Positions 1-38,813 of a DNA stretch of 38,813 nt are shown piece after piece. Each line of letters opens with the position of its first letter. Position 1 is the stretch's first letter. The DNA lies in the NCBI GenBank assembly GCA_050173015.1, contig JBFXLE010000030.1, forward strand, positions 1 through 38,813. The letters are read 5' to 3'. This DNA comes from Calditrichaceae bacterium (GTDB lineage Bacteria > Calditrichota > Calditrichia > Calditrichales > JBFXGD01). The notes under the pieces were generated by a model. That model did not search any database. It was not told where the DNA came from and saw nothing but the letters and a program-made list of their open reading frames with translations. Both the position numbers and the translations under genes were made by a program.

Positions 1-121
1 TTAAATTGCCCTTAGTTTATCAATGAGTTCTGATGCTGTAAATATACATAACTTCATGTTAATTAGAAAGTTAAAAGAAACTGCAACATCCTGTGGTAAG
101 GGGGAAACTGCCCGTTCTTAC

Positions 122-191
122 TCTTTTTTCTTTTATCTTTTATCTTTTTTCTTAACCTTCCTACTTCCTACTTCTTACTTCCCACTTCTTC
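122..191. repeat. Degenerate tandem heptamer array (10 units), pyrimidine-rich
   Basis: Period-7 units: TCTTTTT TCTTTTA TCTTTTA TCTTTTT TCTTAAC CTTCCTA CTTCCTA CTTCTTA CTTCCCA CTTCTTC. Confidence 0.8.
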
Positions 192-340
192 TCCTCCGCT
201 CTGTAGCAAAATCTATTACAGGATTTTCACAATTTCTGCTATTTTGCCGCCCCGCCCGCGTTTGTATGTTATCATAACTCATTTTCTTAAAAAGCGTTAA
301 TTATGCATTCAAATATCATGTACCCCATTAATTTTTTTAA

Positions 341-1720
<1,380 letters not shown>

Positions 1721-1758
1721 CAAAAGTTTTTTGATCCAATCTTAAATTTTTTCATAAT

Positions 1759-1783
1759 AAGCCCGTCCCGGCGGGCTTTTTTT
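1759..1783 (+). terminator. Rho-independent terminator after gdhA
   Basis: AAGCCCGT-CCCG-GCGGGCTT stem-loop running into a T7 tract. Confidence 0.85.
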
Positions 1784-1792
1784 AAACAGTTC

Positions 1793-1821
1793 TTGTCAAT
1801 CGAAACAATAAATGATATTTT
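1793..1821 (+). promoter_or_regulatory. Putative sigma70 promoter for the PPDK_N-like/Zn-ribbon/gdh2 operon
   Basis: TTGTCA-17 nt-TATTTT with an extended -10 TG, just after the terminator and about 40 nt before ATG 1859. Confidence 0.45.
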
Positions 1822-1858
1822 ATTGTTGAAATTTTAGTATTTACCGGATAACCAAATT

Positions 1859-4800
1859 ATGAAGAACGAACCGGGAACAATAGATAAATATACCGATCCG
1901 CTCTGGGTTGAGCATGGGTACGGAACGCGGTTTCAGGGTTTTCAGAATCTGATGCGTTTCCGGATCAGGGATATCTTGCTGGTCTCCAGTCTGTACGATT
2001 TATATGTCTTTGAAGAAGACGGCCGTCTATACGAGCTGATCCGCAATGAATACCAGGGCCTGAATCTCAGCCATTCGCCGGAGATCACCCGTGTATCCAG
2101 CGGAAAAGAAGCGCTCGCCATCGCTCAGGAAGAGAGACGGTTTGATCTGATTATCACAACCCAGCATATTGAAGACATGCCCGCCACAGAACTTGGTAGC
2201 CTGGTTCATCAATCCGATCTGGATATTCCCATCGTCTTGCTTGCGTATGATAACCGTGAGCTGTCAGAACTGATGGATCACTGTGATACCACTGTTTTTG
2301 ACCGCATTTTCATCTGGACCGGAAATTTCAGGATCATTATCGCCATCGTCAAGCATTTCGAAGACCGGATGAATGTGGATCACGACACACGGATCGTAGG
2401 TGTTCAGTCCATCATTCTTATTGAAGACAACGTCCGGTTTTATTCATCTTTTCTGCCGATTTTATACACGGAGATACTCAACCAATCCCAGCGGCTTATC
2501 TCCGAAGGAATCAATCTGACACATAAATATCTCAGAATGCGGGCCCGGCCAAAGATATTGTTATGCACTAATTACGAAGAAGCCTGGGAATATTATGAGA
2601 AGTATGAAGAATACGTTCTTGGAGTCATTTCCGATATTGATTTTTATCATGAGGGGAAGCAGGATCCGCTGGCGGGAATTACCCTTGCTTCAAATGTGAG
2701 AAAAAGGCACTATGATATTCCCATACTGCTCCAGTCCACCGAGCCTTCGAATGAATCCAGGGCGCGTGAATTAGGCGCGTCATTTTTGCTTAAGAACTCC
2801 CCCACCCTGCTTCATGAGGTTCAACGCTTTACCATTGAACATTTCGGTTTCGGCGATTTTGTTTTCAGGGATGATGACGGGCGTGAAGTGGGACGGGCAA
2901 ATAATCTGGCAAATCTTGAACAGCAGTTAAAGGTTGTCCCGCCGGAGAGCATACGGTACCATGCCGAGCACAATCATTTTTCCAACTGGCTTAAGGCAAG
3001 AACGGAATTCTGGCTTGCTCATAAACTAAGACCGCGAAAAGTCTCCGACTATCCATCCATTGAAGAACTGCGCAGCGACCTGGTTTCATCATTGAAAGAA
3101 TACAGGAAACTGCAGCAGAAGGGCATTATCACCGATTTCAAAAAAAGCACTTTCGATCCGACAAGCGGATTTGCCCGTGTGGGCGGTGGTTCACTGGGTG
3201 GTAAGGCCAGGGGATTAAGTTTTGTAAACACATTGATCAATAATTACAAGGTGCAATTTCGTTTTGAAGACGTACAGATTTATGTACCACCCGGGATTGT
3301 GCTGGGAACCGATGTATTTGACGCGTATCTTGACGAAAATGACCTGAGAAGTTTCGCGCTGAATTCCAAGGATGATGTGGAAATCACCCGGCGGTTTCTG
3401 GATGCTAAAAGCTTTCCGGAAGAGATCCTTGCCGATCTTGCCGCTTTTCTGGATCTTGTCCGCGATCCGCTCGCGGTACGTTCGTCCAGCCTGCTCGAAG
3501 ATTCCCAATATCATCCCTTCGCCGGTGTCTATGAAACATATATGCTTCCCAACAGTCACGCGAATCCATTAATACGGCTGAATGAATTATTAAACGCCAT
3601 AAAAAGAGTTTACGCGTCCACATTTTACGTCGGCAGTAAAGATTATATCAAGGTGACCACCTACCGCCTCGAAGAAGAAAAAATGGCAGTGATTATTCAG
3701 AAGATGATCGGCTCTCAGTATGATGACCGTTTTTATCCCGCCTTTTCGGGGGTGGCAAAGTCCTACAACTTTTACCCCGTGCCGCCGCAAAAATCAACCG
3801 ACGGCATTGTATCTGTCGCTCTTGGTCTTGGGAAAACGGTTGTGGATGGAGGTAATACCGTTAAATTTTCACCAAAATATCCGAATCATCTCCCGCAGTT
3901 TATATCCACAAAAGAAACGCTGAGAATCAATCAGCATAAATTCTACGCGCTTGATTTTACCGCGAAGGACGGAGATTCATTTGAAACTCACGATATGCTT
4001 ATCAAACAATTTACTTTAAAGGATGCTGAAAATGACGGGACGTTGTTTTATGTCGGCTCTACCTATTCACATGAAAATCATGCTATACACGACGGACTTT
4101 CCAGGGAAGGCGCCCGGATTGTCACCTTTGCCCCGATTCTGAAAAATAAGATATTTCCACTTCCACAGATTCTGGAGCTGCTGCTGGAAATGGGGAGCTG
4201 GGGCATGGGGACACCTATCGAAATTGAATTTGCCGTCAATATTTCGGCCCAGAAAAATAAAAGAAAAGAATTTGGCCTTCTTCAGATGCGCCCACTGGTT
4301 CTTAATCGTGAAATGGAAGTGCTTAAAATTGAAGATCATAAACCTGAAAGCCTGATCTGCAAAAGCCCGCATGTTCTCGGTAACGGTATCACAGAGGATG
4401 TATACGATATTGTTTTTGTGGACTACAACGCTTTTGAGCGGTCTAAAAGCCTGGATGTGGCGAAGGAAGTCAGCGCTTTTAACTCAAAACTGATCAATGA
4501 AGAACGGCCATACCTGCTTATAGGAGTCGGACGCTGGGGTTCGCTTGACTCCTGGCTGGGCATTCCGGTCAACTGGAGCCAAATATCGGGAGCGCACGCC
4601 ATTGTGGAAACCAATTTCAAGGATTTTATGGTCACGCCTTCACAGGGTTCGCATTTTTTCCAGAACCTGACTTCATTCATGATAGGATATTTCACGGTGG
4701 ACAGCTTTAAAGGCGAGGGGTTTGTCGATTGGGACTGGCTGTTAGGTCAGGACGTGCATGAAGGTATGAAATATACAAGGCATCTCCGATTTGACAAGCC

Positions 4801-4861
4801 TGTCATAATAAAAATGAACGGTCAGCAAAATGAAGGTGTTATTTTGAAACCGGAGAACTAA
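1859..4861 (+). CDS. Receiver-domain / PEP-pyruvate-binding (PPDK_N ATP-grasp) protein; PEP-synthase-like but without the pyruvate-binding barrel
   Basis: N-terminal REC-like segments (DILLVSS, FDLII, IPIVLL; IILIEDN, VISDID, PILLQS, FLLK). ATP-grasp motifs GGKARGL, AVRSSSLLEDS..FAGVY, MAVIIQ, IEIEFA, LLQMRP. C-terminal SQGSHFFQNL. Confidence 0.85.
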   Translation: MKNEPGTIDKYTDPLWVEHGYGTRFQGFQNLMRFRIRDILLVSSLYDLYVFEEDGRLYELIRNEYQGLNLSHSPEITRVSSGKEALAIAQEERRFDLIITTQHIEDMPATELGSLVHQSDLDIPIVLLAYDNRELSELMDHCDTTVFDRIFIWTGNFRIIIAIVKHFEDRMNVDHDTRIVGVQSIILIEDNVRFYSSFLPILYTEILNQSQRLISEGINLTHKYLRMRARPKILLCTNYEEAWEYYEKYEEYVLGVISDIDFYHEGKQDPLAGITLASNVRKRHYDIPILLQSTEPSNESRARELGASFLLKNSPTLLHEVQRFTIEHFGFGDFVFRDDDGREVGRANNLANLEQQLKVVPPESIRYHAEHNHFSNWLKARTEFWLAHKLRPRKVSDYPSIEELRSDLVSSLKEYRKLQQKGIITDFKKSTFDPTSGFARVGGGSLGGKARGLSFVNTLINNYKVQFRFEDVQIYVPPGIVLGTDVFDAYLDENDLRSFALNSKDDVEITRRFLDAKSFPEEILADLAAFLDLVRDPLAVRSSSLLEDSQYHPFAGVYETYMLPNSHANPLIRLNELLNAIKRVYASTFYVGSKDYIKVTTYRLEEEKMAVIIQKMIGSQYDDRFYPAFSGVAKSYNFYPVPPQKSTDGIVSVALGLGKTVVDGGNTVKFSPKYPNHLPQFISTKETLRINQHKFYALDFTAKDGDSFETHDMLIKQFTLKDAENDGTLFYVGSTYSHENHAIHDGLSREGARIVTFAPILKNKIFPLPQILELLLEMGSWGMGTPIEIEFAVNISAQKNKRKEFGLLQMRPLVLNREMEVLKIEDHKPESLICKSPHVLGNGITEDVYDIVFVDYNAFERSKSLDVAKEVSAFNSKLINEERPYLLIGVGRWGSLDSWLGIPVNWSQISGAHAIVETNFKDFMVTPSQGSHFFQNLTSFMIGYFTVDSFKGEGFVDWDWLLGQDVHEGMKYTRHLRFDKPVIIKMNGQQNEGVILKPEN

Positions 4862-4862
4862 T

Positions 4863-5072
4863 TTGAAAAACAAAGACGGCAAAAAACCTGAAGGAGTTAT
4901 AAGAACAACCAGAATGGAGGAATGCCCGCACTGCGGCACAAAACTCAGCCCCTGGGAGCAGGTTTTACTGAGTGTTGACAGGGTTTTAATGTGCAAGAAC
5001 TGCTGGTACCGCATCATTTTGGATGTTTTCAAGGAAGATGAAACTTCGGATGATCAATTAGAGGAAAAATAA
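4863..5072 (+). CDS. Small Zn-ribbon protein (CPHC-x19-CKNC) with acidic tail
   Basis: Two CxxC pairs; fills the gap with 1-nt spacers on both sides. TTG start; alternative ATG at 4914. Confidence 0.7.
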   Translation: MKNKDGKKPEGVIRTTRMEECPHCGTKLSPWEQVLLSVDRVLMCKNCWYRIILDVFKEDETSDDQLEEK

Positions 5073-5073
5073 T

Positions 5074-6321
5074 ATGGAATCGTACAATTCCTTCCATGTC
5101 GCGCAGAAACAGGTCGTCGAAGCGGCAAAACTTTTAAACCTTGATGAGGCGACCGTTCATTTACTCAAATGGCCGCAGCGTGAATTCTCATTTACGATCC
5201 CGGTCACCATGGACAACGGAAAAGTAAACATTTTTCATGCTTACCGTATTCAGTACAATTTCGCCCGAGGCCCGGCAAAAGGGGGTATCCGTTATCATCC
5301 GGATGAAACCATCGATGTGATACGGGCGCTTGCCTCATGGATGACCTGGAAAACGGCGGTCGTTGATCTGCCCCTTGGAGGCGCCAAGGGAGGCGTGGCC
5401 TGCAATCCAAAATCCATGTCCGAGCGGGAACTTCAGAATCTATCCAGAGCGTATATCCGGGCCGTGGCTGATTATATCGGCATCGACCGTGATATTCCGG
5501 CTCCGGATGTCTATACCAATCCTCAGACCATGGCCTGGATGATGGATGAGTATGAGACGATTATCAGAAAACATCAGCCGGGTGTACTTACCGATAAACC
5601 GGGGCCGATTGGCGGAACAGAAGGCCGCAGAGACGCGACAGCCCGGGGCGGAGTGATTACCGTCGGGGAAGCATGCAAGACGCTTGGAGTTGATCCGACC
5701 GGAAAATACGCGATTCAGGGATTCGGAAATGCCGGTCAGAGAGCCGCGTTTCTGCATCAGGAATTACTCGGCGGCGGTAAATTAGTGGCGGTGTGTGATT
5801 CCCGCGGAGGCATTTACAATGAGGAGGGACTTGATCCGAGAGAACTCGTTATGCACAAGCTGAAAACGGGGTCGGTGCTGGATTTTCCGGGATCAAAACA
5901 CATCCCCCGCGATTCTGTTCTTGAGCTTGATGTGGACGTGCTATACCCTTCCGCGCTTGAGAACGCGATCTCTGAAAAAAATGTAAACAATATCAAGGCG
6001 CGGATTATATGCGAGCTTGCCAACGGTCCCACCACTCCGGAAGCGGATCTTATTCTGCACAAGAAGGGAATCCATGTCATACCGGATATTCTTGCCAGCG
6101 CCGGAGGCGTTACCGTTTCCTTTTTTGAGATGGTTCAGGACAGTTATTCGTTTTTCTGGGATGAGGAGACTATTCACCGGCGGCTTGATGAAAAACTGAC
6201 TAAGGCCTATCACACGGTTGAAAATACCATCCGTGAAAAGAATGTTCATCCCAGGTTAGCGGCAATGGTGGTCGGTGTGGCCCGGGTGGCAGAGGCGTGT
6301 ACATTGAGAGGTTGGGTTTGA
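5074..6321 (+). CDS. Glu/Leu/Phe/Val dehydrogenase (second, short-type glutamate dehydrogenase)
   Basis: GPAKGGIRYHP, MTWK, GGAKGG, DIPAPD, ATARG, QGFGNAG, ANGP, GGVTVS. Confidence 0.92.
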   Translation: MESYNSFHVAQKQVVEAAKLLNLDEATVHLLKWPQREFSFTIPVTMDNGKVNIFHAYRIQYNFARGPAKGGIRYHPDETIDVIRALASWMTWKTAVVDLPLGGAKGGVACNPKSMSERELQNLSRAYIRAVADYIGIDRDIPAPDVYTNPQTMAWMMDEYETIIRKHQPGVLTDKPGPIGGTEGRRDATARGGVITVGEACKTLGVDPTGKYAIQGFGNAGQRAAFLHQELLGGGKLVAVCDSRGGIYNEEGLDPRELVMHKLKTGSVLDFPGSKHIPRDSVLELDVDVLYPSALENAISEKNVNNIKARIICELANGPTTPEADLILHKKGIHVIPDILASAGGVTVSFFEMVQDSYSFFWDEETIHRRLDEKLTKAYHTVENTIREKNVHPRLAAMVVGVARVAEACTLRGWV

Positions 6322-6762
6322 TTAACGAGTCTGTCCGGGCGATTTTCTGCCGGTGAACTGAAATGTAACGGAACGACTTCTGGGCCGGTTATCAAAGTCA
6401 ATCAGAATAATCTGCTGCCAGGTACCCAGATCCAATTTCCCATCCGCGACGGGAATGATCAGGGAAGGCCCCATTAACGCCGATCTTAAATGCGCGTATC
6501 CGTTACCGTCATGCCAGGTGTCATCATGGTGATACTGTTTGTTCATCGGCGCGATACGGTCAAGCATCTCAGGCAGATCTTGTATCAATCCGGGCTCATA
6601 TTCTATGGTACTGATTGCCGCTGTGGCTCCGGCGATAAAAATAAGCAGCTGCCCCTCCAAAAAACTGTTTTCGCTTACAAACTCTCGCGCGTATTCAGTC
6701 AGATTAATGATGTCGTTAAATCCACGGGTTTTCATTCCGACTTTTTTGGTTTTAATCATCAT
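6322..6762 (-). CDS. yjbQ: YjbQ/UPF0047 family protein
   Basis: GATAAISTIEYEPGL, YHHDDTWHDGNGYAHLRS, LGTWQQI..DFD.RPRSR. Start placed at ATG 6762 (or 6759) because the longer ORF runs through a terminator. Confidence 0.85.
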   Translation of the reverse strand: MMIKTKKVGMKTRGFNDIINLTEYAREFVSENSFLEGQLLIFIAGATAAISTIEYEPGLIQDLPEMLDRIAPMNKQYHHDDTWHDGNGYAHLRSALMGPSLIIPVADGKLDLGTWQQIILIDFDNRPRSRSVTFQFTGRKSPGQTR

Positions 6763-6799
6763 ACTATTATCTGAATCCTTCCGTGTATATTCGGTTAAT

Positions 6800-6828
6800 A
6801 AAAAAAGGGAGCTATTACACTCCCTTTT
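6800..6828 (-). terminator. Rho-independent terminator downstream of the response regulator gene
   Basis: Minus strand: AAAAGGGAG-TGTAATAG-CTCCC followed by T7. Confidence 0.75.
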
Positions 6829-6885
6829 CATTTATCTTTAATTTTGCTCTGAAATTGATTTTCTTCCCGGCTGCCGTCGGAAAAC

Positions 6886-7362
6886 TTAGTCGATGAGAGA
6901 CGCCAGAATAATACCAAGAATCAGCCATATCGGAATGGAAATCAGTAAAGCCCAGATAATGCCGTTGGCCGTTTTTAAGGAATGTGTCAATCCTTTTTTC
7001 TCAAATGCGCGATTAATCTTCAAACGGACTTCCTCGATATGAAAAGGTTTGGTCAGATAATCGTACGCGCCCTTTTTAATCGCCTCCACCGCTGTTTCGA
7101 TGGTCGGATGCGCTGTTATCATCAGGAAGATTGTATTTTTATTTAAGGCGCGGACTCGCTTCAGGAGTTCAATACCATCCATTTGAGGCATATAAAGATC
7201 GGAAAGTATGACATCAACAGGCTGCTTTTTAAGGATTTCCAGCGCTTCTTTTCCGTTTGCCGCCACGTAGGGAACATACTCCATGCTCTTTAACACGTTT
7301 TGAAGTGTATCCCGTACATCTTCCTCATCATCAACAACAAGTACCGTTCTGATTTGGCTCAT
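6886..7362 (-). CDS. Response regulator receiver protein with C-terminal transmembrane helix
   Basis: VVDDE, ILSDLYMP, ITAH, GAYDYLTKPF; tail GIIWALLISIPIWLILGIILASL; GAGGAG RBS upstream. Confidence 0.9.
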   Translation of the reverse strand: MSQIRTVLVVDDEEDVRDTLQNVLKSMEYVPYVAANGKEALEILKKQPVDVILSDLYMPQMDGIELLKRVRALNKNTIFLMITAHPTIETAVEAIKKGAYDYLTKPFHIEEVRLKINRAFEKKGLTHSLKTANGIIWALLISIPIWLILGIILASLID

Positions 7363-7463
7363 AACATCTCCTCATTTACTTCCATAGAAATAATCATCGG
7401 CAACCTTGCGAAAGATATTTAGAATAGAAAGCAATTTATGCGCATTTTTGCTTCAGAACAAAT

Positions 7464-8291
7464 CTATTCTAAAATAGATCTAAAATTGGTCCAACTGAAC
7501 TCATCAAGCAGTTCGGCGAGTTTTTTACTGTTCTTATTAATATTGTAATAATGGCGCCAGGTTTGAATCGAACCCAGATTCAACTTCTTTTGATGAACAT
7601 CAAACTCCCATGGATGAATATACATAATAACAGGAGCGTCATCCTTATTCATTTGTTTTATGGCGTAACGCGTAAACCAGTTAGGCAGAATTCTCAGATA
7701 GCCCCCGCCTCCGAACGGCACATTTACACCAAATAATTTGAGCGTCGGCATCGGAAATTCGATCAGCTTCCTGCCGTTTTTTTCAAAAGCGGTGTAGGGA
7801 AATCTTGGAGCATCCGCCACACCGTACCTGTCATGCCAGATGGGGTAAACGGAAGAATCGTACTTTATTCCCAGTTCCAGCATAATTTCCCATGCCCAGA
7901 ACGTTTTTTTAACCACTGAAAATGTCGGCGCCCTGAATCCGACAATTTCCTGCCCGGATAAATCTTCCAGAATTTTAATCGATTCCATCAGATCCTGTCT
8001 GAATTCATCGGGAGACAGTTTTGTCAGCATCCTGTGATTATTCCCATGACTTGCTATTTCATGTCCGGCGGCAGCCATTTTTTTTATCATTTGCGGATTA
8101 TGTTTCGCGACCCACCCGAGTGTAAAAAAAGTGGCTTTTAAATCTTTTTCAGCGAAAATATCCAGCAGCTTATCAATATTTTTCGCCACACGCTGTGGTT
8201 GATCTTCCCAGGAACTCCTTTTGAAGCGATGCTGCAGCGCTTCCGGATGATACCAATCTTCAACGTCAACAGACAAAATATTTTTCACCAT
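7464..8291 (-). CDS. Polysaccharide deacetylase (CE4/NodB, DUF3473-type)
   Basis: SVDVEDW, ATFFTLG, HEIASHGNNH, GFRAPTFS, YDSS, GGGYLR, YIHPWE. Confidence 0.9.
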   Translation of the reverse strand: MVKNILSVDVEDWYHPEALQHRFKRSSWEDQPQRVAKNIDKLLDIFAEKDLKATFFTLGWVAKHNPQMIKKMAAAGHEIASHGNNHRMLTKLSPDEFRQDLMESIKILEDLSGQEIVGFRAPTFSVVKKTFWAWEIMLELGIKYDSSVYPIWHDRYGVADAPRFPYTAFEKNGRKLIEFPMPTLKLFGVNVPFGGGGYLRILPNWFTRYAIKQMNKDDAPVIMYIHPWEFDVHQKKLNLGSIQTWRHYYNINKNSKKLAELLDEFSWTNFRSILE

Positions 8292-8345
8292 GGGGTAAAA
8301 ATCCGATCAGAATTAAATTACTCGTTACAAGTTAAACCTAAAATA

Positions 8346-9077
8346 CTACATTTTCACTAATTTTTTATATTCGGTGGGAGAAATTCCGTTCCTTTTTTTG
8401 AAGGAGCGGCTGAAACTGGACAACTCGCTGTAACCGAGAAGTCTGGAAATGTTTTTGGCGGGTAAATTCACTTTTTCGAAGATGATTTCTTCATAATAAT
8501 TTAAGACATTCTGCATAAATCTTCTGAAAGACTGACCGGTTTCTCTCTTAAATTCCTGGCTAAAGTAACCGGCGCTGATATTTAGATATTTTGCGATACT
8601 ACCGATATTACAATCTGTAATCCTCGCGCTCTCAATAAACAGCAGCGCCTTTCTCATTCTTGGAGAAATCGAATCAATTTCAATATCAAACTGTTCATAC
8701 GGGATTTTTCGCCAATAATTCTGAAGCAATTCATCCAATAACGCCAGAAGATTTTTTTGCCGGTTTTGTCCGACGACTATTTTAAGCCCACTTGCTTCTC
8801 CTACATCTTTCAAGTCTGATAATATCAAAGAATGATTATATAATATCAACGCGAGGTCAGGTATATATTCCTGCAGCCGCTTAATCTGTCCTAAAATATC
8901 ATTATTCAGTTCCGACACCAGTATAAAAAGGAAGTTAGATGAAGAATTTTTTATATTGAGATCATCTAAGGATGAAGTGGGAATAATACTGATATCCGGA
9001 TTTCCTCCAAATATCTGGTCACATTCCTGTTTTATCTGGTCATCCCTGGTTAAGAGAATGCCATTATACATATTCAT
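8346..9077 (-). CDS. AraC-family transcriptional regulator with degenerate receiver-like N-terminus
   Basis: Double HTH: IAKYLNISAGYFSQEFKRETG ... ISRLLGYSELSSFSRSFKKRNGISPTEYK. Confidence 0.85.
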   Translation of the reverse strand: MNMYNGILLTRDDQIKQECDQIFGGNPDISIIPTSSLDDLNIKNSSSNFLFILVSELNNDILGQIKRLQEYIPDLALILYNHSLILSDLKDVGEASGLKIVVGQNRQKNLLALLDELLQNYWRKIPYEQFDIEIDSISPRMRKALLFIESARITDCNIGSIAKYLNISAGYFSQEFKRETGQSFRRFMQNVLNYYEEIIFEKVNLPAKNISRLLGYSELSSFSRSFKKRNGISPTEYKKLVKM

Positions 9078-9194
9078 TTATCCTTATTAACGGATAAGCC
9101 GATTAAATGATTTAGTGGTTAGTGTATATTAGGTATGAAAGAAAGCGTTGATTGTGACCTATGCAACTATTTTACAGTAGATTAAATGATTTTT

Positions 9195-10340
9195 TTACAG
9201 GATAATGATAATTTTCCCCGAATTTATTTTTTCATTATTCTGATTTTTGATAATATAAAGATATACCCCGGATTTTACCTGGCTTCCGGAATCATTTCTA
9301 AGCTCCCACCTGAAAAAAGAATCGACCCGCTGGCTTTTAAATACAGGCTCTCCCAACAGGTTATAAATAGATATTTGCGATCTTTCCGGAAGATTGGCAA
9401 AAAAGATTCCGTCAATTTCAGAACGCGCCGACTTCCGGTATGGAATGGGAAATACATTAATGCTGCTCATTACACCGGTTGTAAATGTTAAATCCTCTGA
9501 ATAACTGATTTGTCCGTTTACATCTTGCGAGACAATACGGTATGAATAGGTTGAATTTTCCAGTAATCCCGGTAGAATCTGCGCATGCGTGGTTGTGTAT
9601 TTGCTGTCTTCTGTTGTATTGTCGGTATAATTTCCTTCTAATCCATATTCTACATAGTCTTTGGTAAGCTGCAGGGTATTCCATTCTATTTCTATGTTGG
9701 TACCAGCTCCGAAATGATTTGTCTGGAACCCGTAGGACATCGTTCCGCTTGTAATCGGAGTGGATTCGATTGAAACTTCAACCCGGTCAAAATAACCATC
9801 AGGATCGGCGACATCAAAGGTAAGCGCCTCTGATCCTGACCAGTCCGACGGAGTGCTTATGGTTACAGTCCGGCTGGACTGATTGATCGTAACATCCAGG
9901 CGGACAGCTCCGGTGACGCTCCAGGTTAGCTGATTATCCGGATTATCCGGATCATTGACCACCGGGTCCAGAGCAATGTTATTCAGGGAATCCGGCGGGA
10001 TAAATATTCTGGGAGTAAGACCCGATATTTCGGGAATGGCCGCGCTGACCTGTTCAGAATACTCGCTTAAATTTGAAGAGTAATCCATTGCTTTAACGCG
10101 ATAATAGTACAGCACACCCTTCATGAGCTCATCATCAACATAAAATGTATCCGGGTGTATTACATTGCCGATCTGGCTGGTCGGGAGAGGAGCCGTTCCT
10201 CGGTAAACTCTGTATAGATAAACATCAGGCTCTGTATTCTTGTCCCAAATCAATGTCCAGGAATCCGTTTGAGCCGGCAGGGGAACCACATTCAGGCAAA
10301 GAATTGCCACCAAACAAAATTTCATCGTTTTATTTGACAT
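9195..10340 (-). CDS. Secreted FN3/Ig-like protein with T9SS/FlgD-type C-terminal domain
   Basis: Signal peptide (MKFCLVAILCL...AQ); FN3 (W..NTEPD...YRVYR...YYYRVKAMD...SEYS); Ig module (DPDNPD...WSGSE.LTF.V.DPDG); second FN3; CTD (VFPIP...IYNLLGE...SGVYLY). Start 10340 or 10325. Confidence 0.8.
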   Translation of the reverse strand: MSNKTMKFCLVAILCLNVVPLPAQTDSWTLIWDKNTEPDVYLYRVYRGTAPLPTSQIGNVIHPDTFYVDDELMKGVLYYYRVKAMDYSSNLSEYSEQVSAAIPEISGLTPRIFIPPDSLNNIALDPVVNDPDNPDNQLTWSVTGAVRLDVTINQSSRTVTISTPSDWSGSEALTFDVADPDGYFDRVEVSIESTPITSGTMSYGFQTNHFGAGTNIEIEWNTLQLTKDYVEYGLEGNYTDNTTEDSKYTTTHAQILPGLLENSTYSYRIVSQDVNGQISYSEDLTFTTGVMSSINVFPIPYRKSARSEIDGIFFANLPERSQISIYNLLGEPVFKSQRVDSFFRWELRNDSGSQVKSGVYLYIIKNQNNEKINSGKIIIIL

Positions 10341-11556
10341 GGATTTCAGCCTCTTTGGAATATGCACTTTCAAATTTATCGTAAACCGATGTGACCGTTA
10401 AGTAATATGTTTTGAGTATCTCGGGTTTTTTAATTTCTAACTTTGATTCATTCAAAGGATTCTTGTTCAACCGGACCCATTTTTCGTTTTTTCCTTTTCT
10501 GGCATAGACGTTATATCTCGCTCCCGGTACTACAGACCATTTTATAAGCATTTTATTTCCCGTAAGCCTATACGAAATCCCTGTAGGCGCGTTTATCTTT
10601 TGGGGGATGAAGTATGGTTTTGAACTGCCCGCCGTATATCCGGGGATATTAAATCGGAAAGTGAAACCCACTTTATGGGTCGATCCAAGATCTTCCCGGG
10701 AAAAATAGGTATAATCAATGATGTATTTATCCGCCTGGTTGAATCCTGCCCCAAACGCCGGGGTAAACATTTCACTGTCGGTGAAGCGATTTCCCAGCCG
10801 CAGAAAAAATGATTCAGCGAGATTGTATTCCGCTCCGCCGTTAATCAGATAATCCGTGTCTCTTGATTTCACGGCATCGAGGGCGAGCTGAAGATCCGAA
10901 TTTGGAATTTTATAGGCCGCGCCGATCCTTATGGTCAAGGGAATCGGCACCGACTCGCTCTCATATTTTATTTCCCCGCCCGCATTCTGAAGAGCCGCTC
11001 CGAGAGTCAGACCGCGAATCATGGTGTGCATATACATCCCGGCGTCAAAAGCGACGCCTCCGGCAGAAAATTCCCCGAGTTTATCCTGAAAATATTTAAT
11101 CCCGAGTCCGATAAAAAAACTACGGTGAATCTTATAGCCAAGCCCCAAACTAATAATGCTGCTGGAAACATCGATATTACCGGTGGGCTGACCGAAATAA
11201 TCTTTCCCCTGAATGGAAGGCATCCACATATGGGCAATGGAGAAACCAATTCCCAGTTTTCGCCTGAATGTGTATCCTACAAGCAAATTGTCAATTCGGA
11301 TATCCTCAAACCACTGGGTGTGAGTTAATCCCACCGCTCCTTTTGATATGTTCGCGAGTCCTGCCGGATTATAAAAGAGAGCGTTTTCATCATTTGATAT
11401 GGCTGTAAAAGATTCCGACAAACCAGCCGCCCTGGCGCTTAGTCCGGTGCGTAAAAAAAGATTACTGACTGTTCCCGCCGACTCTGCGGCCTCCTGCGCC
11501 ATTCCATTTAGTGTGAATATCAGCGCGAAACCCGTATATATTAAAAATTTCTTCAT
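10330..11556 (-). CDS. PorV/PorQ-family outer-membrane beta-barrel with C-terminal FN3 domain
   Basis: Signal peptide; FL..G.SARAAGL.E.FTA..ND..A.FYNPAGLA; THTQW; A.DAG; GAALQN.G; P.TIRIG; GAEY; LRLG; DY....DLG.THK.G; then FN3 (APTG...W..VPGA.YNVY...YYLTVTSV...ES.YS). Start set to ATG 11556. Confidence 0.8.
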   Translation of the reverse strand: MKKFLIYTGFALIFTLNGMAQEAAESAGTVSNLFLRTGLSARAAGLSESFTAISNDENALFYNPAGLANISKGAVGLTHTQWFEDIRIDNLLVGYTFRRKLGIGFSIAHMWMPSIQGKDYFGQPTGNIDVSSSIISLGLGYKIHRSFFIGLGIKYFQDKLGEFSAGGVAFDAGMYMHTMIRGLTLGAALQNAGGEIKYESESVPIPLTIRIGAAYKIPNSDLQLALDAVKSRDTDYLINGGAEYNLAESFFLRLGNRFTDSEMFTPAFGAGFNQADKYIIDYTYFSREDLGSTHKVGFTFRFNIPGYTAGSSKPYFIPQKINAPTGISYRLTGNKMLIKWSVVPGARYNVYARKGKNEKWVRLNKNPLNESKLEIKKPEILKTYYLTVTSVYDKFESAYSKEAEIHVK

Positions 11557-11799
11557 TGGCCTTCCGGTGTTACTGGTCTTTCCTAAAAAATAGCTCGATG
11601 GATATACCACCCGTAAATGATCATTTGAATGCCAGGAAGAAGTTCGCAATTCGTAGATGTGTAAGCTGTGAGTATCTCAGAGTTCTTTATAGCTCTTGCG
11701 GATTGAAGTACCGATTAAATTTTGTATTCGGCAAAAGTAATCAGTTAATGCCATGAATACAATACCAATTATAATTATTACCGGGTTAATATCAATTTT

Positions 11800-12888
11800 T
11801 CATAACTTTGCCGCCACTTTAACCAGTGAAGTCGGAGAGATTAACAAATTAGTATAACTGGCGTTTGCAAGCGGACAGGCGCATTCTTTATTCTTTATGC
11901 TCCGTCGTATTTTGTGAGATGCCGGGCTGTTCCACACTTTTTTGAAATCATAATTATTTTCACGGAGATTGCCCATGGAATCCGCACGGATACAGCAGGG
12001 CCACACATCTCCGTCCGGTGATATCTGACAGGAGGCGATACCCGCGAAACAGGGAATGATTTGTTTTTGCTGCAGAAGAAATTTTTTAACCATTTCGTAA
12101 TATTCAAAACGGAACGCCCTGGCGACCCGCGCGACCCCGAACAATTTATTTTTTTTCATTTCCCCTTTTAAAAAGTCAATGGCGGTAAAATACTGTTCAT
12201 GTTCAGGTGTAATCGCCTCATCCATTGTTCCCAGCTCAACCCTTTCTTCAGCGATCTCAGTTATATACGAATCCGGTTCCATTTTGATAAGTTCTTTGTA
12301 TATTTCCGGGAACCGCTCTACGTTAAATTTTGAAATTACCGTATGGATTCCAAGTGTGAAATTCGGATGCTTACGCAGCCTGTTCAATTCTTCATAAGTT
12401 TTCATCGCCCGTTCCCAGTTTCCCGGGTACCCCCTGACACGGTCATGCTCTTCACCGATTTCATCAAGAGATAAGTTGATGATGATATCCGTCTCCGGTG
12501 AATTCCTGATGATTTGCTCTACCCGCTCCGGGATGATATGAAACAGGCTGCCGTTCGTCGGTATGTTAATGATCCCCGGTTTGCAGCGGTCATAAGCCGC
12601 TTTGCAGACATCAACAATATCCTTCCGCAAAAATGGTTCCCCGCCGCTCATCGTGAACCAGTATGGCGCCTCACCAAGACTTGCAAAAGTTTTGTCGTAT
12701 TCATCCACCGTAAAATTATTGACCCGTTTTTCATAAACATTACAGGTCATACATCTTGAATTGCACGAATACAATAAACTAATAGTTACATTGACAGGCA
12801 TTGGCGTTTTGCCGCCGATCCTGTAAAAGGTTTGAAATTTTGGAATACGTGACAGTAACTGTATTTTCTTTCGCGTGGCTGAATGCAC
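11800..12888 (-). CDS. Radical SAM enzyme with SPASM/twitch-type C-terminal domain
   Basis: CNSRCMTC, SGGEPF, TNG, H..VRG; C-terminal CFAG..SC.ISPDGDVWPCC...CACP; GTG start with AGGAG RBS. Confidence 0.9.
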   Translation of the reverse strand: MHSATRKKIQLLSRIPKFQTFYRIGGKTPMPVNVTISLLYSCNSRCMTCNVYEKRVNNFTVDEYDKTFASLGEAPYWFTMSGGEPFLRKDIVDVCKAAYDRCKPGIINIPTNGSLFHIIPERVEQIIRNSPETDIIINLSLDEIGEEHDRVRGYPGNWERAMKTYEELNRLRKHPNFTLGIHTVISKFNVERFPEIYKELIKMEPDSYITEIAEERVELGTMDEAITPEHEQYFTAIDFLKGEMKKNKLFGVARVARAFRFEYYEMVKKFLLQQKQIIPCFAGIASCQISPDGDVWPCCIRADSMGNLRENNYDFKKVWNSPASHKIRRSIKNKECACPLANASYTNLLISPTSLVKVAAKL

Positions 12889-12990
12889 TCAGGCTCCTAT
12901 AATAATTGCCGTCATTGGGGAAACTTACGAATTATATTCAGATCAGTGCTATGATGTAACCAAATTTTAAGCGGAATTTATCCGGAAATT

Positions 12991-15285
12991 TCATTTTTGT
13001 AACAAAAGACGTTTTATAATGGTTTGCCCACCCGCCGAAAGTCGGTAAAAATAGACGCCCGATGCGACCGAATGACCATTTTGGTCCGTAGAATCCCAAC
13101 TGAGAAGATAAGCGCCTTCTGTTAATGATCCCTCATAAAGGGTTTTTACCTTCTGACCAAGAACATTGTAGATATCAAGCACAACCCCATCTAAACCCTG
13201 ATTATCTGTATGGCTGACACTAAATTCGATGGAGGTTCTTCCGTTGAAGGGATTAGGATAGTTTTGAGCGAGCCTGATGACATTTGGTACTCCGGGATCC
13301 ACAATTTTGGCCATATTCTGAGGAATAAAAGTGATGGTGATTTTCCGGGTTTCATTTATACGGCCGTTATAGTCATGATTGATCAGCTTATAGGTATAAA
13401 TTTCACCGGAACTGACATGCCTGTCTGTATAAAAATATTCCTGTCCGTGACCTGATGTACCAAGTCCCTCCAGAGCAGGATCAGTCCGATAGGAAGCGTT
13501 TAAACTAAAAGATGAATCCGTCCCTGATTTCCTCCAAATTTCAAAACCACGGTTTTCAATTTCACTCGCTGTTGCCCAATTCAGCAAAATACCCTCTCCG
13601 GTCACCTGCCCATCAAAACTGACCAGTTCCACCGGCAGGGAATTATCAGCCGTGGCCGACGCGATGGTGAATAATGAATACCGTTTTAGCTGAGTGCTCA
13701 ATCCGCGAACAAGAATGCTGTCCTTATCCGCGCTTACATCCTGTGAAGTACCCGCGATTTCCCACATTCCCGACTGGTCATTCCAAAAACAGATTAACAG
13801 ATCGGATTCGTTATTTATGGCGCTCCATTCACTGATACCGGCATATGAGAAATTGATGGCGCAATCATAAGTTGTTTTATTTGTGACGATGGTATATTTG
13901 CCTCTCTCGGCAATATGATCGATACCGCTGGCGAGATTGCCGCGGGATGTGTTTTTCCCTTTATTATAAAAAACCGAAACTTCACCGGGAGATCCGGACG
14001 CAAAATCTATAGCTACCTTATTATTCCAGAAATTCTCCGCGGGCTGGTCGCCGGCGCTGATCGTTTTACTCTCATTCAGATCATTTTCCCACCAGGCAAG
14101 TTGACCGAGAATGGTTCCACCGGACTCAATTTTGTCCTGAGCCGTGCCGATCAGATCCATATCGCCGTCACCATCCATATCCGCCGCGGAGACAAAATAG
14201 GCATAGGTGAAATTAGTCGTCACGGTATGTTCGGTAAAACTCTCATATCCGTCGTTTTCAAACCAGCTGACGGTGTTGTCTGTATCCGCGCAGGCGGCGA
14301 TATCCAAATCACCGTCACTGTCCAGGTCGGCGGCAATGACATTTCTTGTATATTTAAATGACGTTTTAATACGATTTATTGTATTAAACACACCACTTCC
14401 GTTATTTGCCCACCATCCGACAGATTGATCCTTATACCCTGCCCCGACGATATCCATATCGCCGTCTTCATCAAGATCCACAGCGACCGCGTCATTTCCT
14501 CCGTAAGATTGCTGTATAATTTGCTGCTGTGTCCATGAATCGGCGGACACCTGTTTCCACCAGCGCGCGTCTTCATTGGCAACCGGTATTAAACTAGAAT
14601 AACTGAGCCACGACATGCTGACGATATCCGTGAGGTTATCACCGTCAAAATCAGCGGCCGCTACCGCGCTTGGTGAGGAATATCCGGCGATTTTATGAAT
14701 CGCGAAAGACGGTGAGGATAAACCGTTATTTTCAAACCAGCGCAGAGAATCTATAACTGAACCCGAAGTTGCGTCATCTCCCATTCCGTCCACGATATCC
14801 AGATCACCATCCCGGTCAAGATCCACAATCAATACCTGGTAGTTCAATGGCGCGCTGCCGCCGAGGGTTGATTTTACCCAGCCACCGTTTGCCGGGGAAC
14901 CGTCATTTTTATACCAGACCAATTTGGATGTACGAGCGCTACCCGCCGCCACATCCGGATAACCATCACCCGTGAGATCCCCGACCGCCAGACCGCGCGC
15001 GCCTACAAATGAAGCATCTATATCTCTGCGAGTAAAACTTTCCGCTCCGTTATTTTCAAACCACATCACATTAATCTTACCCGGGTCTTCTACTCCGCCT
15101 CCTTCCGGATTGGCGGTACAGACAATATCCAGATCGCCGTCCAGATCAAGATCGGCAACCGCGTTTTTCTTTGCTAATTCGACGGCATCCGAAATAACGC
15201 GCTTTGTCCAGTTCACAGGATCAGCCTGCGCCAGAATCGCGGAAGGTATAATCAGGATAATTAATAATATTTTTTTACAGATCAT
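12991..15285 (-). CDS. Secreted FG-GAP/VCBS seven-repeat beta-propeller protein with T9SS/FlgD CTD
   Basis: Signal peptide; seven D[LFM]xxDG(D)xxD[IVL] loops, most followed by W[FYW]xNxG; LPVELVSF..W.TASE..N.GF module; QNYPNPFN...SGVYFY. Confidence 0.88.
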   Translation of the reverse strand: MICKKILLIILIIPSAILAQADPVNWTKRVISDAVELAKKNAVADLDLDGDLDIVCTANPEGGGVEDPGKINVMWFENNGAESFTRRDIDASFVGARGLAVGDLTGDGYPDVAAGSARTSKLVWYKNDGSPANGGWVKSTLGGSAPLNYQVLIVDLDRDGDLDIVDGMGDDATSGSVIDSLRWFENNGLSSPSFAIHKIAGYSSPSAVAAADFDGDNLTDIVSMSWLSYSSLIPVANEDARWWKQVSADSWTQQQIIQQSYGGNDAVAVDLDEDGDMDIVGAGYKDQSVGWWANNGSGVFNTINRIKTSFKYTRNVIAADLDSDGDLDIAACADTDNTVSWFENDGYESFTEHTVTTNFTYAYFVSAADMDGDGDMDLIGTAQDKIESGGTILGQLAWWENDLNESKTISAGDQPAENFWNNKVAIDFASGSPGEVSVFYNKGKNTSRGNLASGIDHIAERGKYTIVTNKTTYDCAINFSYAGISEWSAINNESDLLICFWNDQSGMWEIAGTSQDVSADKDSILVRGLSTQLKRYSLFTIASATADNSLPVELVSFDGQVTGEGILLNWATASEIENRGFEIWRKSGTDSSFSLNASYRTDPALEGLGTSGHGQEYFYTDRHVSSGEIYTYKLINHDYNGRINETRKITITFIPQNMAKIVDPGVPNVIRLAQNYPNPFNGRTSIEFSVSHTDNQGLDGVVLDIYNVLGQKVKTLYEGSLTEGAYLLSWDSTDQNGHSVASGVYFYRLSAGGQTIIKRLLLQK

Positions 15286-15345
15286 AAATGGACTTATCTT
15301 TGTCTGAACATGATTAAAATGGAACCAATCATCATGAGAACGGAA

Positions 15346-16800
15346 TTACGCAAACACAAATTTCATCATTTTTCTGATAATATCACGATCGAATTTCAGA
15401 ACAATCAGAACATAAATAATGATACTGGCAGTGATCGTCACCAATAATTGAAAAATGTCGGAGGCATTCCCCATAAACCGGAATTTAATAAACAAATCAA
15501 ACAACACAAAGGATGTAACGCCAAGCAGGGGAACCGAGAACACATACATAATTTCAGCGGGTTTCATCTGAATAAGACTCAGCGCTTTGAACAATGCGAT
15601 TATCCAAAAAATAAACATCACGCCGGAGACGGTCAGCGCCACGTTTACGATTCCTGATGAAGAGACGATAATTACTGACGGAATCAGAAAAACAAAATAA
15701 AACAGATTGATTTTAAGCTCGATATCAGGCCTGCCTTTCGACAAAAAAATGGCGCTGTTTAGAACCCAAAGTGTACGGATCAGCCCGGCGAAGGTTAATA
15801 TTTGTAATGGAAGAATCGCGACGATCCATTTCTCCCCGTAAACGATTCTAATAAATTGCGGGGCGATAACCGCCAATCCCGCGAAAATCGGGCATGTGAG
15901 CAACATTAGATGATATAATGTCTTTTTGTATAAAATTTTATAGTTATCCGGATCATCCTGTAATTTTGAAAACGCGGGAAACATCACCTTTAGCACATTT
16001 TTCGCGATTCTTTGAACGGGGAATTCTATCAATTGGTAAGCGATTGAATAGAAGCCCAATTGCGCCGCGCCAAGGATCTTTCCGATAATAAAACCGGGAG
16101 AATTAGCGTTGACATAAGCGGCTACCCTCATGCCAAACACATTTCCGCCAAAGGAAAACAATTCTTTGAAAACCCTGAGATTAAACCGAATCCTGATCTT
16201 CCACCATGCAAAAATCAAAAGGAGTAATGTCAAGATGACTTGTTCGGCAATAATACCGTAAACAAAACTCCAGACGCCTGCCCCCCGCGCGGCGAAGAAA
16301 ACAGTCACCAGGGCGTATCCAAAAACCGCAACCATCTGAAGCGCGCTTAAGAGCCGGAATCTCAAATCCTTCATCAACCGGACTACCGGTATGGCGTTAA
16401 TTCCGTAAAAGAAAAAAACAATCGTCAATACTTTCAGAATGGCATCCAATTGATTCATTCTGAAATATTCTGAGATGACCGATGAACTAAGCAGAACCAA
16501 AGCAGCAAACATGGCCGCGGAAACCATATTGACTACAAAAGTGGTTGAGAAATGCTCATCATCGATATGTTTTTTCTGTATGAGCGCCGTGCTGAAGCCA
16601 AAATCAAACAACACATAAATGAGTTGAGTGAAGATGAGCACAATTCCTATGATTCCAAAGTCTTCCGGCTGGAGTATCCGGGCAAGAACGATAGTGGTCC
16701 CGAACTGAAAAATCCGGATAAAAAGCTCGGCGATTCCAACCCATTTAATTCCTTTGGCCGATTTATTCTCAATATCTTTATAGTTTTCAGTTATGTCCAA
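15346..16800 (-). CDS. wzx: Wzx/WzxC-type polysaccharide flippase (MOP superfamily)
   Basis: LARIL.PEDFG, DFGFSTALIQKK, GAGVWS.V.G, IIGK.LGA.QLG.YS.AY, V.FPAFS.LQ, YGEKW; many hydrophobic helices. Confidence 0.9.
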   Translation of the reverse strand: MDITENYKDIENKSAKGIKWVGIAELFIRIFQFGTTIVLARILQPEDFGIIGIVLIFTQLIYVLFDFGFSTALIQKKHIDDEHFSTTFVVNMVSAAMFAALVLLSSSVISEYFRMNQLDAILKVLTIVFFFYGINAIPVVRLMKDLRFRLLSALQMVAVFGYALVTVFFAARGAGVWSFVYGIIAEQVILTLLLLIFAWWKIRIRFNLRVFKELFSFGGNVFGMRVAAYVNANSPGFIIGKILGAAQLGFYSIAYQLIEFPVQRIAKNVLKVMFPAFSKLQDDPDNYKILYKKTLYHLMLLTCPIFAGLAVIAPQFIRIVYGEKWIVAILPLQILTFAGLIRTLWVLNSAIFLSKGRPDIELKINLFYFVFLIPSVIIVSSSGIVNVALTVSGVMFIFWIIALFKALSLIQMKPAEIMYVFSVPLLGVTSFVLFDLFIKFRFMGNASDIFQLLVTITASIIIYVLIVLKFDRDIIRKMMKFVFA

Positions 16801-16830
16801 TGGATATCCCTGAAGTTATTCATACGACTA

Positions 16831-18504
16831 TTATTTCAGAACAATCATTTTTATCACATCACGGTACAGATACGAGTTCTCTCCCGCCGGGGCTGAACTT
16901 TTAGAAGTCACTGTCAGCGCGGCGAAATAAATCCCTGAAGGTAACCTTTCGGCGTTAAAACGGAACCGTTTCTTTCCCGGCGTTTCAGAATTTTTATAAA
17001 CAGATTGTATCTTTTCACCAAGGATATTATACAAAACGATTTCTGTAATCCCCGGTTTTGGCTGTTCCCAGATGATGACTGTGGATGCGTTGAACGGATT
17101 CGGAAAATTTCGTAAAGACATCCGATATATTACCGGGCGGTCTCCACCATCCTCCACCGGATTCATCTCATCCGTATTTACAGAATCCGTCACCGGTTCT
17201 GAAAACATTTCTGCTACATCATAGGTATAAATGGCATAATAATATGTGTCCGGGGCAACAAAATTCGAATCTGTAAATGAGGTTCCCGCCGAGTCAAATA
17301 AAATCAGTCCGTCAGTTGGGCTTGTGGGAAATCCATTCGTTTTTCGCAATACCCTGACTCCTACCGCGAGCGAATCAGCAGGGATCTTCCAGGTCAGATT
17401 TATGTGGTCTCCGGATACTGCCGCATCAAAACCGATAACCGGGAACGGATGCGCATACCCTCCAATCATTTCCGGTGTTGAGAAATAATCGCTCATATGA
17501 ATATAACGGGAGTCATCCAGTTCGGAAGCATACGCCGCGCTTATCACCTCGTTTGTGGAAATTCTGCTGTCTGGCCAGGACGCGAACGGACCGCGATCCC
17601 AAGGATCACTGATGTAGATAAATGCCTTTATATGTGGATTGGAATGAATTTTATAAAAATACGGAGCAAACCAGTTGTCAAGATTTGCAGCATTCCCCGT
17701 GCCTTCATCCTGAATCGGACAGGATTCACAGATCATTACCGGTTTTTGATGACTCAGGGCGTCAGCAAGAAATTGGTCTGAATTATCGATCTGATATGCC
17801 GTAAAATAGTTGATTCCCCACCAGTCCACATACTCATCGCCGGGATACCAGTCTAAATAATTAAAAGACTGTGGATTAACCGTATTCCAGACCCAGGAGA
17901 CATTGGTAATGTTCTCACTTTGAAAAATATTGTATATATAGATCCAGACATCGACAAACTCCTGAGCCGAGATATCGGGATCACTGTGCAGTCCGTCGTT
18001 TCCCCGGCCGAATTCAAAACCCGGCCTGATAAAAACCGGATAATTCAAAGATTTTATTCGATCTGCTATTTGAATAATATTATTGTCAAGTTTGCCCGAC
18101 AATATGTCCTGAACAGGGATATTTGTATTCCCATAAATGTATGTGGAATCCAGTAAACCCAGACCCACCACTAGTATGTAAGGATGTTGATGAGCCGAGA
18201 TTAATTCTGAAAAATCCGTAAAATCGATTGAATTGAGAAAAGGATCAATTGACGCGTACACAGAGTAGAGGACGGGGATCTGGCCGGTAGCCGCCTGATA
18301 GTCAGCAACCATTTGCCAATTTTCCTCATCACTGTAATATACAGATATGTACTGTCCTAAGCCATGCAGGACTTTACCGTCCGGCGGCTCGTATTTCACT
18401 CCAAAACCCGCGTAAACCGCCGGGATCAGAAAAAAGGTCAGGATGAATGTGAAGAAAGCGCTATTGTGAATACTCATCCGCTTATTTGGATTCTTTTTCC
18501 GCAT
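16831..18504 (-). CDS. Secreted GH26-family glycoside hydrolase with FN3-like domain and T9SS CTD
   Basis: FIRPGFEF (acid/base), NVSWVW, WYPGDEYVDWWG, KPVMICE (nucleophile); NFPNPFN...SGIYF. Alternative start 18477. Confidence 0.8.
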   Translation of the reverse strand: MRKKNPNKRMSIHNSAFFTFILTFFLIPAVYAGFGVKYEPPDGKVLHGLGQYISVYYSDEENWQMVADYQAATGQIPVLYSVYASIDPFLNSIDFTDFSELISAHQHPYILVVGLGLLDSTYIYGNTNIPVQDILSGKLDNNIIQIADRIKSLNYPVFIRPGFEFGRGNDGLHSDPDISAQEFVDVWIYIYNIFQSENITNVSWVWNTVNPQSFNYLDWYPGDEYVDWWGINYFTAYQIDNSDQFLADALSHQKPVMICESCPIQDEGTGNAANLDNWFAPYFYKIHSNPHIKAFIYISDPWDRGPFASWPDSRISTNEVISAAYASELDDSRYIHMSDYFSTPEMIGGYAHPFPVIGFDAAVSGDHINLTWKIPADSLAVGVRVLRKTNGFPTSPTDGLILFDSAGTSFTDSNFVAPDTYYYAIYTYDVAEMFSEPVTDSVNTDEMNPVEDGGDRPVIYRMSLRNFPNPFNASTVIIWEQPKPGITEIVLYNILGEKIQSVYKNSETPGKKRFRFNAERLPSGIYFAALTVTSKSSAPAGENSYLYRDVIKMIVLK

Positions 18505-18570
18505 ATCATTACCACCCGGTAAATGTTGAAAATCTGATGAAGATCAAATCACCCAAGGCGTCTTTAACTA

Positions 18571-19890
18571 TTAAAATTTGATGATATTATCATAGTCCGC
18601 TTCAGCCTGATGCTTCTTAAGATCAACGGACAATTTCCCCGCCTTTGCGTAAATATCCTCTCCCAATAATTCCCGGACAGATGAGAGAAGTTCCTGTTCA
18701 TCTAATTTGAAATCGAATCCCGCTAACATTTGATAATCGCCATAGGGCCAGGAATATTCCAGGACATCCATGGGTGTTTCCCGCGCTATCGGAATGATCG
18801 TTTTGCTTACGCCTAATTTCTCCAGTCGCCTTCCGTTTCCTTCCTGTTCTGAATGAGAAGGTATGACAATGGACGGTTTTCCGGACAGCACCACTTCCAT
18901 CGCTGTTCCGTAACCGCCGTGAAATATAACCAGGTCACTTTGTCGGATGGCTGATGTTCCCGGCGCCCAATCGACAAATTGTATATTTGCGGATCGGCGG
19001 TTGTACTTTGCCGCTTTTACACGTTTGCCGGTTGAAACGAGTACATCAAATTCTGTTTTGTTGAATGCGGAGATAATCGATTCAAAAAATTGTTTTTCAT
19101 TTGCCCTTGCGGCTCCGCCGCCGATTGTCACATAAATTTTAGGATATTCATCCTTATTATCAAACAAAGGGATGCTTTTACCGGGTCCATGAAATTCTGA
19201 AAGCGCGCCACAATAAATAACGCTGTTTTCATCGTCCTTAACCGGTTCAAGTTTGCGGCTGGACGGGATGACATACCGGTCACCGGTCAGAAGATCTTCC
19301 GCCTTCGACATTCCATTAAACGACAATTTGTCCATGAGATCGCTAAAGGGCATCAGGGCGTCAGGTTCGGTATATGTCCATTTTTTTCTTTCCCACCACA
19401 AAAACTTTGGATGGGGAGGGTAGCCGGCCAGTCGGGTGATCTGGACCACGGGAAGATTAAATTTACGGCCGAGGGGCCAGGTCAGGAAATGTGTATCCCC
19501 CACAAGGATATCCGGCTTGAATTCATCCACAATCTTTGCAAGCTGATTGAATCGATAATTTACCAGCCGCGGACTCAGATAACCGTCCCTCGGAACCTGA
19601 TACGCGAGACTTCCAAAACCAACAAAAACCGGATACTTTGTTATCCGCGTATTCAATTGAACCGCAGGCTTAAAGGGTTTTTTGAATTGATATTTTACAA
19701 TCCGCTCTTTCTTCGTATTGAGCAAAAATGAGCGTATATTTTCTTTTTGGGATGATTTAAAATGTTTCTCTTCGAGAACAATCGCTGAGTCGTGCCCTTT
19801 TTCTCTCAGCTTATTCGCTAAATAAATGCAGCGCGCGACATGCCCGCGGCCACCACCGTGATCACTTGGAATAAATAGTATCTTCGACAT
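18571..19890 (-). CDS. GT-B glycosyltransferase (GT1/GT28-like)
   Basis: GGGRGHVARC, PDILVGD, IYVTIGG, DW.P, FHGGYGT..E....GKP.IVIP...EQ..N..RLE.LG. Confidence 0.85.
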   Translation of the reverse strand: MSKILFIPSDHGGGRGHVARCIYLANKLREKGHDSAIVLEEKHFKSSQKENIRSFLLNTKKERIVKYQFKKPFKPAVQLNTRITKYPVFVGFGSLAYQVPRDGYLSPRLVNYRFNQLAKIVDEFKPDILVGDTHFLTWPLGRKFNLPVVQITRLAGYPPHPKFLWWERKKWTYTEPDALMPFSDLMDKLSFNGMSKAEDLLTGDRYVIPSSRKLEPVKDDENSVIYCGALSEFHGPGKSIPLFDNKDEYPKIYVTIGGGAARANEKQFFESIISAFNKTEFDVLVSTGKRVKAAKYNRRSANIQFVDWAPGTSAIRQSDLVIFHGGYGTAMEVVLSGKPSIVIPSHSEQEGNGRRLEKLGVSKTIIPIARETPMDVLEYSWPYGDYQMLAGFDFKLDEQELLSSVRELLGEDIYAKAGKLSVDLKKHQAEADYDNIIKF

Positions 19891-22390
19891 CCATTTCCTT
19901 ATCTGTTCGCTCTAGTATTAAGATTTCACCTTTTCCACCGTCAACCCTTATTCGGTCTCCTGTTTTTATTACTTTTGTAATCCCCGTAACTGCCGTTACC
20001 ATCGGCAAACCGTATTCACGGGCTATGATCGCGCCGTGTGAAAGCGCTCCGCCTATCTCGGTCACCACTGCCGATGCGTTTACAAACAGCGGCGTCCATC
20101 CGGGATTAGTCGATTTTGTAATCAGAATTTCATTTTTCTTCAAAGACTCCGCAGTTTCAGGATCATCCAGCACCCTGGCGAATCCTTCCACAATACCACC
20201 GCTGCATCCAATCCCTGAATACAAATCGCCGTCGGAAAATTCGTGCCTTTCGGCCGGAATCCATTGCCCGCCAATCTGACGAAGCACGGCCGGATGCATT
20301 TCAGACAGCATTCTTATTCGTTCTTCTTTTCGCTTCTGAATGGTTGGAATATATGCAAAAAACTCATTTCCCGTAACAACTATTTTTTCGATTTCCCCAT
20401 GAGTTAAAAACAGTATATCAAGAGGTTCTGAAAGCGAATGATTGTTGTCGGAAATCTCAGCGATGCTCAAAACATGCTTTTTTAACTCGCTATGAGCATG
20501 AATCAACGCTTGTTTTAGATTTTCACGGAATGTCGTAAAAAACTCCGTTCTTTTAAGTACATAGTTAAAAAATAACTTTTTAGGGGTTTTCCCTAATCCG
20601 GATATTGACCTGAGGGCAAGACTTATATTCCGCTTTCTCTCATCGGCCAGCGCCGAAAATTCCCTGACCGTGTGCTTAGAATTCATTCCCTGCAGATACC
20701 TTCGGATACCCAGATAAACAATACCCGGATCTTCCCGCCAGCGCGGATAGTAGAGTTCAAATTCATGAAAAGAATTATGCCCGTATTTTTCGATGAATTG
20801 ATCTATCAGGCTAAATATTTCTTTCCCTTCCGGTGTCTTCATTAATTCGGCTTCGATGGATTTATAATTTTTTTTATGGATAAATAATTCCGCAATCCGC
20901 TTATTCTTCGCCGCGACGTCAGCCAAAGATCTAAGCTCGGCGCCGCTCCTGGCGCTGTCGGCTGAATTGAGTCCGGTGAGCAGCATATCCGCGCTGATAT
21001 CGATTTGCGGTTTAATCCAGGTTGAGCACCATTTGTTCAATAGTTGATAATAAATCTCGCCAAAAATCGTTCCGGCAATATGGCGCGTCATTATTTTGCT
21101 CTGCAAATCCCTGATAGCTATGATCTTATCGAATGATTCTTTCGCGGAATCCCTTTTAAGATATCTGAGTTTCATTAATTGTTCAGGAAAAGATTTCAAA
21201 AGATTTTTAATTTCTCCCGGCAATTTTATCGAAAAAAATCCGATATAAATCAAACTTTTTAAGAGCAATAATTTCTTATGGATACCTTTGTATGTGCTCA
21301 GATAAAATATGTTTAAAGTATTTTCAAGCGCCGTTTTGTTAAGATATACTTTCCCCTTGTAGAGTCCGAACAAGCCTTCATCCGGATAGGACCTGATTCC
21401 AACGCGTTTCAGAAAATGCTTAAATGCTCCGTTGGTCAGCGGATTCAGCAGACTCCATGTATATGGGGTCACGATATCTGGTATTACTTCTCCGACATTT
21501 TCATCCGTCCAGATGATTTCATCAGCCGGGCGCAGTTTCGCGGTGACCGGACGCGCCTGTAAAAAATAAATGTCATGATCCCTTATCGCCCATTCCAGAT
21601 CCAGCGGAAACCCGAATTTTTTTTCCAGTTTCAGGGCGTGTGAAGCGAGACGGATATATAAATCATTTATATTCAGATCTTTTGATCTTTTAAGAAGGGC
21701 TTTTTTATTGATAATAATCCGCTCAGGAGTCGCCTCACCGCTGACCAGTGTATCACCGGTTCCTTCCACATATTCGATCATCAGTTCCTTTTGGTTTCCG
21801 GAGGACGGATTCACCGTAAACAATACACCGGCCAGATCTGATTGAATCATTTTCTGAATGATGACACCCGGCCCCTGATCGATGGATAACATCCCGCGCG
21901 TTTTTTGATAGATAAGATTCCGCGGGTTAAACTGAGAGCTCCAGACCATCTTAACCGCGTTTAATATGTCATCCGGATTATTTCTGACGTTCAATACTGA
22001 ATCATACTGACCGGCAAAAGATTGATCCGTCAGGTCTTCACTCAATCCCGAAGACCTGACGGCAAGCGTATCGCCGGGGGCAAGATTCAGCCGGCTGACG
22101 CCTGATTCAATTTCGGACCGTATTTTTAATGGGACATCAGCCTTTAGAAAGGCATTTTGCAAGTTCCCGCTCACTGCCCGGATTTCATCTTCCGGATTTA
22201 TACCCAACATTCCATTAAGATCTTTCAAAAGCGAATTTTTTTTCAAATAGAATGAATAAGCCCCGGGCGATAGAAATACGGAGGCCGGAATCCTGACTCC
22301 CATTTTACTGAGTTTTATCAGATTATAAGCCTTCTGTCCCACCCGCTCCGGATTTACATTTTCATTGATCAAATGTATAAATTGATACAT
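19862..22390 (-). CDS. PEP-utilising dikinase of RPH/PigC architecture (ATP-grasp, central substrate domain, His swivel)
   Basis: VGQKAYNL, LAVRSSG..ED....SFAGQY, LDLEWA, FLQARPVT, WT..NVGE..P...TP, YGH....E.EL..PRW.EDP, T.PGWTPLF, GGALSHGAIIAREYG.P. Confidence 0.9.
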   Translation of the reverse strand: MYQFIHLINENVNPERVGQKAYNLIKLSKMGVRIPASVFLSPGAYSFYLKKNSLLKDLNGMLGINPEDEIRAVSGNLQNAFLKADVPLKIRSEIESGVSRLNLAPGDTLAVRSSGLSEDLTDQSFAGQYDSVLNVRNNPDDILNAVKMVWSSQFNPRNLIYQKTRGMLSIDQGPGVIIQKMIQSDLAGVLFTVNPSSGNQKELMIEYVEGTGDTLVSGEATPERIIINKKALLKRSKDLNINDLYIRLASHALKLEKKFGFPLDLEWAIRDHDIYFLQARPVTAKLRPADEIIWTDENVGEVIPDIVTPYTWSLLNPLTNGAFKHFLKRVGIRSYPDEGLFGLYKGKVYLNKTALENTLNIFYLSTYKGIHKKLLLLKSLIYIGFFSIKLPGEIKNLLKSFPEQLMKLRYLKRDSAKESFDKIIAIRDLQSKIMTRHIAGTIFGEIYYQLLNKWCSTWIKPQIDISADMLLTGLNSADSARSGAELRSLADVAAKNKRIAELFIHKKNYKSIEAELMKTPEGKEIFSLIDQFIEKYGHNSFHEFELYYPRWREDPGIVYLGIRRYLQGMNSKHTVREFSALADERKRNISLALRSISGLGKTPKKLFFNYVLKRTEFFTTFRENLKQALIHAHSELKKHVLSIAEISDNNHSLSEPLDILFLTHGEIEKIVVTGNEFFAYIPTIQKRKEERIRMLSEMHPAVLRQIGGQWIPAERHEFSDGDLYSGIGCSGGIVEGFARVLDDPETAESLKKNEILITKSTNPGWTPLFVNASAVVTEIGGALSHGAIIAREYGLPMVTAVTGITKVIKTGDRIRVDGGKGEILILERTDKEMDVEDTIYSK

Positions 22391-23322
22391 CAGAATTTGA
22401 TTTCCTCAAAAAACAAATCTACCGGCGCGCTATCATATTTCAGATATTTGCGATAACGATTATACCTGACGTTCGCAAAAAGGTAAACGAACTTTTTTAA
22501 CAGCATTTTATTTGAAATAAAAAATAAAATCATTTCGATGGTTTTCCCTATCCACTTAAAACGAGGGGATAAATTGAACATGTAAAAAGGATAGTTTTCT
22601 ATCAAAAATGATTTATCGATGGTAAAAAGAAATTCCTCCTGATTACCCCTGATTGCAATTTGGCGTCCGTTATCTTTTTTTTCAGGATGATCATCCTGAT
22701 GGTACTCCCTGCCGTCTGAATGGATGCAAATGGATCTTTTTTCACCGGATTTTCCAATAATTTCCCCGTATATTAGAATTGAATCTCCCAAATAAAACTT
22801 ACCCCAATACCACTGTTTTAGCATATCATTCATCCTAAAATTACCGGCATTATAGTCATGATAGCCCCGGCCTTCGAAAAAATGCTGCTGATCATCACAA
22901 CAGAATTCAGCTTTAGCTCGGCACAAAGGACTATATAAAATCCATTTAAAATGATTGTTTTTTTCCGTGTCAGGCATTAATTCAATTTCTTTTCCCCTCC
23001 TGTTTAAGGAAGGATCATTCAGTTCAATTTTTAGCACCATATTTTCATCCTGAGCAGAGACAATCAAACGATCACCGTCATTCCTGATGAAATTGTATTG
23101 ATCATAATAGACCTGGAAAGCATCATAATTTTTTCGAAGCAGATGGATCGGTTTGCTAAAGAATTTATGCAGATAAGGCCGATTGTTTTTGTAAATAAAC
23201 AGGTCAAACAAGGCCACTGGGAATACCGTGTTAAATGGTTTTGTATGCAGTGTAAAAATGATATCATATCCATTTTGAGTATGAATATCAAAATAATACC
23301 ACTCAAATTCTGAATTTGACAT
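22390..23322 (-). CDS. CrtC/AttH-like (lipocalin-type double barrel) hydratase or cyclase
   Basis: FEWYYFD near the N-terminus, H.KW...P, GRGYHDYNAG, WYWGK; TGATG overlap with the dikinase start. Confidence 0.65.
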   Translation of the reverse strand: MSNSEFEWYYFDIHTQNGYDIIFTLHTKPFNTVFPVALFDLFIYKNNRPYLHKFFSKPIHLLRKNYDAFQVYYDQYNFIRNDGDRLIVSAQDENMVLKIELNDPSLNRRGKEIELMPDTEKNNHFKWILYSPLCRAKAEFCCDDQQHFFEGRGYHDYNAGNFRMNDMLKQWYWGKFYLGDSILIYGEIIGKSGEKRSICIHSDGREYHQDDHPEKKDNGRQIAIRGNQEEFLFTIDKSFLIENYPFYMFNLSPRFKWIGKTIEMILFFISNKMLLKKFVYLFANVRYNRYRKYLKYDSAPVDLFFEEIKF

Positions 23323-23391
23323 TGGATCGCTCGCAATATAATTGGATTTGGAAATTTATTAAAAATAAGAAGATGATTTATTCATTGAGAA

Positions 23392-25611
23392 TCAATGGAT
23401 TAGAATCATTTTTCTGGTTTGGTGCGATGCTCCGTTGAGCATTCTGACGAAATAAATCCCTGAACCGGCCGGATTTCCCGCGTCTGTCCTGCCATCCCAG
23501 GTAATTTCATAATCACCGCTTGTGAACTGCTTTTCGGTTAATCGTCTTATCTTTTGTCCCTTGACATTAAAGACATCAATGACTATCTGACCGGGAATAT
23601 GAAGTCTGAAGGGTATAGTCGTCACCGGATTAAAAGGATTCGGGTAGTTTTGGAGTAGCACGAAACTTTCCGTTATCGCTTCCGGCGGAGAGGACAAAAT
23701 GAATACCGGTTTGTGTGATGTTCGGACACCTGAATAGGAAATGTCTTCGAGCATGTACCAGTAATTTGTATCTTTCTCAATTTCTGTATCCAGGAAAGTG
23801 TACCGATTTCTGCTGCTGCTGTTACCCGCTCCGGGAATTAATTTTTGATTGATTTTGATAAATTCCGCTTCCGGCGGATACAATGTATCATTACCGGCTG
23901 CCCTGTAAATATTATAGCCCGTATTCTCCAGTTCGGATTCGGTTGCCCACTCAATCTGAATGCCGTCTGACACATGGAATGCCTGAAATGATGTAAGTTC
24001 TACCGGCAGGCTGGCGTCACCGTTTTGGAGATATACAATCACTTTTCTGAGTGTCGGCGTATTATTTGAATAAAATCTTAATTCGTAGTTTCCCGCGTTG
24101 AGATTTCCCTGAAGCAGTACGGATTTTACTTCTCCGAACAACTGGTTTCCATACCAGGATTCCGCTGTTTGCCAGCCATAGTCTATTAGTAGGTTCCCGC
24201 CCTGATAGAGAGTGACTTTCAAATCATCGTCAGCGCTGTCATCTACATTTGGGCTGTCTGATCCAGGCCCTTCAAATGACCAGCCCGGATTTTCATCCGC
24301 GGACGCGGTCGCATAAATGGCGACCAGGCCATCTTGTGAGCAGGTAAACGGGATGGACTGAAGTAAATAATTAGAACTGCCGCTCGGTCCGGTGACATTA
24401 AAATCCTGATTGATCAGGGCTTCGCCGTTAATCGCGTTCAGGACGGTGGCGTCATATAAGATGGGTGTGATCCGGCTGAATATCTGAAGCTGATGCGCCC
24501 CGGCGGGAATGATGGAATCGATGACCACCGTTTTAGTGGCGGTTTGCAAAATATTTCCGTCCCATCCTTTCGCGCCGGTGTATCCATAATCCTTATTATC
24601 AATTTTGATCTTCATTTGATCCTGACTGTCATAACTGTCATATTCTTCCGCTTTTGCCGTCACGATGATCACCGCCCTGCCGCCGTCGGAATTGAAGGAA
24701 TAATTTTTCCATAACCGTTCATCTCCCGGCGCGATTTCATTCGCGTATTCACGTAATTTTATCACACCCGAAGGACTCACGCTATACCCGATCGGATCAG
24801 AGCCAACAATGATCTGAACATAATCTGTCAAAAATTCGTTTGTCCCCGTCCACACCCTGTTATAAATCTCCAATCTGAATGAATCACCGACCGTCGGAAT
24901 ATTATGATAAATTTGATTATCTATCCACATATGAAAATCATAATCATAGTCAGGCAGATCACTTTCAGAATTCATGACCAAACTTCCATCCACATAATAT
25001 TCGATATTTGACATCCCGTAGCGCCGCATTTCATACGTATGCCAACCGGATTGATAACCGGTGGATAAATCAAGACGATCCACGCTTGAGTAAACAGGGC
25101 CGTTTACTTTTTGTGTCTGCCACCAGGTTTCGCTTGCCGTCCAGGGGTGTCCGTCCTCTTCCTTAGATTCCATAAACCAATATTGTTCTAAAATTGTGGG
25201 AATGCTATTACCTTCAGTATACCAGAATCCCCATCCGCGGCTCCCGGGTAAATGGGGAGTTAAGAATTTTACACGGGTTTTAAACAAGACCACATCATCG
25301 CCGGTATAAAGATTATCAACGGGATCACGCTTCGCCGACTCGATAGCCACATTATTCATAGGAAGCCACCAAGGGAAATAAGCGTTTAGTTTCGGATCTC
25401 TTAACAGGAAATGTAGATAACCATTATTCACGGCCGGTTCAATCTGTGCTGTTCCGACATTCGGCGGAAAATCAGCCCGAAAATACCACCAGTCTCTTTT
25501 CTTTTCAAAATCATCACGCTGAAGCTGTGGTACGATAACGGTCTGACCTGCCAGATCGATGGCAAAGATGAGTATTAAAAATATCCCTGTTCTTACAGAA
25601 CCTGATAACAT
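23392..25611 (-). CDS. Secreted protein: ConA/GH16-like domain, two copies of an unassigned beta-rich domain, LPVEL Ig module, T9SS CTD (paralog A)
   Basis: Signal peptide; GSRGWGFW, WHTYE..R...YYVDG, FHMWIDN; LPVELTSF; QNYPNPFN..SGIYF. Confidence 0.8.
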   Translation of the reverse strand: MLSGSVRTGIFLILIFAIDLAGQTVIVPQLQRDDFEKKRDWWYFRADFPPNVGTAQIEPAVNNGYLHFLLRDPKLNAYFPWWLPMNNVAIESAKRDPVDNLYTGDDVVLFKTRVKFLTPHLPGSRGWGFWYTEGNSIPTILEQYWFMESKEEDGHPWTASETWWQTQKVNGPVYSSVDRLDLSTGYQSGWHTYEMRRYGMSNIEYYVDGSLVMNSESDLPDYDYDFHMWIDNQIYHNIPTVGDSFRLEIYNRVWTGTNEFLTDYVQIIVGSDPIGYSVSPSGVIKLREYANEIAPGDERLWKNYSFNSDGGRAVIIVTAKAEEYDSYDSQDQMKIKIDNKDYGYTGAKGWDGNILQTATKTVVIDSIIPAGAHQLQIFSRITPILYDATVLNAINGEALINQDFNVTGPSGSSNYLLQSIPFTCSQDGLVAIYATASADENPGWSFEGPGSDSPNVDDSADDDLKVTLYQGGNLLIDYGWQTAESWYGNQLFGEVKSVLLQGNLNAGNYELRFYSNNTPTLRKVIVYLQNGDASLPVELTSFQAFHVSDGIQIEWATESELENTGYNIYRAAGNDTLYPPEAEFIKINQKLIPGAGNSSSRNRYTFLDTEIEKDTNYWYMLEDISYSGVRTSHKPVFILSSPPEAITESFVLLQNYPNPFNPVTTIPFRLHIPGQIVIDVFNVKGQKIRRLTEKQFTSGDYEITWDGRTDAGNPAGSGIYFVRMLNGASHQTRKMILIH

Positions 25612-25718
25612 TCCTTCCCCCCGAAAGTCCGTGGCCTGTTTAAGAAGCTTCTATTCTATAGTAATAATATTAAAAATTAATACCGCGCTGTTGTTGATTT
25701 ATCACACACTTTGTTGAG

Positions 25719-27875
25719 TTATTTTATATATAAAATTTTTGCAACGTCAGACGCTTGCATGGAAGGGAGTGACAGACGGACATAATATATTCCGGACGCG
25801 ACCGGCTGACCCTTTCTGTTTTTTCCGTTCCAATCATAGAAATAATTCCCCGGCTCATGCATGCCTTTAGTCAATGTCCTGATCTTTTCTCCGGATGAAT
25901 TGTATATTTCCAGAATCAGATTTAATTTTTCAGACAAAACAAAACTGATGGTCGTATTACCGTTGAACGGATTCGGGTAGTTCTGGTTGAGCTTAAATTT
26001 TTGCGGATTGATGCCCCGGGTGATTTTTAAGGTATCATGAACAGTAATTTCCCCTGAAATGGAGATGTCCTCCAGGTAATACCGGTAAGTGCCCCCGGAG
26101 GCTATATGATTATCTTCAAATTGATAATCATGTGAATGACTGCTGGTGCCGGCGCCCGGTATTATTTCCGAATTGATTTTAGAAAATGCGTCGACCATTT
26201 GTTCAGCATGATCCGTCGAGACAGAACGGTAAATGTTAAATCCCAGATTATTGATTTCTGAGGCGGTTTGCCATGTGATTACATTTGAATATTTTTCCGG
26301 TGAAATGTTGAAATTTGTCAGACTGACCGGTAGAGATACATCATCCATTTCCCCATAAATTAATACTCTGAATATCTCCGGCGTCCCCTGACCATAAATT
26401 CTTAAAGTGTGGGTGCCCGATGTCAGGTTTTCCGTGATAAGGATGGACTTTGGCTCGCCAAAAAGACGGTTTCCATACAGCGATTGCTCCGTTTGATAAC
26501 CGTAATCCATACCATCCAGTACAATCCTGATATCATCATCTTCATCATCATTGTACTGTGAATACTGATATCCGTGCTGGTAGGATGGAGATGGTGTCGG
26601 GTCCTCATCCGCGGCGCCCGCGACATAAATCGCGACTTCACCTCCATGGGTCTGAAAACTGATTTCTTTCCACAGTTCCGGACTGGATGAAGATTTAATT
26701 TCATTGTATTCCTGATTAAAAACAATGCCCCCTCCGATACTCCCGAGAACGGTTACATCATATAAAAGAGGAGATATTTCGCCGTAAACATCAATATTCG
26801 CGTTTCCTGAGCTCATTGTTTTCTCAAATAACAATGTTTTTGAAATAGTCCCCTGATCGTCGGCATTAAAAGAATTAGGAGAATCCCATCCATAATCGGT
26901 GCCATCAATGACATAGCGGATATCATCATCGCCACTGATCGGCTGGCTATTGGCGTCAAGATATTGCTCCACGCGGGCGGTGCTCAGCACAACCACCTGG
27001 CCGCCGGGAGAATCAAAGTTTAAATTGTACCAGGAATTTGCGGTCTCTTTATCATAAATTTCATTAGGTACATGTCTGAGTAATTTAATTCCGGAGGCCG
27101 CTTCGCTTTTATCAAGCTGGCCGCTGGTGAGAATCTGGACATAATCCAAAACGATTTCATTTTTTCCTGTCCATTCCCTCAGATTTAAATTAATAATATC
27201 CGGCTCCACATGTTCATACACCACATTATCCACCCAAATATGAAAAGCCATTGGTCGCGGGGGAAGATCCTGTGTGGCATAAAATACCTGAACGCCGTCA
27301 ATTTTAAACTCGATATAGCTTTCCTGGCGATCTATTTCATAGACATGCCATTGCTGATCGTCTATAATATGCGGCGCCTGATCAAGCTCAACAAAATGAT
27401 GCGTCGCTTCGGTTCTCCCGTTCGCCGTTTCCGCCCGCCACCAGTCCAGACCTGTCAGCGAAGGATCGTCGTACACCATCATATACCATGCCTGATTCTG
27501 TACGTTTGGCTGAGGCTCGCTGTGCCAAAGGCCCCAGCCTCGTGAACCATACTTATGCGGATTCAGGGATTTTGCCCGCAGTTTTATTTTGCAGTTTAGG
27601 TAGGGCCCGCCAATTCCCGGATATCCATCCCATAACGCGGAATCTGAAAATGGGCGATCAGAGGCAATCGGGTCCACCAGCGAAAACAATACATGGCCAT
27701 TATTTACGGATGGCATGGGCGTATTGCTTCCATCACCCCACCAGCTCCACCACGCGCGACGCGTCGTGCCCACATAGTCATCCCTTTTTAAATCAAGCTG
27801 AGCATAGGCTTCCAGAGCGCAGATGAAAAGGGTAAAAACGCCTATTATAATTCGATAGATAATATAATAACTCAT
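25719..27875 (-). CDS. Secreted protein, tandem paralog of 23392..25611 (paralog B)
   Basis: Signal peptide; GSRGWGLW, WHVYE..R..FKIDG, FHIWVDN; LPVSLTNF; QNYPNPFN..SGIYY; ATGA overlap with the UbiA gene. Confidence 0.8.
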   Translation of the reverse strand: MSYYIIYRIIIGVFTLFICALEAYAQLDLKRDDYVGTTRRAWWSWWGDGSNTPMPSVNNGHVLFSLVDPIASDRPFSDSALWDGYPGIGGPYLNCKIKLRAKSLNPHKYGSRGWGLWHSEPQPNVQNQAWYMMVYDDPSLTGLDWWRAETANGRTEATHHFVELDQAPHIIDDQQWHVYEIDRQESYIEFKIDGVQVFYATQDLPPRPMAFHIWVDNVVYEHVEPDIINLNLREWTGKNEIVLDYVQILTSGQLDKSEAASGIKLLRHVPNEIYDKETANSWYNLNFDSPGGQVVVLSTARVEQYLDANSQPISGDDDIRYVIDGTDYGWDSPNSFNADDQGTISKTLLFEKTMSSGNANIDVYGEISPLLYDVTVLGSIGGGIVFNQEYNEIKSSSSPELWKEISFQTHGGEVAIYVAGAADEDPTPSPSYQHGYQYSQYNDDEDDDIRIVLDGMDYGYQTEQSLYGNRLFGEPKSILITENLTSGTHTLRIYGQGTPEIFRVLIYGEMDDVSLPVSLTNFNISPEKYSNVITWQTASEINNLGFNIYRSVSTDHAEQMVDAFSKINSEIIPGAGTSSHSHDYQFEDNHIASGGTYRYYLEDISISGEITVHDTLKITRGINPQKFKLNQNYPNPFNGNTTISFVLSEKLNLILEIYNSSGEKIRTLTKGMHEPGNYFYDWNGKNRKGQPVASGIYYVRLSLPSMQASDVAKILYIK

Positions 27876-28909
27876 TGCCTTATTTTCTTTAAGATTAACA
27901 ACGGATAACTATTGATATACGTTTTTAAACTCAGCATATTTTTATTGAATAAGAATGCAAGCAGTACAAGAGCAAAGAGCAGATTATTTGTTATGAGTAT
28001 GATAATAAACGCCAGAGGCAGCATTACAGACGGATAAGCATGATGCAGAAATTGAAATATATTTTTTTCATTAATCCTGAACGGATTCCGGTCTGCTCCG
28101 TTCCCGATTCTGAAATAACTGAAGATGAGCAGTATAAGATAAATGATTGTCAGAATACTGAATATTATTGTATATCCGGCCGGATAATTCTGAAAACGCC
28201 AGACAAAAAGCAGCAATACCGCCGCAAATAATAATTTTTCAACTTCAAGTATCAGGTGGAATAAGTTCCTGATTCTTTCCAGACCCGCGGTAACCGCGAA
28301 GGTGTTTGTCGAAGTTTTCTTATCCAAATGAAAATCTTCTATTTGATGATTGACATCAGACGACAGTCCCCGCGTCAGAATATAGAAAGTAATAAGAATT
28401 ATATCTGTCAAATAATTGAATCTGAATGCGGCGAAAACCAGCAGAACAGGCAGCACTCTCTGCGCAAAGACCACAACCATAAGTCCGGTTTTCCCTCTTT
28501 CCTTCAGCCTTACAGGTTTCACTGAATAGAATATGGCCGCCAAAGTCCACAGCGTCCACAAGAAGGCAAAATAACGATTTGATATGAAATTTATCGCGGG
28601 GAGCGCGCTCAGGATAAAAACAGCAATGACCACGCCTGTAGCGATGCTCACTTCGGTGTTTTCGAATGTATTTGGTTTTTTGTGTTTTTTGTCAAGTTCA
28701 CGATCGGCCAGATCGTTTATCAGGTATCCGAAGGAAGTTGAAAAGATGCTAAAAATATAAAATAACAGCAGATTGATGAGAAATGTATTTGAATAATCTC
28801 TTGTGATAAGCGAAATATAGAAAACTACAAAGATGTTCTCAATGAATGAGTTATAGGAAAATACGGCCCAGTTTCGCCAGCCAAGCGTTTTTTGAAGGAT
28901 ATTTAACAT
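27872..28909 (-). CDS. UbiA-family membrane prenyltransferase
   Basis: GYLINDLADRELD..(K)PN (NDxxDxxxD), FYS..P.RLK, HQIEDFHLD....TNT; multiple TM helices. Confidence 0.85.
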   Translation of the reverse strand: MLNILQKTLGWRNWAVFSYNSFIENIFVVFYISLITRDYSNTFLINLLLFYIFSIFSTSFGYLINDLADRELDKKHKKPNTFENTEVSIATGVVIAVFILSALPAINFISNRYFAFLWTLWTLAAIFYSVKPVRLKERGKTGLMVVVFAQRVLPVLLVFAAFRFNYLTDIILITFYILTRGLSSDVNHQIEDFHLDKKTSTNTFAVTAGLERIRNLFHLILEVEKLLFAAVLLLFVWRFQNYPAGYTIIFSILTIIYLILLIFSYFRIGNGADRNPFRINEKNIFQFLHHAYPSVMLPLAFIIILITNNLLFALVLLAFLFNKNMLSLKTYINSYPLLILKKIRQ

Positions 28910-29035
28910 AAATACCGTTTTATTTTAATCTCTCTTTGGATCCTTTTTAATAAGATAGGTCATCCTGTAAGCGTGAGATTGATTGTCAGCACAAAAAATG
29001 CAAAAAAAATTGGCAGGAAGATTTCAACAGGTACA

Positions 29036-29061
29036 AGCCTCATTGCGTGAACAATGAGGCT
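29036..29061. other. Perfect 10-bp inverted repeat between the GGPPS and UbiA genes
   Basis: AGCCTCATTG-CGTGAA-CAATGAGGCT; no long U-tract immediately adjacent. Confidence 0.55.
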
Positions 29062-29110
29062 CCCTGAAAAGTTCAGTAAAGCAAAAGCAGGTTTGAAATA
29101 TTTCGGTTAA

Positions 29111-29989
29111 CTAATACCCTCTGTTTATCAAATAATCACCAAATTCAATAATTTTTTTCCCTTTTCCCTTGAATACAGACATGGAAGCTTTTGCCGTTTT
29201 AATATAAGTTTTGGCGTATTTTTCAGCTTCCTTCATTCCGACAAGTCTGACAAAATTCATTTTATCTTTGTTCAGATCTTTTCCAACCAATTTTTCATCC
29301 CCTTTAACATCCAGGATATCGTCTGTTATCTGGAAAGCGAAACCGACATTTTCAGAGAATACTTTAATCGCGTCCAGTTGCTCTTCCGACGCGTGACCGA
29401 TAATCGCGGCAACTTCTCCCGCTGCCGTAAATAGTGCGGCTGTTTTTTTGGCATTTATAAATTCGATAATCTCATATTTAATATTTTTTCGCTTCAATTT
29501 AAGATCCACATACTGACCCGCCGCGAGCCCATTTATTCCAAATGAAGCGCCTAAAAGATTTGAAGCCCGATTCCGTTCATCCAGCCCCAGTCCCTGATCG
29601 CTCAAAACAAGCCTGTTTGCTTCCGAAATGAGCGCAATACTCGCGCACAATGCCACATCCTGCCCGAAAACGATATGATTTGCCGGTTTCCCACGTCTTA
29701 ATTCGGCATTATCCATATAGGGCAGATCATCCATAATCAGAGACGCCGCATGAATCATTTCAATGGCAACGGCGGTGGTAAGTAATTTCTCGGGTTTGAC
29801 ATCAAATATCTCGCCAACCAGAAAAGCAAAAAGCGCGCGCACCCGTTTTCCGTCATTTAGAGAATAATTAATGGATTTGTAAAGACCTTCCAGAAGCGGT
29901 TCTTCTTCTCCCCAGTAATTTTCAATTTTTTCATCAACCATGGATTTGAATATCTGGTACTCTGTTGAAAAATCATACTTCGGATCCAT
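29111..29989 (-). CDS. crtE: Polyprenyl diphosphate synthase, CrtE-like (probable GGPP synthase)
   Basis: GKRVR, EMIHAASLIMDDLPYMD...RRG (FARM with small A/S at -5/-4), GQYVD, KT, FQITDDILD. Confidence 0.75.
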   Translation of the reverse strand: MDPKYDFSTEYQIFKSMVDEKIENYWGEEEPLLEGLYKSINYSLNDGKRVRALFAFLVGEIFDVKPEKLLTTAVAIEMIHAASLIMDDLPYMDNAELRRGKPANHIVFGQDVALCASIALISEANRLVLSDQGLGLDERNRASNLLGASFGINGLAAGQYVDLKLKRKNIKYEIIEFINAKKTAALFTAAGEVAAIIGHASEEQLDAIKVFSENVGFAFQITDDILDVKGDEKLVGKDLNKDKMNFVRLVGMKEAEKYAKTYIKTAKASMSVFKGKGKKIIEFGDYLINRGY

Positions 29990-30083
29990 ACATTATCCTC
30001 ACATTTTTAAGATTTGATTGAAGAATTGTGTCCAATTTCCAGTCCGGGACATAGAATTTTGATAATCAACCTCGACAAGATTT

Positions 30084-31841
30084 TCATACCGTTGAAATCC
30101 GGCTATCCGGTTTCGTTTGTATTTGGTCTTTCAGTATCTTCTGTTCATCGATATGTTTTGTCGATTTGGATATATCCCAAATATATGGATTTTTATCTCT
30201 AAAGTAAAAATCAAGATGTCCTAAAATTCTCGCAAACAATTCTGTACATATCAAAAGAAACATAAAGACAAGATATTTTGGCCTGAAATCAAGATCTTTG
30301 CCGACATATTTCAGGATGTTGCCGGCTTTCATTGTCGAAACCGCATGACCCTTTATGGCTTTGAGATGCTTGTGTCCGGCAGCTATCCGTCGTCTTTGCT
30401 TGATAAAATCACGAAATGTTTCCGGCCCCTTGTTTTTGACTATCGCCTCCGGCGCGTATCTTTTTTCAAGACCAAGCTCATTAAAGAGCGCTTCTATCGT
30501 CGCTTCATCCACCGCCGTGTAGGTTGGTATTCTTGGTACGATATTTCTAAAAGCGATCATCTCACCGCATTTTGGATTATCAAGAGCCATCATGTGATGT
30601 AATTGCCATAGTTTTTGAACCGCAAAGGTGATAAAACCGTTACCTTTGTTTACGGGCAGAGGATGAGCTCCGGTAATCCCCACTTTGGGATCAAAAAATG
30701 GCCTTATCATATGCTCAACCGTCATGGGTTCGGTTATCGTATCAGCGCTTTCAATAATGGCGATATCACCCTTCGCGTACTTAAGGAATTTATTGATGGC
30801 CGAGGCTTTCCCCTGCCGCTGGCGTTCGACGATGAGTTTAACCCGTGTATCCTGAAGAGAGTATTTTTCAACAATTTCATTTGTTCGATCCGTTGACCCT
30901 GATGAAACTACAGTTAATTCTACTATTTCCCCGGATATTAATTCCTGATTAAGCAACGCGTTCAGACATTTTTTAATATTTAACTCTTCATTATAGGCCA
31001 TCACACCGATACTGACGGTAAATTTCTCCGGAATCGAAAATATCCCCGCGTTTTTAGGCTGAGGCGGATTTAAAAGCTCCTCATATTCATCAACAAATCG
31101 CCTGTAATCTTTTTTGATATACGTAATATGTCTGAACATTTCTGAGAATGGAGCATGATAGCTAAATATTTTTCTAAAAGTTACCCAGCGGTCCCGTGAA
31201 CTGATTTTTGACTCCGGGTTTTCGATATCCTTAAATATGATCGGGATCTCTTTGACATTTTTTTTAAGAAGAAACGCCAGGTAGATCATGTGAATCTGAA
31301 AAAGATAACCCTCCGCCGGGATCACGTTTAAATTCAATTTTTTAAGAAACGAAGCGGAATAGCTCCTATAACCGGTCGTAAAATCCCAAATTGGCTTTAC
31401 CATCACATATGATATGAACATATTAGCGAGTTTACTTTGCAGCAGTTTTCGGAACCGCCAGCCGTCGATTCTGATGCCCCTGAAATAACGGCTTCCGATA
31501 ACCAGATCATAGTATTTGGAAAATGAAAGGAATTTTTTGAGATATAAAGGAGAATGAGAAAGATCCGCATCCATAGTGATGATTGGATCATATTTTTCTT
31601 CAAGAGCCAGGCGGAATCCGTCCAATATGGCTCCTCCGACTCCCAGTTTACCGGGCCGGTGAATGACATGAATCTTTTGATACTTTTCTGACAGTCGATC
31701 GGCTATGTCACCGGTTCCGTCCGGCGAATTATCATCTACGATGATGATCGCGTATTTCTCATCGAAATAATGAATGGTCGCGATCAGCGTGGCGAGTTTT
31801 TCAGATTCATTATATGTCGGAATGACGATACAAGGATTCAA
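30084..31841 (-). CDS. Fusion of DPM1/Ppm1-like polyprenyl-phosphate glycosyltransferase and a second GT2 domain
   Basis: N-half: IPTYNE, VDDNSPDGT, HRPGKLG, MDADLSH, IGSRY, D.TTGYR, GY.FQ, EIPI.F. C-half: MAYNEE, SGSTDRT, GKASAIN, SADT, VDE, QRRR. TTG start with AAGGAG RBS. Confidence 0.88.
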   Translation of the reverse strand: MNPCIVIPTYNESEKLATLIATIHYFDEKYAIIIVDDNSPDGTGDIADRLSEKYQKIHVIHRPGKLGVGGAILDGFRLALEEKYDPIITMDADLSHSPLYLKKFLSFSKYYDLVIGSRYFRGIRIDGWRFRKLLQSKLANMFISYVMVKPIWDFTTGYRSYSASFLKKLNLNVIPAEGYLFQIHMIYLAFLLKKNVKEIPIIFKDIENPESKISSRDRWVTFRKIFSYHAPFSEMFRHITYIKKDYRRFVDEYEELLNPPQPKNAGIFSIPEKFTVSIGVMAYNEELNIKKCLNALLNQELISGEIVELTVVSSGSTDRTNEIVEKYSLQDTRVKLIVERQRQGKASAINKFLKYAKGDIAIIESADTITEPMTVEHMIRPFFDPKVGITGAHPLPVNKGNGFITFAVQKLWQLHHMMALDNPKCGEMIAFRNIVPRIPTYTAVDEATIEALFNELGLEKRYAPEAIVKNKGPETFRDFIKQRRRIAAGHKHLKAIKGHAVSTMKAGNILKYVGKDLDFRPKYLVFMFLLICTELFARILGHLDFYFRDKNPYIWDISKSTKHIDEQKILKDQIQTKPDSRISTV

Positions 31842-31881
31842 TGATTATACTCCTTGCAAGTTTATGATTAAACGTGATGAA

Positions 31882-32790
31882 CTACTCATCAAACTTTGGT
31901 ACAAATAATCCTTTCGCGAACCCCAGGGTCCATGGACCGAGCCCCAGAGCGAACACCAAAAAGGATGGAATGTGTTTCTTTAATATTGCCGGGTTGACTT
32001 TTGCAAAAACTGTAAATGTTCTGTAAAATTTTATTAACGGCAGCAATGGCAGACTTATAAGCGCTAAAAACTTTTTCCGCACCAAGCTCGATCCGTCAAG
32101 TTCAATTTTTTTTAGTAAACTGGAAGTAATATACCCGATATTTTTCTGATGTTTTAAAAAATAGACCAACCGATTTCTGTGAAAATGAAATATTTTTATC
32201 TCCGGATCAAAATATATTTTAAACCCGTTTTTAGTGAAATGATGATTAAAAAACAGATCTTCCTGCGGGTAATAATCGGCATTAAAACTTCCCGTTGTCA
32301 AAAATTTGTCCCGCCTGTAACTGATATTGCAGGTCGGAAGATGGCTACGGATCGAAGAAGGGTGTCCCGGGATAAATTCCCTGAATTCGGCTATATACCC
32401 CGCCCAGCCAACCACATCAGTTTCCGGATTCGCGGGGTAAATACTGCCCCCTACGGCATCATAATCTGAATTTTTATATGCGCCGGTAATCTTATTGATC
32501 CAATCCTTTCCGGCAATGCAATCAGAATCCAGGAACAATATGTATTCCCCATGGGACACATTAACTCCCATATTTCGGGCGGTTCCCGGATCAGTTTTTT
32601 TCTTACAGCTGATCAACTTAACATCGGGAAAACCGTCCGTTACGATTTGCCGTGTATTATCTGTTGAACTATCTACCACAGTGATTTCAAATTTTTTATC
32701 ATAGTCCTGTTTCATCAGACTAGTAAGACAGGCACTTATGGTATCAGCAGAATTATAGGACGGGATAACGACAGATACTTCAATATTCAT
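31882..32790 (-). CDS. GT2-family glycosyltransferase
   Basis: SVVIPSYN, VVDSSTD, ARNMG, FLDSDC, TCNIS, QED; C-terminal hydrophobic helices. Confidence 0.9.
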   Translation of the reverse strand: MNIEVSVVIPSYNSADTISACLTSLMKQDYDKKFEITVVDSSTDNTRQIVTDGFPDVKLISCKKKTDPGTARNMGVNVSHGEYILFLDSDCIAGKDWINKITGAYKNSDYDAVGGSIYPANPETDVVGWAGYIAEFREFIPGHPSSIRSHLPTCNISYRRDKFLTTGSFNADYYPQEDLFFNHHFTKNGFKIYFDPEIKIFHFHRNRLVYFLKHQKNIGYITSSLLKKIELDGSSLVRKKFLALISLPLLPLIKFYRTFTVFAKVNPAILKKHIPSFLVFALGLGPWTLGFAKGLFVPKFDE

Positions 32791-32934
32791 AATTATTTTA
32801 TTATAATGATTAAAATAAATCTTTGATTATTTAATCGTTTAGCGTGACTAGAATCAATAGTTGCTGTTTCCCCAACTATCTCAACACTCATCTATATTAA
32901 AATTGAAAAATTTCATTCAATATTGAGAATCATC

Positions 32935-33822
32935 TTACTCAGGCACAAAAATAAAATAGCGGTGGTGTCCCCATAAATTTTTTATGGGAAAGGGGCTTTT
33001 TTCCAGAATTGAGTATTTTAGTATATTATTTTCCATTTCCGGCTGAGTTCCGTTAAAATAATTCAGAATACAGAGTTCTTCCGATCGCTCATTTTTAGAT
33101 TTTTTATTGTTAAAAATAAAACCTAATCCTAATTTTCTGAATAACTCCTCTTTTTTCATAGGGATATCCGGCCAGGGCGGAATATCAAAATATCCTTCTT
33201 CACGGAGTTTCCAATCTTTTAACTTCAGAATCTTAATGATTCTGGCAGGCAAAATATGTTTGAGAAAAAAATTTTCTTTATTTTTTAAGCGAAAACCGAA
33301 TCTAAGCAGAAATCCGAGACCACTTCTGTTAGGAACTGAAATAAAAATCACTTTTTTCGTAATTCTTGTTAATTCAGTCAGGAACTTATCCAAGTCATCA
33401 ACAAACCACAAAGAAGCGAAATTCCATGAACAGTCGATCGATTTATCCCCAAATGACAAGGAGCTCAGACTATCCGTCAGTTGTAAATCCGCTTTCAGCG
33501 GAATATCACTCCAGACTTTTTTTATCTGATTTAAACGATCCGCATTTACATCAACGACGGTTGTTTCAACCCCCTGATTTGCCCACCATAAGCTGTTTAT
33601 CCCGGAGACACCGGTCATTCCGAAAGAGGGTACTTCGAGAATAGATTTTATGTCAAACTGCTTTTTAATTTTTCCAAAATATTTGTGAAGTATAAACCGT
33701 TCATAGGTTGTTCCCAACCCCTCATCATGATCAGAAAAATAACTTTCCCAATTGCCGACGATCGGCAATTTATTCATTAACCAGGAATCAATATCCTGCC
33801 TGATACTATTTTTAGATTGCAA
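32935..33822 (-). CDS. Putative class I SAM-dependent methyltransferase-like protein
   Basis: SILEVP..G..G, TVVD, L.F.D.S.D..WNF..L, L.E..RI.K..I.ISVPN pattern; TTG start directly abuts the upstream TGA. Confidence 0.6.
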   Translation of the reverse strand: MQSKNSIRQDIDSWLMNKLPIVGNWESYFSDHDEGLGTTYERFILHKYFGKIKKQFDIKSILEVPSFGMTGVSGINSLWWANQGVETTVVDVNADRLNQIKKVWSDIPLKADLQLTDSLSSLSFGDKSIDCSWNFASLWFVDDLDKFLTELTRITKKVIFISVPNRSGLGFLLRFGFRLKNKENFFLKHILPARIIKILKLKDWKLREEGYFDIPPWPDIPMKKEELFRKLGLGFIFNNKKSKNERSEELCILNYFNGTQPEMENNILKYSILEKSPFPIKNLWGHHRYFIFVPE

Positions 33823-34794
33823 TCAGATATCCCCGTTAGTGATCAGTGTTGCTATTTTTTCCAGTGTATCCACCGGCTTATAGTTAAAATCCTTTATAGT
33901 ATCATCAATCTGATAGTACCAATTTCTGCTTATGAGCTGCAGACTGACCAGCATGCCGTTCATTTTCATCGTCTGAAGTCCTTTTTCTCCTAAACGGAAA
34001 AACTTTTCCGGGGCCATTAACCATGAGGGATATACTGATTTATTTACTGACCGGTGAAAAATATTTACAAGATTCAGCAAATTTACAGCTCTTTTATCCG
34101 CAACAATGTATTTTTCTTTTGGTAAATTTTTTTCGATCGCCCTTCTGAACAACTCTGCTAATTTTTCCACCCAGATTAAATGGACAAGAACCGGCCGGTT
34201 CGGGATAATTAACTGATGGCGTTTAACCATATGCGATAATTTTGGTATAAATCCATCATCGTATAATCCGTATGTAACTGTGGGTTGAATGATCGTGGTA
34301 TTCAATCCGTATTCCTTTGCCTGAAGTACCCTTTTCTCCGCTTCCACTTTGCTTAAATGGTAACAATTATCTCCATGATAGTCACTTTCTGTCTTTGCCG
34401 GCAAAGTGGCGGGAATCGTTCCATAAACTCCTACGGAGCTGCAATAAACAAATCTTCTGACGTTATATTCAACGGATTTTGCAATCAGATTTTGTGTACC
34501 AACAACATTAATTCTGTGATATTCCCGCGGATCTGTTTTTGTCTGTCCTCTAATGGACGCCAAATGAATTACTGAATCAATATTATAGCTAAATAAGGTA
34601 TCCAGCAGCTGCTTATCATGAAAATCACCTTCTACAAACTTCATACCTTTTGAGATCAACTGTATGACTCTTCCCGATTGAAAAGCGCTTTTTCTTATCG
34701 GAGCTATAACATGATACCCTCGATCCAACAAATTAGATGCGGTATGAAAACCAATGAATCCACTGGCTCCTGTTAATAATACAGTCTGCCTCAT
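33823..34794 (-). CDS. NAD-dependent epimerase/dehydratase (extended SDR)
   Basis: LLTGASGFIG, VIHLAS, NVVGT, SSVGVYG, YHLSK. Confidence 0.9.
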   Translation of the reverse strand: MRQTVLLTGASGFIGFHTASNLLDRGYHVIAPIRKSAFQSGRVIQLISKGMKFVEGDFHDKQLLDTLFSYNIDSVIHLASIRGQTKTDPREYHRINVVGTQNLIAKSVEYNVRRFVYCSSVGVYGTIPATLPAKTESDYHGDNCYHLSKVEAEKRVLQAKEYGLNTTIIQPTVTYGLYDDGFIPKLSHMVKRHQLIIPNRPVLVHLIWVEKLAELFRRAIEKNLPKEKYIVADKRAVNLLNLVNIFHRSVNKSVYPSWLMAPEKFFRLGEKGLQTMKMNGMLVSLQLISRNWYYQIDDTIKDFNYKPVDTLEKIATLITNGDI

Positions 34795-34899
34795 ACGGTG
34801 ATCACTTTCGATTCATCCGGAACGCAACTCCCCGGCATTCTTCGCCTTTGTATGCGGAATTGAATAATTAATGCTTTATTTTTGAGAAATATTTCATTT

Positions 34900-35856
34900 T
34901 TACAAAGGTTCCATTCTGAGATATTCAGTTGCCGAAATTTTACGTTTGATATCATTAATTACGTTCTGCACCTGGTCCGGTTTTAATTCAAGTGCAGCCG
35001 CGATCTGCGTTACAGGGACATTTTGCTCCCAGCCGAACCAGATTCTATCCAGTATGTCAAACGGCAATCTAAAGAAAAATTCTTCCTGTGTTTGTTCCGC
35101 GCTGTAGGTATCAGTAGTCGGCGTTCTCGATTGAATTTCGATTGGAACTTCAAGATATTCAGCTAATTGAAAAACCTGTGTTTTAAATAAATGTGCTATA
35201 GGTTTACTATCGGCACCACCATCACCATACTTTACAAAAAAGCCCTGTTCGTGTTCATTTTTATTCCCTGTACCCATAACTGCCCAATTCTTTGCCTCTG
35301 CATGATAATATAACATGCTCATTCTGCTTCGCTGTTTAAAATTTGAAGCCGCGACAATCTGTAAATATTCTTTTATTGGCAGACGGGTCGTTTTTTCTGT
35401 ACCATCCGGCGCGATAATTTTTAGATGAAAAAGATTGAGAGTGTCTTTATTCAATATATCGGTGGACAAGGTAATTTTTGCTTTATATTCCTCAGTAAAT
35501 TCCGGAAAAACGCGTTTGATGGCTTCATCCCTTCTCCGGTAACAACCAAAACCGGCCAGCGCATCGGTCATATTTTCAATTTCATACTTTACACCGAATT
35601 TATTTGCCAGTTTTTTAGCCAATTCAAGGCTGTCAGGATTTGAATCATTTTCGGGCATCATGACGCCCAACACTTTTTCCGGCCCGAAAGCGCGCGCGCA
35701 TAATGCCATCACAACGGAGGAATCGATTCCACCGCTTATGCCGATCACAGCTCCGCGTTTTTTTAGTTTATGAAAAACATCGGTTTTGAGTTTTTCAATA
35801 ATAATTCCTGCTTCCTTTTCTGCATCTATATAAATAGATTCGCGGGAAAAATTCAT
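34900..35856 (-). CDS. NH3-dependent NAD+ synthetase-like protein (NadE paralog with central insertion)
   Basis: GISGGIDS, N.KQR.RM..LY, GTGNKNE...GFFVKYGDG, PIAHLFKTQV.QLA..L.VP, PTTD. Confidence 0.8.
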   Translation of the reverse strand: MNFSRESIYIDAEKEAGIIIEKLKTDVFHKLKKRGAVIGISGGIDSSVVMALCARAFGPEKVLGVMMPENDSNPDSLELAKKLANKFGVKYEIENMTDALAGFGCYRRRDEAIKRVFPEFTEEYKAKITLSTDILNKDTLNLFHLKIIAPDGTEKTTRLPIKEYLQIVAASNFKQRSRMSMLYYHAEAKNWAVMGTGNKNEHEQGFFVKYGDGGADSKPIAHLFKTQVFQLAEYLEVPIEIQSRTPTTDTYSAEQTQEEFFFRLPFDILDRIWFGWEQNVPVTQIAAALELKPDQVQNVINDIKRKISATEYLRMEPL

Positions 35857-35920
35857 ATTAACTCCTTTTGGTTTAATTTATCCGGATTCTTTCTTTATTA
35901 GCTTAAATATACCGATCATT

Positions 35921-37465
35921 TCACTTTATGGGCTCTAAAAGCCGAATTTGATATACCGGATGAAAAGGTGAATCATAAATCTGTATATAGCTGGTTCGGC
36001 TGTTTAATATTTTTGCCAGATAATCGGCAAATCGATCAATTTTTCTCATCTTATTTTCCCGTTCTTTAAGTTGACGCTCCGGTAAAATATTTTTGATAAT
36101 TGTAGCAGGCCAATCTGACCGATCAACAAAATAAACCGGCCTGTTTTCAAAAATTGATTTATCTTTTAATTTAACCGTGAAAAAGTCAACCAGATTTGCC
36201 GATAGATTAATCCAGAACTTATTTTTTAATTGTTTCATTTTTTTATCATATGTCTCATCATCAGGATCTAAAAACAAATTGGGACGGCCGGTCCGCAGGA
36301 AGTACTCATTCTCCTCTTGAGTATAATACCAAAAGGCCATTCCGAAATTGTATTCTGATATCATAATCCCGTCATCTTCATAGTCCTTGCTGAAATTGGT
36401 CATCACTTTTTCTAATTCAGCTGAATTTCTCAATTCTGGACCGATAAATATCTGGTATGATAAAAATCCATGCGCGCATAGAATAAAGATGATAAGAATT
36501 CCCCGGGATACTTCTCCCAGCTTTATAAGTTTTTTTGTACTGATTACACCGAATGCAATCATTAGACTAACCGGAATAAAAGTAATAATAAGATGATCTT
36601 CAGTAAGCAAACCTAAATTAAAAATATAAAGTGAGAAAGGTATTATAATGACAATTACCAAAAACAGAATTCTTTTATTGTTCCTATATAGATAAATAGC
36701 GCCGGGAATCGTAAATAATATTAAAAAATTAAATGATTTTATATACACTTTTGACAAACTTAAAAATATTTCCCTGAAGAGCGCGAAATAGGAGAAATTC
36801 GTAAAAAATACATCCGGTGAGAAAACGGCATCATCCACCATCTTTATAATTTTTGGCCATTTAATAATGACCAAAAACAGGAATATTATAATAACCGGCA
36901 GTAGAAAATAAAAAATCTCCCGACGCGATTTACCATGTATATAGATTAAATATATTATTGCCGGAAAAATTAGGCTTGATGTCGGTGTTATGCTCACAGC
37001 CACAAGAAACGCCAGACTGCTCAATACCGGCCGATTATAAACGGCCATCAAAATTGTTACGCACACCATGGCTAACTGGGGCACATATACTTCACCATGG
37101 ATTGAATAGTACCAAAGTCCCCCGGAGAATAGCAGTGTCAGAGATGTAATCAGGCTAATCTGATTGTTTCCTGACAGCTTTTTAATAAAAAGATAGCTAA
37201 ATATTACCGACAAACTGCCGGACAACGTAGACATCAGTCCGAGATTTTTCACAGGATCTGTATAAATTATACTTAATGCCGAATTAAATATATATCCTAT
37301 AAAATAATATCCCATGTGAAACAGAGGACCTTTAAGCTGAACCACACCCAGCGCGTAAAGGTAAGTGTCTCCGTTAGTGGGTATCGGGCTTTGAGTAATC
37401 CAGAATAAAATATATGAAAATAAAAACAATAATACAGGAATAAGATATGATTTTTGATGGATCAC
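35921..37465 (-). CDS. Polytopic membrane protein, probable GT-C glycosyltransferase (DUF2723/PMT-like)
   Basis: First TM followed by GD..LY and HMGY, then W.YS..GEVY; about ten or more hydrophobic segments and a soluble C-terminal domain; GTG start with GAGG upstream. Confidence 0.55.
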   Translation of the reverse strand: MIHQKSYLIPVLLFLFSYILFWITQSPIPTNGDTYLYALGVVQLKGPLFHMGYYFIGYIFNSALSIIYTDPVKNLGLMSTLSGSLSVIFSYLFIKKLSGNNQISLITSLTLLFSGGLWYYSIHGEVYVPQLAMVCVTILMAVYNRPVLSSLAFLVAVSITPTSSLIFPAIIYLIYIHGKSRREIFYFLLPVIIIFLFLVIIKWPKIIKMVDDAVFSPDVFFTNFSYFALFREIFLSLSKVYIKSFNFLILFTIPGAIYLYRNNKRILFLVIVIIIPFSLYIFNLGLLTEDHLIITFIPVSLMIAFGVISTKKLIKLGEVSRGILIIFILCAHGFLSYQIFIGPELRNSAELEKVMTNFSKDYEDDGIMISEYNFGMAFWYYTQEENEYFLRTGRPNLFLDPDDETYDKKMKQLKNKFWINLSANLVDFFTVKLKDKSIFENRPVYFVDRSDWPATIIKNILPERQLKERENKMRKIDRFADYLAKILNSRTSYIQIYDSPFHPVYQIRLLEPIK

Positions 37466-37560
37466 TTTTAAATTATCCGCGCCTCTTCATTTATCATTGT
37501 ATTCAAATACAAATCAGTGTTAAATGAGGATTTCTTTTGTAAAATTAGATTCGATCATTC

Positions 37561-37605
37561 AAAATTAAAAACGGGAGTCTGCGTCACATTAAAGGCAGAC
37601 TCCCG
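37561..37605 (-). terminator. Rho-independent terminator after the Ig-repeat gene
   Basis: Minus strand: CGGGAGTCTGC-12 nt-GCAGACTCCCG followed by TTTTTAATTTT. Confidence 0.8.
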
Positions 37606-37621
37606 GGAATTTATTACCGGA

Positions 37622-38812
37622 CTACTTCATTATGATCATTTTCTTAACCGCGTTAAACTTACCGGATTCTATTCTGTAAAAATATATCCCGCTTGACAAC
37701 TGATTGGCATGGAAATCCACAACATGATAACCGGCCGGTTTATAACCATCCAGAACAGTGGCCACCTTTTGTCCGAGAATATTGTATACTTCAATCCTGA
37801 CTTCCCCGGCGTTGGGCAAACCGAACCGAATATGAGTATTTGGATTAAAGGGATTCGGGTAATTCTGTTCGATAACAAATTTTGTCGGAAGATCGGAGAT
37901 AAAATCTTCAATTCCTGTCGGATCAGCGTTCAATTTCACTACCAGAGAATCACTGACGCTGGCGGAGCTGTCATCTGTTAAAGTACAATACAATGTCACT
38001 GTTCCAATATATCCCGGCGCGCTGAGCGTCAATATCATCATGTCAGCATCGAAGTCAAGTTTTAATGTATCATCTGAAACACTAAACTGCCAGGTCATTC
38101 CTGATTCCGGCGAATCGATATCACCGTAAAAATCTTTCATATTCAATTCTTTAGAACTGTTGTTAATAAAATCCACAGTATCCGGTAGATTTGTAAAATA
38201 CGGCGCATCATTGATCGAATTCACTTTGATTGCAAATTTAGCTGAATCAGCCAGCTCACCGTCACTTATTTTCAGCATCAATGTATCAGATCCGAACCAG
38301 TCTGCAGGAGCTTTAAACATAAAGAGCGGTGAATCTGTTTTTACAGTTATAAACTTTCCCGGTGAAACAGAATAGGTGAGAACTGAATCGGCATTATCCG
38401 GATCAGCAACCAAATCAAACCAGGTTGAGAACGCAAGACTCAGTGAATCATCTTCATTAAAACTGAAATCCGGAAGTAAATCGCTGAGAACAGGTGAATC
38501 ATTCACCGCGTCAACAGTAAAAGTTACGGTCGCTGTGTCACTCGCGCCGGCAGGATCACTTGCTATAAATTTTATTGTTTCGCTTCCAAACCAGTTTTCA
38601 TCTGGTACAGTGATGGTCGCAACTCTTTCAGGACTGATGGACACTCCTAAATCAACGGTATCGATGACACTCCACACGATCTCGCTGTCGGTATTATCCA
38701 CATCACTTACAAAATCATCAAGATTAATGGTCGCGAAACCGGCTCCTTCAGCGATGGTCTGATCCGGAATATCTGTCACTACCGGAGCGTCATTGACTGC
38801 CGTGACCGTGAA
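37622..38812 (-). CDS. Secreted cadherin/Ig-like repeat protein with T9SS CTD (5' end outside the window)
   Basis: Frame open to the window edge (FTVTAVNDAPV...); repeats V.AVND.P...D.D....W.GS....SD; CTD QNYPNPFNP.T.I.F.LP...YNILGQ...SSGIYFY..KKM. Confidence 0.85.
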   Translation of the reverse strand, partial: FTVTAVNDAPVVTDIPDQTIAEGAGFATINLDDFVSDVDNTDSEIVWSVIDTVDLGVSISPERVATITVPDENWFGSETIKFIASDPAGASDTATVTFTVDAVNDSPVLSDLLPDFSFNEDDSLSLAFSTWFDLVADPDNADSVLTYSVSPGKFITVKTDSPLFMFKAPADWFGSDTLMLKISDGELADSAKFAIKVNSINDAPYFTNLPDTVDFINNSSKELNMKDFYGDIDSPESGMTWQFSVSDDTLKLDFDADMMILTLSAPGYIGTVTLYCTLTDDSSASVSDSLVVKLNADPTGIEDFISDLPTKFVIEQNYPNPFNPNTHIRFGLPNAGEVRIEVYNILGQKVATVLDGYKPAGYHVVDFHANQLSSGIYFYRIESGKFNAVKKMIIMK

Positions 38813-38813
38813 G

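Follow-up and report, generated by a model that had tools for sequence, protein, structure and literature searches.

A receiver-containing, dikinase-like protein encoded beside glutamate dehydrogenase genes in diverse bacteria

Results

The window analyzed here, a stretch of 38,813 nucleotides from a Calditrichaceae bacterium, carries near its start a glutamate dehydrogenase (GDH) gene, gdhA, followed in our ORF scan by a three-gene unit encoding a large protein that we refer to as BIG, a zinc-ribbon micro-ORF, and a second GDH (GDH2). The genes and the candidate transcription signals between gdhA and BIG are as follows.

347..1720, + strand: gdhA, NADP-type hexameric glutamate dehydrogenase, 457 aa (NCBIfam and Pfam)
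1759..1786, + strand: intrinsic-terminator-like stem-loop and T run after gdhA (stem-loop scan)
1793..1821, + strand: promoter-like site upstream of the three-gene unit, TTGTCA-17-TATTTT with an upstream TG (consensus match only)
1859..4861, + strand: BIG, receiver/ATP-grasp/His-domain protein, 1000 aa (ORF)
4863..5072, + strand: zinc-ribbon micro-ORF, 69 aa from TTG, or 52 aa if ATG 4914 is the start
5074..6321, + strand: GDH2, archaeal/Thermotoga-type hexameric glutamate dehydrogenase, 415 aa (Pfam ELFV domains)

An earlier note on this DNA described three genes with 1-nt gaps downstream of gdhA, and the coordinates agree: a single unpaired nucleotide lies between the BIG stop (4861) and the TTG of the micro-ORF, and another between the micro-ORF stop (5072) and the ATG of GDH2, which suggests coupled expression. 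The promoter-like element also attributed to this unit does exist as a consensus match, but since the scan as a whole was not above background (18 sites versus 11.9 +/- 4.3 in shuffled sequences), we grade it only as promoter-like. The hairpin after gdhA (1759-1778) has an 8-bp stem with five GC pairs and a 4-nt loop followed by TTTTTTT, and because it separates gdhA from BIG, co-transcription of the two is not obvious in the window. The gdhA product scores 758 bits against NCBIfam NF006929 (cut-off 536), matches both Pfam ELFV domains, and has C. glutamicum and E. coli GdhA as its closest solved relatives. GDH2 matches the ELFV domains at 6e-69 and 5e-55, scores 552 bits against NF040817, under the cut-off of 750, and is closest to the solved Thermococcus and Pyrococcus GDH.

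BIG consists of five predicted domains, ending in a C-terminal domain of 186 aa, in an AF2 model of good quality (mean pLDDT 88.6, pTM 0.82).

1964..2338, + strand: REC1, pseudo-receiver, about residues 36-160 (model pattern, weak Pfam match)
2399..2851, + strand: REC2, receiver with canonical residue set, residues 181-331 (VIA structural comparison, conservation)
2894..3115, + strand: DUF5752-like helical domain, residues 346-419 (Pfam PF19027)
3191..4336, + strand: PPDK_N-type ATP-grasp, residues 445-826 (Pfam E 5.3e-38)
4337..4858, + strand: divergent phospho-His-swivel-like C-terminal domain, about residues 827-1000 (structure models)

Both N-terminal regions previously read as REC-like have receiver folds, but judging from an alignment of 54 relatives, only REC2 keeps the acceptor Asp, and REC1 is a predicted pseudo-receiver. 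In the model, the beta-alpha pattern of REC1 resembles that of a receiver, and Pfam Response_reg matches it weakly (residues 68-131, 28.5 bits, cut-off 30.2); its acidic pair is changed to S43/S44 and its acceptor position to T/M. REC2 superposes in VIA on Spo0F, DivK, YycF, and other receivers with Z 13-14 over residues 182-331, and its key residues are largely conserved (E189 in 51 of the 54 relatives, D190 in 44, the acceptor D259, encoded by the checked codon 2633-2635, in 45, S293 in 50, and K312 in 51). As a pair, the two match PleD-type tandem receivers (Foldseek, E 3e-8 to PleD). With residues 308-445 as the only query, the DUF5752-like domain reaches 29.2 bits (cut-off 23), in a match that spans just positions 19-106 of the 208-position profile.

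The catalytic half of BIG is reminiscent of PEP synthase and pyruvate phosphate dikinase (PPDK) without their third module. As the earlier note had read from the sequence, an ATP-grasp is present and a pyruvate-binding barrel is not: Pfam identifies PPDK_N here and nothing else, with no PEP-utilizers_C barrel and no PF00391 in a protein that stops at residue 1000. The ATP-grasp (model 437-815) superposes in VIA on residues 7-315 of rifampin phosphotransferase (RPH) with Z 26.5, and the Lys, Arg, Glu, and Gln residues of PEP synthase/PPDK-type ATP-grasps (K449, R451, R541, E790, and Q809) are invariant in 54/54 relatives.

The C-terminal domain is more divergent, with no Pfam family at E<=10 and no sequence homology to canonical PEP-utilizers domains detectable by hhalign (probability 0.65%). 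Nevertheless, in a structure search with the isolated domain (pLDDT 91.3), phospho-His carriers took ranks 1-4, 6, 7, and 9 of 48,161 chains. The comparison with the PPDK His-swivel that had been suggested gave Z 7.5 for PPDK 2fm4 and 7.1 for residues 756-867 of rifampin phosphotransferase, values within the tool's typical best score for unmatched models, with the N-terminal domains of Enzyme I (EI) and EI-Ntr also among the best matches (Z 5.9-6.6). When superposed as one unit with the ATP-grasp in VIA, the domain is modeled where PEP synthase, PPDK, and RPH have their phospho-His swivel: Z 26.3 with 367 aligned residues on PEP synthase 2ols (model 426-999 on chain 4-467), 25.9 on RPH 5hv3 (437-998 on 7-866), and 19.4 on PPDK 1dik (437-999 on 7-511). 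The motif PSQGSHFFQ (residues 927-935) places H932 (codon 4652-4654) at the N terminus of a modeled helix, 931-939. R892, E917, S928, H932, and F933 are invariant, the first four in 54/54 relatives, and 46 of 54 have S or T at position 931, in line with the canonical [ST]-H. Because the domain exceeds canonical swivel domains by ~60 residues and contains additional invariant residues (R892, W893, and E917), it could carry a small-molecule site of its own.

The BIG family is very large, with 5237 clusters at 50% identity (E<=0.001) and members in at least 908 species genomes, and includes two further paralogue classes: proteins of 572 aa, composed only of the ATP-grasp and the His domain, and proteins of ~1063 aa, which lack a receiver and have a Pol-beta-type nucleotidyltransferase with the motif GS..GSDID. 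S.G[ST]HFF and GRWGS are invariant in all three classes. The earlier reading of the SQGSH His as a degenerate swivel phospho-His has structural support as far as the swivel is concerned, but the His is not degenerate, H932 being invariant throughout. Our literature search found no paper on the family and no biochemical datum for any member. BIG appears to be a very widespread, unstudied signaling enzyme that seemingly loads ATP phosphate onto its own His.

Linkage to gdh genes, which the earlier note gave for Bacteroidota, is real and extends far beyond this phylum. Of 79 related loci, 39 have a GDH gene no more than 700 nt away, and in 29 of these 39 it is of gdhA type, upstream, and co-directional. 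When only the 58 loci with >=2 kb of sequence on each side are counted, 34 have an adjacent GDH, and a GDH match of at least 250 aa occurs somewhere in the examined flanks of 50 of the 79. The GDH-linked loci carry at least nine phylum labels (Calditrichota, Ignavibacteria, Bacteroidota, Acidobacteriota, Eisenbacteria, Gemmatimonadota, Myxococcota, Krumholzibacteriia, and Fibrobacteres), and GDH alone is a recurrent neighbor of BIG relatives (45 loci, versus eight for the next cluster). The paralogues follow suit: the 1063-aa paralogue in the genome of the window comes after a 429-aa GDH, two other genomes have the order GDH, 572-aa gene, 1062/1069-aa gene, and in five further genomes eight of the ten genes with a BIG-type C-terminal domain adjoin a GDH gene. 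The linkage has exceptions, as GDH is absent from the examined flanks of 29 of the 79 loci, including all five from Desulfobacterales, where neighbors are heterogeneous, and in one complete Calditrichia genome >1 Mb separates the BIG gene from the nearest GDH. Several loci have the GDH gene in convergent or divergent orientation to BIG, and a search for fusions between the BIG family and GDH found none. The GDH module proposed earlier is conserved in its upstream gdhA-type gene but not in its co-operonic pair: the zinc ribbon recurs in 7/79 other loci and GDH2 lies directly downstream of BIG in 5/79, both being limited to close relatives.

Discussion

The presence of GDH neighbors in so many phyla suggests a so far undescribed mode of control for a central nitrogen enzyme. 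We hold with middling confidence that BIG is a receiver-gated ATP-to-His phosphotransferase controlling GDH, which would provide signal-dependent post-translational control. BIG would act as a response regulator, with the first half of a PEP synthase/PPDK-type dikinase as its output. Some histidine kinase would phosphorylate D259 of REC2, with REC1 acting as a degenerate adaptor in the manner of PleD-type tandem receivers, and phospho-D259 would gate the ATP-grasp, which would move an ATP phosphate to H932 on the enlarged swivel-like domain. BIG has neither a pyruvate/PEP barrel nor a small-molecule-binding insert, which makes a second protein the most likely target of the phospho-His. Since GDH is the only genomic partner conserved for BIG and for both other paralogue classes, the most likely role of BIG is to control GDH, either through transfer of the phosphoryl group or through binding that depends on phosphorylation. 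In the Calditrichaceae host, this would set the balance between the upstream NADP-type gdhA and the downstream archaeal-type GDH2.

The closest architectural parallels are RPH-Lm (PDB 5HV1, 5HV3, 5FBS) and the PRK06241 group (PigC/RedH), which, like BIG, combine a PPDK_N ATP-grasp with a C-terminal His-carrier and have no PEP/pyruvate barrel. However, RPH has a big substrate-binding domain between these modules, whereas in BIG nothing intervenes between ATP-grasp and His domain, BIG has two additional N-terminal receivers and a DUF5752-like domain, and its His motif is S.G[ST]HFF rather than GG.TSH. PEP synthase (PpsA) and PPDK share with BIG the order and relative position of ATP-grasp and phospho-His swivel, although profile-profile comparison of the swivel domains is not significant, and BIG differs in lacking the TIM barrel, in its predicted control by a receiver, and in its link to GDH.

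These parallels bear on the idea that BIG is a small-molecule dikinase, its phospho-His serving as donor to some metabolite, from either the GDH reaction or nitrogen metabolism (2-oxoglutarate, glutamate, or a nucleotide cofactor), bound in the enlarged C-terminal or the DUF5752-like domain. Small or polymeric compounds are the substrates of RPH, PigC/RedH, and glucan-water dikinase, and the characterized PPDK_N enzymes matched by BIG (RPH, HpeI, PEP synthase, and PPDK) all use nonprotein substrates. Moreover, the C-terminal domain has invariant R892, W893, D897, W906, and E917 besides the His, and BIG pairs with two GDH types, a 450-aa gdhA or forms of about 424 aa, which share chemistry more than surface; this pairing is compatible with a link through either GDH chemistry or a specific protein surface. 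We nonetheless judge this idea unlikely, as BIG has no counterpart of the rifampin-binding or pyruvate-binding domain, the 572-aa paralogues are nothing but ATP-grasp and His domain, and BIG falls far short of the NCBIfam RPH, PigC, and PEPS equivalogs (<=64 bits versus cut-offs >=883).

Less probable again is that the linkage reflects only co-regulation or shared physiology, BIG then having another output, such as general carbon/nitrogen or stress signaling, and GDH being neither its substrate nor its binding partner. This would accommodate the 29 loci without a nearby GDH, the hairpin that parts gdhA from BIG, and the convergent or divergent GDH genes, but it sits poorly with GDH being the sole recurrent neighbor under at least nine phylum labels, with three structurally different paralogue classes each adjoining a GDH gene, and with the 1-nt gaps leading to GDH2. 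A longer shot is an autokinase or phosphorelay, an ATP-grasp-type "histidine kinase" in which the ATP-grasp would load H932 and the phosphate would then move to D259 or to a separate response regulator. BIG does combine, in one polypeptide, an invariant His in a carrier-type domain with a receiver whose acceptor set is intact, and some relatives carry the source name "histidine kinase," although this name is automatic; however, the receiver-free 572-aa and ~1063-aa paralogues retain the ATP-grasp and His domain, and therefore the conserved core needs no receiver, and D259 is replaced in nine of 54 relatives while H932 is replaced in none. A genuine PEP synthase or PPDK with its barrel in trans is barely credible, for although PPDK_N and a His-carrier-like domain are the first two of three PEPS modules, the conserved neighborhood contains no PEP-utilizers_C gene, canonical PPDK-, PEPS-, and EI-like proteins are encoded separately in the genome, their GG.TSH motifs being normal, and NCBIfam PEPS models give 22-64 bits versus cut-offs of 598-1063.

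PleD-type response regulators also place two consecutive receiver folds, one degenerate, before an enzymatic output, but in BIG the degenerate receiver comes first and the output is a dikinase-type module instead of a GGDEF cyclase. GlnE and GlnD, which control glutamine synthetase, belong to the Pol-beta-type nucleotidyltransferase superfamily. They offer an analogy only, as large multidomain nucleotide-using enzymes encoded together with a central ammonium-assimilating enzyme as target (for BIG, a proposed one); the ~1063-aa paralogues share their superfamily, but BIG itself has no GlnE/GlnD homology. EI-Ntr likewise has a phospho-His carrier fold behind an N-terminal sensory domain and, by analogy, may share a nitrogen-related signaling role with BIG; unlike BIG, EI uses PEP via a TIM barrel, has no ATP-grasp, and passes its phosphate to NPr.

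The zinc-ribbon microprotein would serve as an accessory specific to its lineage. Its core, CPHCG..LSPWEQVLL..DR.L.CK.CWYRIILD with four Cys, is kept in the seven other loci, always directly 3' of the BIG gene, and its Pfam zinc-ribbon matches are all under cut-off. Its start is uncertain, either TTG 4863, with GGAG 8-12 nt upstream, or ATG 4914, and the residues ahead of the first Cys vary among the seven relatives.

Results

Gene organization

The layout proposed in the earlier note, in which gdhA is followed by an ORF for a 1000-aa protein, a putative zinc-ribbon micro-ORF and a second glutamate dehydrogenase (GDH) gene, here GDH2, is borne out, with one base separating the 1000-aa ORF from the micro-ORF and one separating the micro-ORF from GDH2. 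The features concerned are as follows.

347-1720, forward strand: gdhA, 457 aa
1759-1778, forward strand: GC-rich hairpin with a trailing T run, 3' of gdhA
1793-1821, forward strand: promoter-like TTGTCA-17-TATTTT with an upstream TG, a match to the consensus
1859-4861, forward strand: gene for the 1000-aa protein
4863-5072, forward strand: micro-ORF, 69 aa
5074-6321, forward strand: GDH2, 415 aa

The promoter previously suspected before the three-gene unit is present as a consensus site, but the promoter scan taken as a whole did not rise above shuffled sequences, hence our term "promoter-like" for 1793-1821. A sigma-54 consensus scan gave 8 matches against 13.9 expected, none of them near the unit, and an Rfam search of window positions 1-7500 at E ≤ 0.1 returned no family. 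Two minus-strand genes converge on the unit: a YjbQ/UPF0047-family gene (6322-6831), whose ORF ends at the base right after the GDH2 stop, and a stand-alone receiver gene (6886-7362) whose product has a hydrophobic C-terminal tail. Among the 79 best-scoring loci that carry relatives of the 1000-aa protein, the receiver is matched in 5 and YjbQ in none. Pyrimidine-rich, imperfect repeats (CTTTTATCTTTTATC..., CTTCCTACTTCCTACTTCTTACTTCC) lie 5' of gdhA at 115-200, and the remainder of the window is taken up by an unrelated locus on the minus strand for polysaccharide and T9SS cargo.

Both flanking dehydrogenases are predicted to be hexameric ELFV glutamate dehydrogenases. gdhA scores 758 bits on the NADP-specific GDH equivalog of NCBIfam (NF006929), above the cut-off of 536, and its closest solved structures are the Corynebacterium glutamicum and Escherichia coli enzymes. 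GDH2 has both Pfam ELFV domains (ELFV_dehydrog_N and ELFV_dehydrog, E 5e-55 to 6e-69) and scores below the archaeal GdhA equivalog NF040817 (552 against 750); its closest solved relatives are the GDHs of Thermococcus, Pyrococcus and Thermotoga, followed by RocG and GudB of Bacillus subtilis.

The micro-ORF encodes a four-Cys core, CPHCG..LSPWEQVLL..DR.L.CK.CWYRIILD, in which CPHC and CK.C are present in all eight copies (the window and seven loci), while all its Pfam and NCBIfam zinc-ribbon scores are under cut-off. Since the residues before the first Cys are variable, its start may be either TTG 4863 or ATG 4914. Seven of the 79 other loci have it, each time directly 3' of the gene for the 1000-aa protein; it therefore travels with that protein and is limited to its closest relatives. 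GDH2 comes next in five of these loci, and in the other two the zinc ribbon is present but GDH2 is not.

A dikinase-like protein distinct from PEP synthase, PPDK and RPH

An AlphaFold2 model of the 1000-aa protein, built from an alignment of 54 sequences (mean pLDDT 88.6, pTM 0.82), shows two N-terminal receiver-like regions, REC1 and REC2, followed by a DUF5752-like region, an ATP-grasp and a C-terminal domain. Although its Pfam score is under cut-off, REC2 has the (beta-alpha)5 fold, acidic pair, acceptor Asp, Ser/Thr and Lys of a receiver. Its canonical residues are widely kept among the 54 relatives (E189 in 51, D190 in 44, D259 in 45, S293 in 50 and K312 in 51), and residues 182-331 of the model align by VIA-align with many receivers, including Spo0F, DivK and YycF (Z 13-14), the tandem receivers of PleD being matched by Foldseek as well. 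REC1, to which a sub-threshold Pfam receiver match at residues 68-131 belongs, has Ser-Ser in place of the acidic pair and Thr or Met at the acceptor position in the same alignment. These residue sets mark REC1 as a pseudo-receiver and REC2 as a probably functional one. No conserved kinase gene adjoins the gene in the flanking ORFs of related loci. DUF5752 is matched at about residues 346-418, with 29.2 bits against a cut-off of 23 when the region is scanned alone.

Two expectations about the enzymatic part held. The ATP-grasp appears intact, with a Pfam PPDK_N match (PF01326, residues 445-826, E 5.3e-38) and K449, R451, R541, E790 and Q809 invariant; and there is no pyruvate-binding barrel, the protein stopping at residue 1000, directly past the His domain, without a PEP-utilizers_C match. 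Nor does the conserved neighbourhood contain a PEP-utilizers_C barrel gene. The ATP-grasp is thus a feature shared with PEP synthase (PEPS) and PPDK, with VIA-align on the Foldseek matches placing residues 437-815 on that of rifampin phosphotransferase (RPH; Z 26.5) and Z reaching 26.3 for PEPS. In RPH and PigC a substrate-binding domain lies between ATP-grasp and His domain, whereas here the former ends at about residue 826 and the latter starts at about 827-832, leaving no such insert; the corresponding NCBIfam equivalogs score 29.9 bits against 999 (RPH) and 50.4 against 1300 (PigC). Lacking both a PEP/pyruvate barrel and an RPH/PigC-type insert, the protein falls outside the definitions of PEP synthase, PPDK and RPH, even though it has their first two modules in common with them.

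The C-terminal domain (residues ~827-1000) is the best-conserved part of the protein, yet it has no Pfam match at thresholds as loose as E ≤ 10, not even to PF00391, the mobile domain of PEPS and PPDK (GG.TSH) with which it agrees in fold, position and an invariant [ST]-H. All 54 relatives have R892, E917, S928, H932 and F933, and 46 of them carry Ser or Thr at position 931. The His of the PSQGSHFFQ motif, H932, had been described as that of a degenerate swivel; its invariance speaks against degeneracy. The proposed likeness to the PPDK swivel came out in one kind of structural search and not in another. With a separate model of the domain (46 sequences, pLDDT 91.3), Foldseek against the PDB found nothing at E ≤ 0.001, the top match being PPDK (5lu4, E 0.02), but an exhaustive VIA-align against 48,161 chains ranked phospho-His carriers best. 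Rank 1 is the phosphoryl-carrier domain of PPDK solved by NMR (2fm4, Z 7.5, 117 of 128 residues aligned), followed by the PEP-utiliser-like C-terminal domain of Bacillus stearothermophilus pyruvate kinase (Z 7.3), the central domain of maize PPDK (Z 7.2) and the RPH His domain 756-867 (Z 7.1), with phospho-His domains of Enzyme I and EI-Ntr at ranks 6, 7 and 9. These stand-alone Z values do not exceed the tool's typical score for unmatched models and are therefore weak on their own. They are strengthened by the coherence of the matches, by the position of the domain right after PPDK_N and by its joint superposition with the ATP-grasp in the full model, in which residues 426-999 fall on 4-467 of PEP synthase 2ols (Z 26.3, 367 residues), 437-998 on 7-866 of RPH 5hv3 (Z 25.9) and 437-999 on 7-511 of PPDK 1dik (Z 19.4).

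In the model, H932 stands at the N-terminus of helix 931-939, downstream of strand 912-918 and a loop. The order strand-loop-[ST]-His-helix is common to this region and to the canonical swivel motif GIVTE.GG.TSHAAI, taken from Calditrichota PPDK, PEPS-like and Enzyme I-like genes. No homology emerged at the level of sequence: hhalign against the canonical PEP-utilizers domains of such genes from related genomes gave a probability of 0.65%, the alignment being limited to the last hairpin (IIKMNGQQNEGVILKP against I.LDG..G.VI), and a search of the ESM Atlas with residues 815-1000 returned nothing but fragments of the same family. We conclude from the models that the C-terminal domain would work like a phospho-His swivel domain, from which it probably descends, and its sequence places it in a family separate from the canonical ones.

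A large family linked to glutamate dehydrogenase genes

Relatives are numerous. In a 90%-clustered database all but one of 8000 scored candidates matched the protein, the best 120 being at least 69% identical; at 50% identity there are 5237 clusters at E ≤ 0.001, most of the top 150 full length, and relatives are encoded in at least 908 species genomes, the set searched including 86 for the phylum of the window. Among the matches listed, the closest named relatives come from Calditrichaceae/Calditrichia and from Ignavibacteria MAGs. Family members bear the source names "PEP/pyruvate-binding domain-containing protein", "histidine kinase", "response regulator" and "CheY-like chemotaxis protein". 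The Bacteroides thetaiotaomicron genes between BT1970 and BT1973 were considered as homologues and dropped, BT1971 being named as a catalase in a passage of PMC12596196. Some genomes have two ~1000-aa gene copies in one 15-kb locus (L061, L066, L053, L080 and L081).

The linkage to gdh genes that the earlier note had put forward was confirmed by neighbourhood statistics on the 79 best-scoring loci, many of which are from Acidobacteriota and hence non-independent. By tblastn, with a match of at least 250 aa required, a GDH gene lies within 700 nt of the gene in 39 of 79 loci (34 of the 58 with at least 2 kb on either side), and a GDH is present in the available flanks of 50. Among the 39 adjacent GDHs, 29 are gdhA-type, upstream and co-directional; the others are downstream convergent (5), downstream co-directional (2), GDH2-type and downstream (2) or upstream divergent (1). 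Since tested genomes have 3-7 ELFV-family matches per 3-9 Mb, we estimate the chance of such a match in a random 15-kb window at ~1-2%. When all flanking ORFs were clustered, GDH, in 45 loci, was the sole neighbour to recur, the second-largest cluster reaching 8 loci. Loci without GDH have heterogeneous neighbours, with no other recurrent partner among 50 of 76 flanking ORFs drawn from 24 of 29 such loci. One complete Calditrichia genome lacks a GDH beside the gene and has, two genes upstream of it, a Pyridoxal_deC decarboxylase gene (L010, 3506-4921, reverse strand), a single case; this Pfam family includes glutamate decarboxylases. The gdhA-type GDHs adjoining the gene in the 29 loci, which span several phyla, are 63-85% identical to that of the window, which would mean either that these proteins evolve very slowly or that both genes have been transferred together as a cassette.

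With PF00208 matched in every one of 14 control genomes and five tested genomes, phyletic co-occurrence with GDH cannot discriminate. A complex prediction for residues 441-1000 with gdhA 18-457 scored 0.00, which is evidence neither way. Eight long relatives (1028-1557 aa) contain no GDH domain, and a search for longer or fused forms found a sole homologue above 1750 aa, without a GDH fusion. The latter (P0271) is an 1880-aa "putative PEP synthase" from the eukaryote Paratrimastix pyriformis, 31% identical over 67% of residues 441-1000.

Within Calditrichota, the core of ATP-grasp and His domain also occurs in two further forms, with S.G[ST]HFF and GRWGS invariant throughout all three. One, of ~575 aa, consists of the core and nothing more; the other, of ~1065 aa, has an N-terminal region without a recognised family and a C-terminal Pol-beta-type nucleotidyltransferase motif. 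Elsewhere in the genome of the window (L083, 6088-14225), a 429-aa GDH gene is directly followed by that of a 1063-aa paralogue (N-terminus without a match, PPDK_N, His domain, Pol-beta-type nucleotidyltransferase), 3' of which come a HAMP-PAS-HisKA_3 kinase and then a LuxR-type response regulator. Two other Calditrichota genomes have the order GDH (430 aa), 572-aa gene and 1062- or 1069-aa gene, and a few kb away a GDH (424 aa) followed by the gene for the 1000-aa protein. In these stretches (L084, 5167-16883; L085, 1260-15963), three GDH genes and three dikinase-like superfamily members lie within ~12-15 kb, and the 572-aa and ~1065-aa genes overlap by 4 nt. Across five genomes of other lineages, 8 of 10 genes with the His domain adjoin a GDH gene, the exceptions being the gene of the complete Calditrichia genome and one gene 9 kb from gdhA. 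With paralogues, too, beside GDH genes, the linkage reaches beyond a single gene family to a superfamily.

Discussion

Carbon and nitrogen metabolism meet at glutamate dehydrogenase, and, unlike for glutamine synthetase, we know of no general post-translational control system for it in bacteria. We tentatively propose, as a possibility that has yet to earn much confidence, that the S.G[ST]HFF family is the catalytic core of a new, phylogenetically broad, covalent or phosphorylation-dependent control of GDH, the counterpart of GlnE/GlnD for glutamine synthetase. It would come in three forms (receiver-gated of ~1000 aa, minimal of ~575 aa and nucleotidyltransferase-fused of ~1065 aa), all using ATP via a non-canonical phospho-His swivel. 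What the data establish is the gene order, the domains, the invariant residues, the structural correspondence and the synteny. By analogy with PPDK, PEPS and RPH, H932 would be phosphorylated at the expense of ATP; phosphorylation of D259 in REC2 may gate the enzyme; and GDH would be the target, as suggested by synteny. A signal-controlled switch between the two GDHs would be useful because an NADP-type GDH and a second GDH active together could run a futile transhydrogenase cycle. The conserved pairing with GDH genes makes this a concrete, testable hypothesis.

Three other explanations deserve consideration. The modules shared with PEPS, PPDK and RPH are consistent with a dikinase acting on a small molecule, which we regard as unlikely; the protein has neither their barrel nor an RPH-type insert. 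Somewhat less likely still is mere co-regulation with GDH, with which the 29 of 79 loci lacking a nearby GDH are compatible; the pairing of paralogues with GDH genes is to us the strongest argument that these enzymes act on GDH or its reaction. Transfer of the phosphate to the receiver of the protein itself in a phosphorelay, for which REC2 offers a plausible acceptor, seems improbable, the ~575-aa form being confined to ATP-grasp and His domain. Should GDH turn out not to be the direct target of the control proposed here, the C-terminal domain would still represent a phospho-His carrier family that is new in sequence.

A full-text literature search, outside which subscription-only papers fall, returned no account of this family or of how it pairs with GDH, and "DUF5752" occurs in none of its papers; the passages of PMC2890560 that it returned cover ordinary PEP synthase only. 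As relatives are routinely named "PEP/pyruvate-binding domain protein" and the like, the family may be miscounted as PEP synthase when the metabolism of soil and sediment phyla is reconstructed.

The window also encodes an 842-aa protein (19862-22390, reverse strand) that combines PPDK_N with a canonical mobile domain of the PEP-utilizers type (GGALSHGAII) and has no pyruvate barrel. Its domain content identifies it as a putative RPH/PigC-like dikinase, and its gene is located within a polysaccharide-biosynthesis and glycosyltransferase locus.

Follow-up and report, generated by a model that had tools for sequence, protein, structure and literature searches.

The reading of this locus to which we give an even chance is that seven co-directional genes of a Calditrichaceae bacterium (GCA_050173015.1, contig JBFXLE010000030.1, positions 1-38,813 of the forward strand; this whole stretch of 38,813 nucleotides is the window) form the operon-like core of a Calditrichota lineage-specific locus that makes an isoprenoid-lipid-linked (C20) cell-envelope glycoconjugate. 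Gene identities, folds, catalytic motifs, gene coupling, synteny and co-occurrence were observed directly, and acceptor, product and step order are what we infer from the chemistry of the enzyme families. Such a pathway would run as follows: i) a dedicated CrtE-type synthase would supply a C20-class prenyl diphosphate; ii) on the inner side of the membrane, an orphan UbiA would put the prenyl chain on a non-aromatic acceptor, and in most relatives a geranylgeranyl (GG)-reductase-family enzyme would saturate part of the chain; iii) a cytoplasmic AttH/CrtC-fold enzyme would protonate an isoprene double bond and add water, leaving a tertiary alcohol; iv) a translationally coupled RPH-type dikinase would phosphorylate a lipid hydroxyl via phospho-histidine, and a GT1 would attach a sugar taken from a nucleotide sugar; v) GT2 enzymes would extend the glycan, Wzx would flip the lipid-linked product and, in relatives, a GT-C would use it on the outer side; and vi) interleaved T9SS-secreted GH16-like/GH26-like proteins may bind, trim or carry the exported glycan.

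A literature search found no published description of this gene set, in line with the initial annotation, which had proposed an undescribed pathway. Hydration of isoprenoid membrane lipids by an AttH-like enzyme is documented in a preprint (bioRxiv 10.1101/2025.10.20.683597).

Architecture and conservation of the locus

The seven genes occupy positions 18571-29989 on the minus strand (Table 1). The initial annotation had named five of them as a set; their ORF coordinates are all correct, and both overlaps that it reported are present in the sequence, namely TGATG at the CrtC-like/dikinase junction and the 29 nt shared by the dikinase and GT1 genes. The five are nevertheless not contiguous, as two genes for secreted T9SS proteins, T9A and T9B (4.4 kb), sit between UbiA and the CrtC-like gene. 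The UbiA stop and the T9A start overlap by 4 nt (ATGA), which couples T9A translationally to UbiA. Also missing from that gene list was the wider conserved context of GT2, double GT2, GT-C, Wzx flippase, GG-reductase-family gene and more T9SS cargo. No terminator-like sites were found between the genes, and the terminator count did not rise above that of shuffled sequence (21 vs 16.4 ± 3.2). The statement that crtB/crtI, SHC, GGGP synthase and men/ubi genes are absent from the window held true in a Pfam scan that covered all 27 of its distinct ORFs with a length of 120 aa or more; elsewhere the genome carries two SQS_PSY, one PcrB and nine other UbiA-family genes.

Table 1. Genes of the core and its flanks, with window coordinates
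Feature	Position	Strand	Length	Remark
Single GT2	31882-32790	-		PF00535; upstream flank
Double GT2	30084-31841	-		PF00535; upstream flank
Polyprenyl (CrtE-type) synthase	29111-29989	-	292 aa	
UbiA-superfamily membrane transferase	27872-28909	-	345 aa	
T9A secreted T9SS protein	25719-27875	-	718 aa	
T9B secreted T9SS protein	23392-25611	-	739 aa	
CrtC-like (AttH/CrtC fold) protein	22390-23322	-	310 aa	
RPH/PigC-type dikinase	19862-22390	-	842 aa	
GT1/GT28-type glycosyltransferase	18571-19890	-	439 aa	
GH26-like T9SS protein	16831-18504	-		downstream flank; Pfam/NCBIfam
Wzx/MOP flippase	15346-16800	-		downstream flank; Pfam/NCBIfam
FG-GAP T9SS protein	12991-15285	-		downstream flank; Pfam/NCBIfam

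Conservation was followed across 61 related genomes, which are not independent samples and include the window's own (G000), and 17 loci were fetched. The order synthase–(short secreted paralogue)–UbiA–secreted protein(s)–CrtC-like–dikinase–GT1 was found on one strand in 13/17 loci at 28-62% protein identity; among the remaining four, three end at contig ends yet agree that far, and one is split. CrtC-like and UbiA genes were each found in 30 genomes (both in 28, one alone in 4, neither in 29). Moreover, the CrtC-like and dikinase genes are adjacent in 16/17 loci by tblastn (the dikinase ORF being complete in 15), and a far-off metagenomic locus has a secreted protein followed by a CrtC-like protein (25% identity) and a dikinase (32% identity). 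Co-occurrence and synteny in Calditrichota relatives, a check set beforehand, thus bore out the earlier proposal that the five genes belong to one unit.

Two genomes depart from this pattern: G020 has UbiA and its secreted protein on one contig and the triad of CrtC-like, dikinase and GT1 genes on another, and G047 has UbiA without a CrtC-like gene, a GH26-like homologue (44% identity) directly following UbiA. Thus the two modules can exist apart. This separability, together with a gene content of the locus that varies between genera, is what neighbouring genes without shared function might display, but we regard that explanation as very improbable, as order and strand persist in 13/17 loci down to about 30% identity, CrtC-like and UbiA occur together in 28 of the 32 genomes with either, and stop/start overlaps are found at three junctions.

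The prenyl enzymes and the glycan genes around them

Every enzyme scored below its NCBIfam equivalog cut-offs, so a specific activity is not transferable from the characterised families. The synthase matched PF00348 in Pfam at 154.9 bits and scored 221.6 bits for FPPsyn (cut-off 275) and 191.6 for GGPPSynCrtE (cut-off 460), under both cut-offs, and equivalog level was thus not reached. Both Asp-rich motifs are present, the first as DDLPYMD at residue 87 (context IHAASLIM|DDLPYMDN) and the second as DDILD; in a scan of 14 orthologues, the first motif of L023 reads DDLPYMK, and the second motif DDxxD was not found in L018 and L023. In CrtE-type GGPP synthases the rule is that the residue five positions ahead of the first Asp-rich motif (-5) is small. 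The window synthase and 14/14 orthologues have Ala at -5 and Ser at -4, and a paralogue on C6 of the same genome has Phe at -5. The cluster synthase is the genome's third polyprenyl synthase, the other two being on C6 and C5. It is predicted to be a short-chain trans-isoprenyl diphosphate synthase of the CrtE type, probably a GGPP synthase, and its chain-length region agrees with the earlier CrtE-like label.

The UbiA protein matched PF01040 in Pfam at 56.9 bits (cut-off 34.2). Its best NCBIfam match was ChlG (38.2 bits vs cut-off 313), with weaker scores for homogentisate phytyltransferase (29.1 bits) and DPPR (18.1 bits), and none reached equivalog level. Both Asp-rich motifs, N65-D66-x2-D69-x3-D73 and D192-x3-D196, are unchanged across 14 orthologues, and a YSxPPLRLKE-type loop is present. 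In a tree confined to the nine genomic paralogues (3 CtaB, 1 MqnP-like, 2 DGGGPS-like, 2 MenA-like and 1 orphan) and 17 cluster-type UbiA sequences, with no outside references, the latter formed one clade (100/99) set apart by a branch of length 8.48. The initial annotation had named grouping with housekeeping clades as a refuting outcome; UbiA did not group with the MenA, MqnP/UbiA-like or CtaB copies, all encoded elsewhere in the genome. The best PDB matches of its profile were chlorophyll a synthase 9sau (E-value 2.4e-7; 33.4 bits over 221 profile positions) and DPPR synthase 8j8j (0.0087; 18.4 bits over 82). It appears to be an orphan superfamily member whose nearest relative of solved structure, by these weak similarities, is chlorophyll synthase, a C20-prenyl transferase.

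This placement invites comparison with ChlG/BchG, homogentisate phytyltransferase and DGGGP synthase, each of which has a GGPP synthase and a geranylgeranyl reductase as partners. This C20-prenyl-transferring branch of the superfamily has in common with our locus the UbiA Asp-rich motifs and loop, a neighbouring CrtE-type synthase and, in the clusters of relatives, a GG-reductase-family gene. Unlike all three systems, the UbiA here is a separate long-branched clade, and the locus is without tetrapyrrole, homogentisate or GGGP-synthase genes; the genome's own DGGGPS-like and PcrB genes sit outside it.

Around the core, a GT-C gene (PMT_2) lies directly upstream of the synthase in 14/14 synthase-bearing loci (14/17 overall), and a GG-reductase-family gene is found in 10/17 loci (TIGR02032, 192.4 bits vs cut-off 158.8). 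The double GT2 is syntenic in 9/17 loci and the single GT2 in 6/17, several loci stopping short of them; Wzx is present in 10/17, and the FG-GAP protein was detected by tblastn in 10/17. Among polyprenyl-phosphate sugar transferases, AglJ (69.9 bits) and ArnC (65.8 bits) come nearest to the double GT2 in its N-terminal half, although neither score reaches its cut-off. An SDR epimerase gene also belongs to the locus, and T9SS cargo genes are numerous around the core. The window's genome is without four genes of the relatives' clusters, namely the GT-C, the GG reductase, a 221-aa methyltransferase and a 248-aa gene; a search of the rest of that genome gave no close copy, its GG-reductase paralogues being only 27-30% identical. 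Thus either the pathway is variable, or the parts played by these four genes are dispensable.

The weak DPPR-synthase match (0.0087) means that the UbiA donor could be of the phosphoribosyl type and not a prenyl diphosphate. A similar set, made up of a UbiA-family enzyme, several GT-C enzymes and a GT2 with two functions, is found in the arabinogalactan cluster of mycobacteria. By analogy, UbiA would be a DPPR-synthase-like enzyme that makes a lipid-linked sugar donor for the GT-C, within an ordinary polysaccharide cluster in which the synthase feeds only the carrier lipid, a proposal which the 8j8j and DPPR matches, the fixed GT-C position upstream of the synthase, the double GT2, the Wzx flippase and the SDR epimerase all favour. 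We consider it unlikely, however: the chlorophyll synthase match is both stronger and longer than that to 8j8j, a C50-55 carrier lipid needs neither a short-chain trans synthase nor a GG reductase, and the CrtC-like–dikinase–GT1 triad is left without a role. Wzx/GT-C-dependent surface glycan loci (O-antigen, ArnT/PMT-type glycosylation, mycobacterial arabinogalactan) also contain GT2 enzymes, a MOP-family flippase, a GT-C (here in relatives) and secreted glycan-active proteins, but a trans-prenyl synthase of their own, a GG reductase, an AttH-fold enzyme and an RPH-type dikinase are normally absent from them.

The CrtC-like protein, the dikinase and the glycosyltransferase

No Pfam family, PF07143 included, matched the CrtC-like protein, and the NCBIfam CrtC score was 28.7 bits (cut-off 400). 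Its AF2 model (pLDDT 92.0, pTM 0.90) found in Foldseek AttH 2ich (8.9e-11), kievitone hydratase 7a0t (6.4e-9), entries titled in the PDB as 25-phosphosteroid lyase (9fzn, 9g2i and 9g4c; E 1.3e-8 to 2.3e-8, TMq 0.50-0.52) and the Diels-Alderases Fsa2, Phm7 and CghA. A widened sequence profile matched 2ich (2.4e-8) and 7a0q (2.3e-4), D156 falling on the conserved Asp in the alignment, and gave no sequence link to 25-phosphosteroid lyase. A search of 1.84 billion proteins gave 54 representative clusters at E < 1e-30, a small family; Pfam CrtC (PF07143) was detected in 15/25 distant relatives and AsqO_C in 6/25, and a ~40-aa N-terminal extension of distant relatives is absent from the 310-aa protein, in which no signal peptide was found. 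Thus model, Foldseek and widened profile upheld the CrtC/AttH fold named in the initial annotation despite the missing Pfam match. The protein is confidently modelled in the AttH/CrtC fold and is predicted to be cytoplasmic; its candidate activities are those of a hydratase, lyase or cyclase working on isoprene units.

CrtC, kievitone hydratase and the AttH-like hydroxy-GDGT synthase have in common with it the two-barrel fold and the conserved Asp in the (Y/W)xD(x)NWG region. According to the preprint, these three convert an isoprene double bond into a tertiary alcohol, and the archaeal hydroxy-GDGT synthase acts on an isoprenoid membrane lipid and has a gene that overlaps its partner gene, as at this locus (bioRxiv 10.1101/2025.10.20.683597). 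The partner gene differs: here it encodes a dikinase and neither a radical-SAM desaturase nor a carotenoid enzyme.

The dikinase consists of PPDK_N (196.2 bits, residues 15-232) and a PEP-utilizers mobile domain (79.7 bits, 751-821); the PEP/pyruvate-binding barrel is absent, with no Pfam domain after residue 821. Its best PDB match was 5fbs/5hv1 (about 1e-67, aligned over residues 440-826), which is rifampin phosphotransferase according to PMC13534948. The motif GGALSH785GAIIARE, with H785 as the catalytic His, is invariant in 16 orthologues. Equivalog scores were 310.7 bits for RPH (cut-off 999), 304.8 for PigC (1300) and 305.2 for RedH (1350), all below cut-off. By its domain content the protein is an RPH/PigC-type dikinase, as earlier named, with predicted ATP-grasp, substrate-binding and His swivel domains. 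RPH and PigC/HapC/RedH have the same three domains, the catalytic His motif and no PEP-binding barrel (PMC13534948); unlike them, the dikinase here has no rifamycin or prodiginine genes nearby and is kept within an isoprenoid/glycan locus.

The GT1 gene product matched PF04101 at 43 bits (cut-off 22), in accord with the GT1-like assignment made before, and scored 74 bits for the MGT subfamily TIGR01426, below the cut-off of 260, so that membership of that subfamily is not supported. Its orthologues are 48-57% identical in the 15 loci that have the gene. By sequence it is assigned as a GT1/GT28-type (GT-B) nucleotide-sugar enzyme, of the kind acting on lipophilic acceptors.

The close bond between the CrtC-like and dikinase genes allows a second chemistry, in which the dikinase would phosphorylate a tertiary or allylic isoprenoid alcohol and the AttH-fold partner would use the phosphate as a leaving group, with elimination to an alkene or capture of the carbocation (cyclisation, C-O or C-C coupling) as outcomes. 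Its models are the couple of 25-hydroxysteroid kinase (25-HSK) and 25-phosphosteroid lyase (25-PSL) and the phosphorylate-then-displace logic of PigC, and all that sets it apart from the glycoconjugate reading is how these two steps are ordered and what chemistry they perform. Several lines of evidence are consistent with it: i) 25-PSL is among the top Foldseek neighbours of the CrtC-like model; ii) the two genes overlap (TGATG), adjoin in 16/17 loci and stay together at 25%/32% identity in the distant locus; iii) for tertiary steroid phosphoesters, a kinase carries out the synthesis and a C-O lyase distinct from it the removal (PMC8449060); iv) PigC/HapC-type relatives of the dikinase phosphorylate an oxygen for its displacement (PMC13534948); and v) the basic residues H14, H26, H52, K175 and R289, invariant in the CrtC-like subfamily and not so in the wider CrtC-like set, could bind phosphate. 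In Sterolibacterium denitrificans, the 25-HSK/25-PSL pair joins an AttH-fold enzyme (9fzn) to an ATP-dependent kinase acting on the tertiary carbon of an isoprenoid chain (PMC8449060, PMC11061730). On the other hand, 25-HSK is described in PMC8449060 as an ADP-forming enzyme of about 40 kDa; it comes from a family unrelated to the 842-aa dikinase, its gene does not lie beside a lyase gene (PMC8449060), and that system is catabolic whereas the present locus looks biosynthetic. Moreover, the CrtC-like sequence profile links to AttH and kievitone hydratase and not to the lyase, and with the hydratase-family Asp (D156) kept, plain hydration fits equally well. We think the phosphate-displacing couple improbable.

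Secreted proteins and the envelope context

Returning to the glycoconjugate reading, the surrounding GT2, GT-C, Wzx and T9SS genes speak for an envelope glycoconjugate linked to a lipid and not for a free meroterpenoid, which the initial annotation had offered as an option. In the latter case UbiA would prenylate a quinol or phenol acceptor, the AttH-fold enzyme would form a ring as tocopherol cyclase does, and after that the phenol would receive a phosphate and/or a sugar. Such a route would suit the weak UbiA matches to homogentisate phytyltransferase (29.1 bits) and chlorophyll synthases, the combination in relatives of synthase, UbiA, small methyltransferase and GG/MenJ-like reductase, which is typical of prenylquinone pathways, the presence of cyclising enzymes (Diels-Alderases) in the AttH superfamily, with AsqO_C in 6/25 distant relatives, and the activity of such dikinases on aromatic or polyketide hydroxyls, e.g. 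of rifampin. We doubt it nonetheless: the surroundings are envelope glycan genes, no gene for synthesis or supply of an aromatic acceptor was found in the window or the 17 loci, the methyltransferase and the reductase are missing from the window's genome, and a small-molecule pathway would leave the constant GT2, GT-C, Wzx and T9SS proteins, some of them coupled to UbiA, without explanation.

The two secreted proteins of the core are paralogues (35% identity) with N-terminal signal-like segments, and both carry the T9SS C-terminal sorting domain TIGR04183 (29.4 bits in T9A, 38.1 in T9B; cut-off 23); T9A also has a FlgD_ig match of 41 bits. The T9SS itself is present in the genome, as a PorU-like sortase on C19 of G000 scored 833 bits against a cut-off of 420. 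The AF2 model of T9B (mean pLDDT 77.3) is all-beta and multi-domain; Foldseek related it to kappa-carrageenase 5ocq (GH16, TMt 0.44) and to FN3 arrays, and its N-terminal domain resembled GH16-like clusters in the Atlas at TM 0.6-0.7. From this modelled paralogue, T9A would comprise a GH16-like jelly-roll, two beta-sandwich domains, an FN3-like domain and the T9SS C-terminal domain. The canonical form of the GH16 ExDxxE motif was not among the invariant columns of the secreted proteins, whose putative role in glycan handling is suggested solely by likeness of fold. T9B orthologues with complete ORFs occur in 15/17 loci.

Gene content and conservation of the cluster

The window comprises an entire 38.8-kb contig of a 4.34-Mb, 97.5% complete genome, and an ORF scan revealed seven long ORFs on the minus strand of its 18571-29989 stretch. 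All five genes listed by the initial annotation (CrtE-type synthase, UbiA, CrtC-like protein, dikinase and GT1) were present, but two more, encoding the paralogous T9SS-sorted secreted proteins T9A and T9B and occupying 4.4 kb of the 11.4-kb stretch, had been overlooked. The overlaps described earlier (TGATG at 22390 and 29 nt at 19862-19890) were verified, and an additional ATGA overlap joins the UbiA stop to the T9A start. The upstream flank of the cluster encodes a single and a double GT2, a methyltransferase and an SDR epimerase. Downstream, two T9SS proteins (GH26-like and FG-GAP) accompany a Wzx/MOP flippase, a radical-SAM/SPASM protein and a PorV-like protein.

Coordinates of cluster genes and of further features in the window and in other contigs or loci
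Feature	Position	Strand	Length
Synthase (IDS)	29111-29989	-	292 aa
Spacer between synthase and UbiA	28910-29110	-	201 nt
UbiA	27872-28909	-	345 aa
T9A	25719-27875	-	718 aa
T9B	23392-25611	-	739 aa
CrtC-like	22390-23322	-	310 aa
Dikinase	19862-22390	-	842 aa
GT1	18571-19890	-	439 aa
Polytopic membrane protein	35921-37465	-	514 aa
Second dikinase-like gene	1859-4861	+	1000 aa
Glutamate/leucine-dehydrogenase-family gene	347-1720
Glutamate/leucine-dehydrogenase-family gene	5074-6321
PorV/UPF0164-like gene	10330-11649
Radical-SAM/SPASM gene	11800-12888
Stretches dense in T9SS cargo genes	9195-18504 and 37622-38779
PcrB/GGGP-synthase-family gene (window's own genome)	G000:C26:51376-52071
DGGGPS-like UbiA gene (window's own genome)	G000:C10:90524-91372
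DGGGPS-like UbiA gene (window's own genome)	G000:C24:38231-39298
Split UbiA gene (related genome G002)	L015:6502-7544
UbiA and GH26-like genes (related genome G047)	L063:3208-5759

Every cluster component belongs to a known superfamily, and none reaches an equivalog cut-off. A literature search returned no paper on a Wzx/GT-C glycan locus in which a trans-prenyl synthase, an orphan UbiA, an AttH-fold enzyme, an RPH-type dikinase and a GT1 occur together with interspersed genes for T9SS-secreted GH-like proteins; the initial annotation likewise did not recognise the set as a described pathway.

The initial annotation had made its proposal depend on co-occurrence of these genes in other genomes, and such co-occurrence was found among 61 genomes of Calditrichota (the window's own included; these are relatives, not independent samples): the CrtC-like gene and the cluster-type UbiA were each present in 30, both together in 28 and neither in 29. 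The CrtC-like gene stood without UbiA in G031 and G032 (88% and 83% complete), and UbiA without the CrtC-like gene in G036 (72% complete) and G047 (98% complete). The CrtC-like gene spreads over four of eight families and 16 of 40 genera. Moreover, 13 of 17 fetched loci kept the order synthase–UbiA–secreted protein(s)–CrtC-like–dikinase–GT1 on a single strand; three ended at contig edges and were consistent as far as they reached, while the G020 locus carried CrtC-like–dikinase–GT1–Wzx–FG-GAP only. A metagenome scan with a narrower CrtC-like alignment yielded four loci, three of them unrelated high-GC CrtC-like genes and one informative: L058, far more divergent, where a secreted protein is followed by a CrtC-like protein (25% identity) and a dikinase (32% identity). 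That the cluster genes are unrelated neighbours is, in our estimate, highly improbable. The cluster is a conserved unit restricted to a poorly known phylum, with two notable pairings: i) the AttH-fold enzyme with the dikinase, and ii) UbiA with a secreted protein.

The relatives' loci also hold additional complete ORFs: a GT-C (PMT_2) membrane glycosyltransferase of about 535 aa that immediately precedes the synthase (14 of 17 loci, and all 14 that hold the synthase); a shorter secreted-protein paralogue between synthase and UbiA (13 of 17), where the window has a spacer only; a geranylgeranyl-reductase-family gene after Wzx (TIGR02032, 192.4 vs 158.8 bits; 10 of 17); an unknown gene of about 240 aa (9 of 17) and a small methyltransferase of about 220 aa (7 of 17), both between GT1 and Wzx; and DUF2809 ahead of the CrtC-like gene (4 of 17). 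The GT-C, reductase, methyltransferase and unknown gene are absent from the window cluster, and no close copy of them was found elsewhere in the genome. A polytopic membrane protein in the window, for which no Pfam or NCBIfam match was obtained, has a weak, colinear resemblance to the relatives' GT-C and may be a divergent GT-C standing in for the one missing beside the synthase. Within the spacer lies a 9-bp inverted repeat, GCCTCATTG...CAATGAGGC, at about 29033-29056, with no T-tract behind it.

Enzymes of the cluster

The synthase matched PF00348 at 154.9 bits and fell under all NCBIfam equivalog cut-offs. The first Asp-rich motif of the protein (IHAASLIM|DDLPYMDN) has Ala at -5 and Ser at -4, as in all 14 orthologues, and by the chain-length rule it is presumably of the CrtE/GGPP-synthase type. 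Since the genome holds two other polyprenyl synthases (contigs C6 and C5), the cluster synthase is an extra, dedicated copy.

The UbiA protein scored 56.9 bits in Pfam (cut-off 34.2), with NDxxDxxxD and DxxxD motifs invariant; a single-sequence search of PDB sequences gave no match, and a Protein Atlas search returned generic UbiA clusters only. The genome has ten UbiA-family genes, nine of them outside the cluster: three heme O synthases, one MqnP/UbiA-like, two DGGGPS-like, two MenA-like and one orphan. In a tree of cluster-type sequences and the genome's own paralogues (no outside references), the 17 cluster-type sequences formed a single clade (100/99, branch length 8.48) separate from all nine; they did not group with a housekeeping clade, a grouping that the initial annotation had named as refuting its proposal. 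The cluster UbiA of G002, whose genome is complete in one contig, falls into two overlapping ORFs (177 and 230 aa), owing to either a frameshift or an assembly error.

With a UbiA profile the closest solved relative was chlorophyll a synthase (2.4e-7, 221 positions), while the match to decaprenyl-phosphate phosphoribosyltransferase was far weaker (0.0087, 82 positions). A phosphoribosyltransferase-like UbiA that supplies a sugar donor to GT-C would agree with the GT-C adjacency, but it is at odds with the stronger chlorophyll-synthase match, the short-chain synthase and the reductase, and we regard it as unlikely; an ordinary polysaccharide locus with such a UbiA would be a finding of lesser interest. 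An archaeal-type DGGGP synthase was rejected for the cluster UbiA because separate DGGGPS-like genes lie on C10 (289 bits vs PRK12884 cut-off of 269) and C24, and a PcrB-family gene (141.6 bits) on C26. These PcrB and DGGGPS-like genes constitute, in a bacterium, a gene set for archaeal-type isoprenoid ether lipids.

By sequence models the CrtC label was insecure, as the protein had no Pfam match and reached just 28.7 bits with NCBIfam CrtC (cut-off 400); a single-sequence search of PDB sequences gave a chance-level match only (E 0.99). An AlphaFold2 model from 18 orthologues (pLDDT 92.0, pTM 0.90), searched against the PDB with Foldseek, matched AttH (2ich, 8.9e-11), kievitone hydratase (7a0t, 6.4e-9), 25-phosphosteroid lyase as named by PDB entry titles (9fzn/9g2i/9g4c, 1.3e-8 to 2.3e-8) and the fungal Diels-Alderases Fsa2, Phm7 and CghA, at TM-scores of about 0.5-0.6. 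When 1.84 billion representative proteins were searched by profile, 932 relatives came up at E ≤ 1e-3 but only 54 at E ≤ 1e-30; of 25 of the more distant ones, 15 carried Pfam CrtC and 11 the Diels-Alderase N-terminal domain. The widened profile reached AttH (2.4e-8) and kievitone hydratase (2.3e-4) by sequence, and the invariant D156 (GRGYHDYNxG) aligned with the Asp of their WxDxxW(G/S) region. Therefore, from the model fold, the domains of distant relatives and the widened-profile matches with D156, the protein, which has no signal peptide, represents a small and divergent cytoplasmic branch of the AttH/CrtC superfamily, and the earlier CrtC/AttH-fold label is borne out. A carotenoid cluster was rejected: neither the window nor any of the 17 loci contains an SQS_PSY or CrtI-type gene, the two SQS_PSY genes of the genome lie on other contigs, and no PF07143 CrtC was found in the genome.

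The dikinase consists of PPDK_N and a His swivel domain without the PEP-binding barrel, with His785 (within GGALSHGAIIARE) invariant in 16 orthologues. Its best matches among PDB sequences were the solved rifampin phosphotransferases 5fbs and 5hv1 (about 1e-67), the latter identified as such, with a three-domain mechanism, in PMC13534948. GT1 is a GT-B enzyme (PF04101, 43 bits; MGT subfamily, 74 bits vs cut-off of 260). A complex prediction for dikinase residues 290-842 and the CrtC-like protein, both as alignments, scored 0.00, which speaks neither for nor against binding. Elsewhere in the window, a second dikinase-like gene, unrelated to that of the cluster, encodes a weak receiver domain, a weak DUF5752 match and a PPDK_N nucleotide-binding domain, and is flanked by two glutamate/leucine-dehydrogenase-family genes.

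A candidate glycoconjugate pathway

For the cluster, the analysis shows gene identities, folds, motifs, coupling and conservation. As the reading with the best support, we give an about even chance to a lineage-specific pathway for an isoprenoid-lipid-linked envelope glycoconjugate, whose substrates, products and step order we infer as follows: i) the dedicated synthase would make a C20-class diphosphate; ii) UbiA would join the chain to an acceptor, the geranylgeranyl reductase saturating it in most relatives; iii) the AttH-fold enzyme would hydrate an isoprene unit, as CrtC, kievitone hydratase and the archaeal hydroxy-GDGT synthase are documented to do (bioRxiv 10.1101/2025.10.20.683597); iv) the coupled dikinase would phosphorylate a lipid hydroxyl and GT1 would glycosylate the lipid; v) GT2 enzymes, Wzx and, in relatives, GT-C would extend, flip and use the product; and vi) the GH-like T9SS proteins would bind it or act on it. 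On the other hand, a free meroterpenoid or chromanol, as a reading of the initial annotation's proposal, is chemically coherent but leaves the envelope-glycan genes and coupled secreted proteins unaccounted for and has no acceptor-supply gene present; we consider it improbable.

The fixed pairing of CrtC-like and dikinase genes and the fold match to the lyase would also suit a kinase-lyase couple resembling 25-hydroxysteroid kinase (25-HSK) and 25-phosphosteroid lyase (25-PSL). However, in PMC8449060 and PMC11061730 the steroid kinase is an unrelated ~40 kDa protein forming ADP, with no lyase gene beside its gene. We assign this couple a low probability. In a more elaborate proposal, which we consider quite doubtful, the AttH-fold enzyme and RPH-type dikinase would be a conserved biosynthetic unit, a non-homologous counterpart of the catabolic 25-HSK/25-PSL, that makes an energy-rich tertiary isoprenoid phosphate and consumes it, with phosphate as the leaving group, in coupling, cyclising or desaturating a membrane isoprenoid, the lipid serving as lineage-specific surface anchor or ligand for the GH-like T9SS proteins coupled to UbiA.

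Calditrichota are widespread in marine sediments, and to our knowledge their envelope chemistry is essentially unknown. If the envelope-glycoconjugate model holds, the conserved cluster would be a candidate source of a new class of isoprenoid glycolipids or phosphoglycolipids in bacteria. Because the genome also has PcrB/GGGPS-like and DGGGPS-like genes, the locus would then be relevant to the "lipid divide" on its bacterial side. The fixed pairing of AttH-fold enzyme and RPH-type dikinase could, under the model, carry the recently discovered tertiary isoprenoid phosphate chemistry from steroid catabolism into biosynthesis.

Secreted T9SS proteins coupled to UbiA

T9A and T9B share 35% identity, have hydrophobic N-termini and carry the T9SS sorting domain TIGR04183 (29.4 and 38.1 bits respectively, vs cut-off of 23). 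The T9B model (pLDDT 77.3) is a string of beta domains; as a whole it matched by Foldseek mainly generic FN3/Ig arrays at a TM of about 0.1, and the usable match is that of N-terminal residues 25-290 to GH16-like jelly-rolls (TM 0.6-0.7 in an Atlas structure search; kappa-carrageenase 5ocq by Foldseek). The canonical GH16 ExDxxE motif was not found among invariant columns of the secreted proteins, and a single-sequence search of PDB sequences with T9A gave FlgD-like C-terminal-domain matches only.

Gene coupling of a UbiA-family membrane enzyme with secreted T9SS proteins that resemble glycoside hydrolases recurs in three different contexts: the main cluster, G020 and G047. In G020, where the locus is split, the UbiA and T9B-like genes overlap by 4 nt with neither synthase nor triad (CrtC-like–dikinase–GT1) nearby. 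In G047, a genome that lacks the CrtC-like gene, a GH26-like secreted protein, 44% identical to that of window 16831-18504, follows directly at the UbiA stop codon; a distant GT1 (25% identity), a geranylgeranyl-reductase-like gene and a Wzx-like gene lie near, and the arrangement may be a second variant of the locus. A general lipid anchor for T9SS cargo was rejected as the role of the cluster: all 61 relatives have a PorU-like sortase (56 over cut-off) and only about half have the cluster, so the coupling is not a general T9SS requirement.

T9SS cargo genes are unusually dense in the window, where six proteins bear the sorting domain (a 385-aa protein, T9A, T9B, the GH26-like and FG-GAP proteins and a 392-aa protein); among these genes lie the PorV/UPF0164-like and radical-SAM/SPASM genes.
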